Below are positions 1 through 64,000 of a DNA stretch of 64,000 nt, piece after piece. This DNA comes from Candidatus Omnitrophota bacterium (lineage in GTDB: Bacteria; Omnitrophota; Gorgyraeia; Zapsychrales; Fredricksoniimonadaceae), in assembly GCA_015233675.1 (NCBI GenBank), contig JADFXH010000002.1:14794-78793 (forward strand), read 5' to 3'. The position numbers were made by a program, and so were the translations under genes. Below the pieces are notes generated by a model. The model saw only the letters and a program-made list of their open reading frames with translations. It made no database searches and was not told the origin of the DNA. How positions within the stretch are numbered: position 1 is the stretch's first letter; every line of letters starts with the position of its first letter.

Positions 1-381
1 GCTCGGGATGAATTTGAAAAAACGATGAATGATTACCCAGCCAGCGAATGGGCCCAAGCTGCTAAATTTCAGATTGCCATGGCAGACACCAGCAGAGCTT
101 CGGATGCGCAGCATGAGCAAAAGGTGACCAGTGTTGCCATGGAAGAGTTTAATGAATTTGTAAAAAATCATCCGGATAGCCAACTGGCCCCTGAAGCCCA
201 AGCACAGATGGCTCGCCTTAAGGCCAAGGAAGCGGAAAATAGTTTTGTCATCGCCCAGTTTTATGAAAAACAGAAAAATTTAAAAGCCGCGCGGATTTAT
301 TATAAAGAGGTTACTAATAATTACGCTGACACCTCCTGGGGAGCTAAAGCATCGGCCCATTTAAAAGTCATTGGTGAATAA
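1..381 (+). CDS. bamD: BamD/YfiO-like TPR outer-membrane assembly lipoprotein, C-terminal part (5' end outside window)
   Basis: Frame 1 is open from base 1 (ARDEFEKT precedes the first Met). The TPR-like tail IAQFYEKQKNLKAARIYYKEVTNNYADTSW resembles the BamD C-terminus. The stop overlaps the lptE start (TAATG). Confidence 0.5.
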   Translation, partial: ARDEFEKTMNDYPASEWAQAAKFQIAMADTSRASDAQHEQKVTSVAMEEFNEFVKNHPDSQLAPEAQAQMARLKAKEAENSFVIAQFYEKQKNLKAARIYYKEVTNNYADTSWGAKASAHLKVIGE

Positions 382-902
382 TGTCACGTTTGTTCCTGTC
401 TATATTGTTGGTTTTGACAATTGCCGGCTGCGGGTATACGACAGGATCGTTGCTGCCTAAAAATTATAAGAAAATTGCCATTGAACCTTTCCAGAATAAA
501 GTAAACAATTCCCAAGAAAATAGTAATGTGATTTATGTGCCGCTTTTGGAAAGCAATGTCCGCACCGCTATTATAGACAAGTTTTTATTTGACGGGAATT
601 TGCGGATTGCTGACCCTGACAAGGCGGACCTGGTTCTCAACGGGGATTTAATAGGCGTTGAACAGGACACCTTGCGCCAGGATGTGAATCAAAATGTCCA
701 GGAATACCGTGTCCGGATCATTGTTTCTTTGTCCTTGACGGATACCGCCACCGGCAAGGTCCTTTGGAAGGAACCTTCTTTTTCCGGTGAAACAACGTAT
801 TTTCTGACAGGCTCCCAGGGCCAATCGCAGAGCTCCGCGATAGACGCCGCGTTGGCTGATCTGGCTTCCCGTATCGTTGAGCGTACCGTCGAGAATTGGT
901 AA
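381..902 (+). CDS. lptE: LPS-assembly lipoprotein LptE-like
   Basis: Signal peptide with lipobox (LVLTIAG-C). About 170 aa. Sits immediately upstream of holA, as in the conserved lptE-holA arrangement. Confidence 0.55.
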   Translation: MSRLFLSILLVLTIAGCGYTTGSLLPKNYKKIAIEPFQNKVNNSQENSNVIYVPLLESNVRTAIIDKFLFDGNLRIADPDKADLVLNGDLIGVEQDTLRQDVNQNVQEYRVRIIVSLSLTDTATGKVLWKEPSFSGETTYFLTGSQGQSQSSAIDAALADLASRIVERTVENW

Positions 903-905
903 GAT

Positions 906-1559
906 ATGATCTATCTTTTCCTTGGTGATGACCTGCCAGCAAAAGATGCCAGAATTACCGAAATAAAAAATAAGTTTTTCAAAAACTCTCAGGAAGCTTT
1001 AGCTTTTGACTTGGATAATCTCGATGGCAGAGCTCTGGGAGAAGACGCGTTAAAACAAGCGTTTTTGACCCTGCCGGTCATCGCTCCAAATCGTTTGATC
1101 ATTTTGCGTCAGATCCATAAATTAAAATCCGCTGACATCCAGGTGTTGATCAATTTTTGCCAAAAACCGGCAAAGCATTGTGATGTTATTTTAGAATCCA
1201 GTGAAAATACACTCAAAGGGGATTTAAAAGATATTCCCTTGTACGCCAAGTCACTCGTGTGCTCCAAGCCCGAAGGTCCAAATGTTTTTGATATGACCAG
1301 ATTGATAACAGCCCATCGAAGCGGCGACGCGCTAAAAATGTTAGATGGATTTTATCGGGACAATGTGCATCCATTACAGATCATGCGGGCCTTGGTGTGG
1401 TATTGGGGCAAGCAAGGTAAGCTTCTGGGCAAAGAAGGATTTGAGCGGGGGCTTAAGGCCCTAGAAGAGGCGGATCTAAACATAAAACGAAGCCGCCTTA
1501 ACCCTCAGCATGCGGTGGAAAAAGTGGTGGTAGAATTGAGTTTACTTTTGCGCCGCTAA
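906..1559 (+). CDS. holA: DNA polymerase III delta subunit (short form, 217 aa)
   Basis: N-terminal MIYLFLGDD pattern and C-terminal LEEADLNIK...VEKVVVEL helix typical of HolA. Position after lptE. The 3' end overlaps convergent rpsT by 18 nt. Confidence 0.55.
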   Translation: MIYLFLGDDLPAKDARITEIKNKFFKNSQEALAFDLDNLDGRALGEDALKQAFLTLPVIAPNRLIILRQIHKLKSADIQVLINFCQKPAKHCDVILESSENTLKGDLKDIPLYAKSLVCSKPEGPNVFDMTRLITAHRSGDALKMLDGFYRDNVHPLQIMRALVWYWGKQGKLLGKEGFERGLKALEEADLNIKRSRLNPQHAVEKVVVELSLLLRR

Positions 1560-1802
1560 AGAACGTGCGAACCGGGATTTTCGACGGGCCGCTGTCTTTT
1601 TGTGCATGACGTTGCGTTTGGCCGCTTTATCGAACTTTTTATAGATTTCTTTAAGTAACTCTTTGGTGTCAGCCTTTTTGTCAGCAGCCGCGGTCGTGAA
1701 TTTTTTGACCGTCTTTTTCAGGTCCGTCTTAATCTGCAGATTATGCAGGTGCTTGGTATGGGCTTTACGTAAATCTTTAATGGCAGTGCGGCGTTGTGGC
1801 AT
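1542..1802 (-). CDS. rpsT: 30S ribosomal protein S20
   Basis: 86-aa basic protein. MPQRRTAIKDLRK...KNVMHKKTAARRKSR matches the bS20 family pattern. Confidence 0.9.
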   Translation of the reverse strand: MPQRRTAIKDLRKAHTKHLHNLQIKTDLKKTVKKFTTAAADKKADTKELLKEIYKKFDKAAKRNVMHKKTAARRKSRFARSLAAQK

Positions 1803-1858
1803 GAATAAATTCTCCTTTTAATTGTTTAGAGCGTGAATAATAGCAAACCACTCAATAT

Positions 1859-3238
1859 ATGTCAACTGATAAATCTAAGCCGCTTCATAAACATCACGCC
1901 CTTTTAAAATCCAGCGGCATTGTCGCTTGCGGGGTATTGGCTTCGCGCATGCTGGGATTTGTGCGGGATGTGGTCATAGCCCGCTTTTTAGGGACAGGGT
2001 TTTTAGCCGAGGCGTTTTTTGTGGCCCAGCGCATCCCTAATCTTTTAAGAGATATGGTTGGCGAAGGAGCATCTAACGCGGCCATTGTGCCGGTCTTATC
2101 GGAGTATGAGCAGAAAAAATCTAAAGAAGAATGGCAGGAATGCATTAACGCGGCTTTGGCTTGGGGTGTTATTATTTTAGGAATCATCACCCTTTTGGGC
2201 ATCTTCGCAGCACCCTGGATTGTGCGGCTGATGGCGCCCGGATTTGCCAGAGAGCCGGGGGAATTACAGATAACAGTCGATTTGACGCGGATCATGTTTC
2301 CCTATTTGATTTTGATTGCATTAACTGCTTTTCAAACGGGTATTTTATATTCTTTAAATGCGTTTTTCGCCCCGGCTTTCGGCCCATGTCTTTTGAATTT
2401 AGCCATGATCTTAAGCGTGTTGGTATCGACTTTATTGTCATGGCAAACATATCAACTGGCGTATGCTCTATCAGTCGGCGTGTTAATTGGTGGCGTATGG
2501 CAGTTGGGGGCCCAATGGGAGGCTTTGCGCCGAAGGGGAGTTTATTGGAAAATGCCGTTGAGATTCAACCATGAAGGGGCACGGCAAATCGGCAGGCTTT
2601 TGCTTCCGCGTTTATGGGGGAGCGCTGTTTATCAGATCAATGTGTTCGTGGATACTTTTTGCGCTTCGCTGGCGGTGATTGTTGGCGCTGGCGGTATCGC
2701 CGCGATTTATTATGCCAATCGGATGATTCAATTTCCTTTGGGAGTTTTTGGTTATGCACTTTCATCCGTAGCCCTGCCGTCTTTGTCCAAAATCGCACAG
2801 GAGGGGAACATGATCCTTTTTAGGTCAACCCTCCTGTTTGCTCTGCGAAATTTGATGTTAGTTTTAATACCTACGGCCGTATGCATGGGTATTTTTTCAA
2901 AATGGATTATTCATACTGTTTTCCAGAGAGGCGCTTTTGATGCGTATTCGACGATGGTCACCTCGCAGGTGATGTTTTTTGCCGCGCTGGGATTGCCCTT
3001 TTTTGGAGCTTCAAGGATACTGGTATCCGCTTTTTACGCTTTGCAGGACACTAAGACACCGGTTAAAATAGCTACGGTGTGCCTGTTGATCAACGTGGCG
3101 TTAAATGCGATTTTGATGTTTCCTTTGAAGGTTGGAGGCATTGCCCTGGCCAGCAGCATCGCCGGAGCGGTCAATTGCTTCCTGTTGTGGAAGCATCTTA
3201 ATACGAAATTATGGAGGCCTCTGGGGCCAAAAGGATAA
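1859..3238 (+). CDS. murJ: Lipid II flippase MurJ/MviN (C-terminally short, 459 aa)
   Basis: Polytopic membrane protein. N-terminal SRMLGFVRDVVIARFLGTG...AFFVAQRIPNLLR and EGASNAAIVPV motifs are typical of MurJ. It ends about 9 codons after FLLWKHLNTKL, where orthologs continue for 50-70 aa. Confidence 0.85.
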   Translation: MSTDKSKPLHKHHALLKSSGIVACGVLASRMLGFVRDVVIARFLGTGFLAEAFFVAQRIPNLLRDMVGEGASNAAIVPVLSEYEQKKSKEEWQECINAALAWGVIILGIITLLGIFAAPWIVRLMAPGFAREPGELQITVDLTRIMFPYLILIALTAFQTGILYSLNAFFAPAFGPCLLNLAMILSVLVSTLLSWQTYQLAYALSVGVLIGGVWQLGAQWEALRRRGVYWKMPLRFNHEGARQIGRLLLPRLWGSAVYQINVFVDTFCASLAVIVGAGGIAAIYYANRMIQFPLGVFGYALSSVALPSLSKIAQEGNMILFRSTLLFALRNLMLVLIPTAVCMGIFSKWIIHTVFQRGAFDAYSTMVTSQVMFFAALGLPFFGASRILVSAFYALQDTKTPVKIATVCLLINVALNAILMFPLKVGGIALASSIAGAVNCFLLWKHLNTKLWRPLGPKG

Positions 3239-3249
3239 ATTTATTCTTA

Positions 3250-3443
3250 CGCGCGTGCATTGAGATGAACAGCTATTATGTATTCGGCACGGGAATATTT
3301 TCGCCGTCTGCTACGGTTTACAGCTTGGATGCTATCGCGATAAGGCATACGCGGCATCCAAGCTGTAAAACCTTGCAGACTTTTGGCGAAAAATTCCCAA
3401 ATGTGCCTCACACATAATAGCTGTTCATCTCAAACGCGTGCAT
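3250..3443. repeat. Long imperfect palindrome (about 85-90 nt arms), MITE-like or structured-RNA element
   Basis: The left arm (3250-3332) is near-complementary to the right arm (3354-3443). Perfect blocks are TTGAGATGAACAGCTATTATGT / ACATAATAGCTGTTCATCTCAA and GGTTTACAGCTTGGATGC / GCATCCAAGCTGTAAAACC. The apical loop contains the palindrome TATCGCGATA. Confidence 0.75.
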
Positions 3444-3590
3444 CATTATAAGTCTAAACTTGTTCTTTGAAGTGACTATGATTCAGTATATTGGCTTGGA
3501 TGAATACCTAACCCTATTCATCCATCACGCAACAAATTGAGCACGAGCACGAAGAATAAATTTAACCCTTACAATGTATGCTTGAGTACT

Positions 3591-4835
3591 ATGGACATCA
3601 AGACAAAAATAAAAGGGTTGCCGGCAACTAGCGGGGTTTATTTGTTCAAGGACGCCGCGGGAACTGTTATTTATGCCGGTAAGGCAATCAATATTCGTAA
3701 GCGTGTGGAGTCTTATTTCCGTGCGAATACACGAAGCCTTAAGACGGACGTTTTAGTCAGCCATATTGCCCAGATCGACACCCTTCAAACAGCTTCCGAG
3801 GCTGAAGCCCTTTTATTGGAGGCCAGCCTTATCAAGAAATACCAGCCGAAATACAATGTTGAACTCAAGGACGGTAAAACATATCCTTTTATTCAAATTT
3901 CCAAAGATGAGTTCCCTTTGGTTTCGGTGGTGAGGATAAATACGCGCAAATATAAAGATGTGGACGCAGAGCTTTACGGGCCGTATGTCAATCCGGCGCT
4001 TATCCGCGAGGCATTGCAAATCATTCGTAAGATATTTCCGTTTCGCACTTGCGATCCTTTCGCAGATAAATTGTGTCTTTATTATGACTTGGGACTTTGT
4101 CAGGGCCCTTGTGAGGCAAAGATCAGCAAGAAAGACTATCAACGCAATATCCGGAGCATAAAATTTATTCTCGATGGTAAAAAGGAGGGGATTTATCGTA
4201 ATTTGCGCCTGGACATGGAAAAGCTATCCCGTCGCCATGATTTTGAAGGCGCGGTTCGTCTGCGCGATCAGATCCGTGCGATTGGAGCCTTGTATTCAGG
4301 GACAGGGGACATTAATTATTTTAAAGAAGCAGAGCAGCTGCAAAGGGCCATAGGGCTTAAACGCGCTCCGGTGCGGATTGAGTGTTTTGACATTTCTAAT
4401 ACTATGGGCAATCAGCCGGTGGGGTCCATGGTTTCTTTTTTAAACGGGAAGCCCGATAAAAACAATTACCGCAGGTTTCGTATCAAAACTGTCGAAGGCA
4501 TCGATGATTTTAAGATGATCGCCGAAATCGTACGCCGTCGTTACTCCCGTCTTCAAAAAGAGAAAACGGGTTTTCCGGATTTGATCGTTATTGACGGCGG
4601 TAAGGGTCAGTTGGGTGCGGCGGTGGAGGAATTAAAAAAATTAAATTTGTCTCTGGATGTCATTGGTTTAGCCAAGCAGGAAGAAGAGATTTTTACGCCG
4701 GGCAAACGCATGTCCGTCAAGCTGGCCCATGACTCGTTGGGCTTGAAGCTTCTGATGCGCGTACGCGATGAAGCGCACCGTTTCGGCCTGAAATACCACA
4801 CTCTCTTAAGAGCGAAGAAATTTTTAGAAAAATAG
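3591..4835 (+). CDS. uvrC: Excinuclease ABC subunit C (no C-terminal HhH2 domain)
   Basis: GIY-YIG module (GVYLFKDAAGTVIYAGKAINIRKRV), UVR motif (FEGAVRLRDQIRAI) and RNase H-like nuclease region (FDISN...DGGKGQL...RDEAHRF). I prefer ATG 3591 to the TTG at 3537. Confidence 0.85.
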   Translation: MDIKTKIKGLPATSGVYLFKDAAGTVIYAGKAINIRKRVESYFRANTRSLKTDVLVSHIAQIDTLQTASEAEALLLEASLIKKYQPKYNVELKDGKTYPFIQISKDEFPLVSVVRINTRKYKDVDAELYGPYVNPALIREALQIIRKIFPFRTCDPFADKLCLYYDLGLCQGPCEAKISKKDYQRNIRSIKFILDGKKEGIYRNLRLDMEKLSRRHDFEGAVRLRDQIRAIGALYSGTGDINYFKEAEQLQRAIGLKRAPVRIECFDISNTMGNQPVGSMVSFLNGKPDKNNYRRFRIKTVEGIDDFKMIAEIVRRRYSRLQKEKTGFPDLIVIDGGKGQLGAAVEELKKLNLSLDVIGLAKQEEEIFTPGKRMSVKLAHDSLGLKLLMRVRDEAHRFGLKYHTLLRAKKFLEK

Positions 4836-4840
4836 GATTC

Positions 4841-4859
4841 CCTCCCCCTCGAGGGGAGG
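4841..4859 (+). terminator. GC-rich hairpin after uvrC, followed by a G-rich tail (no U-tract)
   Basis: CCTCCCCC-TCGA-GGGGAGG stem with one bulge, 6 nt after the uvrC stop, then CAAGGGAGGGGGAAG. A similar hairpin plus TTAGGGGGAG lies at 40252-40288. Confidence 0.3.
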
Positions 4860-4895
4860 TCAAGGGAGGGGGAAGTTTATCGTCCTTTTTAAAAT

Positions 4896-5210
4896 ATGAA
4901 GACTAAAAAACAATTAACCGATTTCGAATGGCAGGTTTTACGGGCAGCCTTGACAATACCTTTAGGTGAAACCCGTTCGTATCAGTGGGTCGCCGATAAG
5001 ATAGGACGGCCCAAGGCTGTGCGTGCGGTTGGTCAGGCCTTGCGCCAAAATCCTTATCCTCTGATCATTCCCTGTCACCGAGTGGTTAAATCAGATGGAA
5101 CGCTTGGAGGCTATGCCGGCAAGATGGATGATCAAAAGGCAAAACTTCTGGCTATTGAGCAGGTCATTGCCCGCCGGATCGGCCTTAAAAAACACCTCGA
5201 CAAGCCCTGA
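4896..5210 (+). CDS. ogt: Methylated-DNA--protein-cysteine methyltransferase (MGMT/Ogt, DNA-binding/active-site domain only)
   Basis: Active-site motif IIPCHRVV and downstream GGY motif. 104 aa. Confidence 0.8.
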   Translation: MKTKKQLTDFEWQVLRAALTIPLGETRSYQWVADKIGRPKAVRAVGQALRQNPYPLIIPCHRVVKSDGTLGGYAGKMDDQKAKLLAIEQVIARRIGLKKHLDKP

Positions 5211-5271
5211 TTTTAAGACTATCATGTACGAGTTTTTAAAGATCACCTAGGCTGTTTAGATGTTTTGCGAG

Positions 5272-5376
5272 TAGAGAGAATGGCGTCATTCTGAGGAGCG
5301 ATAACGACAAAGAATATTAAGACGACTTAAGATCCTTTGGCAACGCCTCAGGATGACATCGCCGACGCTCTCTATC
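5272..5376. repeat. Palindromic intergenic repeat of the GTCATTCTGAGG...CCTCAGGATGAC family (copy 1)
   Basis: TAGAGAGAATGGCGTCATTCTGAGG pairs with CCTCAGGATGACATCGCC...CTCTCTA. A related copy lies at 6516-6587 and a single arm at 13195-13254. Confidence 0.7.
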
Positions 5377-5436
5377 TGTTAAACAAAAAAGTTTTTATAA
5401 CATGAATCTGAGTGATTCCCTTTGAAAGGTTTTTGA

Positions 5437-6513
5437 ATGGAAATTGGTATTGTAGGGCTGCCTAATGTCGGCAAATCCTCATTGTTTAATGCTTTGACCG
5501 GCGCCGCCGCGGCAGCTGAAAATTTTCCTTTTACCACCATTGAGCCTAATATCGGCATCGTCCCTTTACCTGATGTCCGGTTGGATGTTTTGGCGCAGGA
5601 ATGGAATTCCGCCAAGGTCACTCCATCAGGCATCCGTTTTGTGGATATCGCCGGAATTGTTGAAGGGGCTTCCCAGGGAGAAGGGTTAGGCAATAAATTC
5701 CTTTCACATATCCGTTCGGTTGATGCCATTGCCCATGTAGTGCGTTGTTTTAAAGACGAGAATGTTGTCAATGTAATGACAGAACTTAATCCTCAGTCTG
5801 CCGCAGATATCATCACTACGGAACTTTTATTGGCAGATATACAGCAATGCCAAACCGCCCTGGACCGTTGGTCTAAAAAAGCTAAGTCGGGCGATAAAGA
5901 TTCTATAATAAAATGCAATGCCTTAAATGATTGCGTAAAAGCGTTTAATGAGGGGATCCCTGCCCGCCGGTTGAAAGACATCCCTCAGGAAATTTTAACT
6001 GAATTTCAGTTTTTGACAGCTAAGCCGTTAATGTATGTTGCCAATACTGACGAGGGGACACCGGATGAAGCTCTGCTTAAGCCCTTACGCGACCGTGCAC
6101 AATCAGAAGGCGCGGCATTGGTTAGTTTGTGTACGAAATTAGAAGCGGAAATTGTGCAGCTGCCTCCTGAGGAGCGCGATGCTTATTATGAGTCTGTGGG
6201 CATTGCCTCTCCGGGTTTGGCTCGTCTGGCCCAGGCGGGCAAAGAATTGCTTAAGCTTATATGTTTTTTTACGGCAGGCCCGCAGGAGACGCGCGCTTGG
6301 CTTATCCCCCAAGGGACGGTTGCGGTCAAGGCCGCAGGGAAGATCCATACGGACATTGAGCGGGGGTTTATCCGTGCTGAGATTTATCGGTATGATGATT
6401 TAAAAAGGCTTGGTTCCTATAAAGCGGTGCAGGAAAAGAATCTGGTGACCCTTGAAGGGAAAGAATATATTATGCAGGATGGCGATTGCGCATATTTTCG
6501 TTTTAGTGTTTAA
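5437..6513 (+). CDS. ychF: Ribosome-binding ATPase YchF
   Basis: Obg-family G1 motif GLPNVGKSSLFNALT, an inserted coiled-coil region, and a C-terminal TGS-like domain (GKEYIMQDGDCAYFRF). Confidence 0.9.
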   Translation: MEIGIVGLPNVGKSSLFNALTGAAAAAENFPFTTIEPNIGIVPLPDVRLDVLAQEWNSAKVTPSGIRFVDIAGIVEGASQGEGLGNKFLSHIRSVDAIAHVVRCFKDENVVNVMTELNPQSAADIITTELLLADIQQCQTALDRWSKKAKSGDKDSIIKCNALNDCVKAFNEGIPARRLKDIPQEILTEFQFLTAKPLMYVANTDEGTPDEALLKPLRDRAQSEGAALVSLCTKLEAEIVQLPPEERDAYYESVGIASPGLARLAQAGKELLKLICFFTAGPQETRAWLIPQGTVAVKAAGKIHTDIERGFIRAEIYRYDDLKRLGSYKAVQEKNLVTLEGKEYIMQDGDCAYFRFSV

Positions 6514-6515
6514 GG

Positions 6516-6587
6516 AGTAGTCTTCCTGAGCTTAGCGAAGGATCTTAAGACGCCTTTAGATTCTTCGGCCTTGCCTCAGAATGACAG
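6516..6587. repeat. Palindromic intergenic repeat, same family (copy 2)
   Basis: GTCTTCCTGAGCTTAGCGAAGGATCTTAAG pairs with TAGATTCTTCGGCCTTGCCTCAGAATGAC. Together with copy 1 it brackets ychF. Confidence 0.65.
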
Positions 6588-6595
6588 ATAAAATT

Positions 6596-7727
6596 ATGAA
6601 TGACCAGTTAGCAAAACAATTTGATGAACTTGCCAACAGGCTGGCCGGCCTAAGGGGGTATCTTTGACTTGCCCCATAAAGAAAAATCCATAGCAGAGAT
6701 ACAGGCACGGATGTCCCAGGAAGGATTTTGGGAGAATCAGGAACATGCTAACAAAGTTATGCGTGAGCTTAAGCTGTTAAAGAACATTGTAGAACCTTTT
6801 GCTTTGGGCACTAAGCGTGTTGATGAAGCCAAAGAATTTTTAGAACTGGCGGAAGATGATGAAGATCTCAATAAGCAATTAGCCGATGAAGCCGCCCTTT
6901 TAAAGATTCAAATTGATGCGTTGGAATTGCAAGCGCAGTTAAGCGGCCCCTTTGATAATGCCAATGCTATTTTAAGCATCAATGCTGGTGCCGGCGGTAC
7001 AGAGTCCTGTGATTGGGCATCTATGCTCATGCGTATGTATGTGCGCCATGCGGATTTGAAACAATACAAGTGCGAAACCATTGATATTTTACACGGAGAT
7101 GAAGCCGGCATTAAGAACGTGACTTTGCGTATCGATGGAGATAATGCTTACGGGTTATTAAAATCCGAAAAAGGAGTGCACCGGCTGGTTCGTATTTCTC
7201 CTTTTGATGCCAATAAGCGCAGGCATACTTCTTTTGCTTCCGTCGAAATTATTCCGGAGGTGGAAGATGATACGGATGTTGAGATCAATCCTGCGGAATT
7301 GCGCATTGATGTTTACCGCGCTTCAGGCCCCGGAGGCCAGGGAGTCAATACCACCGATTCTGCGGTACGCATCACACATTTACCGACGGGACTTGTGGCC
7401 CAATCCCAAAAAGAGCGTTCGCAATTACAGAATAAAGCCCAGGCCATGAAAGTTCTTCGGGCAAGGCTTTCCGCGTTAAAAAGCCAGCAGCAGGAAGAAG
7501 TGATGAGCAAAGAAGCCGGGGACAAACAAAAGATCGAATGGGGCTCGCAGATCCGTTCTTATGTTTTGCATCCGTACCTCATGGTCAAAGACCACCGTAC
7601 AGGGGTAGAGACGGGCAGTGCCCAGAAAGTTCTTGACGGAGAGATTGATCCTTTTATTGAAGGGTTTTTAAAAACAAAACCTGAAGACAGGGACAAGCGT
7701 CTTAAAGAACGCCAGCAGGAAATATAA
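6596..7727 (+). CDS. prfB: Peptide chain release factor 2, requires programmed +1 frameshift at 6662-6668
   Basis: Frame 0 reads MNDQLAKQFDELANRLAGLRGYL then TGA (6665-6667). The +1 frame continues DLPHKEKS... through the SPF and GGQ motifs (SGPGGQGVNTTDSAVRITH). An in-frame ATG at 6581 is an alternative start. Confidence 0.9.
6653..6668 (+). promoter_or_regulatory. RF2 autoregulatory frameshift site (internal SD + CUU UGA C)
   Basis: AGGGGGTATCTTTGAC is identical to the canonical prfB frameshift cassette. Confidence 0.9.
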
Positions 7728-7758
7728 TAATTCACCGAAAAATGACATTGGAGACTAT

Positions 7759-10719
7759 ATGTTCGACTTTCTTATACGTAAGGGGATAGTGCAAAATGCC
7801 CAGAAGTTTATCGACCGGTTAAATCCGCCGGTACAGATCCACATCCATCCGGAAGCCCCTCTGCCGTCCATTGGTTTAGTTAAAAAATTATCTGTCAGGG
7901 CCTCCGAGATTTGTGCCTTGGAAGAAAAGATAAAATCATTATCCGATGAGGAGCTTCGCTCCAAGACCTCGGAATTTAAAGGGCGTATTGATAAGGCGGT
8001 AAGCGCTAAAAAGAATGAATATGAGCAAATTCAGGCTAATTACCGTAAAGCCTCTTCGGGACAGGAGCGCGAGGACCTGGTTGTTGAGACCAAGCGCCTT
8101 GAAAAAGAATTGTCCGAATCTAAACAAGGCGTCCTTGATGAAATCCTCAATGAGGCCTTCGCGGTCATTCGCGAGACAGGGCGCAGAGTTTTAGGCTTGC
8201 GCCATTTTGATGTGCAACTAGTCGGGGGTATGGTGCTCAATAGCGGGGGTATTGCGGAGATGACTACCGGTGAAGGTAAAACTTTGGTGGCAACTTTACC
8301 GGTTTATTTGAATGCGTTGACGGGTGACGGTGTACACGTGGTCACGGTCAATGATTACCTGGCTCACCGTGACCGCAACTGGATGGGGCCCATTTATGAA
8401 TTTTTGGGGCTTACCGTTGGAGTTATCCAGCATGATATGAACCCGCGTGAGCGTCAAGCCGCGTATGGCTGCGATATTACCTACGGGACGAACAATGAAT
8501 TCGGCTTTGATTATTTGCGCGATAACATGGTTTCTTTTAAGGAAGAAATGGTCCAGCGCGGCCATGCTTTTGCTGTGGTCGATGAGGTTGACAGTATTCT
8601 GGTGGATGAAGCGCGAACCCCGTTGATTATTTCAGGCCCAGCGGAAGAAAGCACGGACAAGTATTACAGGGCTTTTCAGATTGCCCGTCAGCTTAGAGGC
8701 CGCCGTGTTACCGAGGCCCAGGAGATCGATGCCAAGCATAAGGGAGAAGATTTATATAAGGGATATGATTATCTGGCAGATGAAAAGGCTAAGTCCATTT
8801 CCCTTTCTGAAGAAGGAGAATCCAAAGCCGCAGAACTTTTTGGTGTTAAAAATTTGCATGAGATCGATACCAATGAATACCGTCATCATGTGATCTGCGC
8901 TTTGCGTGCCCAGGAGTTTTTTACCCGGGATGTGGATTATGTGGTTAAAGAGGGCAAGGTCATAATTGTTGATGAATTTACCGGACGCATGATGCCCGGC
9001 CGCCGCTGGTCTGATGGGCTGCATCAAGCGGTGGAGGCAAGGGAAGGCATCAAGATTGAGAGGGAAAATCAGACGCTGGCAACCATCACCTTTCAGAACT
9101 ATTTTCGTATGTACCGTAAATTATCCGGCATGACAGGTACTGCTTATACCGAGGCCAATGAATTTAAACAGATTTATAACCTAGATACAGTGGTCATTCC
9201 AACCAATCGACCGCTGATACGTATTAGTTATCCTGACTGCATTTATAAGACCACTCAGGAAAAATACAATGCCGTCGTCGATGAAATTAGTGCCTGCCAT
9301 GAAAAAGGCCAGCCGGTCTTAGTGGGTACGATTTCAATTGAAAAGTCTGAGCTCATCGCTGCCCTCTTAAAGAAAAAAGGCATCCCTCATCAGGTCCTGA
9401 ACGCTAAATACCATGAGTTAGAAGCGCATATCATCGCCCAGGCAGGCCGTTATAACGGGGTGACCATTGCGACTAACATGGCAGGCCGCGGTACGGATAT
9501 TGTCCTGGGGGGTAATGCCGAGTATTTGGCCCGCGCCCTTGCCGCTGAAAAAAGCACAGACCTTGATGATCAGGGCAGGGAAGAGATGATCAAAAAGTTC
9601 ATCACCCAATTTAAAGAACAAGTTTCTAAAGAAAAAGAACAGGTGCTTTCCGCCGGAGGGTTGCATGTCATTGGTACCGAACGCCATGAATCACGGCGTA
9701 TCGACAATCAGTTAAGAGGACGGTGCGGCCGTCAGGGAGACCCTGGTTCATCGAGATTTTATGTGTCCTTGCAGGACGATTTGATGCGATTATTCGCCTC
9801 TGAGAGCATTATGGCAGTTATGGATAAGTTAGGAATGAAAGAAGGCGAAGTTATTGAATCCCGCATGGTGTCAGGAGCTCTGGAAGTTGCACAAAAGAGG
9901 GTTGAGAATTACAATTTTGAGATCCGCAAGCAATTGCTGGACTATGATAATGTGATGAACAAACAGCGAGAGGTTATTTACAGCCTGCGCCGGTCCATCC
10001 TTGAAGGTGAAAATTTAAGAGACGTAATCATAGATGCTGTTTTGATGGCCTCTGACGATGTGGTGGATAGCCACTATGCGATAGAACAGAAAGAAGAAGC
10101 ATTTAATCATTTGGCCGCAGATGTGCAATCCAAATTTGGGGCGAATATTGATGCCCTTAAAGAGCAATGGAGCCCTTTAAACAGCCAACAGATCAAAGAG
10201 GAATTAGAAAAGGTCCTGATTCAGGCTTATGAGGTCAAGGAGGCCCAGGTGACCTCGGATATGATGCGCCGTATGGAGCGCATGATCCTTTTGCATGTCA
10301 TCGATACAAAATGGAAAGAGCATTTGTACAGTATGGACCAGGTCAAGGACGGTATCAGCCTGCGGGCTTTAGGCCAGCGAGATCCTTTGGTGGAATACAA
10401 GAAGGAAGGATTTTCCATGTTTAAGGCCATGTATGCGTCGATCAATCATGATGTGTCAGGGATGATCTTTAGGCTGGAAGCCATGCCGCAGGACCTTCGG
10501 CCTCGCTCGGTATTTAGCGCCATTCCCCAGAAAGCGGTGCATCAGGAATATCAGGGCGGAATTCCTAAACCTGTGGCACCACAGCAGGCGGCGTTAGAGG
10601 AAACCCAAACTTCTCAACGTCCCTCTGCCGCAGCCGCGCGCACCGGTGATAAGGTCGGACGTAATGAGCCCTGTCCCTGCGGGTCGGGTAAAAAATACAA
10701 AAAATGTTGCGGAGTTTAA
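7759..10719 (+). CDS. secA: Preprotein translocase ATPase SecA
   Basis: Motor motifs MTTGEGKTLVATLP and DEVDSILVDEARTPLIISG. C-terminal zinc finger CPCGSGKKYKKCCG. The N-terminus carries about 20 extra residues relative to E. coli SecA. Confidence 0.95.
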   Translation: MFDFLIRKGIVQNAQKFIDRLNPPVQIHIHPEAPLPSIGLVKKLSVRASEICALEEKIKSLSDEELRSKTSEFKGRIDKAVSAKKNEYEQIQANYRKASSGQEREDLVVETKRLEKELSESKQGVLDEILNEAFAVIRETGRRVLGLRHFDVQLVGGMVLNSGGIAEMTTGEGKTLVATLPVYLNALTGDGVHVVTVNDYLAHRDRNWMGPIYEFLGLTVGVIQHDMNPRERQAAYGCDITYGTNNEFGFDYLRDNMVSFKEEMVQRGHAFAVVDEVDSILVDEARTPLIISGPAEESTDKYYRAFQIARQLRGRRVTEAQEIDAKHKGEDLYKGYDYLADEKAKSISLSEEGESKAAELFGVKNLHEIDTNEYRHHVICALRAQEFFTRDVDYVVKEGKVIIVDEFTGRMMPGRRWSDGLHQAVEAREGIKIERENQTLATITFQNYFRMYRKLSGMTGTAYTEANEFKQIYNLDTVVIPTNRPLIRISYPDCIYKTTQEKYNAVVDEISACHEKGQPVLVGTISIEKSELIAALLKKKGIPHQVLNAKYHELEAHIIAQAGRYNGVTIATNMAGRGTDIVLGGNAEYLARALAAEKSTDLDDQGREEMIKKFITQFKEQVSKEKEQVLSAGGLHVIGTERHESRRIDNQLRGRCGRQGDPGSSRFYVSLQDDLMRLFASESIMAVMDKLGMKEGEVIESRMVSGALEVAQKRVENYNFEIRKQLLDYDNVMNKQREVIYSLRRSILEGENLRDVIIDAVLMASDDVVDSHYAIEQKEEAFNHLAADVQSKFGANIDALKEQWSPLNSQQIKEELEKVLIQAYEVKEAQVTSDMMRRMERMILLHVIDTKWKEHLYSMDQVKDGISLRALGQRDPLVEYKKEGFSMFKAMYASINHDVSGMIFRLEAMPQDLRPRSVFSAIPQKAVHQEYQGGIPKPVAPQQAALEETQTSQRPSAAAARTGDKVGRNEPCPCGSGKKYKKCCGV

Positions 10720-10848
10720 TTCTTAAAGAATTTTATTTAAATCCATAGTAAAATTAACCTCTTTCGAGGGTAATTTCTAAAGAAAGCGTTTCCCTGAAAT
10801 AGCCTTCCAGCCCTTGTTTTCCTTGTATAAATATTCCATATTTAAAGT

Positions 10849-13185
10849 ATGGGGACAAGGGCTCTTTTTATCCATATTTTTATCCTGACGGCATTCCTGT
10901 TTAATATGCTTGGGCCCCTACCTTGTGCCCAAGCCCAAGATTTTCGCCTGCCTGCTCCCGGGGTCATGGTTCGCTTAAGTCCGCTATTTGATCCCCTGAT
11001 ACTTAAAGGGGTCAAAATCCATCCGGACAATCCATTTCGTTTTGATTTCATTTTGGATAAAGGAGACAGTCAATTAAACAATGATCAACTCAAAGAGCAG
11101 TCTGCCAAGCTGATTAAGTATTTTTTGGCCAGCCTGACTATTCCGGAAAAAGACCTGTGGGTCAATCTATCGCCGTATGAAAAAGACCGTATCATACCGA
11201 ACAGTTTTGGTTTAACAGAAATGGGCCGGGATATGTTAAGTGAAGACTATATGCTAAAACAGATCACCGCAAGCCTGATTTATCCGGAAGATGGAGTAGG
11301 TAAAAGATTCTGGAAGCGGGTGTATGAAGAGGCCGTCCAAAAATATGGAATGACGGATATACCAGTGAATACGTTTAATAAGGTGTGGATCGTCCCTGAG
11401 AAGGCGGTTGTATATGAGAATGCCAAAGCAGGCACAGCTTATGTAGTTGAAAGTAAATTAAAGGTCATGCTGGAAGAAGATTATTTGGCATTGTCCAAAG
11501 ATCAAGGCCAGGTAAAAAACCTATTGCCTAATAACTCAACGCATTCTTTAGGCTCCCAAATCGTCCGTGAAATTGTTATTCCCGAACTGGTCAAGGAAGT
11601 CAACGAAGGGAAGAATTTTTCCCAACTTCGTCAAGTCTTCAATTCGCTTATTTTAGCCACTTGGTATAAGAAGAAAATCAAAGACAGCATCTTGACGCAG
11701 GTATATGCGGATAAAAACAAGACTGCCGGTGTTGAATATACTTCCACGATCGTTCCCGTAAAAGAGGGACTCCAATTTAAGAATGATGTTGAAGGTCTCT
11801 ATCAGGCATATTTAAAAGCTTTTAAAAAAGGTGTTTATAACTATATTAAAGAAGAATCCGATCCTGTGACTCAAGAAAGGATCCCCAGGAGGTATTTTTC
11901 GGGCGGTATTATATGGGATGCGGCGATGAGCATTTACATAAATCATGTTCCTGAAAGTGATTTACTAAAAGGGCACGGTTTGTTCTTGGAAGGGGTAGAT
12001 GTTGAACCATTGATGGCCCCAACAGGCAATCTGTTTAAAGAAGAGAAGGGTGAAATTAATTATTATAGTGAACTACATCGCCTTTCTGTAATCCTTAGGC
12101 AAATGCAGACAGATAAGGAAAAAGATTGGCATGGACACACAATACAATCTGATTTCCTTGTTCCAATGTTAATATCATTAATTCGTGAAGCCATGGCTCA
12201 AAATAAAGTGGTTATATCGGGTGAGATGGTAAGGGAAATGTCGAGGGCGTTTCATGTAATAGGTTCAAATCCAAACAAGAAATGGCCAGATGGGATTCCC
12301 TATTATGGGCAATATTATGAAGTTATAAAAGCCATTGTGATGAACGCTTCAAATATGAGATATGTAGAAGATATTTTAACAGAAAAAGTATCGCAAAGAA
12401 ATGATGGGCAGCTCGTGAGTTCTCAGTTTAAAGAGTTCATAGAGAAGAATTCCCCCCAAATGCCTAAATTGAATGCCAAAGAAATGAAGGGAGGGCCAAT
12501 TATTCAGGTTGTTGATTTGGGGGCTCCAGAAGTTCAGGATATGATAGTCACGCGCTTTACAGGGCACATTATTATTCCTAACGGGGATAGTCTAACTTTA
12601 TATACTGATGGGCAATTATTAGAAAAAGCCCGGGAGTGGTCAAATAGTTATTCGGGGCACCGCCTTGTTATGACTCAGGAAGGGACAATATATTTTAGTA
12701 AACTTTTAAGTGATGGACAATATGAAATCTTATATCCTTTCCTTTTAGATTATGAAGATTCTGGCATATTAGCAGAAATGTTGAGTAGAAAGACAGAGCT
12801 TCGCCGGGAAGTCATGGAAAAAGTAAATAAAGAATATCAAAAAATGGAAAGGAATGGACACCCTGATGCCCGTTTAGGCAATCTTTTAGTAAAAGTTGAA
12901 ATTGATCAGTCTGGTAATCCTATAATAGATGTTAAGGCAATTGATTGGGGGACTAAACCTGGCCATGCAATGGATGTTTCCACCCCAACCGGCGGTATCG
13001 ACCTGACCCCCGCGAATATGAATTTGCAGACACAAAACAATGGCGGCCCAATTAAATTCCGTATTGACCAAGCCATGCTGCGGCGACTGCAATCTGCCCC
13101 GGGTTTTACACCGGTGATTATTAATATACGGCCAATTCTTGACTTATCAGCGTTTTTAGGCATTAATAATATACCGGATAAATAA
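10849..13185 (+). CDS. Secreted protein of unknown function (778 aa) with a possible kinase-like catalytic-loop motif
   Basis: N-terminal signal peptide (LTAFLFNMLGPLPCAQAQ). Long uninterrupted ORF. I recognise no family. GHPDARLGNLLV...AIDWG near residue 660 resembles the HxDxxxxN plus D(F/W)G signature. Confidence 0.7.
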   Translation: MGTRALFIHIFILTAFLFNMLGPLPCAQAQDFRLPAPGVMVRLSPLFDPLILKGVKIHPDNPFRFDFILDKGDSQLNNDQLKEQSAKLIKYFLASLTIPEKDLWVNLSPYEKDRIIPNSFGLTEMGRDMLSEDYMLKQITASLIYPEDGVGKRFWKRVYEEAVQKYGMTDIPVNTFNKVWIVPEKAVVYENAKAGTAYVVESKLKVMLEEDYLALSKDQGQVKNLLPNNSTHSLGSQIVREIVIPELVKEVNEGKNFSQLRQVFNSLILATWYKKKIKDSILTQVYADKNKTAGVEYTSTIVPVKEGLQFKNDVEGLYQAYLKAFKKGVYNYIKEESDPVTQERIPRRYFSGGIIWDAAMSIYINHVPESDLLKGHGLFLEGVDVEPLMAPTGNLFKEEKGEINYYSELHRLSVILRQMQTDKEKDWHGHTIQSDFLVPMLISLIREAMAQNKVVISGEMVREMSRAFHVIGSNPNKKWPDGIPYYGQYYEVIKAIVMNASNMRYVEDILTEKVSQRNDGQLVSSQFKEFIEKNSPQMPKLNAKEMKGGPIIQVVDLGAPEVQDMIVTRFTGHIIIPNGDSLTLYTDGQLLEKAREWSNSYSGHRLVMTQEGTIYFSKLLSDGQYEILYPFLLDYEDSGILAEMLSRKTELRREVMEKVNKEYQKMERNGHPDARLGNLLVKVEIDQSGNPIIDVKAIDWGTKPGHAMDVSTPTGGIDLTPANMNLQTQNNGGPIKFRIDQAMLRRLQSAPGFTPVIINIRPILDLSAFLGINNIPDK

Positions 13186-13194
13186 CCTTGATAA

Positions 13195-13254
13195 GGGATT
13201 GCTTCGGCTTTTCACTCATCGAAAAGACTGCCTGCAGGGCAGCTCGTAATGACA
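13195..13254. repeat. Single arm of the GTCATT(C/A)(T/C)GAG repeat family (reverse orientation) with an internal CTGCC-TGCAG-GGCAG hairpin
   Basis: The reverse complement reads GTCATTACGAGCTGCCCTGCAGGCAG...CCGAAGCAATCCC, resembling the arms at 5285 and 6587. Confidence 0.45.
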
Positions 13255-13257
13255 ATA

Positions 13258-13285
13258 TTGACTTTCTCTTCTCACCCGCTAAAAT
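13258..13285 (+). promoter_or_regulatory. Candidate sigma70-type promoter for lnt (near-leaderless)
   Basis: TTGACT-N16-TAAAAT. The -10 element ends 6 nt before the lnt ATG, and there is no SD. Confidence 0.4.
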
Positions 13286-13291
13286 AGCCCA

Positions 13292-14740
13292 ATGATATTT
13301 TTTTCCTGTTTCTTATCCGCATTATTATTAATACTGTGCTTCCCTCAAATTGAATGGGCCCCTTTGGCATGGATTTCTCTGGTGCCGTTTTTCTGCATTC
13401 TTGACGGACAAGGGACATGGCGGGCCTTCAGGCGTGCTTATCTCTACGGTTTTGTGTTTTTTTTAGGCACTTTAGGATGGTTTGTTTATGTTACGTATCC
13501 CGGCGCATTTCTTTTGGTGGCCTTTCTGTCTTTATATTTTGCCTTCTTCGGGGTGATCTTTGTTTATTTTCAGCGTCTGGCGCTTATGCCGCGCATTTTC
13601 GTTCTAGCTTCGTGCTGGACTGGTTTAGAATTTATCCGCGCCCATCTTTTTAGCGGGTTCGGCTGGGTAATGCTCGGAGATTCTCAATATAAAAATCTCT
13701 GGCTTATCCAAATAGCAGACAAGACGGGCGTCTATGGGATTTCTTTTCTCGTGACTTTAGTCAATCTTTTAATTTTTGAAACGTGGCGGGCGCGTTCTTT
13801 GTTTTTCAAAGCGAATGTTGTTGTGACAGCAATATTGGCGTTTGCTCTTATTTATGGATTTTGTCTCACAAATCAAAATAAACATTATAAAATGGTCCGG
13901 GTTGGTGTTGTGCAGCCTAACATCCCTCTGGAAGTCGATTGGGACGAGAATCGTAAACCTTGGATTATTGACAAGACCATTCAATTGACTCAAAAACTTC
14001 AAGATCAAAAATTGGATTTGATCGTCTGGCCGGAAACATCGCTGCCGGGTAATATTAATGACGCTCCCTTTTTGACCAATAAAATTCAAGCCTTAGCTGA
14101 AAGTTTGAATACACCTATACTGATCGGCTCCATTGCCCAGGAAGAAGAGCGGTATTATAATTCCGCATTTTTGATCGGTGCGGATGGACTTATAAAGGGC
14201 CGTTATGATAAAATTCATTTGGTTCCTTTTGGTGAATATTTGCCAATAAGGCCTCTTATGGGATGGATCAATAAATTTGTCCCTTTGGATGATTTTACAT
14301 CGGGCAAAGTTTATAAGATTTTTTCGATTTCTTCTTTGCAAAAGAAGTTTGGCGTCTTGATTTGTTTTGAGGATACCATAGGTTATTTACGCCGTAATTT
14401 TGCCTTGGCAGGGGCGGATTTCTTTGTGAACATGACCAATGACGCATGGTTTAAGGATACCAAAGCGCCTTTTTTACATTTACAGACTGCGGTTTTTGGA
14501 TGTGTAGAAAATCATCGTTCACTTGCCCGAGCGGCTAATACCGGTGTAAGTGCTCTGATAGACCCATGGGGCCGCATAGTCGCCACAGTTAGCAATGAGC
14601 ATGGTAAAAAAGCTTTTGTTGAAGGGGCGAGCTGGGGATCGTTGCCATTAAATCATGAAAAGACCTTTTATACAAAATACGGAGATATTTTTACTTACTT
14701 GTGTTTTTTGTGTATATTAGTGGCAGCGCTAACCGCATAA
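13292..14740 (+). CDS. lnt: Apolipoprotein N-acyltransferase
   Basis: Multi-TM N-terminus followed by a CN-hydrolase domain (LIVWPETSLP, VLICFEDT, NDAWF). Confidence 0.85.
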   Translation: MIFFSCFLSALLLILCFPQIEWAPLAWISLVPFFCILDGQGTWRAFRRAYLYGFVFFLGTLGWFVYVTYPGAFLLVAFLSLYFAFFGVIFVYFQRLALMPRIFVLASCWTGLEFIRAHLFSGFGWVMLGDSQYKNLWLIQIADKTGVYGISFLVTLVNLLIFETWRARSLFFKANVVVTAILAFALIYGFCLTNQNKHYKMVRVGVVQPNIPLEVDWDENRKPWIIDKTIQLTQKLQDQKLDLIVWPETSLPGNINDAPFLTNKIQALAESLNTPILIGSIAQEEERYYNSAFLIGADGLIKGRYDKIHLVPFGEYLPIRPLMGWINKFVPLDDFTSGKVYKIFSISSLQKKFGVLICFEDTIGYLRRNFALAGADFFVNMTNDAWFKDTKAPFLHLQTAVFGCVENHRSLARAANTGVSALIDPWGRIVATVSNEHGKKAFVEGASWGSLPLNHEKTFYTKYGDIFTYLCFLCILVAALTA

Positions 14741-14799
14741 GGGCGTTGGCCCAACCTAATCAATGGAAAAGCTCACGGAATTTTAAGGAAGGGGCGTGT

Positions 14800-15168
14800 A
14801 TGGGCAAAAAAATCTTATTAGTTGACGATGATCCAGGGATCCATTTGGTCATCGTTCCGATTTTAAGTAAAGCGGGGTATTTGGTGGTTTCTGCAAAGCA
14901 TGGAGAGCAAGCTTTACACCTGGCGCTTGATGAACGTCCGGATTTGATCATTCTGGATGTTATTATGCCGGGAATCAAAGGACGTGACTTTTGTAAAAAA
15001 ATTAAATCGTATGATGTCCTTAAAGACATTGCGGTCATTTTTTTGACGGCTAAAAATTCCGAAGACGATATTAAGGCCGAGTTGGATGCCGGTGCCGTCA
15101 CCCACCTGACCAAGCCGGTAAATCCGGCGGATCTGCTCAAGACCATTGAGGGGATCATCGGGAAATAA
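14800..15168 (+). CDS. Single-domain CheY-like response regulator
   Basis: KILLVDDDPG...LIILDVIMPG...LTAK...KP receiver signature. ATG 14800 has the SD AAGGAAGGGG. The ORF-track start at 14701 overlaps lnt. Confidence 0.8.
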   Translation: MGKKILLVDDDPGIHLVIVPILSKAGYLVVSAKHGEQALHLALDERPDLIILDVIMPGIKGRDFCKKIKSYDVLKDIAVIFLTAKNSEDDIKAELDAGAVTHLTKPVNPADLLKTIEGIIGK

Positions 15169-15170
15169 CC

Positions 15171-16130
15171 ATGTTTAAAGATCTGAAGAAAAAGATTGAG
15201 AGAACCCTTGCGCGCTGGGCTTTTTATTTTTTTTCCTGGTTGTTCAGGGTTTTGCCTTATTCAGTCATTAAGTCGATATCAAGCGGATTGCTGACGGTTA
15301 TTTATTTTGTTTTGAGGCGTATGCGCAGGGCAGCCATGAGTACCTTAAGCATTGCATTTGGTAAGGAAAAATCTGAGGCGGAGTTAAAAATAATTTGTAA
15401 GGATTGTTTTTATAATGCCGGGCGAGGGGCTATTGAACTCGGGGTTTTTATGACCCGTCCTTTTTTGATCAAGGAAACATTCTCTTTTGAAGGCAATTCA
15501 CGTGAAAATTTGGAGGCGGCTTTTAAAGAGGGACACGGCGTCATAGGTATTTCTGCGCATTTCGGTAATTTCCCTTTGATGTTGCTTTATTTAGCTCAAA
15601 TTGGATATCCCACTAATGCAATCATCCGTCCTAGCCGTGATGAGGTCATTGAAAAGGATTTTCAAGCCGCGCGCACTCGTTTGGGGCTCAAGACAGTTCA
15701 TAGTTATCCCCGCGAGGCCTGTGTGGCGCAGTCGCTGAAAGCCTTACGTGACAAGGAATTGCTGGTGATTTTGCTGGACCAAAATACCGGCAGTAAGTCG
15801 GGTGTTTACGTTGATTTTTTTGGCCAGAAAGCGGGAACAGCAACGGGTCCTATAATTTTTGCCATGCGCACGGGGGCCCCGTTATTGCCAATCTTTACCT
15901 TACGTAAAGGCGATAGCGATATGCATACACTTGTGATCGAAAAGCATTTTTACCTGGAACAAAAAGCGACCGACGAAGAAACCATCCAGTACAATGTCCA
16001 GAAACTGACGAATATCATTGAAGGGTATATCCGCAAGTATCCAGCTGAATGGGGATGGATGCATCGTCGTTGGAAAAGCCGCCCGCAATCAGCAGGAGTG
16101 CAAGAACAAGTGAGGCAAAATGTGGCGTAA
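15171..16130 (+). CDS. Lipid A biosynthesis (Kdo)2-lipid IVA acyltransferase family protein (LpxL/HtrB-like)
   Basis: N-terminal TM segment. Acyltransferase H-box SAHFGNFPL. LVILLDQN and YPAEWGWMHRRWK tail are typical of the family. Confidence 0.7.
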   Translation: MFKDLKKKIERTLARWAFYFFSWLFRVLPYSVIKSISSGLLTVIYFVLRRMRRAAMSTLSIAFGKEKSEAELKIICKDCFYNAGRGAIELGVFMTRPFLIKETFSFEGNSRENLEAAFKEGHGVIGISAHFGNFPLMLLYLAQIGYPTNAIIRPSRDEVIEKDFQAARTRLGLKTVHSYPREACVAQSLKALRDKELLVILLDQNTGSKSGVYVDFFGQKAGTATGPIIFAMRTGAPLLPIFTLRKGDSDMHTLVIEKHFYLEQKATDEETIQYNVQKLTNIIEGYIRKYPAEWGWMHRRWKSRPQSAGVQEQVRQNVA

Positions 16131-16296
16131 AGTGATTTTTTTTATAGCAGGATTTATGTTAACAACTTTAGGGATCACCATTGTTTTACAGCAATGGCAA
16201 GCGGTGGTCCTGGTTTTTAAAGCATTTATCGGGGCATTTTTGGCGGTGACCGGTCTGGTCATTTTGTTTGCCTCTACACTTAAAAGTCATGATTAA
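16120..16296 (+). CDS. Small two-TM membrane protein (58 aa), unannotated in ORF track
   Basis: MWRKVIFFIAGFMLTTLGITIVLQQWQAVVLVFKAFIGAFLAVTGLVILFASTLKSHD. Its start overlaps the stop of the acyltransferase gene, and its stop overlaps ATG 16289 of the HAD gene. Confidence 0.4.
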   Translation: MWRKVIFFIAGFMLTTLGITIVLQQWQAVVLVFKAFIGAFLAVTGLVILFASTLKSHD

Positions 16297-16969
16297 AGCA
16301 GTTATATTTGACCTGGATGGCACGCTGGTCAATGCATATTCGGCGGTGAGCCAAAGCGTTAATTACACCTTGAATGCTTTGGGCTTTTTCCCTCGTTCTC
16401 ACGATGAGATCAAGCGCAGTGTCGGCGGCGGGGATCGCAAATTGATGGTCCATTTCGTCGGAGAGAAATTAGCGGACCGGGCGATGAAGATTTACAGGCC
16501 GCATCATACCAAAGCTTTAGGGCTTGAGGGTGCGGTAAAATTATTGCCCGGAGCTTGGAGGATTTTAAAGTTTTTAAAAGGCAGGGGATATAAGCTGGCC
16601 ATTGCCAGCAACCGGCCGACTAAATTCACGCGTATTATTTTAAAAGTGCTTGGTATTTTGGAGTTTTTTGATGTAGTGCTTTGTGCGGACCGTGCCGACC
16701 GGCCTAAGCCTTATCCGGATATGTTATGGGCGATTGCCAAACGCCTTAATTTTAATAAATCAGAAGTTCTGTATGTCGGAGATATGACGATTGATGTAAA
16801 ATGCGCTCACAAGGCAGGCGTGCGCATGGTAGCGGTGGCCACGGGCTCAAGTTTCAAGAAAGAATTAAAAGAATTGAAACCGTGGCATATTATCAGTAGA
16901 ATAGATCAACTTAAAAAAATTATAAGTTCCTCTGCAAGAGAGGGGACTACAGGGAGGGGTAATGAGTAA
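16289..16969 (+). CDS. HAD-superfamily hydrolase (phosphoglycolate phosphatase-like)
   Basis: Motif I VIFDLDGTL, motif II ASNR, motif IV VGDMTIDV. I prefer ATG 16289 to the TTG at 16268. Confidence 0.75.
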   Translation: MIKAVIFDLDGTLVNAYSAVSQSVNYTLNALGFFPRSHDEIKRSVGGGDRKLMVHFVGEKLADRAMKIYRPHHTKALGLEGAVKLLPGAWRILKFLKGRGYKLAIASNRPTKFTRIILKVLGILEFFDVVLCADRADRPKPYPDMLWAIAKRLNFNKSEVLYVGDMTIDVKCAHKAGVRMVAVATGSSFKKELKELKPWHIISRIDQLKKIISSSAREGTTGRGNE

Positions 16970-17042
16970 AAGATTACGTAAGGGGAAATTAAATTGGCGT
17001 TCTAAAAAAGCTAATCATGGGGCCAAACCCGGCAAGGGTTGA
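16962..17042 (+). CDS. Candidate 26-aa highly basic peptide
   Basis: MSKRLRKGKLNWRSKKANHGAKPGKG. Strong SD AGGGAGGGG lies 2-10 nt upstream. The ATG overlaps the HAD stop codon. Confidence 0.3.
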   Translation: MSKRLRKGKLNWRSKKANHGAKPGKG

Positions 17043-17100
17043 TTTAAAATTTTTTCAAATCAAAAAGCAACGGTTGCAATATAAATGTTAGGATAAAGAA

Positions 17101-17493
17101 ATGAAATATCCAGTCAAAATTTTTCACATTTTACTTGCGGCTATTTTCTGTACCTGCCTAAACGGTTGTGTGTTTTTAGTAGTCGGAGGTGTCGCTGCAG
17201 TCGGCGGTTATGCTGTAAGCCCGGATACCTTTGAGGGGGTCAGCAGCAAAGGCCAGGAAGAGTTGCTGGCATCTGCCCATAAAGTCATCTCGATCATGGG
17301 TACAATTACGGATGAGCGACCAAAAGACGGGGAAATTGTGGGCAAGATTAACGGTGTCCATGTGACCGTCGAAGTTATTCAATTAAATTTAACGACCAGC
17401 AAGCTTCGTGTAAAAGCCCGAGAGGCGATTTTTCCGCGGGTTGCTGTTGCGCAGCAGGTTTATACTAAGATCATGAATCAGCTGGAACAATAA
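17101..17493 (+). CDS. Small lipoprotein of unknown function
   Basis: Signal peptide with lipobox (CLNG-C), followed by a Gly/Ala-rich linker. Confidence 0.6.
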   Translation: MKYPVKIFHILLAAIFCTCLNGCVFLVVGGVAAVGGYAVSPDTFEGVSSKGQEELLASAHKVISIMGTITDERPKDGEIVGKINGVHVTVEVIQLNLTTSKLRVKAREAIFPRVAVAQQVYTKIMNQLEQ

Positions 17494-18570
<1,077 letters not shown>

Positions 18571-18590
18571 GAAGGGATTTCTATTCTTTC

Positions 18591-18627
18591 AAAAAGCCAG
18601 TTATCGAAAGGTAGCTGGCTTTTTTTA
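18591..18627 (+). terminator. Rho-independent terminator of gap
   Basis: AGCCAGTTA / TAGCTGGCT stem, 8-nt loop, followed by T7. An A-run lies upstream. Confidence 0.75.
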
Positions 18628-18660
18628 CAGGTGTCAGGCTTAAATTAATAGGTTTTTTTA

Positions 18661-20115
18661 ATGCGAAAAATCCTTCCGGCGGCCCCGTTTATTTTATTTT
18701 CATTAATAGTAGTCGTGAGCTTCTTATTTTATGCTCCTGGTTGGGGATTTATGGATGACTTATCGTGTCGCCAACTGGCGGGATTTTTTTGGTCGGGCAA
18801 GGCTTCGTTTGCTTCGTTAATTAGAGAGGACATCCATGTTTATGGAAGATTCCGACCGGTTTATTATGTGTGGATTATTTCAGTATATTGGTGTAAATAT
18901 CCTTTGTTGATTTATTTGGCTGTTTTTTTAATTGGATTTTATATGCTTTCCTTGTGGGGGGAATTGATTAACCGGATTATTTTTAAGGACCCTGCCCATG
19001 ACTACGTTAAATGGGTGTTGCCTCTGGGGTTCTTCTTGTTTCCTGCTTTTTGGAATATCTTTATGTATATTTCTGTCCAGGAAAAGTTTATCTTTGCTTT
19101 TGGTTCTCTTTCTTTGTTTTCATTATTTAAGAGTTATGAAAAAGAATCGTTGAGGCATCTTGTTACAGCTTTGGTGCTGGCGATGTTTGCTGCTTTAGGC
19201 AAAGAGACCGGTATAGTTTTCTTTATTTTATATGCAATGTATGCTTTATTAGACCTTATTTTATTTAAGCGCAATAATTATTTATCACGGATCCTTATCG
19301 TCGTATCTTTAATTATAGTCGTGGCGTATGGTGTTTTTATTAAGAGAATTATAGGAATGTATACAGCCTCTTATAAGGCGAATATGTCCATTGGTGTTTT
19401 GTTGGGGCGGTTTTTTATGCTTTCGGGTGTTATCAAATTGATTTTGGCAATATCGGTTATTTCTTTTTTAATTTTTATTTGGGATACATTACGGGGGCGC
19501 AAGTTATATGATTCCCTTTTCGTTGTTTTTCCTTTATTTATCTTTGTTTATACATTTTTGTTGTTACCTTGGAGATTCCCGGCGTATCTTTTAGCCCCGA
19601 TGGGACCTTTTATTATAATTTGTGTTTATTTCTTAGTTGCCCGGTTGGCAAGGCAACAATTTTGGCCTGTTCAGTCACTGGGCATTGTTATCATTGCGGG
19701 TGCTATGTTGACTTTAGCATTGGACATTATTCCTAAAATTTCCAAGATGGCAGACAAAAGGAAAGTGGTACAAGAGTTAAGGTATTTAGACCAAGAGGCG
19801 AGAGGGCAATTTTTTTATCCAAAGCCATTTGAAGAGACAGCGGATAGCCTGCGAGGATTTTCTTTGGCACGGGTGATATATGTAGATACGATTAATGCTT
19901 CTTCGCTCGGGAAAGGGAATAATAACTATTTGGTAATCAACGATGAAGCAGGTGCAGTTCTCTTAAATGGTGTTGATGTTGGCCAGCAACTTTATCATAG
20001 CGGGACTTGGGGGATATGGTTGCTGCATAAAGCTGCGGATGTCCATAAAGAATTCAGGCTTGTATTGCCGCAAAATATATTACAAAAGATAAAGAATATG
20101 ATTAGGCGGGGATAA
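18661..20115 (+). CDS. Polytopic membrane protein, possibly GT-C/ArnT-like glycosyltransferase
   Basis: More than 10 predicted TM segments followed by a soluble C-terminal domain. The architecture resembles the GT39/GT83 families, but I recognise no diagnostic motif. Confidence 0.45.
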   Translation: MRKILPAAPFILFSLIVVVSFLFYAPGWGFMDDLSCRQLAGFFWSGKASFASLIREDIHVYGRFRPVYYVWIISVYWCKYPLLIYLAVFLIGFYMLSLWGELINRIIFKDPAHDYVKWVLPLGFFLFPAFWNIFMYISVQEKFIFAFGSLSLFSLFKSYEKESLRHLVTALVLAMFAALGKETGIVFFILYAMYALLDLILFKRNNYLSRILIVVSLIIVVAYGVFIKRIIGMYTASYKANMSIGVLLGRFFMLSGVIKLILAISVISFLIFIWDTLRGRKLYDSLFVVFPLFIFVYTFLLLPWRFPAYLLAPMGPFIIICVYFLVARLARQQFWPVQSLGIVIIAGAMLTLALDIIPKISKMADKRKVVQELRYLDQEARGQFFYPKPFEETADSLRGFSLARVIYVDTINASSLGKGNNNYLVINDEAGAVLLNGVDVGQQLYHSGTWGIWLLHKAADVHKEFRLVLPQNILQKIKNMIRRG

Positions 20116-20209
20116 AATTTTTAATGGAATTTTTTGTTTAACTCGAGGAGTTTTATCAATAAGACAAGTATTGGGAAATTAAATAATAAATACACGTTAA
20201 CGGATGGTG

Positions 20210-21106
20210 TTAAGAATTGCCTCGCAGTCCTTTAATGATTACATCAACCGGGTGAACTTTATTGAGCGTGTAAAAATGCAAGCCGGGTGCTCCTCCTTGC
20301 AGGAGGCTCCGGCTTTGTTTTAGGCAAAAATCAATTCCTGCGGCCAGGGTTTTTTCACGGTCCTCTGCGATTGGCTTGAAAATATCATGCACCTCTTGAG
20401 TAATGGATGCTTTACACATCGAACAGAAACGAACTAATGCCTGATAATCAGTGATCGGAAGGATGCCCGGTATGATGCGGGAGCTGACTCCTAATTTTCT
20501 AAGACGGCTCACATAATCGAAATAATCCTGATTATTGAAAAAAAGCTGGGTGATGACATAATCAGCGCCTTCGGTAATTTTATTTTTTAAATGTTGGGAG
20601 TCCAAATTACGGTCAGGGCAAAGAATATGCCCTTCGGGAAAACCTGCTACCCCGATGCTGAAATGATCTTTGAAGTGCTCACGGATATAAGCAACTAATT
20701 CCCAGCTGTATTTGAAGTTATTTTTTCCCGGTGTCCAATCCGGGTTATCCTTGGGAGCATCTCCCCGTAAGGCCAGCACATTGCAAATCCCACGCTGTTT
20801 CATTTCGGTTAAGATGTTTTTGACCTGGTCCTTAGTATGCAAAACGCAGGTTAAGTGGGCCACCGATGGGACATGGTGATGGATTTGAATGTGCTCGACA
20901 ATGTCCAAGGTTTTTTCACGGCTTCCGCCCCCGGCTCCGTAGGTACAGGAAATAAAATCCGGGTTTAGGGCGCAGAGTATAGGTGTCATGTTAAGAAGTT
21001 TTAAATAGCCTTCTTCTGTTTTAGGGGGAAAAAATTCGAATGAAAAGGTCTTATTTTTATGGCTGAAAATATCGGTGATTCGTTGCATGGGCGCAGTATA
21101 TCTCAA
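20210..21106 (-). CDS. metF: Methylenetetrahydrofolate reductase
   Basis: FSFEFFPPKT, TYGAGGGSR and LRGD motifs of the MTHFR family. Confidence 0.9.
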   Translation of the reverse strand: MRYTAPMQRITDIFSHKNKTFSFEFFPPKTEEGYLKLLNMTPILCALNPDFISCTYGAGGGSREKTLDIVEHIQIHHHVPSVAHLTCVLHTKDQVKNILTEMKQRGICNVLALRGDAPKDNPDWTPGKNNFKYSWELVAYIREHFKDHFSIGVAGFPEGHILCPDRNLDSQHLKNKITEGADYVITQLFFNNQDYFDYVSRLRKLGVSSRIIPGILPITDYQALVRFCSMCKASITQEVHDIFKPIAEDREKTLAAGIDFCLKQSRSLLQGGAPGLHFYTLNKVHPVDVIIKGLRGNS

Positions 21107-21265
21107 TTTATTTTTATGGCTGGTTTAATTTTTTAGATTACAATAACATAAGAAGTTGATTAATATTGTCTATCTTATCAATTGGAGAAGCTTCGTGCAA
21201 GCATAAGGATTTCATTTCTTCTGCCTTGACGGGTAAGCTCAGTCGGGGTGAAAAATAAATAAATT

Positions 21266-22666
21266 ATGGCACAAGAATTGTCTCGTCATTATGATTTTTT
21301 AGCTTCAAATCGTGATAATTTTCGTCGCAAAAACCGGTATTATTATTCTCTATTGGAAAAACAATACCGGTATTTTGTGCCTGAAGGTAAAAGGATCCTT
21401 GAGATTGGATGCGGAACCGGAGATTTGCTGACTGCCTTGAAGCCATCCTACGGTGTAGGAGTGGATATAAGTTCCAAGATGGTTGAGCTGGCACAAGCAA
21501 AATACCCGTCGCTGCATTTTTATACCGGGACCATCCAGAATATCCCCGTCGATGAAAAATTTGACTATATTATTCTTTCCGGACTTTTAGGGGAGCTTGA
21601 GGATATACAAGTTTTTTTAGAAATTTTAAAAAGGTTCTGCGCTTCCGATACGCGAATCGTGATTGAATATTACAGCTATCTTTGGCGTTCCTTATTAAAG
21701 GCCGCTGAATTTACAGGCCGTAAAATACCCCAGCAGGAGCAGAATTGGCTTACTTTTAATGATATTAGCAATTTTTTAAAATTGGCAGGTTACGATGTTA
21801 TCAAAAGTGAGCGCACCACCCTATTGCCTTTTAATATCTGGGGCATAAGTTTTCTCTTGAATAAATACCTGGCCAAACTGCCTCTTTTTAATGCGTTGAC
21901 TCTCAATCATTTCATTATTGCCCGCCCCTTATTTGATCAAGCCAGGGAATATTCTGTGACTATTCTTGTGCCCTGCCGCAATGAAAAGGGAAATATTGAG
22001 CAGGCCCTCCTTCGCACTCCAATTTTTGGGGCCCATCAGGAATTTGTTTTTGTCGAAGGGCATTCTAAAGATGGCACGTATGAAGAGGTTCAACGGGTCA
22101 TCAACGCTTATCCGCATAAAGACATTAAATTATTTAAGCAGCAAGGAACAGGTAAGGCAGATGCGGTGCGTTTTGGATTTTCTCGGGCTCAGGGTGAGGT
22201 GCTGATGATCCTTGATGCAGATTTGACCGTAGCTCCTCAAGAGTTGCCAAAGTTTTATAAAGCCATCCAAAGCTCTAAAGGTGAGTTTATCAACGGTTGC
22301 CGTCTGATTTATCCCATGGAAGATGAGGCCATGCGATTCTTGAATTTGGCGGCCAATAAAATTTTTGGTTTATTTTTTTCATGGCTTCTGGGGCAGCGGT
22401 TTAAGGATACCTTGTGCGGGACTAAGGTCATGTTTAAGCATCATTATAATGAGCTTGTGGCCAACAGAGATTATTTTGGTGATTTTGATCCTTTTGGCGA
22501 TTTTGATCTGATCTTCGGCGCGGTGAAACTCAATTTGAAAGTAATAGAGCTTCCCGTTCGTTATAAAAGCCGCGCCTATGGCGCGACCCAGATACAGCGC
22601 TTCCGTCATGGTTTTTTACTGCTTAAGATGTGCGGCTTTGCCATGAAGAAGATAAAGTTCATATAA
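21266..22666 (+). CDS. Fusion protein: class I SAM methyltransferase + family 2 glycosyltransferase
   Basis: N-terminal ILEIGCGTGDLL motif. C-terminal GT2 signature (VTILVPCRNEKGNI, ILDADL). Confidence 0.75.
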   Translation: MAQELSRHYDFLASNRDNFRRKNRYYYSLLEKQYRYFVPEGKRILEIGCGTGDLLTALKPSYGVGVDISSKMVELAQAKYPSLHFYTGTIQNIPVDEKFDYIILSGLLGELEDIQVFLEILKRFCASDTRIVIEYYSYLWRSLLKAAEFTGRKIPQQEQNWLTFNDISNFLKLAGYDVIKSERTTLLPFNIWGISFLLNKYLAKLPLFNALTLNHFIIARPLFDQAREYSVTILVPCRNEKGNIEQALLRTPIFGAHQEFVFVEGHSKDGTYEEVQRVINAYPHKDIKLFKQQGTGKADAVRFGFSRAQGEVLMILDADLTVAPQELPKFYKAIQSSKGEFINGCRLIYPMEDEAMRFLNLAANKIFGLFFSWLLGQRFKDTLCGTKVMFKHHYNELVANRDYFGDFDPFGDFDLIFGAVKLNLKVIELPVRYKSRAYGATQIQRFRHGFLLLKMCGFAMKKIKFI

Positions 22667-22684
22667 ATATAGGGCTGAGAAACA

Positions 22685-24859
22685 ATGAATTCGATGAATT
22701 ATTTGACCATTTCAGGTTTATTGATCTTCGGTACTGGAATTTTTTGTTCATTGGCTGTTTTGATGAGCAGGCCAGTCTCGTTTCTAAAATCGACATGGGG
22801 ATTGTTTGGTCTTGCAGTAGGACTGTGGGGGGAAGGCCTCTATTTGGCTTATTCGGCAAATGAGTATTATAGGGCCTTATTTTGGTTAAGATTTCTTAAT
22901 CTTTTTTCTATTATAATACCGGTCTTTTTTGTTCATTTTGTAATTTTATTTACCGGTAAGTCCCAAACTAAAGCTAAAGAAATGACAGCTTATTATGTGA
23001 CATCTTTAATTATTATCATTTCTTCTCTTATTATGCCAAGTTTTTTTATCCCAAGCCTGTCCCCCCAGGCAGGGTTTTACGCATATCCCAATTTAGGGCC
23101 GCTATATTATGTTTTGTTTCTTTTTTCCGTTTATTTAGCAGTATACGCAGCCTATTTATTAATTAGATTTATAAAGTCTGCGCCATCAGTTTTAGCCGGT
23201 CAGGGAAGGTACATATTGCTTGGGACAGCGGTTTGTTTCCTAGGAGAAAGCACGGTATTCTTGCCTGCCTTTAATATACCTGTGTTGCTTTTGAGCACGA
23301 CGCTGGTTATTTTATACCTATCGTCCATCACTTATGCGATTGTGCGTTACCGCCTTATGGACATACGCCTTGCTGTATCCAATACGGCAATATTTATTGG
23401 GGTGTATGCGCTGGTTTTAGGCATACCATTTTATCTTTATTCAATCGGTTATAAACTTATTGCGTTTATCCAGGTAATTCTTTTAGCTACTACAGCCCCG
23501 TTTATTTATTTGTATTTTCAAAGAAAGGCGGCAGATCTTTTACTGGATGAACAGCGTCGCTATCAAGAGACCCTCCGCCAGGCTTCGGCAGGGATGGGAA
23601 GAATAAAAGATTTAAAAAAATTATTAAACATGGTGGTCTATGTGCTGACGCATGTCATTCAAATTGAACATGCAATAGTTTATATTTATGACCAAAGTCA
23701 AAAACGATATGTTATCGGCGCCTCTAAGAAAAGAGCGGGCAAGAGGCGCTTCATTGATAGTATTGAGGAACACTCTCCTTTAGTGCAATTCTTGTCAAAT
23801 AATAAGGACCTGATTGTTTATGAGGAGATCAAACAAAAATCTCAGGATGATAAGAATCATGGATTGGAACAAATCGTCAAGATAGTCTCATCTCTTGAAG
23901 GGGAGCTTCTCGTCCCTGTTTTTAATGACCAAATTCTTATCGCCATAATTGTAATGGGGAAAAAAGGTTTAGGGAAAATATATACCGAGGATGATTTGGG
24001 CGCTTTTAGCATTCTGGCCAACCAAATAGCTTTGGCTATTGAAAATTGTTTATTTATGCAAGCAGAAAAAGATCGTATTAAGAAGGAAGGCGCCCAAGCA
24101 AGGCGGGAATCCTTGGATATGCTGGTGGGAACCATGGCCCATGAAATCGATAACCCTATAACAATTGTCGTGGGAGAAGCGGAAGAGCTGCAGGAAGACA
24201 TCAAATCCAAACAGGGAGAGATTATTACTGCGGATTTTATAAAAGGAATAATTGCTGCCTGCAATAAGATTAAAGACAACGCCTGGCGGGTGTCAAAAAT
24301 CATCAAAGCGGTTGAAGATTATGCCAAAGCGGAGAGCGGCCAATACAAAGCAGTGCTTATAAATAATGTAATGATCCCTTTCCGGTCATTTTTACTTTTA
24401 TTAAGTAAAAAATATCCCGGCATTCAATTTACACAGGACATTCAACTTGATTTGCCCCCTGTCTGGGCAGAAGAGGTCACCATCGAAGAAATTCTTTTTA
24501 ATTATGTTGAAAACGCGTTTCACGCCGCGCACCGGCATAATGCCAGAGGTGAAGGCAAGGTTAGTTTGCATATTTTTAAGAGAGACGATTTTATTATCAT
24601 TGAAGTGTCGGACAACGGCTATGGCGTTGAGGCCAAGGTCTTGAAACAACTATTCCAAGTGCCGACGACAACCAAGGGAAGCGCCGAAGGGACAGGGATT
24701 GGGCTATACCGGGTCAGGCAGGTTGTAGACAGGCTTAAGGGGCAGGCATGGGCAGAGTCGCAAGGAAAGGCTAAAGGGGCGAAATTTATTGCACAGTTGC
24801 CTGTTTATAAGGGAGATGCTTCAGATACGACCAAGACGTCATCACAAAGAATTTTTTAA
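22685..24859 (+). CDS. Sensor histidine kinase (multi-TM input domain, GAF-like region, HisKA, HATPase)
   Basis: About 8 TM helices. H-box MAHEIDNPITIV. ATP-lid GTGIGLYRV. Confidence 0.85.
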   Translation: MNSMNYLTISGLLIFGTGIFCSLAVLMSRPVSFLKSTWGLFGLAVGLWGEGLYLAYSANEYYRALFWLRFLNLFSIIIPVFFVHFVILFTGKSQTKAKEMTAYYVTSLIIIISSLIMPSFFIPSLSPQAGFYAYPNLGPLYYVLFLFSVYLAVYAAYLLIRFIKSAPSVLAGQGRYILLGTAVCFLGESTVFLPAFNIPVLLLSTTLVILYLSSITYAIVRYRLMDIRLAVSNTAIFIGVYALVLGIPFYLYSIGYKLIAFIQVILLATTAPFIYLYFQRKAADLLLDEQRRYQETLRQASAGMGRIKDLKKLLNMVVYVLTHVIQIEHAIVYIYDQSQKRYVIGASKKRAGKRRFIDSIEEHSPLVQFLSNNKDLIVYEEIKQKSQDDKNHGLEQIVKIVSSLEGELLVPVFNDQILIAIIVMGKKGLGKIYTEDDLGAFSILANQIALAIENCLFMQAEKDRIKKEGAQARRESLDMLVGTMAHEIDNPITIVVGEAEELQEDIKSKQGEIITADFIKGIIAACNKIKDNAWRVSKIIKAVEDYAKAESGQYKAVLINNVMIPFRSFLLLLSKKYPGIQFTQDIQLDLPPVWAEEVTIEEILFNYVENAFHAAHRHNARGEGKVSLHIFKRDDFIIIEVSDNGYGVEAKVLKQLFQVPTTTKGSAEGTGIGLYRVRQVVDRLKGQAWAESQGKAKGAKFIAQLPVYKGDASDTTKTSSQRIF

Positions 24860-24902
24860 GAGTTAGCAGTTAGCTTATCAGCAGAGGGGAGAAGAATTAA
24901 TT

Positions 24903-25301
24903 ATGCATGAAAATACGCTTAAAGTCCTTGTTGTTGATGATGAAGAAGGGATCCTTGATTTAACCCAAAGGATCCTTCGTCACAAATGCGGGTATGATAC
25001 CGTTGGCACGACGGATGGAGAAGAGGCGGTAAAGCTGTTTGTTGAACATAGTCCAGATATTTGTATACTTGATGTGCACCTTGATGACTCTGTGCTGAGC
25101 GGGATTGATGTTTTGCGTGAAGTAAGAAAGATAGCTCCAAATGCCCAATGCATCATGATCACCCGTATTACCGAGGAGCATACCATCAAACAATCCAAGG
25201 AATTAGGTGCTGCGGCGTATTTATTAAAACCATTGGATACGAAAGAATGGCTGGATGTGGTCAAAGAGCTGGCAGACGGTATTCTGAAAGGTAGGCCATA
25301 A
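24903..25301 (+). CDS. Single-domain response regulator
   Basis: VLVVDDEEG...ILDVHL...KP receiver pattern. Confidence 0.85.
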   Translation: MHENTLKVLVVDDEEGILDLTQRILRHKCGYDTVGTTDGEEAVKLFVEHSPDICILDVHLDDSVLSGIDVLREVRKIAPNAQCIMITRITEEHTIKQSKELGAAAYLLKPLDTKEWLDVVKELADGILKGRP

Positions 25302-25302
25302 A

Positions 25303-25806
25303 ATGGCCAAACCCCTGCCTAATGAAGATGCTCTTTATGAAAGAATCAGAGACGAAAAAATTACCATCCCGCCGTTCATTTGGGATGCCATGTATAACCT
25401 TCTAGGCGATTCAGTGTCATTTATTAATTTTCAAGTCAGCTATTATTTAGATCAGAATAAGCCGATCCCTGTTGAAGATTCCAGGAAAATTCTGGATTAT
25501 GTTATGCGCAGCGTGGAAATTGTACGCAAGATCATCTGTCCTGAAAGAATAACAGACAAAGATGCTTCTTTGCAAAAGGTCAAGAGGGAAGGGACTATCT
25601 TAAACCCTTTGATCAGGGAATTTTATACTCATTATTTAGGTAATGATTTACATATTATGGGTTTGTGTGTTCAATATTATTTGGACCCAGCGGGAGAGAG
25701 GCCAATACCGGTGGCAGATGCCCGTAAAATCCTTGATGCCACATTATCAATGCGTAAATTTTTAAACCGGCTCAGGCAAGCAACTTCGCCTTCCATTGCC
25801 TCATAG
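25303..25806 (+). CDS. Unknown protein with an internal tandem duplication (2 x about 75 aa)
   Basis: The two halves share the signature YYLD-x(3-5)-PIPVxDxRKILD. The gene is tightly packed between two receiver genes, 1 nt after the previous stop. Confidence 0.65.
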   Translation: MAKPLPNEDALYERIRDEKITIPPFIWDAMYNLLGDSVSFINFQVSYYLDQNKPIPVEDSRKILDYVMRSVEIVRKIICPERITDKDASLQKVKREGTILNPLIREFYTHYLGNDLHIMGLCVQYYLDPAGERPIPVADARKILDATLSMRKFLNRLRQATSPSIAS

Positions 25807-25817
25807 AAAGGCCTTAA

Positions 25818-26591
25818 ATGATAAAACTTTTGGCTGTAGATGATGAGCAGGGCATTTGCGAGATCATTGAAAAAACATTTTCATATATTGGTTTTTCTGT
25901 GTCCATAGCAACGAATGCAAAAAAAGCCATGCAGCTGTTTCAAAAAGAAAAACCTAAAATTGTTTTTCTGGATTTGATCATGCCGGACAAAGACGGCGAA
26001 GATTTACTTAAGGAGATGAAGGCAATTGACCCGGGTGTTATTGTTATTGTTGTCACTGCCAAGAAAGACGAAAAGGCCCGCGAGCAAGTCTTAAAACTTG
26101 GCGTCGATGAGTATATTACAAAACCTTTTAGCCGTAACTATCTTCGGGATGTGGTGGTTCAAAAGATACACGATGTCTTAGACAAGGGCGGTCACATGAA
26201 GCCTCCCAGGGTTCTTGTTGTTGATGATGAGGTTGAACTGAGAAAAAATATCAAAGAATATATTGTTCCCCGTTTTGAATGCTTAATAGATGAGGCACAA
26301 AATGCAATTGAAGCCCTGGGCAAAGTCCAGCAATTAAAACCTGATGTTATTTTGCTCGATGTAAAAATGCCGGGTTTAAGCGGTCTGGATGTGATTGAGC
26401 AAATGAGACAGGCTTCGCCTGCTTCAAGGATTATTGTTGTCAGCGCTTGGAGGAGTGCGGAGGTTGTCAATAAAGCGATCAGCTTGGGAGCTGTTGATTA
26501 TATTGATAAATCTGCCTCATTGGCAGTCATGGGTGAGAAGTTAAGGGCGGTTTTACTAAGCATAGGCAAGTTGATTATTAAAAATGTTTAG
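25818..26591 (+). CDS. Tandem-receiver (REC-REC) response regulator without output domain
   Basis: Two receiver modules: LLAVDDEQG...LDLIMPD, and VLVVDDEVE...LDVKMPG. Confidence 0.85.
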   Translation: MIKLLAVDDEQGICEIIEKTFSYIGFSVSIATNAKKAMQLFQKEKPKIVFLDLIMPDKDGEDLLKEMKAIDPGVIVIVVTAKKDEKAREQVLKLGVDEYITKPFSRNYLRDVVVQKIHDVLDKGGHMKPPRVLVVDDEVELRKNIKEYIVPRFECLIDEAQNAIEALGKVQQLKPDVILLDVKMPGLSGLDVIEQMRQASPASRIIVVSAWRSAEVVNKAISLGAVDYIDKSASLAVMGEKLRAVLLSIGKLIIKNV

Positions 26592-27141
26592 GGTTAGCGA
26601 TGACAATGCAAAGGCATGGCTTGCCGGAGGAGTTTTCAAAACAATGAGGTATAGAGCTTTCAAAAGAAATGCTATCGCGTTTATCCAATACAAATTTTTC
26701 ATTACCTAGATAGCAGGTCAGACGTCCGTTAATGACATAGATCCATTTTTCGTAATTTCCTATCAGGGGTGAATGTTCCCATACTGTTTTACCACCGACT
26801 TCCAGGAGCATTTCTAAGGCCAAAAAAGACCGGCTGGGTGAGCTGATCACATTGGCTTGTACCTTATCATTATAGGTATATTCATCTAACCGTTCATCCT
26901 TTCTAATTATCAGCCTGCCTTCTAATTCAGTGTCCTTGATCAGTTTTTCCAAAGGAATACCAATGGCGCAGCAAATTTTTAATATAGAAGAAAACTTGGC
27001 AATATCTCCTTCTTCAATCCTTTGGAGGGTCCTGTAGCTAAGAGCTTTCTTGCCAAACACGGCAACGCCACGGTCAAACACATTTTGCAAGCTTAATCCC
27101 AAATCCTGGCGTATAAATTTAATCTTTTCGTGTATTTTCAT
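26578..27141 (-). CDS. XRE-family HTH regulator with C-terminal cupin domain
   Basis: N-terminal HTH_3-like region (IRQDLGLSLQNV...SYRTLQRIEEG). C-terminal cupin barrel (WIYVINGRLTCYLG...PHCFEN). The 3' end overlaps the REC-REC gene by 14 nt. Confidence 0.8.
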   Translation of the reverse strand: MKIHEKIKFIRQDLGLSLQNVFDRGVAVFGKKALSYRTLQRIEEGDIAKFSSILKICCAIGIPLEKLIKDTELEGRLIIRKDERLDEYTYNDKVQANVISSPSRSFLALEMLLEVGGKTVWEHSPLIGNYEKWIYVINGRLTCYLGNEKFVLDKRDSISFESSIPHCFENSSGKPCLCIVIANPKHF

Positions 27142-27148
27142 CTCTTAA

Positions 27149-27177
27149 AGAATAGCGTAAATTAAGGTATTCGTCAA
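27149..27177 (-). promoter_or_regulatory. Candidate promoter of the XRE-cupin gene (leaderless-type)
   Basis: The minus strand reads TTGACG-N17-TATTCT, with the -10 element ending 7 nt before the ATG. No SD. Confidence 0.4.
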
Positions 27178-27210
27178 GACAAAATTTAACTATTTTAAGA
27201 TAGTTTTGTC
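27178..27210. promoter_or_regulatory. Inverted repeat GACAAAA...TTTTGTC abutting the XRE -35 (candidate operator); a third half-site lies at 27274-27280
   Basis: GACAAAATTTAACTATTTTAAGATAGTTTTGTC. TGACAAAA recurs at 27273-27280. Confidence 0.35.
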
Positions 27211-27294
27211 ATAATTATTTTAATATTTTATGGTAAATATCGTAATATTAATTATTGCAATATGTTACATTATGACAAAATATGATATGTTTGC

Positions 27295-27323
27295 TTGATT
27301 ATTGTCGTATTAGATGGTATATT
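27295..27323 (+). promoter_or_regulatory. Candidate promoter for the small-ORF pair
   Basis: TTGATT-N17-TATATT, preceded by TGG. It lies about 60 nt upstream of the SD AAAGGAGG. Confidence 0.4.
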
Positions 27324-27380
27324 TTCTAATATAGGGATATCAATGCATCTTTACATTACTAGAAAGGAGGAATAAGGCCT

Positions 27381-27554
27381 ATGTTAATAGAAATTATCCA
27401 AAGATTTGCTGAAACTAAGACAATTCTGGCTTTGCCTTTATTCTTAATGACCGCTTTTGGAATTACAGGGCATAAAATAAAGGAGAATGATCAAAATTTA
27501 TACAATATAGCACCAGGAGATAATTTTCCTTATGGAATAATGTCTAAAAACTAA
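27381..27554 (+). CDS. Small protein (57 aa) with one hydrophobic segment, unannotated in ORF track
   Basis: MLIEIIQRFAETKTILALPLFLMTAFGITGHKIKENDQNLYNIAPGDNFPYGIMSKN. The SD AAAGGAGG lies 9 nt upstream. Confidence 0.4.
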   Translation: MLIEIIQRFAETKTILALPLFLMTAFGITGHKIKENDQNLYNIAPGDNFPYGIMSKN

Positions 27555-27595
27555 AAAAGTCATTTGAACTGTTAAATATAAGGGAGGATTAACAA

Positions 27596-27823
27596 ATGAA
27601 AGTTCTATTGATACTTCACAGTGAGCAGGATCCGGGTGCTGGGCTAATTGTCGCCGTAAAAGAAAGGTCAACAAAGGACAGGGTGCTTGCTTTATTAGAA
27701 GAAAACAGAGAACGCGAGGCTTTTGATCTTTTGAAAAAGAAAGCAGTGCCGCAGATGTATCTTGCTCCGGGCCAAAAGCCAAGAGAAGCTATTGTAACTC
27801 TCATAGAGGACGACTTGCGTTAA
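27596..27823 (+). CDS. Small hypothetical protein (75 aa)
   Basis: The SD GGGAGG lies 8 nt upstream. I recognise no family. Confidence 0.5.
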   Translation: MKVLLILHSEQDPGAGLIVAVKERSTKDRVLALLEENREREAFDLLKKKAVPQMYLAPGQKPREAIVTLIEDDLR

Positions 27824-27902
27824 TTAAAGATTTTTTAAAGCAAGAATTTACAAATTTATCATTTCAAAAGGCTTTATTTTGTTGGTATACTAAAAAATTA
27901 TT

Positions 27903-28523
27903 ATGCCGCAATGTGAGAAATTAAAACTGCTCCTTGTAGAAGATGAGCCTGATACCTGTGAGACTTTTCAGTCTTATTTTGAAAAGAGAGGCTTTGTTGT
28001 TTTGACTACAGACAGCGGGCGAGAAGCCCTTTGTGTCATCAAATCATCCAAGCCGGACGTTGTCATGCTGGATATTACCTTGAGAGACGAAAATGGCGTC
28101 GATGTTTTAAAAAAATTGCGCGGTTATGACAAAGATACCAAGGTCATCATGGTTACCGGACAACAGTATTCGGATGAGGAAATTGAAAAGATTAAAAGTA
28201 TGGGATTAAGCGGCTATTATGAAAAGCCGGTCCTGCTTGGGGATGTTGCAAAAAGGATTTTTGAGGTTACCGGTTTAGAAGAACCACAGCCCTTGTTGTT
28301 TGAGAAAAAGGCAAAACGTAGAACATATTCATTTGAGGATGATTGCACCCATGATTTAAAAAATTTAGTGGGGATTATCAGTCAGAAATGTGAAAATTTT
28401 ACTTTGGGGATCAAAGATGGTATATACAAATCCCCAAAAGAGAGGGCGCAAAGATTTGCCGTGCTTATGGACGATATCCAGGAAACAGTCAAAAGAGGCA
28501 AGAAGTTTCTAAAGGAGATATGA
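27903..28523 (+). CDS. Response-regulator receiver fused to a DHp/H-box-like C-terminal segment (no ATPase domain)
   Basis: REC module (LLLVEDEPD...MLDITL...KP). C-terminal CTHDLKNLVGII resembles a HisKA H-box. Confidence 0.7.
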   Translation: MPQCEKLKLLLVEDEPDTCETFQSYFEKRGFVVLTTDSGREALCVIKSSKPDVVMLDITLRDENGVDVLKKLRGYDKDTKVIMVTGQQYSDEEIEKIKSMGLSGYYEKPVLLGDVAKRIFEVTGLEEPQPLLFEKKAKRRTYSFEDDCTHDLKNLVGIISQKCENFTLGIKDGIYKSPKERAQRFAVLMDDIQETVKRGKKFLKEI

Positions 28524-28553
28524 ATCCCCAAAACTTTTTTTCTACAAGTTAAA

Positions 28554-28580
28554 CAGGTTCTAACATCCTCTCGCCAGTGA
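28554..28580 (+). repeat. 27-nt direct repeat, left copy (partner at 35900-35926)
   Basis: CAGGTTCTAACATCCTCTCGCCAGTGA versus CAGATTCTAATATCCTCCCGCCAGTGG, 23/27 identical. Confidence 0.7.
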
Positions 28581-28589
28581 CACATAACA

Positions 28590-28801
28590 CTTGACATCCA
28601 CCTCCTTCATTTTATAATTAGATGCTTTATAAGGCGTTGTATATGAGCATAATACTTTGTAACTTTTAACAACGACGAGAAGAGCCTATTTTTAACAATG
28701 GCATGGCCAATCTTTTTGATTCGTCGTCTGGTGCCCCAAGGCCATGTTGCTGATGGTAAACTTAAGTGTTAGATCTCCTGTGGAAAAAATGTCTAAAGTG
28801 G
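28590..28801 (+). promoter_or_regulatory. Promoter-bearing conserved leader element, copy 1 (partner at 32099-32310)
   Basis: TTGACA(28591)-N16-TATAAT(28613), followed by about 185 nt that are highly similar to 32128-32310. The similarity ends in ATGTCTAAAGTGGC. Confidence 0.65.
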
Positions 28802-28865
28802 CTGGCGTGTTATCCACTATGAGATCGGTGACCCTATTTCGCTTCGCCCTCGGTGGCCAAGCAGG

Positions 28866-29331
28866 CAGGCTGTGATGCCATCTGTATCGTCAACGCTTCG
28901 ATATTGAGTTCTTTGCGTTCAAAAACACTGGATGCTGGTGCTGGTCGCATATAATGCCGTCACCCTTGTGTCCTGTACGCATTCTCAGAGCTTCCGACGT
29001 AATATTGATTACTTCCGTCGCAAGGTGCCATTAAAAAATTTACAGTTGCTGACTCGGGTTAGCGTTTAATTTTGCCAAACTCAAATTGGTTATTTAGAGC
29101 AACATGATATTCAGACGCGCAATCTTTTTGCCGGTAATCTATTGCGGCAGCCTTGCTTTGATGGCATGAAAGACGGTATTGATTATCGTGTTATAGGAAA
29201 CCTGAAGAATACGGAAAATATTATGCGTGATACATTCTGGATCGGGGGTTTATCCCGGCTTGTCTCAGAGAGCTTTGGAGTATATAGTTGATACTATACA
29301 TGTTTTCCTTAAAGAGGCTAACGCAAGTTAG
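28866..29331 (+). pseudogene. 5'-truncated, frameshifted remnant of an rfbH/ddhC-type 3-dehydrase
   Basis: 29083-29331 reads QIGYLEQHDIQTRNLFAGNLLRQPCFD...IMRDTFWIG(frameshift: extra G)VYPGLSQRALEYIV, paralogous to the C-terminus of the intact gene at 52573-53952. Upstream fragments (SFRRNIDYFRRKV) are interrupted by stops and deletions. Confidence 0.7.
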
Positions 29332-29345
29332 CAGGGGCGTCTGAA

Positions 29346-30227
29346 ATGAAAAAAGTAAAAGTTGGCATTATTGGAACAGGGAATATTGGCACGGATCTGT
29401 TGATCAAGGTGCAAAGGTCGGAGATCTTAGAATGCGGTCTTTTTGCCGGTAAGAATCCTGATTCAGTTGGGATCAGAAGAGCGGAGAAAATGGGCGTCCG
29501 CACTTCTTTTAATTCAATTAAGGAAATCCAGGATGACCCGGATTGCTGCGCGATCGTGTTTGACGCCACTTCCGCTCAAGTACATTCTTTTAATGCCCCT
29601 ATTCTGACAAAGCTGGGCAAATTTGTGGTTGATCTTACACCATCTTCCATTGGAAAAATGTGCGTTCCGGTCGTTAACCTTAAGGAATGTCTAAATTCCG
29701 TTAATGTTAATCTTATTACCTGCGGCGGGCAAGCCACAATTCCTATAGCCTATGCCTTGATAAAAGCGCATCCTGAAATTGGATATATAGAAGTTGTAGC
29801 CAGTATCGCTTCAAAATCAGCTGGTTCCGGGACCAGGGCGAACATTGATGAATATGTTCTGGCGACCAAGGAGGCTGTCAGGATTTTTACCGGAGTGGAT
29901 CAAGCCAAAGCAATTATTATATTAAATTCCGCGGAGCCACCTGTTTTTATGCGCAATACGGTTTACGCGAAGATCGAAAAGCCAAATCTGGAAAAAATTA
30001 CCGAACAAGTCTTGATCATGGCGCAAAAGATACAAAAATATGTTCCAGGGTACAAGATTGTTCTCGGGCCTGTTGTGGAAAATAACCGCGTTACGACCAT
30101 GGTTGAGGTGGCGGGGAGGGGGGATTTTCTTCCAAAATACTCCGGCAATCTGGACATTATTACCTGCGCGGCAGTAAATGTTGCCGAAGAGTTTGCCAAG
30201 AAGAAAATTCTTAGACTAAAGGATTAA
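29346..30227 (+). CDS. Acetaldehyde dehydrogenase (acetylating), DmpF/MhpF family
   Basis: GIIGTGNIGTDL Rossmann motif. Catalytic-Cys context ITCGGQATIP. About 290 aa. Confidence 0.85.
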   Translation: MKKVKVGIIGTGNIGTDLLIKVQRSEILECGLFAGKNPDSVGIRRAEKMGVRTSFNSIKEIQDDPDCCAIVFDATSAQVHSFNAPILTKLGKFVVDLTPSSIGKMCVPVVNLKECLNSVNVNLITCGGQATIPIAYALIKAHPEIGYIEVVASIASKSAGSGTRANIDEYVLATKEAVRIFTGVDQAKAIIILNSAEPPVFMRNTVYAKIEKPNLEKITEQVLIMAQKIQKYVPGYKIVLGPVVENNRVTTMVEVAGRGDFLPKYSGNLDIITCAAVNVAEEFAKKKILRLKD

Positions 30228-30232
30228 AATTT

Positions 30233-31264
30233 ATGACTAAAGATATCATTTTTTTTGATTCCACCTTACGGGACGGGTCTCACGCCATCGGCCATAAATT
30301 GACGGTGGACAATATCAGGAACTATTGCACAGGGATCGATGGTTCCGGATTGCACGTGGTCATAGTAGGACATGGCAATGGTTTGGGAGCATCTTCTTTG
30401 CAGATCGGGCTGTCAGCTTTACCAGATCAGGAGATGCTAACAACTGCCAGAAAAGCATTAAAGAAAACAAAGCTGGGCGCATTTTTGATCCCGGGTCTGG
30501 GAACCATAAAAGACAATCTTGCCCCAGCTATCGACCTGGGGGTCGATCTTGTGTGCGTGGCTTGCCACTGTACGGAGGCAGATGTTACCGGTCAGCATAT
30601 TGACTATGTTAGGAAAAGAGGGAAAGATGTTTATGGCGTATTAATGATGTGCCACATGGCAGCGAAAGAGAAATTATTAATGGAAGCCAAGAAAATGCAA
30701 AGCTATGGCGCGTTAGGGGTGATTTTGATGGATTCCGCAGGGGCTTTTGATCCGAACATGCTGGAAGAGACTGTAAGTTTTTTATCCAAAAAGCTGGATA
30801 TCCCGGTGGGATTTCACGGGCATAACAATTTGGGGTTAGCCGTTAGTAATTCCTTAACTGCCATAAGGTCTGGAGCCAAAATTATTGATGGAACGATCCG
30901 GGGCTTTGGGGCTGGGGCCGGCAATTGCCAACTCGAGGTCTTTATCGGGTTATTATCAAGAATGAAGATAGAAACAGGCGTTGATCTTTATAAGCTGATG
31001 GATGTAAGTGATGGGGTCGTGGCTAAAATTATGCACAAGGCCCAGGAAATAGATTCAGTATCTTTGACCAGCGGGATGGCAGGGGTTTTTTCCGGCTTTG
31101 CTCCCTATGTAAAAAAAGCTGCAGAACGTTTTTCTGTTGATCCGCGGGATATTTTCATTGCCTTAGGCAAAAGGAAGATAGTCGGGGGACAAGAAGATTT
31201 TATTATCGATGTGGCTTTAGAAATAGCTAATAAAAAAGCCAAAGACCAGAATTTGTCCTTTTAA
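30233..31264 (+). CDS. 4-hydroxy-2-oxovalerate aldolase, DmpG/MhpE family
   Basis: DSTLRDGSHA and FHGHNNLGLAVSN metal-binding motifs. Adjacent to its usual DmpF-type partner. Confidence 0.85.
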   Translation: MTKDIIFFDSTLRDGSHAIGHKLTVDNIRNYCTGIDGSGLHVVIVGHGNGLGASSLQIGLSALPDQEMLTTARKALKKTKLGAFLIPGLGTIKDNLAPAIDLGVDLVCVACHCTEADVTGQHIDYVRKRGKDVYGVLMMCHMAAKEKLLMEAKKMQSYGALGVILMDSAGAFDPNMLEETVSFLSKKLDIPVGFHGHNNLGLAVSNSLTAIRSGAKIIDGTIRGFGAGAGNCQLEVFIGLLSRMKIETGVDLYKLMDVSDGVVAKIMHKAQEIDSVSLTSGMAGVFSGFAPYVKKAAERFSVDPRDIFIALGKRKIVGGQEDFIIDVALEIANKKAKDQNLSF

Positions 31265-31282
31265 AATAGAGGGAGATCTTGA

Positions 31283-32035
31283 ATGTTAAAGGAATCATTA
31301 AAAAATGGGGGGGTTGCCTTAGGAACATGGTGTGATTTGCCCAGCCCCGCCGTTGTGAATGTATTGGCTAAGGCTAAACTGGATTTTGTCATTATTGATA
31401 TGGAACATGGCCCCATGGACTTCAAAATAGCCCAGGACATGCTCATGGCGGCTGAATGCGAAGGAACAGAGGCTCTGGTGCGCGTACCACGCTTGGATGA
31501 ATCAGATATATTGCGGTCTTTGGACCTGGGGGCGGCAGGCATCATTGTGCCACATATTGAAAGCGTAGAGGATAGAAAGAAGGTGGTCGCTTACAGTAAA
31601 TTCCCTCCGGTTGGCCAAAGAGGGTTTAATCCTTATGTGCGTGGCGGTGGATATCGCAAAGCAGACCGGGAATATTGTGTCATTCAGAATGAAAGAATAA
31701 TTGTAGGGTTGATCATAGAAGGAGTAGATGCTTTAGCCAATTTAGAACGTATCATTGATGATCCCAACGTTGATCTAATTTATATTGGAACGTATGATCT
31801 GTCATTAGCCTTAGGGATGCCTGGGGATGTAGGCCATCCTAAGGTCTTAAAAGCACTGGAAAAAGCGGCGGCTAATGTGATCAAAGCTAAAAAAAGTGTC
31901 GGCTGCATGATCCATCAAGCTTCGGATCTGGCAAGGTTCAAAGAGTTGGGTATTCAGTTCATAACGTATAAGATAGATAGCGCGATTATCTATGACTCGG
32001 TGGCAAGCATTAAAAGGGAGTTTGATCGGCTATGA
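31283..32035 (+). CDS. HpcH/HpaI-family class II (pyruvate-dependent) aldolase
   Basis: The 250-aa TIM-barrel pattern LDFVIIDMEHGP...VRVP...IIVPHIES...IGTYDLS is typical of HpaI/YfaU aldolases. Confidence 0.8.
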   Translation: MLKESLKNGGVALGTWCDLPSPAVVNVLAKAKLDFVIIDMEHGPMDFKIAQDMLMAAECEGTEALVRVPRLDESDILRSLDLGAAGIIVPHIESVEDRKKVVAYSKFPPVGQRGFNPYVRGGGYRKADREYCVIQNERIIVGLIIEGVDALANLERIIDDPNVDLIYIGTYDLSLALGMPGDVGHPKVLKALEKAAANVIKAKKSVGCMIHQASDLARFKELGIQFITYKIDSAIIYDSVASIKREFDRL

Positions 32036-32103
32036 AACTGTCCGATTACATGGTTAAATTCTTAGAGGACAGGGGCGTTAAAGATGTTTTTATGCTTTCT
32101 TGA
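32032..32103 (+). pseudogene. 23-codon stub of a ThDP-enzyme N-terminus (recombination scar)
   Basis: MKLSDYMVKFLEDRGVKDVFMLS-stop parallels MRLCDYIAQFLVKQGVKDIFMLTGYG of the intact gene at 32379. Its ATG overlaps the aldolase stop (ATGA). The stub is cut off exactly where leader copy 2 begins. Confidence 0.7.
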
Positions 32104-32310
32104 CATCTACCGCGTTTATTTTATAATCAAATGCATAATAAATTTTTGCATATAAATGTAATACTTTATAAATTTTAACAATGACGAGAAGCGTCTATTT
32201 TTAAGCATGGCATGACTAATCTTTTTGATTCGTCGTCTGGTGACCAAAGGCCTGTTGCCGATGGTAAACTTCAGTGGTAGATCTCCTGTGAAAAGAATGT
32301 CTAAAATGGC
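32099..32310 (+). promoter_or_regulatory. Promoter-bearing conserved leader element, copy 2
   Basis: TTGACA(32100)-N16-TATAAT(32122), followed by the conserved core ...TTTTAACAATGACGAGAAG...AATCTTTTTGATTCGTCGTCTGGTG...GATGGTAAACTT...TAGATCTCCTGTG...ATGTCTAAAATGGC. Confidence 0.65.
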
Positions 32311-32392
32311 CCAACATTTGTTGGGCCAGCTCATGTTTAAGCTCCTGGTGCATGCCCGTCATATAGAAAGAGGGGCGGATGAGACTGTGTGA
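32297..32392 (+). CDS. Candidate 31-codon upstream ORF overlapping the ThDP-enzyme start
   Basis: MSKMAQHLLGQLMFKLLVHARHIERGADETV. Its first codons are conserved in copy 1 (28788). Its stop (32390-32392) lies 11 nt inside the downstream gene. A GGCCCAAC/GTTGGGCC hairpin at 32308-32327 lies within it. Confidence 0.25.
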   Translation: MSKMAQHLLGQLMFKLLVHARHIERGADETV

Positions 32393-34070
32393 TTACATTG
32401 CTCAATTTTTGGTCAAGCAAGGTGTAAAAGACATTTTTATGCTTACTGGCTACGGCGCTATGTATATGAACGATGCCATCCAGCAGTCAGGTATTAAGTA
32501 TTATGCCACTCGTAATGAAGCAACTGCGCCGATGATGGCCGAAGCCTATGCCCGCGTGCGCCAGTCCTTAGGTGCTGTGTGTGTTACTGCTGGACCGGGC
32601 GCAACCAATGCCATACCAGGGTTAGCGGAAGCTTTCGTAGACTCTGCCCCCATTTTAGTGCTCTCTGGTCAAGTTGAATCCAGGTATACCACTCACAAAA
32701 TAGGAATCCCTGGCTTGAGAACCTTTGGTTCCCCGGAAATCAATATTGTCCCTATTGTACAAAGCCTAACTAAATTTGCTGCAGTGGTTGAAGAGCCTTC
32801 GCAGATCCGTTATTTGTTGGAAAAGGCCGTCTATTATGCACTTTCCGGCCGTCCAGGGCCGGTGTGGCTGGATGTGCCTTTAGACATGCAACAGATGGAA
32901 ATTGATCCTTCCAGCCTTAAAGGATTTGTTCCGACCGCTGAATCCAATATTGGGGACATAGATAAATCTGTTAAGCAAGCATTTGAAATGCTATCCAGTG
33001 CAAAAAAGCCGTTGATCATCGCTGGTCATGGCATTCGGCAAGCCTGTTTGGCCAGCCAACTGCGTAGTTTGGTAGAGACCTTGAAGGTTCCGGTTATTTT
33101 TTCGCGGTTTGGTCAGGACCTGATGCCGCATTCGCACCCCTTTGTATTTGGACACGGAGGGGGCAAAGGTTCGCGTTACTGCAAAGCTATCATGAACCAG
33201 GCTGATGTAGTAGTATCTTTAGGTTGCCGGCTCGCCCCGCAATTTACTGGCCATGATTTTGAGGCCTTTGCCAAGGATGTCAAGATCATCATGGTCGATA
33301 TTGATCCAGCGGAACTGGAGAAACCGGGGATTCCACTGGCCCTAAAAATCCGCGCGCACCTGCGTCCATTCATGGATGCTTTGTTGAACGAGGTAAAATT
33401 ACAGCCTTCCGGAAATTGGGAAAGCTGGGTCAATACTTGCAGGGAATTTAAACAAAAAAATCCAATGGTCACGGTGGCATCTAAGCGTAATCCTATTGAC
33501 CTGTATTACTTCATGTACCGGTTAGGAGAACTTTCCGGGAAAAACCATGTCCTTGTTACAGATGCAGGTTCTAATTATTATGTTGGCGGACAGGTATGGA
33601 ATTTCGAAAGCGGCCAGCGCGAGATCATGTCAGGGACCAATGCAGCCATGGGGACTTCAATTCCTTTGGCCATTGGGGCGGCTGTGGCTGCGCCGGATTC
33701 CCAAATACTGGCTGTCACCGGGGATGGCTCCCTAGAACTTAACATCCAGGAACTTAAGACCATATCGCATTATAAATTAAATTTGAAGCTTTTCGTCATC
33801 AATAACGGCGGCTATGCGTCCATGCGTAAATGGCAGGACACTTATTTTGACGGACGGCGTATTGATACTGAGGAATCAACTGGTGCGGGGACGCTCAATC
33901 TCAAGCAGGTGGCCAAAGCATTTGATCTAGAGCATGTTTGCATTGAGCGCTATGAAGACATTGATGTCCAACTAAAAAAGATCATGTCGGATGATCGTCC
34001 ACTGTTCGTGGAAGTCATGACTGACAATAACCAAAAAATATTTGAAGCCTTTAAGGACAAAGATGGTTAA
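32379..34070 (+). CDS. Thiamine-diphosphate enzyme of the acetolactate synthase / YerE-like family
   Basis: Three-domain ALS-type layout. ThDP motif VTGDGSLELNIQEL...FVINNGGYASM. Confidence 0.85.
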   Translation: MRLCDYIAQFLVKQGVKDIFMLTGYGAMYMNDAIQQSGIKYYATRNEATAPMMAEAYARVRQSLGAVCVTAGPGATNAIPGLAEAFVDSAPILVLSGQVESRYTTHKIGIPGLRTFGSPEINIVPIVQSLTKFAAVVEEPSQIRYLLEKAVYYALSGRPGPVWLDVPLDMQQMEIDPSSLKGFVPTAESNIGDIDKSVKQAFEMLSSAKKPLIIAGHGIRQACLASQLRSLVETLKVPVIFSRFGQDLMPHSHPFVFGHGGGKGSRYCKAIMNQADVVVSLGCRLAPQFTGHDFEAFAKDVKIIMVDIDPAELEKPGIPLALKIRAHLRPFMDALLNEVKLQPSGNWESWVNTCREFKQKNPMVTVASKRNPIDLYYFMYRLGELSGKNHVLVTDAGSNYYVGGQVWNFESGQREIMSGTNAAMGTSIPLAIGAAVAAPDSQILAVTGDGSLELNIQELKTISHYKLNLKLFVINNGGYASMRKWQDTYFDGRRIDTEESTGAGTLNLKQVAKAFDLEHVCIERYEDIDVQLKKIMSDDRPLFVEVMTDNNQKIFEAFKDKDG

Positions 34071-34097
34071 ACGAGCAGGAAAGGAAATTGTTGATCA

Positions 34098-34919
34098 ATG
34101 AAGAATGAAATGATTATGGATGAGAGATCACGTTATCTTCGCAAACTTATTTTACAGGGATGGGAAGGGGCAAGGAAAGGACATATTGGCTCGGTGTTGT
34201 CCCTGGTAGAGATTCTTAGGGTCCTTTATGACGATATTATGAATTATCGCCCTCAAGAACCCTTATGGCCGGATAGGGATAGGTTTATTCTAAGCAAAGC
34301 CCACGGCTGCTTGGCATTATATGCTATCTTGGCGGACAAGGGTTTTATTGGAATAGATGAATTGAAAACATATTCTTTGGATGGCTCAAGATTGGTAGCA
34401 GCTTGTGAGTATAATACCGTGCCTGGCGTAGAGGTAACAACAGGCGCATTAGGGCATGGGCTTCCTATAGGGGTAGGGATGGCGCTTGCCGCCCGCATAC
34501 AAAAAAGGCCAAGCCGCGTTTATGTAGTAATGGGCGATGGGGAATTAAATGAAGGGTCGGTATGGGAAGCGGCATTGTATTCAGCACACCATAAATTATC
34601 GAATCTTACAGCCATCATTGATTATAATAAATTGCAGATTGCCGGGCCCAATGAAGAAATTATAGGCCTTGAACCATTAAAAGAAAAATGGGCCAGTTTC
34701 GGTTTTGCTGTTGAGGAAATCGACGGCCATGACGTTGATACCTTAAAGAAAACTTTAAAAAGATTGCCATTCTCCAAAGGGAAACCGTCGGTTGTTATAT
34801 GTCATACCATCAAAGGAAAAGGGATTGACTTTGTAGAAAATGATTATAAATGGCATTGGAAAAATAGTTTAGACGACGAAACGGTTTCAAGAATGAAGTC
34901 TTTATTGGAGGAAGAATAA
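34098..34919 (+). CDS. Transketolase, N-terminal (ThDP-binding) subunit
   Basis: GHIGSVLSLVEIL, DRFILSKAHG, and GDGELNEGSVWEA...IIDYN motif. Confidence 0.85.
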   Translation: MKNEMIMDERSRYLRKLILQGWEGARKGHIGSVLSLVEILRVLYDDIMNYRPQEPLWPDRDRFILSKAHGCLALYAILADKGFIGIDELKTYSLDGSRLVAACEYNTVPGVEVTTGALGHGLPIGVGMALAARIQKRPSRVYVVMGDGELNEGSVWEAALYSAHHKLSNLTAIIDYNKLQIAGPNEEIIGLEPLKEKWASFGFAVEEIDGHDVDTLKKTLKRLPFSKGKPSVVICHTIKGKGIDFVENDYKWHWKNSLDDETVSRMKSLLEEE

Positions 34920-35851
34920 TGCTTAACGCATTTAAAGATGCCATCTATGAAGCTGCAAAAAACGATAAGCGGATCATCCTCATGGTTACTGATAACGATA
35001 TCGGATTAAGCCATATGCAAGCTGAGATGCCCGATCAATATTTTGTCGAAGGTATTTCAGAGGCAAACACTATGGGGGTCGCCTCAGGCCTCGCTGCCGA
35101 TGGATTCATGCCTTTTATTATCAATATCGCCAGCTTTTTGGTCAGACGGAGCTATGAACAAATAGTCCTGGATGTTTGTTTGCAAAACAGGCCTGTAAGA
35201 TTGATAGGTATAGGGGGAGGATTCTCAATGGCACATTTGGGGACTACACATACCACCATTGAAGATATTGCTATCATGCGGGCTGTTCCTGAAATGACCG
35301 TTATTGCCCCCTGTGATGCCCTCGAAATGAAGAAACTAGTGCCTTCCATATTAAAATGGCCGAAACCTATTTATATAAGGCTTGCCAGGTACGGTAAACC
35401 CGTCGTCACTAAGGAAGAAAGCGATATTGATATTGGCAAAGCAGTAGTGCTCCGTCAGGCCTCTGCAGGCCATAAAAGCGTGCTTTTGATTTCCACAGGT
35501 GCCATGACTTCCCGTACAATTAAGACAGCTGAGGAGCTTCAAAATCTTGGAATTGAATCAACGGTCCTGCATCTTCATACGATAAAACCTTTGGATGAAA
35601 AGGCCATTATTGAACAGGCACGCCGAGTTCCCCTAGTCGTTACCATAGAGGATCATTCGATTATAGGCGGGTTAGGCAGCGCCTGTATGGGAGTCCTTAT
35701 GAATAATATGCATCCGGATCTTCCCCGGCTGCATTGCATAGGAGTGCCGGATAAATTTATTCATGTATATGGGACCCAAGAGTCTTTATTAAAAAGCGTA
35801 GGACTTGAGCCGTCACAAATGGCAAAGACAATCTACCAGCTCACTAAGTAA
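34919..35851 (+). CDS. Transketolase, C-terminal (pyrimidine-binding) subunit
   Basis: FVEGISEANTMGVASGLA and HTIKPLDEKAI motifs. Its start overlaps the N-subunit stop (TAATG). Confidence 0.85.
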   Translation: MLNAFKDAIYEAAKNDKRIILMVTDNDIGLSHMQAEMPDQYFVEGISEANTMGVASGLAADGFMPFIINIASFLVRRSYEQIVLDVCLQNRPVRLIGIGGGFSMAHLGTTHTTIEDIAIMRAVPEMTVIAPCDALEMKKLVPSILKWPKPIYIRLARYGKPVVTKEESDIDIGKAVVLRQASAGHKSVLLISTGAMTSRTIKTAEELQNLGIESTVLHLHTIKPLDEKAIIEQARRVPLVVTIEDHSIIGGLGSACMGVLMNNMHPDLPRLHCIGVPDKFIHVYGTQESLLKSVGLEPSQMAKTIYQLTK

Positions 35852-35899
35852 CTTCATGCCATTAATAAGAAGAATTTGAAAATTAATATTTCTTTTAGG

Positions 35900-35926
35900 C
35901 AGATTCTAATATCCTCCCGCCAGTGG
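35900..35926 (+). repeat. 27-nt direct repeat, right copy, followed by a degenerate copy of the leader promoter
   Basis: See 28554-28580. The downstream GTTACAT...TTTATACT (35940-35968) parallels TTGACAT...TTTATAAT of copy 1. Confidence 0.6.
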
Positions 35927-36026
35927 CCCCATATGTAACAGTTACATTAAGTAATCTTAGTTTATACTGGAGATTTTTGGGAAGATCTATTAAATTGCAG
36001 TATACGCGTTTGCTTCAGTATTTGTA

Positions 36027-36054
36027 TTGACATTGTTTTTGTATTTTATATAAT
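36027..36054 (+). promoter_or_regulatory. Candidate promoter of the winged-helix regulator / downstream glycan operon
   Basis: TTGACA-N16-TATAAT, the same 16-nt spacer as the leader promoters. Confidence 0.5.
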
Positions 36055-36072
36055 GTTCATTAATTGAACATT
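36052..36072. promoter_or_regulatory. Inverted repeat AATGTTCA-N5-TGAACATT overlapping the -10/+1 region (candidate operator)
   Basis: Perfect 8-bp arms between the -10 hexamer and ATG 36076 of the regulator gene. Confidence 0.45.
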
Positions 36073-36075
36073 CCT

Positions 36076-36648
36076 ATGAATGCCTCTAAAGACCCCCTTA
36101 ATGAACGCGATTTTGAATTGATCAATATTGTCGGTGGTCAATTAGCCTCTAACCAGCGCGACCTTTCCCGTTATATGAACCTTTCTTTAGGAATGACCAA
36201 TATGCTTTTAAAGCGTTTGGTTACTAAAGGTTATATCCGTATTAAACAGCTTGACCGTCGAAAAGTTGAATATTTCCTGACTCCAAAAGGATTTGCTGAA
36301 AAGATGCGCAAGTCTGTCAAATACACGCTAAAAACCATTAGTTCCATAGGTTTAATTAAAAAACAACTTTTAGATATTCTTGGAAATCTTTATGCAAAAG
36401 GCCATAGGAAATTTTATGTTTTGGGAGATTCGGATTTCGCTCAATTGGTGGAGAGCGCTTTAATACAGTCTCAATGGGGAGGGGTTGAAGTTGGCCGGGT
36501 TAAATCTTTATCGGAAAATCCTGATGGTTTGGTGCTTATTTGCAGGGAAGATGAAAACAGCCCGGAATTAAGCGGGGAGCGTTATGTGGATTTGATTAAA
36601 GAGTTAGCTAGCCGGGAGAATAACGAATTTGAAGCGGTAGAAAGGTAA
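36076..36648 (+). CDS. Winged-helix (MarR-like) transcriptional regulator with an uncharacterised C-terminal domain
   Basis: QRDLSRYMNLSLGMTNMLLKRLVTKGYIRIKQLDRRKVEYFLTPKG is a wHTH pattern. I prefer ATG 36076 to the TTG at 36064. Confidence 0.65.
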   Translation: MNASKDPLNERDFELINIVGGQLASNQRDLSRYMNLSLGMTNMLLKRLVTKGYIRIKQLDRRKVEYFLTPKGFAEKMRKSVKYTLKTISSIGLIKKQLLDILGNLYAKGHRKFYVLGDSDFAQLVESALIQSQWGGVEVGRVKSLSENPDGLVLICREDENSPELSGERYVDLIKELASRENNEFEAVER

Positions 36649-36653
36649 GGAAG

Positions 36654-37655
36654 ATGGGGAAAAATGTTTTAGTAACCGGAGGAGCGGGTTTTATCGCAAG
36701 TCATCTGGTAGACCGCCTTTTAAATGACGGGCACAATGTCACCGTTATTGATAATTTATCTACCGGACGTATGGCTAATGTTGAACACCATAAAGATAAT
36801 TCGCGGTTTAAATTTATCAAAGCGGATATTGCTGATTTTGAGGAAATTCGAAAGTATTTTCAAGATCAGGCAATTGTATTTCATTTGGCGGCATTGGCAG
36901 ACATAGTGCCTTCGATCGTCAATCCCAGGGGATATTATATTTCGAATGTTTTAGGGACAATGAATGTATTGGAAGCCTCGAGATTAAACGGGGTTGGGAA
37001 GTTTATTTATACAGCATCCTCTTCTTGTTACGGCATTCCTCCAAAGGAGTATTATCCCACATCTGAAACAGCTCCCATCAGCACGGAATATCCTTATGCA
37101 TTGACTAAATTTTTAGGTGAAACCACAGCGTTTCATTGGGCTCGTGTCTATCAGCTTCCTGTTGTGTCTTTACGATTATTCAATGTGTACGGCCCGCGCG
37201 CACGTACTTCAGGGACCTATGGCGCAGTGTTCGGTGTTTTTCTAACCCAGAAACTCAATGGAAAGCCGTATACCATAGTCGGTGACGGCGAGCAGACGCG
37301 TGATTTTATTTACGTCAGCGATGTGGCTGAGGCATTTGTCGCCGCCGGATTTTCTGCCGCAGATGGCGAGATTTTTAATGTGGGGACAGGCAAACCTCAG
37401 AGCATTAATAAACTGGTGTCTCTTTTAGAAGGGGAAAAAGTTTATATCCCTAAAAGGCCCGGAGAGCCGGAATGTACTTGGGCAGACATTCGTAAAATTC
37501 AATCCCAGTTGGGCTGGCAGCCGAAGGTTTCATTTGAAGAAGGTGTCAGTAAGATCCTGAAACACATCGATTATTGGCGCGAGGCTCCGGTGTGGACACC
37601 CGAAAGTATAAAAGAAGCGACACAGGATTGGTTTAAATATTTAATAAGGAGTTAA
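36654..37655 (+). CDS. NAD-dependent sugar-nucleotide epimerase/dehydratase (extended SDR)
   Basis: VTGGAGFIASHL Rossmann motif and YALTK (YxxxK) catalytic motif. Confidence 0.8.
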   Translation: MGKNVLVTGGAGFIASHLVDRLLNDGHNVTVIDNLSTGRMANVEHHKDNSRFKFIKADIADFEEIRKYFQDQAIVFHLAALADIVPSIVNPRGYYISNVLGTMNVLEASRLNGVGKFIYTASSSCYGIPPKEYYPTSETAPISTEYPYALTKFLGETTAFHWARVYQLPVVSLRLFNVYGPRARTSGTYGAVFGVFLTQKLNGKPYTIVGDGEQTRDFIYVSDVAEAFVAAGFSAADGEIFNVGTGKPQSINKLVSLLEGEKVYIPKRPGEPECTWADIRKIQSQLGWQPKVSFEEGVSKILKHIDYWREAPVWTPESIKEATQDWFKYLIRS

Positions 37656-37658
37656 AAA

Positions 37659-38684
37659 ATGAATCAGATTAAGACTGTTTTAGTGACCGGCGGCGCTGGT
37701 TATGTGGGGGCTGTGTTAGTTTCCAAACTTTTAAACAAAGGTTACCGTGTGAAAGTGTTGGATCTGTACACTTATGGTGAGGATATTTTTGACGATATCA
37801 AGGACAAGTCTGATTTGGTTGAAATCAAAGGCGATATCTGTGACCAGGCATTGCTGCGTTCTTCGCTGAAAGGATGTGACGCTGTTATTCACTTGGCTTG
37901 TATTTCCAATGATCCGTCTTTTGAATTAAATCCTGCGCTAAGTTTGAAAGTCAATTATGAAGCTTTTGAACCGCTGGTACGCATTAGTAAAGATAGCGGG
38001 GTCAGACGTTTTATATATGCATCAACCTGCAGTGTGTATGGGGTCAGTGATGCTCCCGAAGTTACTGAAGATCACCCTCTGCTGCCCATCACGGATTACA
38101 ACAAATATAAGGGAATGTGTGAACCGGTTTTATCAAAATATCAATCACCGGAATTTACAACGGTCACCATACGCCCGGCTACGGTTTGCGGATACTCTCC
38201 CCGTCAGCGTTTTGATCTGACAGTCAATATCTTGACCAATCATGCCTATCATAACAACCGTATCAAGGTTTTTGGAGGTAAACAAGAGCGTCCCAACATC
38301 CATATCGGGGATATTACTGATTTGTATGTACAGTTATTAGAACTGCCTGATGCCAAAATTGCCGGTAAAATTTATAATGCCGGCTATCAGAATCGGTCAG
38401 TTGCGGATATTGCCTTGATAGTACAGAAAATAATGGCCCGGGAATTTCCGCAACGGCCTCAACCTACTATTGAAACTTTGCCATCAGATGATATACGTTC
38501 TTACAGGATCTCTTCCGAGAAAATTAAAAAAGAGTTGGGCTTTGTTCCCCGCTTTACCATTGAAGATGCGGTACGCGATTTGATCAAGGCATTCCGTGCT
38601 GACAAGTATCAGGATTCACTTAATAATCCCCGTTATTTTAACATCAAAATGCTTAAATCTTTGGAGGCTGGGGTTCATGGATGA
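37659..38684 (+). CDS. NAD-dependent sugar-nucleotide epimerase/dehydratase (extended SDR)
   Basis: VTGGAGYVGAVL and YNKYK motifs. Confidence 0.8.
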   Translation: MNQIKTVLVTGGAGYVGAVLVSKLLNKGYRVKVLDLYTYGEDIFDDIKDKSDLVEIKGDICDQALLRSSLKGCDAVIHLACISNDPSFELNPALSLKVNYEAFEPLVRISKDSGVRRFIYASTCSVYGVSDAPEVTEDHPLLPITDYNKYKGMCEPVLSKYQSPEFTTVTIRPATVCGYSPRQRFDLTVNILTNHAYHNNRIKVFGGKQERPNIHIGDITDLYVQLLELPDAKIAGKIYNAGYQNRSVADIALIVQKIMAREFPQRPQPTIETLPSDDIRSYRISSEKIKKELGFVPRFTIEDAVRDLIKAFRADKYQDSLNNPRYFNIKMLKSLEAGVHG

Positions 38685-40212
38685 TAAGACAATTAAAAAA
38701 ATTTTACCGCTTAAAGAAATAGCCAAACGCATTGAGGATATTAAAAACAAGGGTAAGAAAGTGGTGCAATGCCACGGCGTGTTTGATATTGTCCATTTGG
38801 GGCATATCCGTCATTTTAATATGGCCAAAAAAGAAGGGGATGTTTTGCTCGTGACGCTGACCGCCGACCGTTATGTTAAACGGGGTCCCGGCCGGCCGAT
38901 TTTCAATGAACAATTACGGGCCGAGTATTTGGCTTCTCTTTCAATAGTAGATTATGTTGGGATCGTCAATGCAGAAACTGCCACGGAAAGCCTCAAGATT
39001 TTAAAACCGAATCTTTATGCCAAGGGGTTAGAGTACAAGAATCATAAGCAGGATGTCACCGGGAAGATTTCCGAAGAAGAAGAGGCTATCAAATCGGTGG
39101 GCGGTAAAATTGTTTACACGGATGATATTACTTTCAGTTCTTCAAAAATCATTAATAGTTATCTGGACGTTTTTCCCCAGCGTACGGTGAGGTATCTTCA
39201 GGCCATTGAGAAACGCTATCCGGTTGAAAGCATCGTTGAATCAATTGAAAAGTTAAAGAAGCTTAAAGTGCTCGTGATCGGGGACGCCATTATCGACGAG
39301 TATCATTATTGCGTGCCCATGGGAAAATCTTCCAAGGAACATTTAGTTGTCAACCGCTACACTTCAGAGGAAATGTTTGCCGGAGGGGGTTTAGCTACGG
39401 CCAATAATGTGGCCAGCCTCTGCGGCCAGGTGGACCTGGTGACTGTTTTGGGGCGCCAGGATTCAAAGGAAGATTTTATTCGCAGCCGTTTAGCCCCCAA
39501 TATCAGGCCGCGTTTTTTTTACCGTCCTGATACTAATACGATTATCAAACGCCGCTTTGTTTCCGAGGGCAATAATCGTAAGCTTTTTGAAGTTTGTTTT
39601 ATGCATGATAATGATATTCCCAAAAGGGAAGAATCCCATATTGCCCGTCATTTAGAAAAAGTCCTGGGTAATTATGATTTAGTGGTTGTTTCCGATTTTG
39701 GCCATGGCTTATTGACAAAAAAGCTAATCGATATTATTTGCTCAAAGGCCAAGTACCTGGCTGTCAATGCCCAAACAAACAGCGCTAATATCGGTTTTAA
39801 TATGGTGACCAAATACCCTCGCGCTAACTGTGTTTGTATCGATGAGCTTGAGCTGCGTTTCGCGGCGCATGATAAATTCAGCGATCCCCGCCACCTGGCT
39901 AAAAATGTTTATGAGCAGATCGGATGCGAACATATTATTACTACTAGAGGGGCTCTTGGTTCATTATGTTATTCACGTCAAGATGGATTTCATGAAACAC
40001 CGGCTTTCGCTTATCGCGTGGTGGACGCCATAGGTGCAGGGGACGCATTTTTTGCTTTTGTGGCGCCGTGTTTTGCCGGGGGCATGCCCCAGGAACTGGT
40101 ATCTTTTATAGGTAATGCAGTTGGTTCTTTGGCCGTACAGATTGTTTGTAACCGGGAGCCGGTTAAGAATGTGGATTTAATGAAATTTATAACGAGATTA
40201 TTGAAATATTAG
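38677..40212 (+). CDS. Bifunctional nucleotidyltransferase (RfaE-II/TagD-like, N-terminal) + PfkB sugar kinase (C-terminal); domain order reversed relative to HldE
   Basis: N-terminal HGVFDIVHLGHIRHF (HxGH) cytidylyl/adenylyltransferase motif. C-terminal PfkB signature DAIGAGDAF. ATG 38677 overlaps the upstream stop by 8 nt. Confidence 0.75.
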   Translation: MDDKTIKKILPLKEIAKRIEDIKNKGKKVVQCHGVFDIVHLGHIRHFNMAKKEGDVLLVTLTADRYVKRGPGRPIFNEQLRAEYLASLSIVDYVGIVNAETATESLKILKPNLYAKGLEYKNHKQDVTGKISEEEEAIKSVGGKIVYTDDITFSSSKIINSYLDVFPQRTVRYLQAIEKRYPVESIVESIEKLKKLKVLVIGDAIIDEYHYCVPMGKSSKEHLVVNRYTSEEMFAGGGLATANNVASLCGQVDLVTVLGRQDSKEDFIRSRLAPNIRPRFFYRPDTNTIIKRRFVSEGNNRKLFEVCFMHDNDIPKREESHIARHLEKVLGNYDLVVVSDFGHGLLTKKLIDIICSKAKYLAVNAQTNSANIGFNMVTKYPRANCVCIDELELRFAAHDKFSDPRHLAKNVYEQIGCEHIITTRGALGSLCYSRQDGFHETPAFAYRVVDAIGAGDAFFAFVAPCFAGGMPQELVSFIGNAVGSLAVQIVCNREPVKNVDLMKFITRLLKY

Positions 40213-40251
40213 GGTGTTTGAAGATTCGGACATGTTAAAGCAATAATGGCT

Positions 40252-40276
40252 CCCCCTCTTTCTTATAAAGAGGGGG
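40252..40276 (+). terminator. 10-bp GC-rich hairpin followed by a G-rich tail (no U-tract)
   Basis: CCCCCTCTTT-CTTAT-AAAGAGGGGG, then TTAGGGGGAG. Same style as 4841-4875. Confidence 0.3.
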
Positions 40277-40288
40277 TTAGGGGGAGTT

Positions 40289-40906
40289 GTGGGTATAGTC
40301 GTAGGTGTTGATTTTGACAATACACTGCTTAATTACGATGATGTGTTTTTTCACAGAGCTTTGGATTTAGGCTTGATTAATGATAGTGCGGTTTTACATA
40401 AGAGGCAGTTGAGGGAACGGATAAGACTTTTGCCTGATGGGGAATTATTATGGCAGCAAATACAGGCGTATGTTTATACAAAAGGTATTGTTCAAGCGCA
40501 TTTGATCAACGGGGTTAAAGAATTTTTTATTTCTTGTTGCCGGGAGGATGTTCGAACATTTATTGTAAGCCATAAAACCATGTATGCTCCAGTTGCACCT
40601 AACCAGATTAATTTACGGGAAAGGGCATTGGATTGGATGAAAGCCAATGGCTTCTTTGATCGGATGGGGATGGGGTTAAACATAACCCAAGTTTATTTTG
40701 AATCAACCAGAAAAGAGAAAATTGAAAGGATTAAAGTTCTGGGCTGTACGCATTTTATCGATGACTTACAGGAAGTTTTCCTGGAAGATGAATTTCCATC
40801 GGGAGTGAAGAAAGTGCTTTACTCGCCTGATTTGGAGAAGCCAGTCAGGGGAGATATCGTCGTAGCAGATAGCTGGAGAAAAATTCATGAGTGCGTTTTT
40901 AACTGA
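40289..40906 (+). CDS. HAD-superfamily phosphatase-like protein
   Basis: GTG start. Motif I VGVDFDNTL, plus a downstream FIDD motif. Confidence 0.6.
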   Translation: MGIVVGVDFDNTLLNYDDVFFHRALDLGLINDSAVLHKRQLRERIRLLPDGELLWQQIQAYVYTKGIVQAHLINGVKEFFISCCREDVRTFIVSHKTMYAPVAPNQINLRERALDWMKANGFFDRMGMGLNITQVYFESTRKEKIERIKVLGCTHFIDDLQEVFLEDEFPSGVKKVLYSPDLEKPVRGDIVVADSWRKIHECVFN

Positions 40907-41954
40907 CCTTCAATATACACCGGCAGAGATAGCCAAGATGGCAGGGGAATTAATGGGCCAACCTGTGACATCTGCAGAACCTGTCAGTAAGGGGGCTAAC
41001 AGCAGGGTTTATCGATTAAGGTCTTCTTTAGGGAATTATGTTATGAAATTTTATTTTCAACACCCTAAAGATACCCGGGACCGGCTGGGGACAGAATTTA
41101 GAAGTATGTCTTTTTTATGGGCCCAGGGCATTCGTCAGGTTCCTCAGCCGCTGAATGCCTGGGACAAGCATGCCTGTGCGGTGTACACGCTGGTAGAAGG
41201 TGTTTCTCCTCTAGGGCAAATATTAGACGCCGATTTTGATCAGGCCATTGATTTTTTAAAAATTCTTAAAGGCTTGACTAAATCTATCGCCAGCAAAGAA
41301 TTTGCTCCGGCCTCGGAAGCCTTTTTTTGTGCTAAGGACATCGTCAACAGCTTAAAGGCGCGTTTAAAGCGGTTTAATTTTGATGATACTGCCGATGAAT
41401 ATTTAGCCTTACGGAAATATTTACAGAATGAATTTATCCCTTTATTAGAGGATGTTGAGTTGTGGTCAAAAGAATATTTAGCCGGGCAGGGAGTGTTATG
41501 GGAACAGGAGCTTTTAGATCAATACCGGACACTAAGTCCCGCGGATTTCGGATTTCATAATGCTTTACGCACCCCGGCAGGGAGGATGGTTTTTTTAGAT
41601 TTTGAATATTTTGGTTGGGATGACCCCGTTAAATTGGTTGCGGATTTTGTGTGGCATCCAGCCATGAGCTTAACACAAGCACAGAAAGAAAAATTCATGC
41701 ATCAGATGCAGAGTTTTTTTGATGATGACCCGCAATTCCGGACTAGACTAAAAGCATTCTTCCCGTTGTTTGGTTTGAAATGGTGTTTAATTTTTTTAAA
41801 TGAGTTTGTTGCTGTTGATATGCAGCGCCGGGGTTTCGCCGGAATGGTCGCTCAAGATAAAACGGCAGTTCGTCTAAAGCAGCTAGCCAAGGCCAAGGCC
41901 ATGAGTGATCAGGTTAGATGTTGTTATAAGGAATTCCCATATGGAAAAAAATAA
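40887..41954 (+). CDS. Kinase-like (aminoglycoside/choline kinase, APH-fold) phosphotransferase
   Basis: N-lobe GANSRVYRL...YVMKF. C-lobe PADFGFHNAL...VFLDFEYFGWDDP. Confidence 0.65.
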   Translation: MSAFLTDLQYTPAEIAKMAGELMGQPVTSAEPVSKGANSRVYRLRSSLGNYVMKFYFQHPKDTRDRLGTEFRSMSFLWAQGIRQVPQPLNAWDKHACAVYTLVEGVSPLGQILDADFDQAIDFLKILKGLTKSIASKEFAPASEAFFCAKDIVNSLKARLKRFNFDDTADEYLALRKYLQNEFIPLLEDVELWSKEYLAGQGVLWEQELLDQYRTLSPADFGFHNALRTPAGRMVFLDFEYFGWDDPVKLVADFVWHPAMSLTQAQKEKFMHQMQSFFDDDPQFRTRLKAFFPLFGLKWCLIFLNEFVAVDMQRRGFAGMVAQDKTAVRLKQLAKAKAMSDQVRCCYKEFPYGKK

Positions 41955-42795
41955 GGGCCGACGTATTCTTATTACAGGGGCGGGGGGATTTATTGGCAGT
42001 GCCCTGTTAAAAGAGTTATCCGATTTATCGCCCGTGGCGGTTTATCATAATACCAAGCCTTCAATGGGGTACCATTCATTGAAGTCTGTTGACTTGCGCG
42101 ATGAACAGGCCCTTCGGGTTCTTATGATGGAGCTAAAGCCGGAAATTGTTTATCATTTCGCGGCATTGGCATCTCCTAAACGTAATGAAGAAGACCCTCA
42201 GCTTGCCAGGGAGACACATTTGAAGGTCACAGAGAACTTGGTAAATAATTTGCCGGAAGGCTCGCATATTGTCTTTACTTCGACGGATAAAGTTTTTGAC
42301 GGCTCAGACCCCAATCCGGATGAAAATTCCAAGCCTCATCCAAAGTGGCTTTACGGGCGGCTTAAAGTTGAGTGCGAAAATCTTATACGCAGCCGTGTCC
42401 CAAGGCATCATATCGTGCGATTGCCGATAGTTCATGCGCTTGGTGAAGAATGGGTTTTCAAGACAGGGTCAGCAGGGGGATCATTTATTGATAAGGGCAT
42501 GGCCGATCTGAGACTAGGCAAAAAGGTTGAGGCTTTCAATAATGTCGAGCGCGGGTATGTTCGCATATCACGTTTAGTTGACCTGTTCAAAGTCATGCTT
42601 GAAGATGAACATTATGGCTTGTATCATGTTAGTTCTCCAATGATGAGTTATTACGAACGTATGAAGCAGCTTTGCACACATTGCGGTATTGCCTGGCAGG
42701 ATCTTTTGGTTCCCTCTTTAGGGACAGCGATCCCTATGACACAGAATTTGAATACTGTTAAATTATCATCGACATTTAAGATTGTTTTTGATTAA
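41941..42795 (+). CDS. NAD(P)-dependent sugar reductase/epimerase (RmlD-like SDR)
   Basis: ILITGAGGFIGSAL and YGRLK motifs. I prefer ATG 41941 to the start at 41905. Confidence 0.7.
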   Translation: MEKNKGRRILITGAGGFIGSALLKELSDLSPVAVYHNTKPSMGYHSLKSVDLRDEQALRVLMMELKPEIVYHFAALASPKRNEEDPQLARETHLKVTENLVNNLPEGSHIVFTSTDKVFDGSDPNPDENSKPHPKWLYGRLKVECENLIRSRVPRHHIVRLPIVHALGEEWVFKTGSAGGSFIDKGMADLRLGKKVEAFNNVERGYVRISRLVDLFKVMLEDEHYGLYHVSSPMMSYYERMKQLCTHCGIAWQDLLVPSLGTAIPMTQNLNTVKLSSTFKIVFD

Positions 42796-42816
42796 AAATA
42801 TTTTAAAAGGAGCGTT

Positions 42817-43869
42817 ATGTCCATCCAATATCCTTTTCAATTTCGTGCGGCGATCCTTGAGGAAAACAAAAAGCCTCTTGTTATCAGGAAAATTGAATTC
42901 CCGGGGCCACTTCAGGCAGGGCAAATTCTGGTGAAACTTTTTTACAGCGGTATCTGCGGCAAACAGATCGAGGAGATTGATGCTTCGGCCGGGCCGGACG
43001 CATTTCTTCCTCATTTACTGGGACATGAGGCGTCTGCTGAGGTTTTGGATGCCGGTCCGGGGGTTACGAAGGTAAAGCCCGGTGATCTGGTAGTGCTTCA
43101 TTGGATGAAAGGCAGCGGTATTCATTCTGCTACGCCCTTGTATTATTTTGAAGGTAAACGAATTAACGCAGGATGGGTGACAACATTTAATGAATGTGCG
43201 GTTGTGTCGGAAAATCGTGTGACGCCCATTGACCGTAACGCTGATCTTAAGGTCGCGGCTCTCTTGGGTTGTGTTGCCACAACAGGGGTAGGAGTGGTGG
43301 TTAATGAGGCAAATGTACAGCCTTATGACACTGTTGTGATTTATGGTTGCGGGGGGATTGGCCTTTGCGCGGTCCAAGCGGCGCATATGCGGTATCCGCG
43401 ACGATTGATTGCGGTTGATCTTAATGACCATGCCCTTGAAGTGGCAAAGCAATTTGGGGCAACGGACATTATCAATCCTTCCAGGATTGATCCGGTCAAA
43501 ACTGTGCGTGAACTGACGAAAGGCCAAGGCGCATCCAAGGTGCTTATTACCACGGGGCACCCAAAGGCTGTTGAGCTTGCGATCAATACAACTGCTGTTC
43601 CCGGCGATTGCATCATTGTGGGTGTCCCTCAAAAAGATACGATGATTCCTATAGATGCTTATTCGATTATGCATAAACGGACTCTCCGCGGCACTCTTGG
43701 CGGGAGTATGTGGCCGGATCGGGATATTCCGACGTATTATTCGCTTTATAAAGAGGGAGTCTTGAAGCTGGATAAACTGGTATCATCGGTATTAGAATTT
43801 GACAAAATCAATGAATCCATCAGTAAAATGCGAAGTGGGATGCCGGGACGATGTGTAATTAAATTTTGA
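42817..43869 (+). CDS. Zinc-dependent alcohol dehydrogenase (MDR family)
   Basis: GICGKQ...LGHEASAEV zinc motif and GCGGIG Rossmann motif. Confidence 0.85.
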   Translation: MSIQYPFQFRAAILEENKKPLVIRKIEFPGPLQAGQILVKLFYSGICGKQIEEIDASAGPDAFLPHLLGHEASAEVLDAGPGVTKVKPGDLVVLHWMKGSGIHSATPLYYFEGKRINAGWVTTFNECAVVSENRVTPIDRNADLKVAALLGCVATTGVGVVVNEANVQPYDTVVIYGCGGIGLCAVQAAHMRYPRRLIAVDLNDHALEVAKQFGATDIINPSRIDPVKTVRELTKGQGASKVLITTGHPKAVELAINTTAVPGDCIIVGVPQKDTMIPIDAYSIMHKRTLRGTLGGSMWPDRDIPTYYSLYKEGVLKLDKLVSSVLEFDKINESISKMRSGMPGRCVIKF

Positions 43870-43878
43870 AAGGTAATT

Positions 43879-44655
43879 ATGGATTTGGGATTAAAAGGAA
43901 AGAAAGTATTGATTGTGGGAGCCAGCAAAAATATCGGGGCTGCCATAACCCGATTTTTGGTCAAGGAAGGGGCGGCGGCTTTTTTGGTTTCTCGTGATGA
44001 GGATAAGCTTAAAGCGCTTTGCTCAGAGATTGGAGGCCGAGAGGCGGGGCATAACTATTTGGCAACAGATTTGCGTATGGAAGGTAAGCCCACAGAAGTT
44101 GCCCAAGCTGCCCTTCGCTGGGCGGATGGTGTTGATGTGATTATTCATAATGTCGGCGGGGCTTTAGGTTATAAAGATATACTGGGAGCTCGCAGCGAAT
44201 GGGAAGATGTTTGGCGATTTAATGTTGGCATTGCCATTGAGATAAATCGTATTTTGATTCCCTCCATGCGGCAGAGAAAATGGGGAAGGCTTGTCCATAT
44301 TTCTTCCATGGCGGGTCAACTCGGAGAGCCGCTTAGGCCTTTCGGCGGGGCATTGCCTTATGTGGCTGCCAAGGCGTATTTAAATTCTTATGTCAAAGGG
44401 CTTGGGGCTGCCTTAGCCGTTGACAATGTTGTGGTTTCCGGTGTAATGCCGGGTGTTGTGCTTTCTCAGGGGAAGTTTTGGGAGAAGATGCAACAAAATG
44501 AGCCCCAGCTGGTTAAAGATTTTCTTGATCATTATTGTCCGGCGGGACGTTTTGGAAAACCGGAAGAGATCGCGCCGTTTGTCGTTTTATTGGCATCGGA
44601 ATATGCATCTTTTGCCTCTGGGGCATTGATCCCTTTGAGCGGCGGGCAAGTTTAA
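43879..44655 (+). CDS. Short-chain dehydrogenase/reductase
   Basis: VGASKNIGAAI and YVAAK (YxxxK) motifs. Confidence 0.8.
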   Translation: MDLGLKGKKVLIVGASKNIGAAITRFLVKEGAAAFLVSRDEDKLKALCSEIGGREAGHNYLATDLRMEGKPTEVAQAALRWADGVDVIIHNVGGALGYKDILGARSEWEDVWRFNVGIAIEINRILIPSMRQRKWGRLVHISSMAGQLGEPLRPFGGALPYVAAKAYLNSYVKGLGAALAVDNVVVSGVMPGVVLSQGKFWEKMQQNEPQLVKDFLDHYCPAGRFGKPEEIAPFVVLLASEYASFASGALIPLSGGQV

Positions 44656-44681
44656 TAAATGATTGAAACAATGATGAAAAA

Positions 44682-45893
44682 GTGCGGTTAATACTTATGG
44701 GGAATGCTCCTGGGAAAGTAGTGAAGAAGTTCATGAAGGCGTTATTTTTTCTGCCTGCTTTTTTGTTCGTTATTGTCATGCGTGTCCTTCGTCCGTTTGT
44801 TTTGATCAGGCTTAATTGTTTGCACAGTTATCGCATCGGGCATTTTTGCGGTAATACCGAGGTCTATTTATGTGAGAGGGATGCGGGGATGCATGGGAAC
44901 CGCGTCTTTGATATTTTTTTTTATGATTACAAAGTCTGCAATCATCAAGTTCTTAAAATGTGGAAACGCATTATTCCTGTGGTCGGGCCTTTATTTGCCT
45001 ACGGGATCATGTGGGTCAATCGTAAATTTCCGGGGTGGGAGGCTCATGAGTATATTTCCAAACCCAGCCAATATTGTGATACTAATGGACTGCTTGATAA
45101 ATCCAAAGCACATTTATATTTTACACAGCAAGAAGAACGGAAAGGGCAAAAGGCTTTACGGGATTTAGGGATCCCTGAAGGGAGCCCATTCGTTTGCTTT
45201 ATCGCTCGTGACGGCGCTTATTTAGATAAAGATTTTTCAGGTGAAGATTGGTCATATCATAATTATCGCAATTCTGATATCAAGAATTTTGATCCGGCAA
45301 TGAAATGGCTAATTGATCGCGGCTACTATGGCGTCAGAATGGGAAGTGTGGTTAAAAACAAACTTCCGTTTTCTTATCCGGGCATCATCGATTATGCGGC
45401 TAACGGGATGAGAAGTGACTTTATGGATGTGTATTTAACGATGAAATGTTCCTTCTTTTTATTTTCAGAATCGGGCATTTCCATGCTTGCGATGATTTTG
45501 CGCAAGCCGGTTGTCGGCGCCAATTTGATTCCCATAGGGTTTTTTCCTGCGTGGGGGAAAGACTATGTGTGTCTCCCTAAAAAGTTATGGTTGACAGGTG
45601 AAAAAAGGTTTTTGACGTTTCGGGAAATCGTTAAGTCTGAGATAGCTTTTTATTTTGAAGCACAACAGTATCAAAAAAGAGGCTTGGAGGTTGTTGAAAA
45701 TACTTCAGAAGAAATCCGTGATGCTGTTGAAGAAATGACGGCGAGATTAGAAAATCGATGGGAAACCAATGAGGAATATGAAGATTTACAGCGTCGGTTT
45801 TGGAGCTTATACGAACCTAATGAGATCCTGCGTGTTTTCAGGGCACGGATAGGGGCGAAATTTTTGATGCAAAACCAGGATCTTTTGAAATGA
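44682..45893 (+). CDS. Hypothetical protein, possibly a TIGR04372-type putative glycosyltransferase (start uncertain: GTG 44682, ATG 44697 or ATG 44733)
   Basis: N-terminal TM segment and a ...IRLNCLHSYRIGHFCGNTEVYLCE pattern that I recall from that family. I cannot verify this without a search. Confidence 0.4.
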   Translation: MRLILMGNAPGKVVKKFMKALFFLPAFLFVIVMRVLRPFVLIRLNCLHSYRIGHFCGNTEVYLCERDAGMHGNRVFDIFFYDYKVCNHQVLKMWKRIIPVVGPLFAYGIMWVNRKFPGWEAHEYISKPSQYCDTNGLLDKSKAHLYFTQQEERKGQKALRDLGIPEGSPFVCFIARDGAYLDKDFSGEDWSYHNYRNSDIKNFDPAMKWLIDRGYYGVRMGSVVKNKLPFSYPGIIDYAANGMRSDFMDVYLTMKCSFFLFSESGISMLAMILRKPVVGANLIPIGFFPAWGKDYVCLPKKLWLTGEKRFLTFREIVKSEIAFYFEAQQYQKRGLEVVENTSEEIRDAVEEMTARLENRWETNEEYEDLQRRFWSLYEPNEILRVFRARIGAKFLMQNQDLLK

Positions 45894-46624
45894 GCTTTGA
45901 GCAGGCAGTAATTTTTGCGGGGGGGCGCGGTGAACGGCTGAGGCCGTTGACGGATATGATCCCCAAACCAATGGCACCGGTAAATGGACGGCCGTTTGTG
46001 GACTATCTATTAAGGATGCTTCGAGATGCAGGTATTAGGCGTGTTGTTTTTTTGCTGGGATACAAGGCCGAAAGCGTGATTGATCATTACAGGAAACAGA
46101 GCATACCTGGTCTTGAGATTGACTATTCAATTGGCAAGGAAGAAGATCAGACAGGGCGCCGGTTGATCAATGCATATGAAAAATTGGAAGATAAATTTTT
46201 GCTTTTGTACGGAGATAATTATTGGCCGGCGCCGCTGGAGAAGATGAAAAAGAATTTTGAGCATTTACAGGTTCCTTTGATGACGACAGTCTTTAGTAAT
46301 AAAAAAGGGACCGGAGAGTATGGTTTTGGGAACAATGTGATGGTTGATCCAAGCGGCAGGGTGAAGGCCTATGATAAAAGCCGCCGGCTGTCAGGGCTCA
46401 ATGGAGTGGACATTGGTTTTTTTTTGATCGATAAGAACATTATTGATCCCAATGAAAACGGGAACATCTCTTTTGAGGAAGTTATTTTAGCAAAGATCGC
46501 ATCTGAAGGAAAATTGGGGGCTTTTCTAACAGATGAGCAGTATTATTATATTACCTCGTTTGACAATCTGCAGAGGTTCGAACAGATTATCAGGCAGAAA
46601 GTGATCCCGGGAAGGATTGAATGA
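45890..46624 (+). CDS. Sugar-1-phosphate nucleotidyltransferase (HddC/GmhD-like)
   Basis: AVIFAGGRGERLRPLTDMIPKPMAPV signature. Overlaps the upstream stop by 4 nt. Confidence 0.75.
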   Translation: MSFEQAVIFAGGRGERLRPLTDMIPKPMAPVNGRPFVDYLLRMLRDAGIRRVVFLLGYKAESVIDHYRKQSIPGLEIDYSIGKEEDQTGRRLINAYEKLEDKFLLLYGDNYWPAPLEKMKKNFEHLQVPLMTTVFSNKKGTGEYGFGNNVMVDPSGRVKAYDKSRRLSGLNGVDIGFFLIDKNIIDPNENGNISFEEVILAKIASEGKLGAFLTDEQYYYITSFDNLQRFEQIIRQKVIPGRIE

Positions 46625-47550
46625 TGGAACATCAGGATAAGATTAAGATTGCACAAGAAGTGTTAAGGCTCAGGCTTAGCCAGATATTGGTCAATGACAG
46701 GTATAAAAAGGGTGATTTCAAGGTGCCTATTCATCTGGCCCTGGGACATGAAGCGATCGCCGTGGCGGTGAGTGCTATTATGGAGGGGAAAGACCAGCTG
46801 GTTTTGACCCACCGGAATATTCATTACAATTTGGCTAGGGCAGGCTCGTTAAAAGGCGAGTTAGATGAATATTATCTAAAGCCGCAAGGGCTGGCTCGCG
46901 GGCTGCTGGGTTCGATGAATTTGGATAATGATAACCGCGGGGTGGTTTATTCTTCCAGCATTTTAGGTAATAATTTACCGGTGGCGGCCGGCCTGAGTTT
47001 GGGTAATAAGGTCAAATCCCAGGAAAGCATCGTCATAGTAGTCACCGGTGACGGGGCCATTGAAGAAGGAAGTTTTTATGAAAGTTTGGTTTTTCTAAAG
47101 AGCAATGGATTATCAGAGCTCATCATTATCGAAAACAATCAATGGTCATTGGCTACGCGCATTGAGGAGAGACGATGCCCCATTGATCTTGCCAAATTCG
47201 CAGATTCTTTAGGGGTCCGTTATGAAATTTTTAGTTCTAATAATCCTTTTGAATATATTTCAAAATTAGCGGATTACCGTCAATGGTCTTTGAGCAATAA
47301 AGCTCCTGTTTGTGTTGAAGTGCAGCTGACCACCTTAGGCCATTGGAGAATGAAGACCGATGGATATCCTGAGGGAAAGTTTATTAATTATCACGCCGGC
47401 CCGGCACCAGACGTGGATAGCCAAAAGGATTATATCTTTACGTCGACAAAAGAGGACGTTGTCTTCGTGCTCCGGGAGCATTTCAAAAAGGAAGAGATCG
47501 AGGCCATGGCGGATCGTATATTATCCCAGTTACAAAAGGAAATAGCATGA
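46621..47550 (+). CDS. ThDP-dependent 2-oxoacid dehydrogenase E1 alpha-like subunit
   Basis: HLALGHEAIAV and ThDP motif TGDGAIEEGSFYES...IIENNQWS. Confidence 0.8.
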   Translation: MMEHQDKIKIAQEVLRLRLSQILVNDRYKKGDFKVPIHLALGHEAIAVAVSAIMEGKDQLVLTHRNIHYNLARAGSLKGELDEYYLKPQGLARGLLGSMNLDNDNRGVVYSSSILGNNLPVAAGLSLGNKVKSQESIVIVVTGDGAIEEGSFYESLVFLKSNGLSELIIIENNQWSLATRIEERRCPIDLAKFADSLGVRYEIFSSNNPFEYISKLADYRQWSLSNKAPVCVEVQLTTLGHWRMKTDGYPEGKFINYHAGPAPDVDSQKDYIFTSTKEDVVFVLREHFKKEEIEAMADRILSQLQKEIA

Positions 47551-48515
47551 AATACGTAGAATACATTAATAAGCTCATTAAAGACGAGGTTCTCAGGGCC
47601 GATCGTATGGTCATATTCGGACAAAATATCAATGCCGGTTCATGCCTCTCGGGATTGACCAAGAACCTTAAAGTTAAAAAAGGCAATTTGATCATCAATA
47701 CCCCTAATTGCGAGAATTCCCTGGTAGGTATCGGCTTCGGGGCTATGATGAACGGGGTATCCGCTGCCTTTATGATGAAGCAGCAAGATTTCCTTTTGCT
47801 AGGCATCGACCAATTGGTCAATACGTATAATATCATCCGTCAAAGATCCGCGGGAGAAGGGTCATTTACCATCATGACCATTATCGTAGACAATGGTTAT
47901 GAGGGCCCCCAGTCACGATTAAATCATTTTGGTGATTTTTGTTCGATCGCGGGTATTCAGGGCTTTACCATCACCAATACGGCGGATGCGAAAGAGATCA
48001 TCTCCTCACAGTTCAATGCGCCGGGATTTCGTATCATCGGCATCAGCCAGCGTTTGTTTAAACAAGAGATCATGGAGATGAATGTCCTGAGCGTGAGCCC
48101 TGACCGTTCGGTATTTCAATATGCCCAGGGCAAACAGGCGACCATTATATGTTTCAATCTATCCTTACCTTATGGGGTGGTAATGGCCGGCCGTCTTAAA
48201 GAAAAAGGATTATCAGCATCGTTATTCTCGGTGAATAGTCCGGTCCCTGTTAACTGGGATGAGCTGGTCCATGATATAAACAAAACAGGGACATTGATTC
48301 TGATCGATGACCTTAAAAGCAGGAATTTGGCCAGCGATAATCTTTTAGTCAAGGTCCTGGGACATTGTACGTTGAAGCAAAAGTTCATTATCCGTAGAAG
48401 GCCTGAGGAAAATGTGTTTAGTCCTCACCATGATCAGATGGTCATTGACTATGACCATATCGTTGGGCAATTGGCAACGGAATGGCAGGGGGGCTTAAAG
48501 TCCGCTGAGATCTAA
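47547..48515 (+). CDS. E1 beta-like (transketolase pyrimidine-binding) subunit
   Basis: VIFGQNI...NTPNCENSLVGIGFGAMMNG pattern. Translationally coupled to the alpha subunit (ATGA overlap). Confidence 0.75.
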   Translation: MKYVEYINKLIKDEVLRADRMVIFGQNINAGSCLSGLTKNLKVKKGNLIINTPNCENSLVGIGFGAMMNGVSAAFMMKQQDFLLLGIDQLVNTYNIIRQRSAGEGSFTIMTIIVDNGYEGPQSRLNHFGDFCSIAGIQGFTITNTADAKEIISSQFNAPGFRIIGISQRLFKQEIMEMNVLSVSPDRSVFQYAQGKQATIICFNLSLPYGVVMAGRLKEKGLSASLFSVNSPVPVNWDELVHDINKTGTLILIDDLKSRNLASDNLLVKVLGHCTLKQKFIIRRRPEENVFSPHHDQMVIDYDHIVGQLATEWQGGLKSAEI

Positions 48516-48549
48516 TGGATTTAATCCATAGAAAGGGTCGGGGTCGGGT

Positions 48550-49083
48550 ATGGATTTTGGTATTCATTTGAAAACAGTCGCTGAGCATATTCTTTTGGTA
48601 GACTTGAAAGTGCTTGAGAAAACAAAGGGCCTGATCAAGGGGACGTCAGCCGTCGGTGGAAAGATCATTATCGCGGGCAATGGCGCGAGCGCGGTCATCG
48701 CCAGCCATGTGGCAGTAGACTTGACCAAAGCTTCCGGAGTCCGGGCAGTTAACTTTAATGAAGCAGACCTTATTACATGCTTTGCAAACGATTACGGGTA
48801 TGAACATTGGATTGAGAAGGCGCTTGATTTTTATGCTGATGGCAAGGATGTGGTCATTTTGATCAGCAGCAGCGGTCAGTCAGCCAATATTGTGAATGCC
48901 GCCTTGAAGGCAAAGGCAATGGGACTAAAGGTCATTACGTTATCAGGTTTCCGAGAGGATAATAATTTAAGGAAGTTAGGGGATATAAATCTTTGGGTTA
49001 ACAGTTCTGAATATAACATTGTTGAAACAGTTCATCAGGCATGGCTTTTAGCTGTGGTTGATCAGATCGCGTCAGAAAGGTGA
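48550..49083 (+). CDS. gmhA: SIS-domain sedoheptulose-7-phosphate isomerase (GmhA-like)
   Basis: IIAGNGASAVIASHVAVDL and LISSSGQSANIV motifs. 177 aa. Confidence 0.7.
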   Translation: MDFGIHLKTVAEHILLVDLKVLEKTKGLIKGTSAVGGKIIIAGNGASAVIASHVAVDLTKASGVRAVNFNEADLITCFANDYGYEHWIEKALDFYADGKDVVILISSSGQSANIVNAALKAKAMGLKVITLSGFREDNNLRKLGDINLWVNSSEYNIVETVHQAWLLAVVDQIASER

Positions 49084-49087
49084 TATT

Positions 49088-50137
49088 ATGAAGGTTCTGG
49101 TTACGGGAAATCAGGGCTATATCGGAAGCGTCTTGGTAGACATGCTGTTGGAAAAGAAATACGAAGTCGTTGGTTATGATATTGGTTATTACGCGGATTG
49201 TTTGTTATATCCCTATAATCCCAAGATCAAACAGATCATTAAAGATATTCGTGACATTAACCCAGAAGATATGAAAGGCATCGATGCGGTCATACATCTG
49301 GCTGCCCTTTCCAATGACCCGCTTGGCGAACTGGCACCAGGGTTGACTGAAGAAATCAATTTCAGTGGTACGATCGCTGCGGCAAAAGCGGCAAAGAAGG
49401 CGGGGGTAAAGAGGTTTATTTATTCTTCTTCTCAGAGCATGTATGGTATTTCAAAATTGGATGAAGAGCTCCAGGAGGATAATAGCGAGAAATATCCCCT
49501 GACTGCCTACGCGCGTACCAAATGGGAGGCGGAGTGTGAGTTAGCCAGGATTGCGGACCAGAATTTCCATGTGATTTCTTTTAGGCCCTCAACGGTCTTT
49601 GGCGCGAGTCCTAGGCTGCGCTGTGATATTGTTTATAATAATTTAGTTGCCTGCGCCTATACTACAGGCAAAATTGAGATCAAGAGTGACGGAACGCCTT
49701 GGCGCCCGGTGGTGCATATAAGGGATGTTTCCAATGCCTATATCGCGGGTCTTGAAGCGCCGCTGGATATTGTTTCCGGGCAGGCTTTTAATGTAGGTAT
49801 CCCCAATGGTAATTTTACCGTTCGAGAGCTTGCGCAAGCGGCCCAGCGGGCGGTGGTAGGCAGTACTCTTATATTTACCGGAGAACATGGGAATGATTCG
49901 CGGACGTATAGAGTCAGTTTTAATAAAATATTGACCAGGCTGAAGGACTATTTCAAACCGGAATGGGACCTTGACCGCGGTGGGAAAGAATTGGTCGAAT
50001 TTTTTAAAAAGACCAATTTTAAAGAAGATCATTTCCGCGATCGTGCTTGTATCCGGTTAAAGCAAATCAATTATTTGCGTTCGCATGAAAATATCGATGA
50101 AAAACTTAGATGGACGGTTAAAAGGGAGATTTCATGA
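49088..50137 (+). CDS. NAD-dependent sugar-nucleotide dehydratase/epimerase (extended SDR)
   Basis: VTGNQGYIGSVL and YARTK motifs. I prefer ATG 49088 to the start at 49058. Confidence 0.8.
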   Translation: MKVLVTGNQGYIGSVLVDMLLEKKYEVVGYDIGYYADCLLYPYNPKIKQIIKDIRDINPEDMKGIDAVIHLAALSNDPLGELAPGLTEEINFSGTIAAAKAAKKAGVKRFIYSSSQSMYGISKLDEELQEDNSEKYPLTAYARTKWEAECELARIADQNFHVISFRPSTVFGASPRLRCDIVYNNLVACAYTTGKIEIKSDGTPWRPVVHIRDVSNAYIAGLEAPLDIVSGQAFNVGIPNGNFTVRELAQAAQRAVVGSTLIFTGEHGNDSRTYRVSFNKILTRLKDYFKPEWDLDRGGKELVEFFKKTNFKEDHFRDRACIRLKQINYLRSHENIDEKLRWTVKREIS

Positions 50138-50670
50138 AGTTCTTTGAACAGAAACTTCCAGGGGTTTTTATTATCGAGCCGGAACCTTTTGCTGACGAGC
50201 GAGGTATGTTCCGCAGGCATTTCTGCCAGCGTGAATTTGAAGCTCATGGCATCAGCAGTCGTGTGGCCCAAAGCAATATTTCAGAGAACAAGTTTAAACA
50301 TACCTTGCGGGGTTTTCATTATTTGCTTGCTCCCCATGCAGAAGCAAAAACCATTTCCTGTTTAGCGGGAGGGATTTACGATATTATCGTTGATCTGCGC
50401 CCTCACTCGCCGACTTATCTGCAATGGCAGTCTTTTGAACTGGATGGGAAAAACCGCAGGAGTCTCCATATCCCGCCGGGATGTGCCAATGCGTTCTTAA
50501 CCATGGAGGATAATTCCATAATTCATTATTATTTTTCGGAATTTTATTTTGCTCAAGCTGAACGCGGGCTGCGTTATAACGATCCTTTGTTTAAATTTAT
50601 ATGGCCCGTGGAGCCTAAGGCTATATCTGGAAAAGATAAGAATTTTCCAGACTATACGCCTGTAAAATGA
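50134..50670 (+). CDS. RmlC-like cupin sugar-nucleotide 3,5-epimerase
   Basis: PGVFIIEPEPFADERGMFRRHF and RGFHY motifs of the dTDP-4-dehydrorhamnose 3,5-epimerase family. Confidence 0.8.
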   Translation: MKFFEQKLPGVFIIEPEPFADERGMFRRHFCQREFEAHGISSRVAQSNISENKFKHTLRGFHYLLAPHAEAKTISCLAGGIYDIIVDLRPHSPTYLQWQSFELDGKNRRSLHIPPGCANAFLTMEDNSIIHYYFSEFYFAQAERGLRYNDPLFKFIWPVEPKAISGKDKNFPDYTPVK

Positions 50671-50677
50671 TAGTCAT

Positions 50678-51571
50678 ATGAAAATATTTGTCACTGGCAT
50701 AACCGGTTTTGTCGGATCTCATCTTTGGGATTTCTTTAATTCATCCGATAAGGTTTATGTCCTTGCCCGCTCTCCTTTAGAGCTCAATGGACGTAAGGCG
50801 AAGGTTGTTAAAGGCGATCTGAATACGCCGGCAGAATTTTTTAATGAACTTAAAGAAATTAAACCGGATGTCTGTATACATTTAGCTTGGGAAGGCATTC
50901 CTGACTTTAGTTATGAAAAATCTTTTAAGAATTTACAGCAGGGCGCCGCATTGTTACGCTGTCTGGTTGAAGAATGTGGATGTCGCAAAATCATTGTTGG
51001 AGGGACCTGTTTTGAGTATGGCAAGCCATTTGGAGCCTGCCGTGAAGATGAAGAAGCGGCGGTGAATTCATATTTTGTTTGGGCAAAGCACTCTCTTTAT
51101 AATTTTGGCAAACTATTGGCATCAAAAGACAATGTCTCGTTTATCTGGTTTAGGTTCTTTTATGTTTATGGCCCCGGGCAACGCGGGGGATCTCTTATCC
51201 CAACCTTGGCCGATACGCTGATTAAGAATGAATTTCCGGCGGTCAAGACACCATTGAATGCTAATGATTTTATTTATGTCAAGGATGTTGCCGAAGCCCT
51301 GGTTTTGGCAGCCCGTAAGGAAATCCCGACGGGTATTTATAATCTTGGCACAGGGGTATCGGTGCCGGTATGGAAGGTCTGCGAACATCTTGAGAAATCT
51401 ATGGGAAGAGACCCCCTGTACGCCAAGCGATTGCGTGAAGCACATGTTCAACCGACAGCAAACTATTGGGCGGATATGTCCAAGTCTGCCGGTACTCTTT
51501 CCTGGAGCCCAAGGATTAAAATTGAGGAAGGTATACGTCAATACGTTAAGAGCATGGAGATAAAGGTATGA
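50678..51571 (+). CDS. NAD(P)-dependent sugar-nucleotide reductase/epimerase (SDR)
   Basis: VTGITGFVGSHL Rossmann motif. Confidence 0.75.
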   Translation: MKIFVTGITGFVGSHLWDFFNSSDKVYVLARSPLELNGRKAKVVKGDLNTPAEFFNELKEIKPDVCIHLAWEGIPDFSYEKSFKNLQQGAALLRCLVEECGCRKIIVGGTCFEYGKPFGACREDEEAAVNSYFVWAKHSLYNFGKLLASKDNVSFIWFRFFYVYGPGQRGGSLIPTLADTLIKNEFPAVKTPLNANDFIYVKDVAEALVLAARKEIPTGIYNLGTGVSVPVWKVCEHLEKSMGRDPLYAKRLREAHVQPTANYWADMSKSAGTLSWSPRIKIEEGIRQYVKSMEIKV

Positions 51572-52554
51572 TTATTTCAAGGACACCGCTTCGGATGAGT
51601 TTTTCAGGGGGAGGATCGGATATTCCGGATTATTACAGGCATCGTCAAGGAGCTGTCGTGTCCACGGCCATCGATAAATATATTTATATCACCGTCAATC
51701 AGAAATTTGATGATTTGATACGCGTTAGTTATTCAAAAACGGAGATGGTTAAGTCGATAAAAGAGGTTGAGCATAATATTATCCGTGAAGCTTTGAAGAT
51801 GGTGGGTATTACCAAAGGGATTGAAGTTGTTTATATGGGGGATATTCCTTTGGGATCTGCAGGTATAGGGTTGGGCTCATCAAGCAGTCTGGCGGTTGGT
51901 GTTCTTAACGCCCTTTATGCCTATCAGGGACGGCATGTATCGGCAGATCAACTGGCACGCGAAGCATGTGAGATCGAATTGAATATTTTAAAGAATCCTA
52001 TTGGAAAACAGGACCAGTACATTGCGGCGTATGGAGGATTTCAGCATATTCAGTTTAATTCAGATGAAAGCGTATTTGTTGACCCTGTAATTTTTCCGGC
52101 GGAAACAAAGCAGGCTTTGAACAAGAAACTTCTTTTGTTTTATACAGGGATCACTCGGATTTCTTCTTCGATTCTCAAAGAGCAGGGTCAAAATACGCCG
52201 AAGAATATAGAGCATGTTAATGGCCTGGTAGAACTTTCACGTCAGCTTTTAAAAAAACTTCAGGCAAACGATCTCCATGGGTTCGGAGAGATTTTGCATG
52301 AAGGATGGAGGCTCAAGAAAAAGCTTGCCAGCGGAATAACAAACGTTGAAATTGATGATTATTATGAAAAAGCATTGAAGGCCGGAGCAGTTGGCGGAAA
52401 GATTTTGGGGGCAGGCGGAGGAGGATTTTTGCTTTTTTATTGTGAAGAATATAACCAGAACAGTGTGCGCAAAGCCCTTGCCGGCCTCAAAGAGACGCCA
52501 TTTAATTTTGAACCGCAAGGAAGCAAGATCATTTACGTTCATGACCAGCAGTGA
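51568..52554 (+). CDS. GHMP-family sugar kinase (D-glycero-D-manno-heptose-7-phosphate kinase HddA-like)
   Basis: SRTPLRMSFSGGGSD N-terminus and GHMP motif PLGSAGIGLGSSSSLAVG. Confidence 0.7.
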   Translation: MIISRTPLRMSFSGGGSDIPDYYRHRQGAVVSTAIDKYIYITVNQKFDDLIRVSYSKTEMVKSIKEVEHNIIREALKMVGITKGIEVVYMGDIPLGSAGIGLGSSSSLAVGVLNALYAYQGRHVSADQLAREACEIELNILKNPIGKQDQYIAAYGGFQHIQFNSDESVFVDPVIFPAETKQALNKKLLLFYTGITRISSSILKEQGQNTPKNIEHVNGLVELSRQLLKKLQANDLHGFGEILHEGWRLKKKLASGITNVEIDDYYEKALKAGAVGGKILGAGGGGFLLFYCEEYNQNSVRKALAGLKETPFNFEPQGSKIIYVHDQQ

Positions 52555-52572
52555 TTAGGAAAGGGAGCAAGT

Positions 52573-53952
52573 ATGAAGAGTGATTTGGATATTTTTGATT
52601 TGGAGCTAAAAGGTGTCGTTGACGCGAAGGAAGCTGACGGGATTCTTAGAAAACTGATCGGGAAGGCAATTGAAAAACATTATCAATACGTTCACAAACC
52701 CCGTTTAGATTTTGTGCCCGGCAAATCGCCTGTTCCTTTGGCTGGCCGTGTTTATGATGCCGAGGAAATGAAGATGCTGGGAGAAACAGTGCTTGATTTC
52801 TGGTTGACGGGGGGAAGATTTGAGAAGCAATTTGAAAAAGAATTTACTCGTTTTTTAGGGGAACGGTTTTGTGTGCTGACCAATTCAGGCTCTTCGGCCA
52901 ATCTTTTAGCGGTATCAGCATTAACATCGCATTTATTGAAAGACCGTCAGCTTAAGCCCGGTGATGAAGTGCTGACGGTTGCCGCTGGTTTTCCAACGAC
53001 AATAGCCCCCATTGTGCAAAACGGACTGGTCCCGGTGCTGGTTGATATTGATACGGGAACATATAATGTAAACGTCGACCAACTTGAGGGGGCCGTTTCT
53101 ACTAAGACCAAAGCCATCATCCTGGCGCACACCTTGGCTAATCCATTTAATCTCCAACGCGTACAGGCTCTAGCAGAGAAACATCATTTGTGGTTGATTG
53201 AGGATAGCTGCGATGCCTTGGGGTCGCTGTATCAAGGGCGTCCGGTCGGAACTTTTGGACATATGGCCACATTTAGCTTTTATCCCGCCCACCATATTAC
53301 TATGGGGGAAGGCGGAGCTGTTGTAACGAATGACCCCATCTTAAAGAAGGCGATCGCTTCTTTTCGTGATTGGGGCAGGGACTGTGATTGCGACACGGGC
53401 AAGGACAACACTTGCGGTAAAAGATTCTCCTGGCAGCTGGGGGATTTGCCCCAAGGCTATGACCATAAGTATATTTATTCTCATCTTGGGTACAATCTGA
53501 AATTAACGGATATGCAAGCGGCCATTGGCGTTGCTCAGATGAAGAAGTTAGGCTCTTTTATACAAACCAGGCGTAGTAATTGGCAACACCTTTTAGACAA
53601 GTTAAAAGATTTGGAGGAGTATTTTATTTTACCGCGCGCGGAAGAATTTTCAGAGCCAAGTTGGTTTGGTTTTCTTTTGACCATTCGTCCGGCATCTCCT
53701 TTTAAAAGAATTGATCTGGTGAGGTTTCTGGAAGAACACAAGATTGCAACACGGATGCTGTTTGCCGGCAATATTACCAAACAGCCGGGATTTAAGAATA
53801 TTCCCTGCCGGGTGCCGTTTGATCTTAGTAATACAAATTTTACTATGAGCAATACATTTTGGGTAGGGGTATATCCGGGAATATCACATGTTATGTTGGA
53901 CTATACTGCCGGACAGATCAGGGATTTTGTCAACCGTTTAAGGAAGGTGTAG
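52573..53952 (+). CDS. rfbH: NDP-4-keto-6-deoxy-sugar 3-dehydrase, E1 type (RfbH/DdhC; PMP- and [2Fe-2S]-dependent)
   Basis: DegT/DnrJ/EryC1 fold. YPAHHIT has His in place of the PLP lysine. The cysteine spacing is exactly C-X57-C-X1-C-X7-C (SCDALG...[17 protein letters not shown]). Confidence 0.8.
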
Positions 53953-53954
53953 CC

Positions 53955-54824
53955 ATGCGGATATTTATTACAGGTTTATATAGTTTTGTCGGGCAGGAAT
54001 TGGTCAGGCAGTGTAAGGCCAAAGGCATTGAATGCCTGGGTGTTGATTTGATTGACGTTGAGGCCAAAAACTATTTTAAAGCGGATATCCGCGAGCCTAA
54101 GATAGCGGATTTGATCCCTGAAGGCATTGATGCGATAGTCCATTTAGCGGCAATGTCAAGGGACGGGGATTGCAAGAATAAAGGCTATGAATGTTTTGAT
54201 TCGAATGTCATGGGGACTCTTAATCTGATCAACGCCGCTCAAAGAAGGAACGTGAAGCAATTTGTATTTGCCTCTACCGAGTGGGTCTATGATTCGTTCA
54301 AAGAAAATGAAATTAAGGATGAAAATTCCGTTATTGATATAAGTAAATTAACATCGGAATATGCGCTTTCAAAGCTTGTGAGCGAGGCCAATTTCCGGCA
54401 AAAATTCGCTCACGGGTTTTGTCCGGTGACGATCCTGCGTTTTGGGATCATCTACGGACCGAGGGAAAAGAACTGGTCCGCAGTGGAATCTCTTTTTAAT
54501 ACTGTTAAGACCAAGGATGAGGTGGCGGTTGGTTCATTTAATAGCGGGCGATGTTTTATACATGTTGCGGATATCGTAGCAGGGATCATTGCTTCGCTGG
54601 GATTGCAGGGCTTAAACATTATTAATCTTCAGGGAGACAGGCTGATAACTTTGGGCGAAGTCATAGAGGCTTCAAAGGAAATTTTAAAATGCAATCCGCG
54701 TTTAATTGAAAAAGACCCGGCTAATGTCAGTGTCCGGTTGGTCTCCAACGCGCGGGCCAAAGCAGTATTGAATTGGCGCCCTATGTTTGACCTGAAAAAG
54801 GGCTTGGAGTCATTACAGGGATAA
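53955..54824 (+). CDS. NAD-dependent epimerase/dehydratase (SDR)
   Basis: ITGLYSFVGQEL and YALSK motifs. ATG 53955 lies 3 nt after the rfbH stop. Confidence 0.75.
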   Translation: MRIFITGLYSFVGQELVRQCKAKGIECLGVDLIDVEAKNYFKADIREPKIADLIPEGIDAIVHLAAMSRDGDCKNKGYECFDSNVMGTLNLINAAQRRNVKQFVFASTEWVYDSFKENEIKDENSVIDISKLTSEYALSKLVSEANFRQKFAHGFCPVTILRFGIIYGPREKNWSAVESLFNTVKTKDEVAVGSFNSGRCFIHVADIVAGIIASLGLQGLNIINLQGDRLITLGEVIEASKEILKCNPRLIEKDPANVSVRLVSNARAKAVLNWRPMFDLKKGLESLQG

Positions 54825-54866
54825 ACATAAAATATTCAAGAATTCTTAATTAGGCAAAGGAGTGAT

Positions 54867-55508
54867 ATGTGTTCAACATTACAGAAATTATCTTCCTATT
54901 CCAAATCAACCAGAAAGAAAATCCTGGATATCATCAATAAATCTAATGCCGGTCATATTGGAGCTTCTTTTTCAGTGGTGGAAATACTCAGGTCGGTTTA
55001 CAGCTCGGTTGATGTAAAAAGATCAAGGATCTTGCCGCAGACCGTGACAGGCTCATCCTCAGTAAAGGCCATGCGGCCGCGGCGCTGTATACCACACTAT
55101 TTAAGTTTGGTTTAATGAGTGAAAAAGATTTGGACACCTATAATTTAAATGATTCTCTATTGAGCGCTTATGTTAATCATCTTGTCTCTTGTGTCGAACA
55201 TTCCACCGATGCCTTGGGGCATCGGATTGCCGGTAGCTTTAGGAATAGCCAACGGGGAAGCCATCATGCTCGCGGGAAAGGATTTATTCGGTAAATATAA
55301 AAAGATTGTAATAGTTGAAGATAATTTTAATTCAGGACTATTCAATTCAGTGTGCCAATGGACGGTTGAAAATAGAATGAGCGCCACGCAACTTTATTCC
55401 ATAAGTCCAAAAGAATATTATGAAGAAAGGATAGGAGATTCGCAATACCTTGAAGATAAATATGGGTTAACCCCGCAGAAGATAGCTGCGCGGATGGGGA
55501 TCTTGTAA
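54867..55508 (+). pseudogene. Collapsed split-transketolase remnant (N-subunit head fused to C-subunit tail, at least 2 frameshifts)
   Basis: AGHIGASFSVVEIL then, after a frameshift in an A-run near 55016, DRDRLILSKGHAAAALY. After a second shift near 55216 it reads GLPVALGIANGEA, joined directly to KKIVIVEDNFNSGLF...YGLTPQKIA, which matches the C-terminus of the 34919-35851 paralog. Confidence 0.75.
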
Positions 55509-55517
55509 GACACCGAA

Positions 55518-56618
55518 ATGAAATGGAGACTGGATATGGCTCGGGAACCTTTATTTACGTTTATTTTTTGTGTTTATAACCGGCCTAATTTTACCCGGCT
55601 GGCTTTAGAAGCAATAATGGGGCAAACATACAAGAATTTAGAAATCATTATCGTTAATAACGGAGGAACGCCTGAAGTCGTTGAGTATGTGTTAAAGGCA
55701 CAAGCTTCGGACAACCGTATCAAAATCCTTCATCATAAAGAGAATCAGTTCTCGTTGGATGATCATGCGTTGATATATAGAGTATGTATTTCCCCTGCCC
55801 TTATGACAGCTACGGGGGAATATGTGTATTTGCATTTTGATGATGACCTGCTTTCCAATGACTACGCAGAAAAGATGGTGGCTCTTTTTTTGGGAAACCC
55901 GGATTGTACAAGCGCCGCCGGCCTTCCTAAGAGAATTAATGCAACAGGGGAAATTATTAGTCCGGAGGCTCGAACGAATAACTATCGTCCGCGCTATATG
56001 CCCGGCCATTTGCTGGTATTAAGTACTTTTTGTACGAATAGTCGATTTCTGTACGGTATAATGTTTAGCGCTCCTGGGGTCATTTTTTCGTTTCACAGGG
56101 AAACTTTGATTAAAGCAGGCGGGTATAATGTTTGCATTGAGCAAAGTCAGTTATATGGAATAGTTCCTTTTGGTGTGACGGGATATGATGAAACCGCTAT
56201 TGCGTATTGCAGGATACATGCGGGCCGGACGAGTGCTTATCTAAATCGATTAGGATGGACTTCGTCGAGATACATAGTTAATTTCGTCAAAGATTGGCAG
56301 ATTGAAGAACGCTGGAAGGTTTTCGGTGAAGATGTTGCCAAATATGTTGTAGAAAACATTGTCAATAATACCTTTGAGGACGACACGCTGTGGTTCGTTG
56401 TCAATTTTTATTTCTTCCGATTTAAAGCCTGTGTGTATGCATTTAGAATGATGTGGTTCAGGTCGTATTTCTGGAAAAGGCTTCCCGTTCTTTTGTGGAT
56501 AGAAAAAAGGCAGTTTAAATATTTCATGAAGCCGCATATTCGACGCATTTTCGAATCTCAGGTTTGGCTGCAAAAAGTTCCTGCGTTGTCCTGGCTTAAA
56601 GAAAAGGCTTTTAAATAA
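55518..56618 (+). CDS. Family 2 glycosyltransferase
   Basis: FTFIFCVYNRPNFT...NLEIIIVNNGG and HFDDD (DxD) motifs. An alternative start lies at 55545. Confidence 0.75.
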   Translation: MKWRLDMAREPLFTFIFCVYNRPNFTRLALEAIMGQTYKNLEIIIVNNGGTPEVVEYVLKAQASDNRIKILHHKENQFSLDDHALIYRVCISPALMTATGEYVYLHFDDDLLSNDYAEKMVALFLGNPDCTSAAGLPKRINATGEIISPEARTNNYRPRYMPGHLLVLSTFCTNSRFLYGIMFSAPGVIFSFHRETLIKAGGYNVCIEQSQLYGIVPFGVTGYDETAIAYCRIHAGRTSAYLNRLGWTSSRYIVNFVKDWQIEERWKVFGEDVAKYVVENIVNNTFEDDTLWFVVNFYFFRFKACVYAFRMMWFRSYFWKRLPVLLWIEKRQFKYFMKPHIRRIFESQVWLQKVPALSWLKEKAFK

Positions 56619-56639
56619 ATATTAAATATTAGGAGAAAA

Positions 56640-57614
56640 ATGAAAAAAGTCTTGATCACTGGCGCGGGGGGGTTTATAGGGTCTCATCTGGCTGAATATT
56701 GTGTGAGCCGGAAAATCCAGGTGCGGACTTTTGTCCGGTACAATTCTCGTAATTATTGGGGGTGGCTGGAACAAAGTCCCTGCCGTGGGGATATTGAAGT
56801 ATTGACGGGAGACATCCGCGATTATGACTCGGTTTTTAGTGCCATGAAAGGCTGTGACAGCGTTTTTCATTTGGCCGCCCTGATCGGTATTCCCTATTCG
56901 TATGTTTCGCCGTTGGCGTATATAAAAACAAATGTTGAAGGCACCTATAACGTTCTTCAATCATCTAAAGAATTAGGCCTAAAGAATGTGATCGTGACAT
57001 CAACCAGTGAGACATATGGGACCGCCCAGTATGTCCCGATTGACGAAAAACATCCTTTGGTGGGTCAGTCTCCTTATTCGGCCAGTAAGATCGCCGCAGA
57101 CCAGCTGGCGCAAAGTTATTGTCGTTCTTTTGGGCTGCCTGTAAGAATTGTACGTCCTTTTAATACGTATGGCCCGCGGCAATCCGCGCGCGCTGTCATC
57201 CCGACAATTATTTCTCAGATATTAGCCGGTTGCAGGGAATTGAAACTTGGTAATGTTACTCCCACACGGGATTTTAATTATGTCAAAGATACGGTCCGGG
57301 GGTTTTGGGAAATTTCCCAAGCGAAAGAATTTTTGGGGGAGACGGTAAATATTGGGACGGGGACAGAGGTCTCTATTAAAGATTTGGTGGGGAGCATTTC
57401 CAGGCTATTAGGGCAGAAGGTAAAAATTATTCAGGAGCGTCAGCGGATCCGTGGGGCTGAGACAGAAGTTGACAGGCTTTGCTGTGACAACACTAAATTG
57501 ATCCGAGCCACAGGGTGGAGGCCTCAGTATGATTTAGAAAAAGGTCTTCAAGAAACAATACCGTGGATAAAGAAGAATTTAGCGGCATATAAGCCGGATT
57601 TTTATAATGTTTGA
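56640..57614 (+). CDS. legB: NAD-dependent NDP-HexNAc 4,6-dehydratase, LegB-like
   Basis: YNSRNYWGWLEQSP, SETYGTAQYVPIDEKHPL, SPYSASKIAADQL and RPFNTYGPRQSARAVIPT closely parallel my recollection of Campylobacter LegB. Confidence 0.65.
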   Translation: MKKVLITGAGGFIGSHLAEYCVSRKIQVRTFVRYNSRNYWGWLEQSPCRGDIEVLTGDIRDYDSVFSAMKGCDSVFHLAALIGIPYSYVSPLAYIKTNVEGTYNVLQSSKELGLKNVIVTSTSETYGTAQYVPIDEKHPLVGQSPYSASKIAADQLAQSYCRSFGLPVRIVRPFNTYGPRQSARAVIPTIISQILAGCRELKLGNVTPTRDFNYVKDTVRGFWEISQAKEFLGETVNIGTGTEVSIKDLVGSISRLLGQKVKIIQERQRIRGAETEVDRLCCDNTKLIRATGWRPQYDLEKGLQETIPWIKKNLAAYKPDFYNV

Positions 57615-57626
57615 TAAGAGGTCTCC

Positions 57627-58691
57627 ATGAGAAAAGCAGGAAAAGATTTCTTTATTACGAAAAAATTGACAGTAAAAGAAGCTATGCTGCGCATGAGCCA
57701 GATTGCCGAGAAACAGCTTTTTGTCATTGATGAGAAAAAGAAACTCTTCGGAGCTCTTTCCGACGGAGATATCCGTAAATGGATTTTAAAAGGAGGGCAT
57801 TTAAGAGAAAAGGTTGAGCATGTATGCAATCACCAGCCGCGGTTTGTAAAAAAGAATTATGATATAGATTTGGTTCGTAAGTTAATGCTCAAGCTTAAGA
57901 TTACGGCTATTCCGGTTCTTGCAGAAGATAGCTCTGTAGATGAGGTATTGACCTGGGAGCGTGTTTTTGCGGGAGAAGTAAAAAGACATATTAATAAGAT
58001 CAATGTCCCGGTTGTCATTATGGCCGGCGGTAAAGGGACGCGCCTGGATCCTTTTACGCGCATTCTTCCCAAGCCTCTTATTCCTATCGGAGAGAAGCCA
58101 ATCTTGCAAATCATTATGGATAAGTTTGTCGAACAAGGGGGGCGTAAATTCTTTCTCTCGATTAATCATAAGGCCAGGATGGTCAAGTCCTACTTTGAGG
58201 AGTATGGTGCAGGGTATCGCATTTGTTATATTGAAGAAAATAGGCCTTTGGGGACGGTCGGAAGTTTGCGGCTTCTTAAGGGCAGGATCAAGGGAGTATT
58301 TTTAGTTACGAATTGCGATACCATCATTAATATTGATTACAACGAGATCGTCAAATTTCACAAGGACAACGGATATGACATGACCCTTGTTGTTTCATGC
58401 AAACGCTATGTCATTCCCTATGGCGTTTGCGAGGTACATAGCGGAGGGCTTTTGAAGTCTATTAATGAAAAACCAGAGCATGACTATTTGGTCAATACGG
58501 GGATGTATGTGATGAGCTCAAGAATTTTTGATTTTATACCTGTGGGGAAGGTCATGCATATCAACGAGCTGATCGCTAAAATTAAGAATAAGGGTATGAG
58601 TGTCGGGCTTTTTCCCATTGATGAGAAAGCCTGGATCGATATCGGGCAGTGGGATGAGTATCATCGTGCTGTCAGGCAATTGGGTGGATAA
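57627..58691 (+). CDS. CBS-pair + sugar-phosphate nucleotidyltransferase (PtmE-like)
   Basis: N-terminal CBS repeats, then VVIMAGGKGTRLDPFTRILPKPLIPI. Confidence 0.75.
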   Translation: MRKAGKDFFITKKLTVKEAMLRMSQIAEKQLFVIDEKKKLFGALSDGDIRKWILKGGHLREKVEHVCNHQPRFVKKNYDIDLVRKLMLKLKITAIPVLAEDSSVDEVLTWERVFAGEVKRHINKINVPVVIMAGGKGTRLDPFTRILPKPLIPIGEKPILQIIMDKFVEQGGRKFFLSINHKARMVKSYFEEYGAGYRICYIEENRPLGTVGSLRLLKGRIKGVFLVTNCDTIINIDYNEIVKFHKDNGYDMTLVVSCKRYVIPYGVCEVHSGGLLKSINEKPEHDYLVNTGMYVMSSRIFDFIPVGKVMHINELIAKIKNKGMSVGLFPIDEKAWIDIGQWDEYHRAVRQLGG

Positions 58692-59459
58692 ATGAACGAA
58701 TATGGATCTTACATTAAATCTGAAGGCCTAGACCAGCTGATTGATTTTAGAGAAAGCGCTAAATATCTAAAAGGGGGCATTGATACTGTAAGCGGAAAAT
58801 TTAGGACGCCTTTTCCTCCCGAGCCGGAAGATTTGGCGTATTTGCATAAAATCATCAGGCAGAGAAAATGTTTTACGGTTTTAGAATTCGGGATCGGTTA
58901 TTCAACAATCATCATAGCAGATGCCTTAAGAAAGAATAAAAAAGAGTGGGAGGCTCTTGCCCATAAACCAGCGATCAGAAATCGTTTCATGTTTCAAGTT
59001 TTTTCCGTTGACGCTTCTAAGAAATGGATCAAAAGCGTAAAAAAGATAATCCCGAATGATTTTTGTTCTATGGTTCACTTGCAATACAGTCTGGTTGAAA
59101 TAGGGACGTTTAACGGACAACTTTGCCATTTTTATAAGGACCTTCCGGATATTGTCCCGGATTTCATTTATCTTGACGGGCCTTCGCCTAAGGATGTCAA
59201 AGGCAATATTAACGGTCTCAGTTTTCAATGTGATGAACGCACTGTGATGTCGGGAGATCTATTGTTAATGGAACCAACCTTTTTGCCCGGCACTTTTATT
59301 TTAGTTGATGGGCGAACAAATAATACCCGTTTTTTAAAGAATAATTTTAAAAGAAAATATGAAATTAATTGGGACAAGAAGAGAGATGTAACGACTATCG
59401 AATTAACTGAAGATAGGCTTGGGAAATACAACCTCCTCGGGGCTGATTTCTTAAAATGA
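58692..59459 (+). CDS. Hypothetical protein, possible class I methyltransferase fold
   Basis: VLEFGIGYST and DFIYLDG resemble SAM-MTase motifs I and post-II. This is weak evidence. Confidence 0.4.
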   Translation: MNEYGSYIKSEGLDQLIDFRESAKYLKGGIDTVSGKFRTPFPPEPEDLAYLHKIIRQRKCFTVLEFGIGYSTIIIADALRKNKKEWEALAHKPAIRNRFMFQVFSVDASKKWIKSVKKIIPNDFCSMVHLQYSLVEIGTFNGQLCHFYKDLPDIVPDFIYLDGPSPKDVKGNINGLSFQCDERTVMSGDLLLMEPTFLPGTFILVDGRTNNTRFLKNNFKRKYEINWDKKRDVTTIELTEDRLGKYNLLGADFLK

Positions 59460-60451
59460 GCCAGAAATTTGAAAAAAAGAAAAAGCTTAAGGTCCTTGTC
59501 TGCGGATTTGGATCAGTAGGCAGCCGGTATGCCCGTATCCTGCGCAAAGGCTTTGATCTTGATATTGTTTTGTTTCGCCGGAAGCATCGGGGTAACTCCT
59601 TTGGGATACCGGAATTATACCGGTGGGAAGATATTCGACGCTATGCCCCGGACATTGCTTTTATTACTAACCCTACGTATCAGCATATTTCCACTGCCTT
59701 AGCCGCAGTTTCAACGGGCGCTCATATTTTTTTGGAAAAACCGATTTCCCATTCATTAGCTGGAATTCGGCAGCTGGAACAGGAGTGTAAACGGCGCAGG
59801 AAAGTTTGTTATGTCGCCTACACACTGCGGTTTGTACCGATTGTCCAAAAAGCAAAACAAATTTTAGTTGGGCGAAAAATTTTGCACGGCCGGGCGGTTT
59901 GTTCTTCATCCCTTTTAGACTGGCGGCCCGGAAGGCAGGTTAAGGACTGTTACTCTTCTTATCGTGGTCAAGGAGGAGGGGTCATCCTGGAGGTCTCACA
60001 TGAGTTTGACCTTATGGAATATTTAATTGGTAAAGCTGACCAGATCAGTGGTTGGCATGGCAGGCTGGCTGATATCACTGTTGATGCTGAAGATACTGCG
60101 GATGCCATCATGTGGTTTGCCAACGGGGTATGTGCGAATATTCATCTGAATTTTATGAGCCGTAAGCCGGAGAGATTCTTTCATATTGATTTCGAAGGTG
60201 GGTTTTTGCGTGGGGATTTATTGAAGCATACGTTGGTTTTCCATAATAAGGGAATCGAAAAAGTCTATCATATGCCTTGTGAAAAGGACGATTATTTCGG
60301 TAAGCAAGTTAAGTTTTTTTTAAAGCATTTGGATGATCCGGGAATGATGAACAACCTTTCTCAAGCTAAGGGGTTATTTGAGAAAATTATTAATTTCAGG
60401 AGAAAGAAATATGGCAGTATTGCTGACCATCGCCGCTCGGGGCGGATCTAA
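59456..60451 (+). CDS. Gfo/Idh/MocA-family oxidoreductase
   Basis: VLVCGFGSVGSRY Rossmann motif and FLEKP motif. Confidence 0.75.
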   Translation: MSQKFEKKKKLKVLVCGFGSVGSRYARILRKGFDLDIVLFRRKHRGNSFGIPELYRWEDIRRYAPDIAFITNPTYQHISTALAAVSTGAHIFLEKPISHSLAGIRQLEQECKRRRKVCYVAYTLRFVPIVQKAKQILVGRKILHGRAVCSSSLLDWRPGRQVKDCYSSYRGQGGGVILEVSHEFDLMEYLIGKADQISGWHGRLADITVDAEDTADAIMWFANGVCANIHLNFMSRKPERFFHIDFEGGFLRGDLLKHTLVFHNKGIEKVYHMPCEKDDYFGKQVKFFLKHLDDPGMMNNLSQAKGLFEKIINFRRKKYGSIADHRRSGRI

Positions 60452-61121
60452 AGGTGTAAAAAATAAGAATATTCGAGAGCTGTGCGGGAAACCTTTAATT
60501 GCCCATAGTATTGACCAGGCGAAACGGTGGGCAGGGGCAAAGAGGATTGTCTGTTCGACAGATTCCCCCGCTATAGCGGAAGTTGCCAAGGCTTATGGGG
60601 CCCAAGTGCCATTTATGCGTCCGGCAGAATTTGCCACGGATACGGCGGGCAAGATCGATGTTTTGCGTCACGCTTGGCTAGAAAGCGAGCGGGTCTTTGG
60701 GGAGCGCTATGATATGCTGCTTGATTTGGATGCAACCGCGCCAATTCGTAAGATCGAAGATATCGAGGGGGTTTATCAGTTATTCTTAAAGAGTCAGGCG
60801 GACGTGGTGACCACAGGGACCTTGGCCCGCAAAAGCCCGTATTTCAATATGTTAGAGGAAGCTACTGATGGTTATTGCTATCTTAGCAAGAAGCCTCAAC
60901 AACCGATCCTTCGCCGGCAGGATGCTCCCAAGGTTTATGATCTTAACGCTTCAATTTATGTTTATAGGCGTGAATATCTTTTAGATAAGAAAATACGGTC
61001 TTCAACCCAGGGACGTACACTGATCTGGACAATGGATGATACCTCCGCTTTTGATATTGACAGAGAGGTGGATTTTTTATTTGTGGAGTATCTTGTGTCC
61101 AAAGGAGTAATTATTCTATGA
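60411..61121 (+). CDS. Acylneuraminate (nonulosonate) cytidylyltransferase, NeuA/LegF family
   Basis: AARGGSKGVKNKN signature. ATG 60411 has the SD AGGAG, and I prefer it to the TTG at 60378. Confidence 0.8.
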   Translation: MAVLLTIAARGGSKGVKNKNIRELCGKPLIAHSIDQAKRWAGAKRIVCSTDSPAIAEVAKAYGAQVPFMRPAEFATDTAGKIDVLRHAWLESERVFGERYDMLLDLDATAPIRKIEDIEGVYQLFLKSQADVVTTGTLARKSPYFNMLEEATDGYCYLSKKPQQPILRRQDAPKVYDLNASIYVYRREYLLDKKIRSSTQGRTLIWTMDDTSAFDIDREVDFLFVEYLVSKGVIIL

Positions 61122-61909
61122 CAGATTACCTCAGTTTATTCTTGTTGAAGAAAAAAAGAATAGTAGTGACCGGAGGGTGCGGCCTTATTGGCAGGGAAAT
61201 CGTTGCCGCATTGGGGCAGGCCGGAGCCAGTGTGGTAGCCGCAGATGTGGATGAAGTCAAGGGGCGTCTGCTCCAACGGGAATATCCTGCAACAGGCGGG
61301 AGTGTTGTGTTTCGTTGTTTTGATATGACTAGTTTAGAGAAGATGGAACAGAATATTACTGCTCTTGTAAAAGAAGCCGGCGGGTTGGATGTTTGGGTTA
61401 ATGCCGCCTTTCCCAGGACAAAAGATTGGTCAACAAAAGTTGAAGATATAACGGTTGAGTCCTGGAATACAAATGTTGAATGGCAGCTTAATAGTTACGG
61501 TTTAAGTGCAAAATATGCCGCTGAACATATGAAAGAAAAGGGCGGGAGCATTATTCTTTTTGGTTCCATCTATGGTGTCGTCGGAGGGCAATTTGAGATT
61601 TATAACGGTACAGGGATCAACCCCTGTTCGCCGATCTATGCCGCGGTCAAAGGCGGAGTAATTAATTTGGCACGATATTACGGAGCTTATTTTGGCAAAT
61701 ATGGGATTCGCGTTAACGCTCTTTGTCCCGGAGGAGTGTTTGACGGACATCCCCAGGCATTCGCTGAAAGTTACGGCAGACGGACGCCTCTTGGCCGGAT
61801 GGCCAAACCGCAGGAAATGGCAGCCGCAACTTTATTCCTAGCTTCGGATGCTTCATCTTATATGACCGGAGCCGTCATGATGGTGGATGGGGGGTGGACA
61901 GCCATATGA
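61118..61909 (+). CDS. Short-chain dehydrogenase/reductase
   Basis: VTGGCGLIGREI and YAAVK motifs. Confidence 0.8.
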   Translation: MTDYLSLFLLKKKRIVVTGGCGLIGREIVAALGQAGASVVAADVDEVKGRLLQREYPATGGSVVFRCFDMTSLEKMEQNITALVKEAGGLDVWVNAAFPRTKDWSTKVEDITVESWNTNVEWQLNSYGLSAKYAAEHMKEKGGSIILFGSIYGVVGGQFEIYNGTGINPCSPIYAAVKGGVINLARYYGAYFGKYGIRVNALCPGGVFDGHPQAFAESYGRRTPLGRMAKPQEMAAATLFLASDASSYMTGAVMMVDGGWTAI

Positions 61910-62946
61910 ACCAAGAAATTATTATCAATGGACGGCAAATAGGAGATCAACATGAGCCATTTGTCATGGCAGAGGTAGGCATAAACCATGAAGGAAGTTT
62001 TAAGAAAGCTAAACAATTGGTTGATGCGGCTGTTAAAGCAAAAGCGGACTGTGTTAAATTTCAATGCCACATCGTTGAAGAAGAGATGATCCCCACAAAT
62101 ATGAGGCCCGGCAAGATTTCTACAGAACGTTTATGGGATATTATCAAGCGCTGTGAGTTGTCTGAAAAAGAGGAAATTGCGATTAAGGAGTATTGTGAAC
62201 AAAAAGGTATTATTTATTTATCGACTCCTTTTTCTCGTAAAGCGGCGGATCGTCTTAATGGTATGGGTGTTGCTGCTTTTAAGATCGGCTCCGGTGAATG
62301 CAATAATGTTCCTTTGCTCGAACACGTTGCAAGGATGGGCAAGCCGATTATTTTATCGACAGGGATGAATGATATTGCCTCTATCCGTCGATCCATTGCG
62401 GTAATTAAGAAATATAAATGTCCTTTGATGCTCATGCATTGTACCTCCATGTATCCGACCCCTTATGAAAAAGTACGATTAGGAGCGATTGCTCATCTTA
62501 AAAAGACCTTTGAGCTGCCGGTGGGCTTAAGTGATCATTCATTAGGGATCTATACTTGTCTTGGAGCGGTCGCATTGGGGGCTTGTGTTTTGGAAAAACA
62601 TTTTACGATTACCCGTCAATGGCCCGGTCCCGATGTCCCGATTTCCATTGAGCCGGATGAATTGGAAGAAATGGTCAAGGGTGCCCGTGCTATTTTTGCC
62701 GCTCGGGGAGTAGTTAAGGCCATATTACCTGAAGAGCAACCGGTGATCGATTTTGCTTATGCATCGGTTGTATCCATTCGCGCTATCAAGGCCGGAGAAA
62801 TTTTGGATCATGGGAATATTTGGGTTAAACGTCCCGGAACAGGCCCTTTGTTAGCCAAAGATTTTAAGAATATTTTGGGCAAAAAGGCGGCGAGAAAGAT
62901 TGCCGCGGACAAGCAAATAAAGCCCGAGGATATTTTAGGTTTTTAA
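61906..62946 (+). CDS. Nonulosonic acid synthase, NeuB/LegI family
   Basis: FVMAEVGINHEGS...CVKFQ N-terminus and a C-terminal SAF/antifreeze-like domain. ATG 61906 overlaps the upstream stop (ATGA). Confidence 0.85.
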   Translation: MNQEIIINGRQIGDQHEPFVMAEVGINHEGSFKKAKQLVDAAVKAKADCVKFQCHIVEEEMIPTNMRPGKISTERLWDIIKRCELSEKEEIAIKEYCEQKGIIYLSTPFSRKAADRLNGMGVAAFKIGSGECNNVPLLEHVARMGKPIILSTGMNDIASIRRSIAVIKKYKCPLMLMHCTSMYPTPYEKVRLGAIAHLKKTFELPVGLSDHSLGIYTCLGAVALGACVLEKHFTITRQWPGPDVPISIEPDELEEMVKGARAIFAARGVVKAILPEEQPVIDFAYASVVSIRAIKAGEILDHGNIWVKRPGTGPLLAKDFKNILGKKAARKIAADKQIKPEDILGF

Positions 62947-62950
62947 ATAA

Positions 62951-63925
62951 ATGACACCTCACCTTAAAGAGCATAGAGTCATTATTACAGGAGCCTGTGG
63001 GGCCATTGGTTTTGCCTTATCAAAGCGTTTGGCAGAAGCTGGGGCCATGGTCATAGGTTTAGACCGGGCAGGTTCACAAGAGACGTTTGCTGCGGATGTT
63101 AAGGGGTCAAGATTATACATAGGAGATCTTTTAAACATAGCTTTCTTAACGAATGCTTTTCAGGAAGCCAGCAAGTTTGGATCTGTGACGGCGGTATTGC
63201 ATCTGGCCGGACAAAGCGATGCGAATCAGTGTGAAGTTGACCCGCCATTGGCGTATCGGCAGAATGTCATACTCACGGCCAATGTCCTTGAGGCAAGCAT
63301 TAAGCATCGTATCTCCAGATTTATTTTCCCTTCCACAGCGTATGTTTACGGGACGGAATACCAGGAAAAGATCAAAGAAGATTTCCCTGTTCTTCCTTGG
63401 GGAGTGTATTCTCTTACGAAACTATCCTCGGAAACGATCATTAAGAGTTACGTTAATCTTGGGTCTATTAATGCGGATATCCTGAGGATCAGTAATACTT
63501 ATGGCCCTTCATGGAAACGCAACACAATTTTGGGAGACATGATATCCCAGGCAGAGGGCAACAGTAAGATTATTTTACGTAATTTGCGGGTAGTGAGGGA
63601 TTTTATATATATGGACGATGTGATTGAAGCATTTATGCGTTTGATCGTCGCTGAGCGTCCGGGATGCCATACCCTCAATCTTTCGACAGGACAGGGGACT
63701 TCAGCAGGGGAGTTGGCGAGTTTGTTTTGTGATATTTGGGGACTTCCCCAAGAAGCCGTTGAAAGCCCGGCGGATCCTAAAGCAACGGCATCGTGGCTGG
63801 TTTTAGATAATCAAGCTCTTTATGGCCGGCTGGGATGGCGTCCGTCAATCAGCACCCGGGAAGGGTTAAAAAAAATCTTGGCAATATTAAAAGAACAACG
63901 GAAAATATGTCAAAACGAAAAATAG
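62951..63925 (+). CDS. NAD-dependent epimerase/dehydratase (SDR)
   Basis: ITGACGAIGFAL and YSLTK motifs. Confidence 0.75.
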   Translation: MTPHLKEHRVIITGACGAIGFALSKRLAEAGAMVIGLDRAGSQETFAADVKGSRLYIGDLLNIAFLTNAFQEASKFGSVTAVLHLAGQSDANQCEVDPPLAYRQNVILTANVLEASIKHRISRFIFPSTAYVYGTEYQEKIKEDFPVLPWGVYSLTKLSSETIIKSYVNLGSINADILRISNTYGPSWKRNTILGDMISQAEGNSKIILRNLRVVRDFIYMDDVIEAFMRLIVAERPGCHTLNLSTGQGTSAGELASLFCDIWGLPQEAVESPADPKATASWLVLDNQALYGRLGWRPSISTREGLKKILAILKEQRKICQNEK

Positions 63926-64000
63926 CTATCTTTACCGGGAATCGGGCAGAATACGGGTTGCAATATCCGATCATTAAGGCCATCCATAGTCATCCACAGC
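63907..64000 (+). CDS. UDP/GDP-N-acetylhexosamine 2-epimerase (hydrolysing), NeuC/LegG-like, 5' part only
   Basis: MSKRKIAIFTGNRAEYGLQYPIIKAI matches the NeuC-family N-terminus. The gene runs off the window. Confidence 0.65.
   Translation, partial: MSKRKIAIFTGNRAEYGLQYPIIKAIHSHPQ

Follow-up and report, generated by a model that had tools for sequence, protein, structure and literature searches.

The 64-kb stretch of DNA analysed here (the window) derives from the MAG of an uncultivated Candidatus Omnitrophota organism and contains, at 28.5–35.9 kb, the head of a surface-glycan locus. Six genes for C–C bond-forming enzymes are situated there, and the question they raise is whether they constitute a single cassette, as a preliminary description proposed, and what they might add to the sugars assembled by the locus. 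We find that the block is not one cassette but a chimera, in which two sugar-building modules have been spliced together (Table 1). The six open reading frames are intact, lie where they were first placed and belong to the families first named (profile matches; catalytic motifs intact), and about 28 kb of co-directional sugar-nucleotide genes do follow downstream. However, the genes are not tightly packed throughout, as had been thought; a 343-bp gap (32036–32378) interrupts the block, which therefore comprises two transcription units.

Table 1. Features in and around the block, numbered from the first nucleotide of the window.
Feature	Position	Strand	Remarks
31-nt box, copy 1	28549–28579	+	26 nt past response-regulator stop; 11 nt upstream of PL_A −35
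PL_A promoter-leader	28590–28802	+	−35 28591–28596; −10 28613–28618; ~170-nt 5′UTR; ATG 28789
Aminotransferase remnant SGWRVIHYEIGDP	28797–28835	+	13 residues, frameshifted traces after; 11/13 identical to L002 aminotransferase
Module 1, rfbH′-dmpF-dmpG-hpcH-ThDP601′	29085–32100	+	3-kb internal operon fragment
rfbH/DegT-like 3′ remnant	29085–29316	+	last ~76 codons; one frameshift near 29245; ends 30 nt before dmpF
dmpF-type acetylating acetaldehyde dehydrogenase, 293 aa	29346–30227	+	TIGR03215, 386 bits (cutoff 282)
dmpG-type 4-hydroxy-2-oxovalerate aldolase, 343 aa	30233–31264	+	TIGR03217, 392 bits (cutoff 286)
HpcH/HpaI-family class II pyruvate aldolase, 250 aa	31283–32035	+	under every equivalog cutoff
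ThDP601 gene remnant MKLSDYMVKFLEDRGVKDVFMLS*	32032–32100	+	23 codons; ThDP601 is the 601-aa YerE-like enzyme cognate to module 1
Module 2, promoter-leader, ThDP563, non-canonical split transketolase	32099–35851	+	
PL_B promoter-leader, second copy	32099–32310	+	−35 32100–32105; −10 32122–32127
Aminotransferase gene stub MSKMAQHLLGQLMFKLLVHARHIERG...	32297–32392	+	31 codons; reads into ThDP563 start
ThDP563, three-domain ALS/YerE-like ThDP carboligase or decarboxylase, 563 aa	32379–34070	+	353 bits (AHAS cutoff 538)
Split transketolase N-terminal (ThDP-binding) subunit, TktN	34098–34919	+	best match 6YAK, 231 bits
Split transketolase C-terminal subunit (Pyr and C-terminal domain), TktC	34919–35851	+	non-canonical active-site motif
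31-nt box, copy 2	35895–35925	+	44 nt past tktC stop
Third perfect TTGACA-N16-TATAAT promoter	36027–36054	+	heads MarR/wHTH-like gene 36064–36648 and downstream sugar-nucleotide genes
E1 alpha/beta-type ThDP pair	46621–48515	+	third ThDP system of locus
Intact RfbH (NDP-4-keto-6-deoxyhexose 3-dehydrase type)	52573–53952	+	690 bits (cutoff 423)

The two modules are each headed by one copy of a 213-nt direct repeat (28590–28802 and 32099–32310, 83.6% identical). The first copy, PL_A, consists of a predicted and perfect sigma-70-type promoter, a 5′UTR and the opening codons of an aminotransferase gene that is now dead. Perfect TTGACA-N16-TATAAT sequences are found at just three positions in the 64 kb (28591, 32100 and 36027) where 0.06 would be expected, and in both repeat copies all 12 consensus positions are kept despite the 16% divergence of the surrounding repeat. 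One copy of this perfect promoter thus precedes each half of the block. The preliminary description missed this repeat, the three promoters and the 23-codon remnant of a second ThDP gene. A degenerate promoter-like site is also seen at 35941–35968, after copy 2 of the 31-nt box discussed below.

The first module has a recognisable parent. The order DmpF-DmpG-HpcH-ThDP601 is conserved in at least 11 genome loci from bacterial and archaeal phyla, with hosts that include Omnitrophota, Cloacimonadota, Elusimicrobia, Desulfobacterales, Gammaproteobacteria, CPR and archaea, and part of it is present in five more loci, all on short contigs. The full operon reads RfbF-like, RfbG-like, (MBL-fold), DmpF, DmpG, HpcH, 601-aa YerE-like ThDP enzyme, SDR and RfbH. 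The window proteins are 79–80% identical to their counterparts in loci L008 and L012 (79% for DmpF and for DmpG), and nucleotide collinearity with L008 (76% identity) spans 29339–32096 and ends there. At the left edge, the rfbH remnant is 46–52% identical to the RfbH of the window and to the DegT genes of L008–L011, and in L024 an rfbH gene stands immediately upstream of dmpF. At the right edge, hpcH and the ThDP601 remnant share an ATGA stop–start overlap, which the intact operons also show; the remnant peptide is identical to the L008 ThDP601 N-terminus at 20/22 positions after a one-residue offset (manual count; a script count without the offset gave 1/23) and to the window ThDP563 at 13/23. 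ThDP601 itself is clearly YerE-like (JanthE 412 bits, PpYerE 270 bits). The dmpF-dmpG-hpcH genes together with the flanking rfbH and ThDP601 pieces therefore represent 3 kb from the interior of an operon that is widely conserved, and a comparison of window genes with the canonical operons finds no cognate ThDP601, no adjacent SDR reductase and no RfbF/RfbG-like genes in the window. The three genes retain their catalytic residues (ITCGGQA, with the catalytic Cys, in DmpF; the metal motifs DSTLRDGSH and HGH in DmpG; invariant H42, R67, E146 and D172 in HpcH), and HpcH belongs to a distinct glycan-locus subfamily of HpcH/HpaI.

The second module was originally longer. In the 820 bp preceding dmpF, earlier regarded as gene debris, two pieces can be named: the rfbH/DegT-like 3′ end and an aminotransferase piece. 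In L002 the ThDP gene comes after an intact class I/II aminotransferase gene, and the latter piece, SGWRVIHYEIGDP, corresponds to residues 29–41 of that protein. The stub before ThDP563, which includes a 9-bp hairpin (32307–32328), matches residues 4–34 of the L007 aminotransferase (BLASTP E 4e-6), and both L002 and L007 contain an intact aminotransferase-ThDP-TktN-TktC arrangement. The resident unit was thus promoter-leader, aminotransferase, ThDP563 and split transketolase, and both aminotransferase copies are now dead. ThDP563 has Glu47 and GDG-X26-NN, is just 39–40% identical to ThDP601, and has the YerE-like JanthE (8RPH, 283 bits) as its best PDB match, with E. coli AHAS I at 231 bits. 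These scores put it between YerE-like enzymes and AHAS, in a separate, uncharacterised subfamily. Members of the family occur in no fewer than 80 glycan loci from metagenomes, which hold homologues of genes downstream in the window (GHMP kinase, the SDR at 43879, the unknown at 44682, NTP-transferase, RmlC-like and E1 alpha/beta), the E1 alpha/beta pair co-occurring with ThDP563 in many of them.

These junctions bear directly on the earlier proposal that all six genes form one cassette, with 27-nt direct repeats as the sites at which site-specific or homologous recombination brought it in or exchanged it. The repeats exist (28554 and 35900, 23/27 identical) and extend to 31 nt (28549–28579 and 35895–35925, 26/31 identical); copies of this box occupy both intergenic regions bounding the block, with a stop codon a few tens of nt ahead of each copy, and the upstream response regulator has only one relative, with which synteny breaks off at the stop codon of that gene, all of which such a model would accommodate. 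However, the box, at 84% identity, is no better than chance, as an equal or better direct repeat was the top match in 4/20 dinucleotide-shuffled windows (all-against-all comparison). Pfam, applied to the roughly 50 of 57 ORFs that reach 150 aa, found no integrase, transposase or recombinase, and the block matches its flanks in GC and GC3, with no compositional anomaly. Within the block, gene remnants and a second promoter copy mark a junction, and the six genes do not recur as a set: a ThDP563-type gene follows hpcH in 0/29 HpcH loci, DmpFG is present in 1/80 ThDP563-type loci, and this gene-neighbourhood comparison leaves the combination essentially unique to the window. Finally, the relative L121 is without the entire glycan locus and not the block alone. 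The unitary cassette is thus largely refuted and we regard it as very improbable; the 27-nt repeats play no demonstrable part.

That the genes are biosynthetic and linked to glycans, as the preliminary description held, is borne out in that all the homologues whose surroundings were examined lie in sugar-nucleotide or O-antigen-like loci. DmpF and DmpG share the channelling-domain architecture of DmpFG/BphIJ/MhpEF (DmpG_comm, AcetDehyd-dimer). They do pass NCBIfam equivalog cutoffs built on meta-cleavage pathway enzymes, as would be expected if they and HpcH served to degrade 4-hydroxy-2-oxo acids released when aromatics or deoxy-sugars are broken down, and adjoined the glycan locus only by position. 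However, the window contains no hydratase, hydrolase, dioxygenase or transporter partner, nearly all loci of the HpcH subfamily (at least 47% identity, readable flanks) have them flanked by NDP-sugar genes on one side and a YerE-like ThDP gene on the other, and ErwI and ErwJ, of the same families, work biosynthetically (PMC9306805). We consider a catabolic role extremely unlikely, and the biosynthetic direction, inferred from this context, the proper one.

In the erwiniose cluster of Pectobacterium atrosepticum SCRI1043, which also holds CDP-4-keto-3,6-dideoxyglucose genes, ErwE is the ThDP carboligase, ErwF the reductase, ErwI a BphI/DmpG-type aldolase and ErwJ a BphJ/DmpF-type dehydrogenase (Steitz et al. 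2022, PMC9306805). At the level of gene families, a DmpF/DmpG-type pair, an RfbH-type dehydrase and an ALS/YerE-like ThDP enzyme adjoin one another in an LPS/glycan locus both there and here, and the donor there, as it would be here, is 4-hydroxy-2-oxopentanoate from acetyl-CoA and pyruvate. The Omnitrophota-type operon adds the HpcH aldolase and an MBL-fold protein, whereas in the window the YerE-like gene is cut to 23 codons, an ErwF-like reductase is missing, and a different ThDP enzyme with a split transketolase is present instead. In the caryophyllose (Mycobacterium marinum MMAR_2331 aldolase and MMAR_2332 ThDP enzyme), the related Rhodopseudomonas palustris C6-branched sugar and the gastriose (MygI/MyGE) systems, an aldolase of the HpcH/citrate-lyase family supplies the YerE-like ThDP enzyme with an alpha-keto acid that is hydroxylated and longer, so that a C6–C7 branch is placed on a 3,6-dideoxy-4-keto sugar; the products are known, and neither DmpFG nor a transketolase is reported in these clusters. 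The same ALS-family ThDP fold is common to YerE/YerF of Yersinia pseudotuberculosis (yersiniose A), JanthE, which is the best solved-structure match for both ThDP enzymes, and PpYerE (5AHK), although YerE uses a pyruvate donor to form a C2 branch, and the ThDP563 match to this group is barely above that to AHAS I. By its gene families, the parent operon matches the published erwiniose/caryophyllose scheme for acyl-branched sugars (Steitz et al. 2022).

By analogy with those systems, DmpF would convert acetyl-CoA to acetaldehyde, which DmpG would condense with pyruvate to 4-hydroxy-2-oxopentanoate, and HpcH may form the same compound or a longer gamma-hydroxy-alpha-keto acid. A YerE-like ThDP enzyme would decarboxylate the acid and add the acyl anion at C4 of an NDP-4-keto-3,6-dideoxyhexose, and a ketoreductase would finish the branch. 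RfbH at 52573, which shares 56–58% identity with its counterparts in the canonical operons, would take part in making the 3,6-dideoxy-4-keto acceptor and is its likely source; no E3 (AscD-type) reductase was seen. The preliminary suggestion that keto-acid units are joined to NDP-keto-sugars thus has published precedent, as aldolase-made keto acids are so joined by ThDP enzymes in erwiniose (ErwJ/ErwI/ErwE) and caryophyllose (PMC9306805; PMC12247030). Its companion statement that no such pathway had been described stands in part: the DmpF/DmpG/ThDP/RfbH combination was described in 2022, but neither an operon that combines the two aldolase types nor the widespread trio of ThDP563 and split transketolase has been.

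With its cognate ThDP601 destroyed, and with the aminotransferase that normally gives ThDP563 its keto acid destroyed as well, the aldolase trio most likely now provides the ThDP563 donor. Since DmpFG is found in only one ThDP563 locus of the 80, this hand-over rests on that locus, L117, and on the three intact genes. A less probable but credible alternative is that dmpF-dmpG-hpcH is a functionless, decaying left-over of recombination, and that only ThDP563 and the transketolase are used with the downstream locus. The fragment has lost ThDP601, the SDR, rfbH and the upstream rfbF/rfbG-like genes, pseudogene pieces flank it, and the combination has essentially no parallel elsewhere. Against this, the three consecutive ORFs (2.67 kb) have no stops or frameshifts and keep all catalytic motifs while the neighbouring remnants are truncated or frameshifted; the 12/12 promoter in front has stayed intact within a diverged repeat; and L117, the single independent co-occurrence, has DmpF-DmpG in one operon with a ThDP563-type enzyme, a split transketolase and an AKR.

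The ThDP563 family has no characterised member, and none of the transketolases associated with it has been characterised either. The split transketolase could be an ordinary pentose-phosphate enzyme, recruited to make sedoheptulose-7-phosphate for the heptose branch of the locus, that modifies no sugar. Heptose-pathway-like genes are indeed present in the locus (SIS/GmhA-like 48550, HldE-like 38596, HddA-like kinase 51568, HddC-like 45890), GHMP kinases accompany ThDP563 loci, and TktN is nearest to the genuine split transketolase 6YAK. However, TktC reads GIGGGFSMAHLGTTHTT where THAG..GEDG.SHQ is canonical, other residues stand at the positions of E. coli His461 and Asp469, and there is no N-terminal Arg; the subunits score 247 and 186 bits against an equivalog cutoff of 488; and the pair is directly coupled to ThDP563 here and in 25 other loci, notwithstanding just 30–43% identity between the window transketolase and those beside other ThDP563 genes. 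We therefore think such a supply role unlikely. A role in hydroxyacetyl branching has been proposed for split transketolases of the miharamycin and amipurimycin pathways, and C2 sugar branches are made by E1 alpha/beta enzymes (alpha-KADH2: AviB1/B2, KbDH) (PMC12247030). As in those systems, a split transketolase without residues for sugar-phosphate binding and an E1 alpha/beta pair lie among NDP-sugar genes, although those are actinomycete antibiotic pathways, transketolase activity on a keto-sugar is itself only proposed there, and in the window the transketolase is coupled to an ALS-like enzyme. The split transketolase would perform a further C2 (hydroxyacetyl or ketol) transfer on a non-canonical acceptor.

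The reading that we favour, with moderate confidence, is that 28.5–35.9 kb is a recombinational mosaic of two ThDP-based C–C-coupling sub-pathways for unusual deoxy-sugars, in which the aldolase trio is the probable source of the donor for ThDP563. Such a swap of donor modules would change the side chain of the sugar.

Open reading frame and Pfam scans place all six genes of the block where the preliminary description had them, in the families that it named. The DNA is Gram-negative chromosomal, with LptE, MurJ, Lnt, a lipid A acyltransferase, SecA and PrfB among the genes upstream. DmpF and DmpG score above their NCBIfam equivalog cutoffs (TIGR03215, 386 bits against 282; TIGR03217, 392 bits against 286); the HpcH aldolase, the ALS-like ThDP enzyme (ThDP563, of 563 aa) and both transketolase halves (TktN and TktC) lie well under all equivalog cutoffs. 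Both aldolase types, DmpG with its DmpF partner and HpcH, are intact with complete catalytic motifs; the roles of the residues tabulated are those that we take from established knowledge of DmpFG, HpaI and ThDP enzymes.

Features of the block in 5' to 3' order (window coordinates)
Feature	Position	Strand	Motif or content	State
Box, first copy	28549-28579			
Promoter-leader copy A	28590-28802	+	perfect promoter at 28591	
Aminotransferase fragment				fragment
rfbH tail	29085-29316			remnant
dmpF	29346-30227	+	ITCGGQA	intact
dmpG	30233-31264	+	DSTLRDGSH, HGH	intact
hpcH	31283-32035	+	H42, R67, E146, D172	intact
ThDP601 stub	32032-32100			23 codons
Promoter-leader copy B	32099-32310	+	perfect promoter at 32100	
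Aminotransferase stub				stub
ThDP563	32379-34070	+	Glu47, GDG-X26-NN	intact
tktN	34098-34919			
tktC	34919-35851			
Box, second copy	35895-35925			
Third perfect promoter	36027	+		
MarR-like gene	36064			
Rest of the locus				

The six genes had been taken for a single cassette, a view that does not survive comparison with homologous loci, as a ThDP563-type gene follows hpcH in none of 29 HpcH loci. We propose instead that the block is a mosaic of two modules, the first (29085-32100) running from the rfbH tail to the ThDP601 stub and the second (32099-35851) comprising a promoter-leader, ThDP563 and the split transketolase; this architecture, together with the assignment of the region to the biosynthesis of branched or extended sugars, is very probably correct.

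Homologues of HpcH that are 60-80% identical occur in other Omnitrophota, in Elusimicrobia and even in Altiarchaeales. Their contexts, taken from homologue loci and from a profile scan in which each GTDB species was represented by one genome, define a canonical operon in which an RfbF-like NTP-transferase, an RfbG-like 4,6-dehydratase and often an MBL-fold protein precede DmpF, DmpG and HpcH, followed by a 601-aa ThDP enzyme (ThDP601, its start overlapping the hpcH stop), an SDR and an RfbH-like dehydrase, with glycosyltransferases, Wzy and an initiating transferase around them. The order DmpF-DmpG-HpcH-ThDP601 is found in 11 genome loci, and in part on five shorter contigs; hosts of the 11 are Omnitrophota, Cloacimonadota, Elusimicrobia, Desulfobacterales, Gammaproteobacteria, two CPR phyla and DPANN-type archaea. 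Judged by its closest solved structures, JanthE (412 bits; PDB 8RPH, PMC12188165) and PpYerE (270 bits), with every AHAS behind, ThDP601 is plainly YerE-like. A split transketolase lies within 10 kb in two canonical loci (L025, 17341-19000; L027, 2765-4500), the hosts being one Bilamarchaeaceae and one Magasanikiibacteriota. The N subunit of this transketolase shares 44-45% identity with that of the window, more than the 38-43% of those beside other ThDP563 genes.

The DmpF, DmpG and HpcH proteins of the window are 79-80% identical to those of the canonical loci L008 and L012, and nucleotide collinearity with L008, at 76% identity, runs from 29339 to 32096 and ends there. The cognate ThDP601-type gene is cut to 23 codons, which encode MKLSDYMVKFLEDRGVKDVFMLS before a stop, with the ATG overlapping the hpcH stop as ATGA. 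By manual count this stub matches the L008 ThDP601 N-terminus at 20 of 22 aligned residues after a one-residue offset, against only 13 of 23 residues for the window's own ThDP563. The rfbH tail fits operon variants, such as L024, that have rfbH immediately 5' of dmpF. No window homologue at E <1e-10 exists for the SDR of 294-298 aa encoded after ThDP601 in L008-L016, and the SDRs present in the locus are non-orthologous to it. Compared with the canonical operon, carboligase, reductase and the operon's own rfbH are gone from the window. A relative-rate comparison of DmpF, DmpG and HpcH with L012 and outgroups cannot be interpreted, since it is not clear that window and L012 are sisters.

Exactly three perfect TTGACA-N16-TATAAT promoters occur in the window, all on the + strand and all intergenic, where 0.06 would be expected and none of 100 shuffles had three. 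Two of them head the 213-nt direct repeat that we call the promoter-leader (83.6% identical between copies), the only repeat at E <1e-3 in a self-BLAST of the window; the repeat ends a few codons inside a small reading frame. In copy B this frame reads MSKMAQHLLGQLMFKLLVHARHIERG... and matches (BLASTP, E 4e-6) residues 4-34 of a class I/II aminotransferase encoded immediately 5' of the ThDP563-homologous gene in locus L007; after the repeat in copy A comes SGWRVIHYEIGDP, identical at 11 of 13 positions to residues 29-41 of the corresponding aminotransferase of locus L002. Because of these matches in the flanking frames, we interpret the repeat as two copies of the promoter, 5'UTR and beginning of an aminotransferase gene that is dead in each copy. 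A permissive tblastn for further debris recovered only the rfbH tail and the aminotransferase piece.

Rfam searches of the whole window at gathering level, and of both leaders at E-value level, returned nothing credible, and we make no claim for a structured RNA since the two copies fold inconsistently (z -0.3 for copy A; z -3.7 for copy B, driven by one hairpin). An ops/JUMPstart-like element was rejected on reading of the sequence; so was a 5'UTR leader peptide, whose reading frame is broken in copy A. A 21-nt core of the promoter-leader has no match in genome and metagenome contig collections, neither of which contains the source genome. A perfect 9-bp hairpin with a 4-nt loop (32307-32328) lies in the dead aminotransferase stub, 50 nt 5' of the ThDP563 start; no T-run follows it and leader copy A has no counterpart. 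The third perfect promoter ends 9 nt 5' of the annotated TTG start of the MarR/wHTH-like gene; either this transcript is leaderless, or the true start is an ATG about 14 nt downstream of that TTG.

The second module is built around ThDP563, which is 39-40% identical to ThDP601 and belongs to a separate subfamily. The best PDB match of ThDP563 is JanthE. A housekeeping acetohydroxyacid synthase (IlvB) was considered and rejected, as the protein scores 353 bits against the AHAS equivalog cutoff of 538 and no ACT-domain small subunit lies beside it. Of 289 confirmed relatives in JGI metagenomes, those in at least 80 loci share 53-69% identity with ThDP563. The first six contexts, all sugar-nucleotide loci, have a split transketolase downstream in every case, directly adjacent in five. 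Among 68 metagenome loci with room downstream, a transketolase directly adjoins the ThDP563-type gene in 25, mostly the closest relatives (at least 60% identity) yet with many at 51-59%; in the remainder, an HddA-like GHMP kinase and a DegT gene lie close by. The gene immediately 5' varies between PanB-like, class I/II aminotransferase and E1 alpha/beta, and of these the PanB-like and aminotransferase types make alpha-keto acids. Window genes further downstream have homologues in ThDP563 loci (a GHMP kinase, 39-43%; the SDR at 43879, 52%; the unknown at 44682, 47%, in L002; an NTP-transferase, 42%; and an RmlC-like gene), and the second module therefore belongs with the resident locus. Literature searches on the trio of ThDP enzyme and split transketolase found nothing specific. 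In a further locus (L003, 1-6400; JGI Ga0207952_1000011, a 378-kb contig) some 20 very short ORFs, all but one without a Pfam match, precede the ThDP-transketolase glycan locus, and an IS1595 fragment is also there; the ThDP protein of this contig is named 'Anaplasmataceae bacterium' at NCBI, an odd setting for that label.

The simplest history would begin with a resident locus headed, like L002 and L007, by promoter-leader, aminotransferase, ThDP563 and transketolase; an internal stretch of 3 kb from a YerE-type operon would then have lodged between two promoter-leader copies, and leader-homology integration, tandem duplication and inter-strain exchange are all possible routes. DmpF and DmpG occur together in one of the 80 ThDP563 loci, L117, where they are 60% and 59% identical, HpcH is absent, and both lie in the same operon, 3' of ThDP-TktN-TktC-AKR. 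The only other locus found with DmpFG alongside the 563-aa ThDP type, it reads (L117, 2884-16961; JGI Ga0163144_10002999) Wzm/Wzt, GMD-like SDR, E1 alpha, E1 beta, ThDP569, TktN, TktC, AKR, methyltransferase-like, DmpF, DmpG, SDR and RmlC-like.

The preliminary description placed the limits of a mobile cassette at a 27-nt direct repeat. That repeat is present, 23/27 identical, and extends to a 31-nt box with 26/31 identical (84%), although it is at chance level: of 20 dinucleotide-preserving shuffles of the window, 4 had a top direct repeat scoring as high or higher in an unbiased all-against-all comparison, and the box alone is therefore not evidence of anything. What it carries beyond its sequence is position only. 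A first shuffle test was discounted as circular, its pattern having been derived from both box copies. A Pfam search of the ORFs of 150 aa or longer, about 50 of the window's 57, found no recombinase, integrase or transposase, and composition does not set the block apart, with GC at 0.444-0.451 against 0.436-0.444 in the flanks and GC3 likewise equal. With a chance-level repeat, no recombinase domain in the ORFs scanned and no compositional anomaly, the mobile cassette is given up; the block is very unlikely to be an att-bounded islet. A terminator role for the box was also rejected, no terminator-like site being reported at either copy, and among 120 fetched loci box and leader gave only chance-level matches. 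The sole relative of the flanking response regulator (in locus L121) is 50% identical, with synteny over 24903-28523 followed by housekeeping genes; as L121 lacks the entire glycan locus, the whole locus is variable and not the block alone. A methodological point follows: the short flanking repeat was a red herring, and the duplicated promoter-leader and two gene stubs carried the information. Elsewhere in the window a 49-nt direct repeat (39/49 identical; 5310-5358 and 6538-6586), intergenic on both sides of ychF (5437-6513), outscores the 27-nt repeat and all 20 shuffles.

The split transketolase departs from the housekeeping enzyme. In E. coli transketolase the canonical acceptor- and phosphate-binding residues are R358, H461, D469 and H473; in TktA, H461 binds the substrate phosphate and D469 reads the acceptor C2-OH. 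In TktC the motif THxG..GEDG is replaced by GIGGGFSMAHLG and only the H473 equivalent of the four is kept; in place of the ATHAGLTVGEDGASHQA of a genuine split transketolase, TktC carries GIGGGFSMAHLGTTHTT. The transketolases beside other ThDP563 genes have likewise lost the first His. The halves score 247 and 186 bits against an equivalog cutoff of 488, and these scores together with the replaced residues led us to reject the pentose-phosphate enzyme (EC 2.2.1.1). Since TktC lacks the H461 and D469 equivalents, a non-phosphorylated or nucleotide-linked acceptor is plausible.

Downstream of the block lie about 28 kb of sugar-nucleotide genes, all on the + strand (Pfam/NCBIfam), including heptose-type activation genes, an E1 alpha/beta ThDP system, RfbH and a nonulosonate set. 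RfbH, at 52573, is intact and, with 690 bits, clears its equivalog cutoff of 423. An NCBIfam scan of ten sugar-nucleotide enzymes gave no equivalog of RfbF or RfbG, and the Pfam scans showed no E3 reductase domain. The E1 alpha/beta pair (46621-48515) is a second ThDP system, of a type that accompanies ThDP563 in many other loci; with it, the locus encodes ALS/YerE-like, transketolase and alpha-KADH2 enzymes, all three ThDP classes tied to sugar C-branching in the literature. The segment 56640-63925 resembles a legionaminic-acid-type nonulosonate pathway: CBS+NTP-transferase, GFO/IDH/MocA oxidoreductase, CMP-transferase, SDR, a LegB-like dehydratase (470 bits; cutoff 475) and, as terminal gene, NeuB. 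Five ORFs of 205-778 aa have no Pfam match (10849-13185, 18661-20115, 40289-40906, 44682-45893 and 58692-59459).

The published chemistry closest to this gene set is that of acyl-branched sugars. In erwiniose biosynthesis the ThDP enzyme ErwE is encoded in one cluster with a dehydrogenase of BphJ/DmpF type and an aldolase of BphI/DmpG type; ErwE rejects pyruvate and couples 4-hydroxy-2-oxopentanoate and related gamma-hydroxy keto acids to a ketone mimicking CDP-4-keto-3,6-dideoxyglucose (Steitz et al., PMC9306805). For caryophyllose and gastriose, longer acids come from an HpcH/citrate-lyase-family aldolase, so that the general scheme uses either this family or the BphI/DmpG type with its BphJ/DmpF-type partner (PMC9306805). 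C2 branches are made by E1 alpha/beta enzymes, and split transketolases are proposed to add hydroxyacetyl branches (review, PMC12247030). The canonical Omnitrophota-type operon fits the acyl-branched-sugar scheme as a two-aldolase variant. In the window the aldolases match; of the carboligases, the cognate one is destroyed and its putative substitute, ThDP563, is uncharacterised; a YerF/ErwF-like reductase adjacent to the ThDP gene is missing; and the acceptor genes are partly present (intact RfbH; a second rfbH remnant at 29085). A 2024 paper by Krug reportedly deals with more than 200 YerE-like clusters.

A catabolic DmpFG system, as in meta-cleavage DmpFG/MhpEF operons, agrees with the proteins at equivalog level; its partners, however, are missing, with no 2-oxopent-4-enoate hydratase, hydrolase or dioxygenase either in the window (Pfam) or in the homologue loci, and we reject it. 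By analogy with the published erwiniose-type scheme (PMC9306805), the earlier intuition of C-C coupling for branched or extended sugars appears a good one. The accompanying remark that no pathway was described falls in view of that scheme and holds for what is new here: the two-aldolase operon form in uncultivated phyla, the ThDP563 plus split transketolase module and the apparent donor-module swap.

After the rearrangement, the aldolase trio would now supply the donor keto acid to ThDP563, a proposal to which we give slightly less than even weight. It is suggested by three intact, motif-complete genes behind a promoter that stayed perfect, by the destruction of the aminotransferase that normally accompanies ThDP563, and by the precedent of L117. 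A wider reading, rather unlikely as a whole, joins a donor swap in the window to a new pathway class. On this reading ThDP563 and transketolase, often with an aldo-keto reductase, HddA-like GHMP kinase, NTP-transferase and E1 alpha/beta, form a widespread, undescribed class that would build or extend a higher-carbon or doubly branched NDP-sugar skeleton by two successive ThDP-dependent couplings; the keto-acid donor modules (PanB-like, aminotransferase, E1 alpha/beta) would be interchangeable between loci, and the aldolase trio of a YerE-type operon would have taken the place of the aminotransferase, so that the sugar gained a new side chain.

ThDP enzymes that take functionalised keto acids and ketones are wanted for tertiary alcohols, and the 601-aa family, the 563-aa family and the atypical split transketolase are candidates for biocatalysis. 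These enzymes are concrete and testable, and current understanding is not overturned. If the proposals are true, acyl-branched-sugar chemistry, previously known from a few Proteobacteria and mycobacteria, would be widespread, its two-aldolase operon form reaching Omnitrophota, Elusimicrobia, Cloacimonadota, CPR and DPANN archaea, and glycan diversity would arise by the swapping of keto-acid donor modules ahead of ThDP carboligases.

Follow-up and report, generated by a model that had tools for sequence, protein, structure and literature searches.

A promoter-leader repeat in an Omnitrophota glycan gene island as the probable overlap of two truncated operon heads

INTRODUCTION

In a 64,000-nt stretch of a Candidatus Omnitrophota genome (GCA_015233675.1, JADFXH010000002.1:14794-78793; hereafter, the window), a consensus promoter and the leader presumed to be transcribed from it occur twice, in copies with sharp ends, near the start of a long array of sugar genes. 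The locus raises the question of what a bounded, conserved repeat of this kind represents: a regulatory RNA, a small gene, a mobile unit, a recognition region for a regulator, or the heads of two operons. A reading made from the sequence alone had put it forward as a candidate cis-regulatory RNA of unassigned type. Here, we describe the repeat and its borders, weigh these explanations, and compare the locus with known systems.

RESULTS

Two promoter-leader copies in a glycan gene island

The two copies form a direct repeat (Table 1) in which 178 of 213 aligned columns are the same (83.6%); the 35 differences include one 1-nt indel. A 25-mer and a 31-mer from the cores of the repeat each occur exactly twice in the window and are absent from shuffled sequences, which bears out the earlier description of a promoter-plus-leader segment of ~210 bp present twice. 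On both sides, the flanks of the two copies are unrelated and the similarity ends abruptly.

The differences between the copies are clustered (permutation P = 0.014). Only 4 of the 29 positions in the -35 to -10 region differ, all of them in the spacer, leaving both hexamers intact. Mismatches affect 13 of 32 positions in the early transcribed stretch (28619-28650) compared to 18 of 152 in the block that follows (28651-28802). This downstream block of 152 nt is 88% identical between the copies.

Each copy opens with TTGACA-N16-TATAAT, a 12/12 match that agrees with the sequence-only reading. In the 64 kb, this perfect form occurs three times compared to 0.06 expected; all three sites are on the + strand at 28.6-36.1 kb, within the first 8 kb of the island described below. 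The consensus is of the Escherichia coli type, and its activity in Omnitrophota is assumed; on this assumption, both copies would be active promoters, with transcription starting near 28625 and 32134. Copy 2 had been said to drive the thiamine diphosphate (ThDP) enzyme and transketolase genes directly. It does lie 68 nt upstream of those genes, but the driving itself, like the assignment of genes to either promoter, is what we infer from this arrangement.

Upstream of copy 1, we found a 26-nt motif, referred to as motif M, that recurs past the transketolase stop and has only these two occurrences in the window. The two motif copies match at 23 of 26 positions, with a local alignment score of 37 compared to a shuffle mean of 19.3 (SD 2.6; z ~6.8). 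On the 3' side of motif M copy B, there is a degenerate promoter, GTTACA-16-TATACT, at 35941-35968, followed by the third perfect promoter. This third locus (35926-36063) was considered as a further copy of the element and rejected, since the similarity is limited to the 26-nt motif and nothing significant was detected beyond it.

The window opens with housekeeping genes (lptE, murJ, ychF, prfA-like, secA, lnt, gap, and metF), after which come a histidine kinase and a number of response regulators. Sugar-nucleotide and glycan genes then form an unbroken array on the + strand that starts at 29346 and runs past the window's end (64000), and the element stands at the heads of this co-directional array of roughly 35 kb. 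The 563-aa ThDP enzyme encoded after copy 2 is 100% identical to NCBI MBF0570589.1, which is encoded on a 274-kb contig of a Candidatus Omnitrophica metagenome-assembled genome. Copy 1 had been described as preceding only a decayed rfbH remnant. The remnant is indeed present, but intact dmpF, dmpG, and hpcH follow it. A syntenic contig from a distant relative (L020) carries the same response-regulator block with a cupin gene, and its last regulator has 50% protein identity to that in the window; past this last regulator gene, both the island and the element are missing from L020, which places copy 1 at the left border of a variable island. No tRNA, tmRNA, or tandem repeats were found at the island edge.

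Table 1. Features of the locus. Positions are counted from the first nucleotide of the window.
Feature	Position	Strand	Remarks
Motif M copy A, 26 nt	28554-28579	+	CAGGTTCTAACATCCTCTCGCCAGTG; ends 11 nt before the copy 1 -35
Copy 1 promoter-leader	28590-28802	+	-35 28591-28596; -10 28613-28618
Copy 1 variable early transcribed stretch	28619-28650	+	
Copy 1 conserved block	28651-28802	+	
Terminator-like hairpin, then TTTAATTTTG	29047-29064	+	Consensus scan only; between copy 1 and dmpF
RfbH-like gene 3' remnant	29085-29316	+	Frameshifted; residues ~383-455
Collinear block, conserved operon of relatives	29339-32096	+	dmpF-dmpG-hpcH and first ~22 ThDP codons
dmpF	29346-30227	+	Domain assignment
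dmpG	30233-31264	+	Domain assignment
hpcH	31283-32035	+	Domain assignment
T', truncated 5' end of native 601-aa-type ThDP gene	32032-32103	+	23 codons and junction-made stop
Copy 2 promoter-leader	32099-32310	+	-35 32100-32105; -10 32122-32127; left edge is a breakpoint within T'
9-bp hairpin, 6 G-C pairs	32307-32328	+	TGGCCCAAC-ATTT-GTTGGGCCA; poor T tract
563-aa ThDP enzyme	32379-34070	+	Pfam
Split transketolase	34098-34919 and 34919-35851	+	Pfam
Motif M copy B, 26 nt	35900-35925	+	49 nt past transketolase stop
Third perfect TTGACA-N16-TATAAT	36027-36054	+	Precedes MarR-EPS-like wHTH ORF 36064-36648

The left border of copy 2 lies inside a truncated gene

HpcH aldolase homologs, ~80% identical to the neighboring protein, were placed on seven contigs. 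In all seven, a ThDP gene comes after hpcH, the stop of which it overlaps with its start by 4 nt; its product, wherever complete, has 601 aa. The dmpF-dmpG pair is found upstream of hpcH wherever the contig extends enough, e.g., in L021, L022, and L023, and further upstream these three contigs carry NTP-transferase, epimerase, and MBL genes. Two of the contigs, L024 and L025, were used for gene order only. In blastn comparisons with the block 29339-32096, identity over ~2.76 kb was 76% for L021 and L022 and 74% for L023, and the DNA homology with the relatives stops at 32096.

In the window, too, a ThDP start overlaps the hpcH stop by 4 nt (ATGA), but this reading frame, T', ends after 23 codons. 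Its peptide, MKLSDYMVKFLEDRGVKDVFMLS, encoded by 32032-32100, matches the N terminus of the L022 ThDP enzyme at 21 of 23 residues, and its DNA is a 71% repeat of 32379-32447, i.e., of codons 1-23 in the ThDP gene downstream of copy 2. Downstream of the junction, there is no remainder of the native gene; the leader comes instead, and then a different ThDP paralogue (563 aa) and the split transketolase. The end of homology at 32096, together with the T' match, identifies the left edge of copy 2 as a junction inside a truncated native gene. Since the downstream gene restarts at codon 1 of another paralogue, the event at copy 2 was a replacement or fusion and not a simple insertion.

The right border of copy 1 is a second breakpoint

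On its right side, copy 1 is followed by about 280 nt (28803-29084) in which no significant similarity was detected, and then by the C-terminal ~75 codons of an rfbH-like gene. The latter were recognized by tblastn with the intact RfbH encoded at 52573-53952, as two pieces in frames +2 and +3 (E = 9e-12). That the remnant might reach back as far as copy 1 was considered and rejected, as the signal was not significant. Collinearity with the operon of the relatives begins at 29339, and at the place occupied here by the remnant, the relatives carry the MBL-fold gene. With 28803-29084 lacking assignable homology, the right junction of copy 1 is less precisely documented than the left junction of copy 2. 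The same interval contains a terminator-like hairpin, which, judging by its match to the terminator consensus, may attenuate or stop transcripts from promoter 1 before dmpF; the number of terminator-like sites in this region equals the shuffle expectation.

Each sharp border of the repeat is thus a rearrangement breakpoint in one copy only. This is our main new result, and it was missed in the sequence-only reading. A single breakpoint on either side, at the left edge of copy 2 and at the right edge of copy 1, suffices to explain the sharp ends, with no need for site-specific ends; the "element" is then probably the overlap of truncated heads. An alternative outlined earlier, the simple recent duplication of a promoter region in the event that no additional copies were found, stands in part: no extra copies were found in the window or in the searches described below, and a promoter region is what was duplicated, but the 16% divergence between the copies shows that the duplication was not recent. 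A comparable degree of decay of the rfbH remnant likewise disfavors a recent event.

The borders also bear on the possibility that the repeat is a non-autonomous mobile promoter cassette, MITE-like or moved site-specifically, that was inserted twice with its promoter reading outward. The sharp ends coincide in both copies, truncated genes adjoin both, and the left end of copy 2 interrupts a gene at only 1-3 nt before the -35 hexamer. This spacing is tighter than is usual for a random deletion endpoint and would still be compatible with a discrete unit that is mobile or was joined site-specifically. The sharp ends are, however, accounted for by the two breakpoints, and a simple insertion into the native gene should have left its codon 24 onward after copy 2, where codon 1 of a different ThDP paralogue is found. 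The termini have inverted repeats matching at only 6 of 8 positions (TTGACAT / ATGTCTAA), and a repeat search returned no inverted pair at the ends. There is no target-site duplication either: the flanks ACATAACA/TGGCGTGT and ATGCTTT/CCAACAT share nothing. Moreover, the 64 kb contain two copies only, and no plasmid, phage, viral, genome, or metagenome matches were obtained. A MITE or other non-autonomous transposon was rejected for want of an inverted pair, a target-site duplication, and more than two copies, and we consider a mobile cassette in general distinctly unlikely.

The repeat carries no coding signal

All + frames of the repeat contain stops. Substitutions in the alignment of the copies have no 3-nt periodicity when inspected by eye, and the indel is 1 nt long. 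A + strand leader peptide beginning M(A/T)NLFDSSSG was considered and rejected: it lacks a ribosome-binding site, and the indel alters its C terminus.

On the minus strand, the frames had been reported as not conserved between the copies. This holds insofar as the frame is broken in copy 1 and shows no constraint, but a 72-aa ORF (32116-32334), running from ATG to stop, does span copy 2. It could be the relic or a live copy of a small protein gene, as it covers all of copy 2 and the copy 1 frame is open save for the 1-nt indel that shifts it. Against this, the minus-strand translations have ~67% amino acid identity by hand count, as expected under neutrality for copies with 84% DNA identity. 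The ORF had no Pfam match at E<=1, and a HMMER search over 1.84 billion representative proteins returned three tandem-repeat artefacts only. An apparent resemblance of the peptide to an inverted fragment of RfbH (residues 278-340) was also rejected, since the Smith-Waterman scores fall inside the shuffle distribution. A minus-strand gene is therefore extremely improbable. The earlier description of the segment as a promoter followed by a transcribed, non-coding leader agrees with the perfect promoters and the lack of a coding signal.

The leader carries no signal of a conserved fold

The repeat is likewise without a structure signal. Rfam gave no matches for the whole window at gathering thresholds, and for the region 28400-32500 at E<=10 with lax filters it gave nothing over either copy, in line with the earlier failure to match the element to known riboswitches. 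When the copies were folded singly, copy 1 was less stable than its shuffles (z = +1.23) and copy 2 more stable (z = -1.56). The RNAalifold consensus of the two copies over 177 nt had an energy of -20.6 kcal/mol compared to -20.3 +/- 3.6 kcal/mol for 300 column shuffles (z = -0.06), and for the 152-nt block the corresponding z was +0.45; these values rest on two sequences, and covariation statistics need more.

The stem noted earlier, CGACGA (28673-78) with TCGTCG (28721-26), is present as described, including the C-to-U change in copy 2. Its bases have two rival pairings, however, one in a hairpin nearby (AUGRCYAAUC-UUUUU-GAUUCGUCGU) and the other in a long-range helix involving UCUCCUGU, and the programs pick different pairings of the stem bases for copy 1 and copy 2. 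RNAalifold reported one two-sided change, C-G to U-A at columns 48/158, which is in an isolated terminal pair, and four one-sided compatible changes.

Farther downstream, the copy 2 leader continues with a G+C-rich hairpin (32307-32328), an SD-like AGAGGGG, and the ThDP start. The hairpin starts within copy 2, of which it takes up the last 4 nt, and otherwise belongs to a 3' leader specific to copy 2; it appears in both the minimum free energy and the centroid folds of the full copy 2 leader, which is more stable than its shuffles (z = -2.68). Most of this stability comes from the hairpin, which is outside the shared part, and from a helix with copy-2-only sequence. We found no intrinsic terminator inside the shared leader, and the hairpin at 32307-32328, being almost wholly outside it, has no counterpart after copy 1. 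A transcription attenuator was rejected on this ground. More generally, the two copies do not share any terminator or SD-masking helix.

The proposal that the element is a structured cis-regulatory RNA, with the sugar genes downstream under the control of a riboswitch or of a leader fold that binds a protein, did not withstand these comparisons. A long leader behind a strong promoter, the CGACGA/TCGTCG stem retained through a G-U pair, the compatible changes, and the stability of the full copy 2 leader are what could be expected of such an RNA. They are outweighed by the empty Rfam results, a consensus energy equal to that of the column-shuffled controls, the poor fold of copy 1, the location of the extra stability of copy 2 largely outside the shared part, the competing pairings of the same bases, the lack of a shared terminator or SD-sequestering helix, and the absence of the element from loci of relatives that have the same gene sets. 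We regard a structured RNA as very improbable.

Searches for further copies and homologs

A profile made from the two copies (nhmmer) was run over the rest of the window and revealed no further copy. When the search was extended to L016, L017, and L020-L023, the loci with the closest available homologs of the neighboring genes, the best match was a 60-nt intragenic fragment with E = 0.027. An exact-word scan with a 19-mer over 596 Gb of species-representative genomes gave 15 chance matches, mostly to a signal-peptide coding region of Fibrobacter, and a shifted 19-mer gave two chance matches in JGI metagenomes. Three viral scans and a blastn search of plasmids and phages in distant mode gave none. 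The homologs from which the sequence-only reading had hoped to build an alignment were thus not obtained from any of the genome, metagenome, viral, plasmid, phage, or related-locus searches. As the lineage is thinly sampled, this absence is weak evidence; the next-best homologs of the ThDP enzyme, the response regulator, and HpcH are 68, 50, and 80% identical, respectively.

DISCUSSION

Taken together, the breakpoints indicate that the 212-nt repeat is probably the overlap of two truncated copies of an operon head, which provide strong promoters for two consecutive transcription units. The full head would have consisted of the 26-nt motif, a consensus sigma-70-type promoter, and a 5' leader of ~240 nt ending in the hairpin and a ribosome-binding site. 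Copy 1 would have kept the upstream motif and lost its 3' part at the join to ~280 nt of sequence without assignable homology and the rfbH-like 3' end. Copy 2 would have kept the hairpin, the SD-like AGAGGGG, and the ThDP start, and would have lost everything upstream of the -35 hexamer at the join to codon 23 of the native ThDP gene. In the present arrangement, promoter 1 probably reads through ~540 nt of junk to drive dmpF-dmpG-hpcH, possibly with attenuation at 29047-29064, while promoter 2 probably drives the ThDP and transketolase genes and possibly more. The shared leader would give both mRNAs a common first ~175 nt.

Two origins of such an arrangement are possibilities. Neighboring operons may have had similar heads that were later fused by deletions. 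Alternatively, a segment comprising the head and its ThDP gene may have been imported, with recombination anchored in the downstream homology; such imports are known to occur by homology-facilitated illegitimate recombination.

Whether the leader does anything beyond connecting promoter and gene is a separate question. If it has a role, a linear protein-recognition signal or a DNA-level signal acting after initiation is more likely than a folded ligand sensor, and from the sequence a post-initiation regulatory role is possible. One form of this idea centers on the conserved 152-nt block: the block would serve a regulator that acts after initiation and is common to the glycan operons as its site of loading or recognition, with this regulator being either a specialized NusG paralogue (processive antitermination of the ops/JUMPstart-like kind) or an RNA-binding protein that reads a linear motif. 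The position of the element in 5' leaders at the heads of a ~35-kb co-directional sugar array fits this reading, as do the better conservation of the block compared to the early transcribed stretch and the lack of a structure signal, which suits a linear or DNA-level signal. Two repeats of the GGTA(A/G) type are also present in the block (GATGGTAAAC ... AGTGGTAGATC in copy 2), and the known targets of RfaH sit in the untranslated leaders of such operons (PMC6391919). On the other hand, copy 1 has a T in place of the G of GGTAG (AGTGTTAG), the ops core GGCGGTAG has no match in the 64 kb (the nearest sequences within the element are AGTGGTAG in copy 2 and the one just given in copy 1), and no NusG or KOW protein was found among the scanned window ORFs, the search for a NusG paralogue covering ORFs of at least 150 aa. 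In addition, the block is missing at the third promoter locus, and relatives with the same genes lack it. On balance, a recognition region of this kind is rather unlikely.

A broader version of the same idea, which we hold to be unlikely, unites motif M, the promoter, and the 152-nt block into an undescribed operon-head module of the Omnitrophota lineage that is reused at several glycan operons and whose leader is read by a dedicated post-initiation factor. Such a factor, a NusG paralogue or an RNA- or DNA-binding protein, would let RNA polymerase cross a stretch of sugar genes tens of kilobases long. If true, a solution like ops/JUMPstart would have arisen independently in a candidate phylum. 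A leader that recruits an elongation factor would also offer a first handle on transcription control in Omnitrophota, a prospect that the present data do not support.

This locus is a well-documented case of how a promoter is reused while a cell-surface glycan island evolves as a mosaic, here in an uncultured phylum: a truncated gene has been joined to a head that bears a promoter, and seven related contigs still display the ancestral order of the genes. It also carries a caution for riboswitch scans, as a bounded, conserved non-coding repeat can be the intersection of differently truncated copies.

Several known systems invite comparison. With riboswitches and other Rfam leaders, the repeat shares its position in the 5' leader and its length, but it differs in having no Rfam match, conserved-fold signal, or shared expression platform and, here, no phylogenetic spread. 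For a leader shared by polysaccharide operons, the nearest functional analogy may be JUMPstart/ops/RfaH, although we offer this as a conjecture. RfaH acts at targets in the untranslated leaders of polysaccharide operons (PMC6391919). Here, too, both copies are in untranslated leaders behind promoters, at the head of a long glycan array. The element differs in lacking the 8-nt ops core and any sequence similarity, the window has no RfaH-like gene, and Omnitrophota is a phylum far from Enterobacteria; membership in the JUMPstart/ops family was rejected because the core is absent.

The leaders recognized by UpxY in Bacteroides and LoaP in Bacillus are locus-specific 5' UTRs without which long operons for polysaccharides or secondary metabolites are not transcribed to their full length. 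Like the element, these targets are 5' UTRs at the heads of long operons. Unlike them, the element is not adjoined by a gene for a cognate factor, and no conserved hairpin of the LoaP-target type was found in it.

The closest parallel in kind is with putative mobile promoters, defined as non-coding upstream DNA of >50 nt that precedes non-homologous genes in one genome with at least 80% identity (PMC3488235). In the survey of Matus-Garcia et al. (2012), which covered only the 150 nt before the start codon, two-member families were the commonest (PMC3488235). With 213 aligned columns at 83.6% identity, the repeat exceeds both the length and the identity limits of that definition. The genes that flank its two copies are non-homologous, as they belong to different Pfam families, and self-BLAST of the window around the copies detected only one other similarity, between T' and the ThDP gene, which are in non-corresponding flanks. 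The match in position is less clear. Counted from the ThDP start at 32379, copy 2 occupies -280 to -69; counted from dmpF at 29346, copy 1 occupies -756 to -544, i.e., it is 544-756 nt upstream of the next intact gene. Two further differences are that the junctions here trace to gene-truncating rearrangements and that the repeat includes ~175 nt of transcribed leader. Judged by its sequence, the repeat is in kind an instance of promoter propagation, or of putative mobile promoters, to which it conforms in identity and flanks and, perhaps, partly in position.

Putative transcription signals

A 26-nt motif occurs at two sites (see the table below), 31 nt after the stop codon of the preceding gene at the first and 49 nt at the second, with −35-like hexamers lying 11 to 15 nt downstream of it in both cases. 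No obvious dyad symmetry was found in CAGRTTCTAAYATCCTCYCGCCAGTG. A regulator could bind this motif, which would then mark the heads of operons. Only ~10 nt separate the end of a third perfect TTGACA-N16-TATAAT promoter from a MarR-EPS-like wHTH reading frame, and the mRNA of this frame would thus have a very short leader or be leaderless. The terminator-like hairpin located between dmpF and copy 1 of the promoter-leader repeat might limit read-through from promoter 1, which opens that copy.

The imperfect hairpin or palindrome near murJ consists of 31-nt outer arms with 90% complementarity (3260-3290 and 3403-3433) and 27-nt inner arms with 89% (3306-3332 and 3354-3380); it could represent either a structured RNA or an element resembling a MITE.

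Features in the window and their coordinates
Feature	Position	Remarks
Long imperfect hairpin or palindrome	3260-3433	Between murJ and uvrC-like gene
26-nt motif CAGRTTCTAAYATCCTCYCGCCAGTG	28554-28579; 35900-35925	23/26 identical between sites
Terminator-like hairpin, then TTTAATTTTG	29047-29064	Within junk separating copy 1 from dmpF
ThDP and split transketolase set	32379-35851	In island
Third perfect promoter	36027-36054	
MarR-EPS-like wHTH ORF	36064-36648	TIGR04176, below cutoff
E1-type pair (thiamine-diphosphate enzyme set)	46621-48515	In island
Apparent transketolase remnant	~54868-55507	694-nt gap from epimerase gene to glycosyltransferase gene; by eye only

Thiamine-diphosphate enzyme sets

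When read by eye only, the gap between the epimerase and glycosyltransferase genes yields a transketolase-like sequence (GHIGASFSVVEIL... near its start). It reads like a decayed, internally deleted transketolase gene, another pseudogene remnant of the glycan island. The presence of several thiamine-diphosphate enzyme sets in the island, this remnant among them, suggests repeated acquisition of side-chain-building modules.

Comparison with related loci

The region at 24903-28523 was compared to L020, a Logan SRR22388340 contig from a distant relative. Both contain, in the same order, a response regulator, a small ORF, a double-REC regulator, a cupin gene on the minus strand, and a response regulator. 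Since L020 continues beyond the last response regulator with unrelated genes (YfhO-like and HemN-like), we place the glycan island's left edge directly after 28523.

Comparison with related contigs L021, L022, and L023 revealed that the dmpF-dmpG-hpcH segment (29339-32096), flanked by breakpoints at both ends, is a 2.76-kb piece of a larger operon. In other Omnitrophota, this operon is conserved as NTP-transferase, epimerase, MBL, dmpF, dmpG, hpcH, the 601-amino acid ThDP gene (ThDP-601), epimerase, and DegT.

Follow-up and report, generated by a model that had tools for sequence, protein, structure and literature searches.

O-antigen loci as a rule contain remnants of genes where modules join, and a conserved JUMPstart sequence that carries a promoter at the head of the cluster (PMC5399914). 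Among O-antigen and capsule examples, a remnant of tyv lies beside abe in Yersinia pseudotuberculosis, and remnants of galF and gnd flank imported clusters (PMC5399914). The JUMPstart/ops leader, as that source summarizes it, precedes polysaccharide clusters of enterobacteria (Hobbs & Reeves 1994; Bailey et al. 1997, cited in PMC5399914). For branched sugars, the erwiniose cluster encodes a ThDP enzyme and a reductase together with an aldolase and a dehydrogenase that resemble BphI/BphJ; the parts recognized in erwiniose and yersiniose systems are the ThDP enzyme ErwE/YerE, the reductase ErwF/YerF, and the aldolase–dehydrogenase pair ErwI/ErwJ (PMC9306805).

Here, we analyzed a 64,000-nucleotide stretch of a Candidatus Omnitrophota genome (the window) in which a truncated ThDP-enzyme gene abuts the second copy of a promoter-leader sequence. 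We consider this junction to be, probably, an ordinary recombination scar within a mosaic cluster of polysaccharide and branched-sugar genes. Mosaic evolution of the kind seen here is typical for polysaccharide loci. In common with the O-antigen and capsule remnants, a short recognizable fragment of a sugar gene marks a module exchange in a mosaic locus with one transcription direction; unlike them, the joint abuts a duplicated promoter-leader, not an IS element or a conserved flanking gene, and the host is an uncultivated member of the Omnitrophota. The features on which the argument depends are as follows.

28549-28579, plus strand: spacer S, the left part of head element H1, directly upstream of leader copy 1; recurs at 35895-35925
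28590-28802, plus strand: leader copy 1 (H1), a perfect sigma70 promoter (28591-28618) followed by an approximately 185-nt noncoding leader (repeat family D1/D3)
28803-29084, no strand assigned: relatively GC-rich debris of about 283 nt, with no conserved ORF
29085-29316, plus strand: C-terminal remnant of rfbH (CDP-4-keto-6-deoxyglucose 3-dehydrase), frameshifted near 29245 (blastx/tblastn)
29346-32035, plus strand: module A, intact genes for a dmpF-like acetaldehyde dehydrogenase, a dmpG-like 4-hydroxy-2-oxovalerate aldolase, and an HpcH/HpaI aldolase (Pfam, NCBIfam)
31283-32035, plus strand: the HpcH aldolase gene alone (Pfam PF03328)
32032-32103, plus strand: stub, codons 1 to 22 of an ancestral gene for a 601-aa ThDP enzyme (putatively ErwE/YerE-like), one junction codon, and a stop (translation; match to the N terminus in related locus L006)
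32099-32310, plus strand: leader copy 2 (H2), a perfect promoter (32100-32127) and leader, without spacer S (repeat alignment)
32297-32392, plus strand: 31-codon upstream ORF (uORF), with its stop at 32390-32392 (translation)
32307-32328, plus strand: GC-rich hairpin, in copy 2 only, between the end of the repeat and the ThDP2 ribosome-binding site (fold)
32379-35851, plus strand: module B, ThDP2 (563 aa), a transketolase N-terminal-type subunit, and a transketolase C-terminal-type subunit (Pfam)
35895-35968, plus strand: H3, in which the second spacer S (35895-35925) precedes a decayed promoter, GTTACA-16-TATACT (35941-35968)
36027-36054, plus strand: third perfect TTGACA-16-TATAAT promoter, heading the gene for a MarR_EPS-like regulator (36076-36648) and the remaining cluster

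The stop codon of the HpcH aldolase (TGA, 32033-32035) overlaps the ATG at 32032 that opens the stub, as a first-pass annotation of this DNA had described, and the stub translates as MKLSDYMVKFLEDRGVKDVFMLS followed by a stop. The same annotation regarded the stub as homologous to, and diverged from, the N terminus of the downstream ThDP enzyme. Alignment with the start of the intact gene at 32379 agrees, giving identity at 13 of 23 amino acids and 71% of nucleotides. On its own, the 23-mer matches positions 1 to 22 of Pfam TPP_enzyme_N (E=0.006), and 21 of its 23 residues are identical to the N terminus of the L006 enzyme. A relative's 601-aa ThDP enzyme, used as a tblastn query, matches 32032-32100 with 91% identity (E=1.6e-7), and residues 25 to 601 of the ancestral protein (thdp1) have no further match in the window except the 40%-identical paralogue. 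Compared with L006, the stub carries 11 synonymous codon changes and 1 nonsynonymous change, and the whole aldolase gene carries 79 and 51, respectively; the stub's ratio indicates that it evolved as coding sequence during most of the divergence.

The proposal that an ancestral, translationally coupled aldolase–ThDP pair had been interrupted is supported by related genomes, in which the uninterrupted arrangement is present. In five related contigs, a 249-aa aldolase overlaps the unbroken gene for the 601-aa ThDP enzyme by the same 4 nt of stop and start codon. The gene order dmpF–dmpG–hpcH–ThDP with this overlap is seen in L005, L006, L061, and two ENA contigs; L060 contributes the hpcH–ThDP junction only. 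Alignment of the stub with relatives' N termini took in the four readable loci (L005, L006, L060, and L061), and in all four the N terminus is nearly identical to the stub, which is therefore a recently truncated, putatively ErwE/YerE-like sugar-branching gene. Neither parental arrangement was found in a sister genome, and exact-protein look-ups with the aldolase and ThDP2 of the window returned zero matches.

Homology to the ancestral ThDP gene stops at 32096/97 and the leader repeat begins at 32099, so the junction is fixed to 1 to 2 nt. The stub had been said to end at the −35 hexamer of leader copy 2, and its stop codon (TGA, 32101-32103) does fall within that hexamer, TTGACA at 32100-32105. 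No simple model accounts for a cut right at the −35 edge other than as a coincidence. Since the source is a metagenome-assembled genome and glycan loci are often strain variable, two strain variants of the cluster might have been joined chimerically during assembly; this is extremely improbable, as the stub–leader joint shares no more than 1 to 3 nt for an assembler to collapse and the two leaders are only 84% identical.

The left end of module A carries a scar as well. The rfbH remnant matches residues 363 to 435 of the 437 of the L006 RfbH protein, in two frames (E~1e-12), and the L006 protein is itself identified by the NCBIfam RfbH model (728 bits). Between this remnant and leader copy 1, the debris at 28803-29084 has no Pfam match and no protein or DNA similarity within the window or the compared loci. 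The acetaldehyde dehydrogenase, 4-hydroxy-2-oxovalerate aldolase, and HpcH aldolase are each 79% identical to their L006 orthologues; dmpF and dmpG score above the NCBIfam cut-offs, and the HpcH/HpaI matches score below theirs. The relatives' module resembles the erwiniose and yersiniose clusters in combining a DmpG/BphI-like aldolase, a DmpF/BphJ-like dehydrogenase, an acetolactate-synthase-like ThDP enzyme, a reductase, and RfbH. It differs from them by the extra HpcH/HpaI aldolase; in the window the ThDP gene is down to 22 codons, and the 601-aa enzyme corresponds to ErwE only putatively.

To the right of the junction, module B is also found in two other genomes (L007 and L008), in the same order of ThDP2, transketolase N-terminal, and transketolase C-terminal genes. 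ThDP2 shares only 40% identity with the stub's orthologue and is therefore a paralogue, not an allele. The first-pass annotation had a different allele arriving with its own promoter and leader; against this speak the status of ThDP2 as a paralogue and the absence of such a leader upstream of the module in both L007 and L008. A fuller version of this proposal keeps the aldolase–ThDP1 pair as resident and has a foreign block of leader 2, ThDP2, and transketolase genes arrive horizontally, replacing thdp1 from codon 23 onward. We regard this as possible but not the probable course of events. For ThDP2, the closest homologues show only 68% identity and belong to a mixture of taxa, compared with aldolase relatives in Omnitrophota that reach 80% identity; the stub is little decayed; and the 16% divergence of the leader copies is what would be expected if they came from different lineages. 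However, the leader is known from this locus alone, 68 nt of unique sequence part the leader repeat from ThDP2, and the ThDP2–transketolase genes show no anomaly in GC or GC3. Moreover, module A is scarred on its left side too and so could, with equal likelihood, be the fragment that was inserted.

The leader is a 213-bp sequence that opens with a perfect TTGACA-16-TATAAT promoter. Its two copies (28590-28802 and 32099-32310) are identical at 178 of 213 positions (84%; blastn E=1e-21), and their flanks share no homology on either side. Copy 1 stands at the cluster head. The predicted promoters at 28591, 32100, and 36027 each match the consensus at 12 of 12 positions with a 16-nt spacer; these are the three perfect consensus promoters in the 64 kb, against 0.06 expected, and all are on the plus strand at module heads. 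The regulator gene behind the third matches NCBIfam TIGR04176 at 45.9 bits, below the cut-off. The 31-nt spacer S is identical at 26 of 31 positions between its copies (blastn E=0.001 against the whole window), which lie 7.35 kb apart, the second one downstream of the transketolase genes; past these 31 nt, homology of H3 to the other head elements is weak. Given this second spacer S after the transketolase genes, the decayed promoter beside it, and the third perfect promoter, modules of about 3.5 kb appear to be stacked behind copies of the head element.

Comparable processes are homology-facilitated illegitimate recombination and Campbell-type integration that leaves direct repeats, as reportedly described by de Vries and Wackernagel in 2002. 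The locus resembles the products of such events in that a homologous anchor, present as direct repeats, brackets foreign or rearranged blocks and the remaining joints are essentially homology free, although here the process is read from its end product only.

Sharp repeat boundaries, with a left edge at the −35 hexamer, would also suit a mobile or portable promoter cassette (MITE-like or an outward-promoter element) inserted into thdp1. That explanation is very unlikely. The two copies have no terminal inverted repeats or target-site duplications in common, the 64 kb hold only these two copies and the collection scans yielded none, and insertion alone fails to explain the loss of the remaining 579 thdp1 codons. 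In H1 and H3, furthermore, the promoter is contiguous with spacer S, and the −35 edge is therefore not the natural end of an element. An invertible-promoter or MITE reading of the leader was likewise rejected, as the two copies share no inverted repeats. A coding function for the leader was considered and rejected too: a 1-nt indel breaks a 72-aa minus-strand ORF, the small plus-strand ORFs differ in frame, and no conserved ORF exists in the leader on either strand.

Metagenome, genome, and viral scans yielded no homologues of the leader. The metagenome scan with TTCGTCGTCTGGTGN{10,30}GGTAAAC gave 4 matches, all within coding DNA of unrelated organisms. The genome scan with GACGAGAAGN{25,45}GATTCGTCGTC gave 50 matches, all from outside the Omnitrophota and mostly high in GC, none of which extended along the leader. 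Two viral scans seeded short matches only, the best of which (L099) falls inside a 308-aa ORF. With nhmmer --max across 101 loci, the leader was absent from Omnitrophota relatives. The response regulator upstream of leader 1, used as a synteny anchor, retrieved one 50%-identical relative (L059), which has the same left flank but neither the glycan cluster nor the leader. Rfam 15 gave no match at gathering score in the window and none of relevance at E<=10 in 28400-32500.

In the window, the ORF and Pfam survey outlines operons of >30 kb on a single strand throughout, and a terminator scan found no intrinsic terminators between modules; terminator-like sites were no more numerous than in shuffled sequence. 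Such long glycan operons could employ the leader as a cis-regulatory RNA (an attenuator, a riboswitch-like element, or JUMPstart/ops-, EAR-, or LoaP-like antitermination), with the copy 2 hairpin as a regulated terminator and a uORF that may sense translation. One hint in this direction is uneven conservation between the leader copies: identity is 58% over the first 31 transcribed nt and 86 to 90% over the rest (Fisher p=2e-4), so the distal 150 nt are significantly better kept, which hints at a function there and means that a description as mainly a promoter may be incomplete. In addition, two alternative leader hairpins use one common 3' arm, with one compensatory and two wobble-compatible changes between them. 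This covariation, however, was matched or beaten by 268 of 500 shuffles and has no power because only two sequences are available. The minimum-free-energy folds of the copies differ and neither transfers to the other copy, the stability of the core hairpins does not exceed that of shuffled sequence (z=-0.7 and -1.1), and the Rfam search gave nothing relevant even at the permissive threshold. The ops element GGCGGTAGnnTG is absent from both leaders at <=3 mismatches (its matches across the window equal chance), and no NGN/KOW (NusG/RfaH-like) protein occurs among the window ORFs scanned with Pfam. We therefore judge a cis-regulatory RNA to be unlikely. JUMPstart/ops, as described in the source cited above, and the present element are both conserved noncoding sequences with a promoter region that lie just ahead of two or more polysaccharide modules, at a recombination-prone locus head; the element here differs in being 213 bp long, against 39 bp, in being known from a single locus, in sharing no sequence homology, in its lack of the ops motif, and in having no RfaH-type factor among the window ORFs scanned.

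The hairpin and uORF of copy 2 were the basis on which translational coupling or attenuation had been suggested, with the GC-rich hairpin placed within the leader. A stable hairpin does exist at 32307-32328 (9-bp stem, 4-nt loop, −16.8 kcal/mol, z=-3.5), in favor of a regulatory role, but only its first 4 nt lie in the repeated sequence, which ends at 32310; the remainder is unique to copy 2, and copy 1 is unrelated there. Its 3' tail, GCUCAUGUUU, is a poor U-tract. A structure that occurs in one copy and has no proper U-tract lends hairpin-based attenuation no support. The uORF itself is present at the position given for it, from the ATG at 32297 to a stop at 32390-32392, and overlaps the ThDP2 start (32379) by 14 nt. 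It has no Shine-Dalgarno sequence: its anti-Shine-Dalgarno duplex is +0.4 kcal/mol, whereas the median is −5.5 kcal/mol among 51 genes and −2.7 kcal/mol over all ATG triplets. The peptide common to the two leader copies is MSK(V/M)A only, the first 5 uORF codons, which are those within the repeat, and in copy 1 the equivalent ATG (28789) opens a 28-codon ORF that ends in the debris, not in a gene. As in leader-peptide attenuation and uORF coupling of the trp, erm, and pyrL types, a short leader ORF spans part of a hairpin and stops shortly after the next gene has begun; unlike in those systems, there is no ribosome-binding site, conserved peptide, demonstrated alternative antiterminator, or proper U-tract, and the hairpin lies outside the conserved leader. 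The geometry thus gives no ground for coupling or attenuation, and we infer that the uORF is a chance ORF.

Under the reading of the junction as an ordinary recombination scar, the ancestral state was an erwiniose/yersiniose-type module of rfbH, acetaldehyde dehydrogenase, 4-hydroxy-2-oxovalerate aldolase, HpcH aldolase, and the 601-aa ThDP branching enzyme. Illegitimate recombination or deletion cut this module at both ends, sparing the C-terminal remnant of rfbH, three intact genes, and the first 22 ThDP codons. At the right-hand cut, the sequence passes within 1 to 2 nt into the −35 hexamer of another copy of the head element, which now fronts a different, paralogous acyl-branching module of ThDP2 and a split transketolase. 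More broadly, the cluster head may have repeatedly gained or reshuffled modules of about 3.5 kb, with the head element (spacer S, promoter, and leader) as the recombination anchor; H1 in full, H2 cut at the −35, and H3 decayed and superseded by the third consensus promoter would be the leftovers of this stacking.

Today, leader copy 2 is predicted from its consensus match to act mainly as an internal constitutive promoter that restarts transcription for the rest of the cluster. Promoter 2 would be dispensable if transcripts from promoter 1 read through. Translation of the stub presumably remains coupled to that of the aldolase and probably yields a meaningless 23-aa peptide, and the hairpin, as a likely part of the native upstream region of ThDP2, may serve as a pause, a stabilizer, or a weak attenuator. 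A more ambitious proposal would make the head element a portable, selectively kept Omnitrophota counterpart of JUMPstart, at once an anchor for module swaps and a cis-acting RNA for the >30-kb sugar operons, with the copy 2 hairpin as its regulated pause or terminator; we hold this to be rather doubtful.

The junction opens no new question, as O-antigen and capsule loci are well known to follow this logic. It provides a nucleotide-resolved example of surface-glycan cluster diversification in an uncultivated phylum. The repeated promoter-leader is a possible marker of module boundaries and possibly a strong natural promoter, as predicted. Of a branching-enzyme gene, 22 codons are left; the genes for the donor-forming aldolase and dehydrogenase have been retained, and behind them now stands a paralogous ThDP/transketolase branching module that has a consensus promoter of its own. 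If the retained genes still cooperate with this module, a new acyl-branched sugar could result from the swap.

The window belongs to a Candidatus Omnitrophota metagenome-assembled genome. Every gene from ~28.6 kb to its right end lies on the plus strand, and the products are nucleotide-sugar and polysaccharide enzymes; two-component regulators and housekeeping genes occur upstream. Within this cluster a head element (a spacer, a consensus promoter and a ~185-nt leader) appears in three versions: H1, which is full, H2, which is cut at the -35 hexamer, and H3, which is decayed. The features discussed are as follows.

Features around the head elements (window positions)
28590-28802, plus strand: leader copy 1, repeat
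28803-29084: unassignable sequence after leader copy 1, relatively GC-rich
29085-29316, plus strand: rfbH C-terminal remnant, last ~75 codons, frameshifted
31283-32035, plus strand: HpcH/HpaI aldolase gene
32099-32310, plus strand: leader copy 2, repeat with promoter at its left edge
32379-34070, plus strand: ThDP2, an intact ThDP enzyme gene (563 aa)
34098-34919 and 34919-35851, plus strand: split transketolase, two genes
35895-35968, plus strand: spacer recurrence and decayed promoter (H3)
36027-36054, plus strand: third perfect promoter, preceding a MarR_EPS-like regulator gene

The aldolase stop overlaps an ATG at 32032 that opens the ORF MKLSDYMVKFLEDRGVKDVFMLS, whose TGA stop (32101-32103) falls within TTGACA (32100-32105), the -35 hexamer of a perfect TTGACA-16-TATAAT promoter. 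The first-pass annotation had described this overlap and a stub ending at the -35 hexamer of leader copy 2, and the arrangement was confirmed base by base. Aldolase relatives occur at 80% identity in Omnitrophota, and the uninterrupted arrangement that the annotation proposed seeking in related genomes is present on five related contigs, where the gene for a 249-aa aldolase runs into that for a 601-aa ThDP enzyme through the same 4-nt stop/start overlap. In L006, one of these contigs, the N terminus of this enzyme reads (M)MKLSDYMVKFLEDNGVKDVFMLTGGG. The stub matches it at 21 of 23 residues (tblastn E=1.6e-7) and by itself matches positions 1-22 of Pfam TPP_enzyme_N; homology to the ancestral gene ends at 32096/97, the repeat begins at 32099, and no other piece of the 601-aa ThDP gene was found in the window. 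These alignments show that the stub is truly what is left of a gene, and the earlier reading of the junction as a recombination scar was correct. Between the stub and L006, 12 codons differ, 11 of them synonymously, compared with 79 synonymous and 51 nonsynonymous codon differences across the whole aldolase gene. The stub was therefore part of a working gene for most of the divergence time, and truncation was comparatively recent. A related ENA contig (ERZ1426817) carries two HpcH-aldolase–601-aa-ThDP pairs ~5.5 kb apart; module duplication thus occurs in relatives also.

The stub-bearing block is scarred at its other end too. Leader copy 1 is followed by 283 nt of unassignable sequence (28803-29084; noncoding, local GC of 0.49-0.57 versus ~0.43, with no detectable similarity to anything), the rfbH remnant, and then intact dmpF-like, dmpG-like and hpcH genes, each 79% identical to its L006 orthologue. 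The remnant (29085-29316) lies directly upstream of the dmpF-like gene; the rfbH-like gene at 52573-53952 is intact and shares 56% identity with L006 RfbH. The gene set of the relatives (an aldolase/dehydrogenase pair, ThDP enzyme, reductase and RfbH) agrees with the organisation described in the literature for erwiniose-type acyl-branched-sugar clusters, where the ThDP enzyme takes the aldolase product as its donor (PMC9306805). From gene content, we infer that the module belongs to an erwiniose-type pathway.

ThDP2 and the 601-aa enzyme share only 40% identity; on that comparison, ThDP2 is a paralogue rather than an allele of the stub's ancestral enzyme. The closest homologue of ThDP2 is 68% identical. 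With the split transketolase it forms a three-gene module that is also present in a second Omnitrophota genome (L007) and an ENA contig (L008), and leader-like sequence is absent from both. The suggestion that a different allele arrived with its own promoter and leader is unproven and, since ThDP2 is paralogous and the locus holds a further copy of the leader, in part wrong. Either block may have been the newcomer at the stub junction.

The two leader copies, the only ones in the window, are identical at 178 of 213 positions with unrelated flanks, and the 213-bp repeat is opened by the promoter in copy 2. Identity varies along the repeat, with 25/29 positions matching within the promoter, 18/31 immediately after it and 86-90% across the other ~150 nt (Fisher p=2e-4); this hints at constraint or gene conversion. 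A coding leader was rejected: on the minus strand the only long ORF is broken by a 1-nt indel, on the plus strand small ORFs lie in different frames, and the leader is noncoding on both. Each copy holds a small ORF of 22-24 codons (32212-32280 and 28698-28772) with a common TAG end; a 1-nt indel makes the frames differ at the start, the common part is the last ~8 residues (VADGKL..), and these ORFs are probably due to chance. The leader had no Rfam family match and no ops motif, and was absent from the Omnitrophota relatives compared; a metagenome scan, a genome scan and two viral scans did not recover it, every hit being a chance one in coding DNA. Predicted folds of the copies differ and neither transfers to the other, core hairpins do not exceed shuffled sequences in stability, and the one compensatory change carries no statistical weight with two sequences. 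We therefore regard the leader as a head element known to date from this locus only; its promoter function is well supported by consensus, and any RNA function is unproven.

The 31-codon upstream ORF proposed within the leader (uORF, 32297-32392) is present as described. Its ATG lacks a Shine-Dalgarno sequence (+0.4 kcal/mol; median of 51 genes, -5.5; ThDP2, -7.3; stub, -8.1), and it has just five codons, those within the repeat, in common with copy 1, where the equivalent ATG (28789) opens a 28-codon ORF that ends in debris. The accompanying hairpin (32307-32328) does exist, and its fold is stable (-16.8 kcal/mol, z=-3.5); it had been placed within the leader and instead lies outside the repeat, with no counterpart in leader copy 1 and GCUCAUGUUU in place of a U-tract. 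A weak predicted pairing of GCCC with the ThDP2 Shine-Dalgarno sequence is not compelling. The proposed coupling or attenuation via these elements may still occur; the missing Shine-Dalgarno sequence, the five shared codons and the position of a hairpin without a U-tract give it no positive support.

Exactly three perfect consensus promoters occur in the window (28591, 32100 and 36027; 0.06 expected), all on the plus strand with 16-nt spacers and each heading a successive ~3.5-kb module. The 31 nt directly upstream of leader copy 1 (28549-28579) are repeated after the transketolase genes at 35895-35925 (26/31 identical; whole-window E=0.001). Direct repeats of the spacer thus flank a 7.35-kb block that extends from leader copy 1 through the transketolase genes. 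At the corresponding distance after the second spacer copy is a decayed promoter, GTTACA-16-TATACT, followed by the third perfect promoter and the MarR_EPS-like gene, whose family match is below cut-off. Because the spacer is joined directly to the promoter in both H1 and H3, the element does not naturally end at the -35 edge, and this speaks against a mobile promoter cassette.

The response regulator encoded just before the cluster head (27903-28523) joins a receiver domain to a ~85-aa C-terminal region without a Pfam match; among 5.8 billion proteins it had one full-length homologue and a 120-aa fragment match, each at 50% identity. L059 (Logan SRR22388340 contig, 1-6100) comes from a distant relative and has this left flank in common with the window, but unrelated genes and no glycan cluster come after its response-regulator gene. 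This marks the cluster head as a variable site, and the whole cluster looks like a variable island. L059 shares the upstream regulator gene order (response regulators, a 186-aa minus-strand ORF at the place of the cupin gene in the window, and the 50%-identical response regulator) and has a YfhO-like gene and housekeeping genes where the window has the glycan cluster.

The head element is inferred to have anchored repeated stacking or exchange of modules, through Campbell-type or homology-facilitated illegitimate recombination or through deletions in a longer ancestral cluster. Scars of this kind are familiar from O-antigen and capsule loci, as is a conserved leader with a promoter at the heads of polysaccharide modules (PMC5399914); what is new here is the phylum and the particular element.
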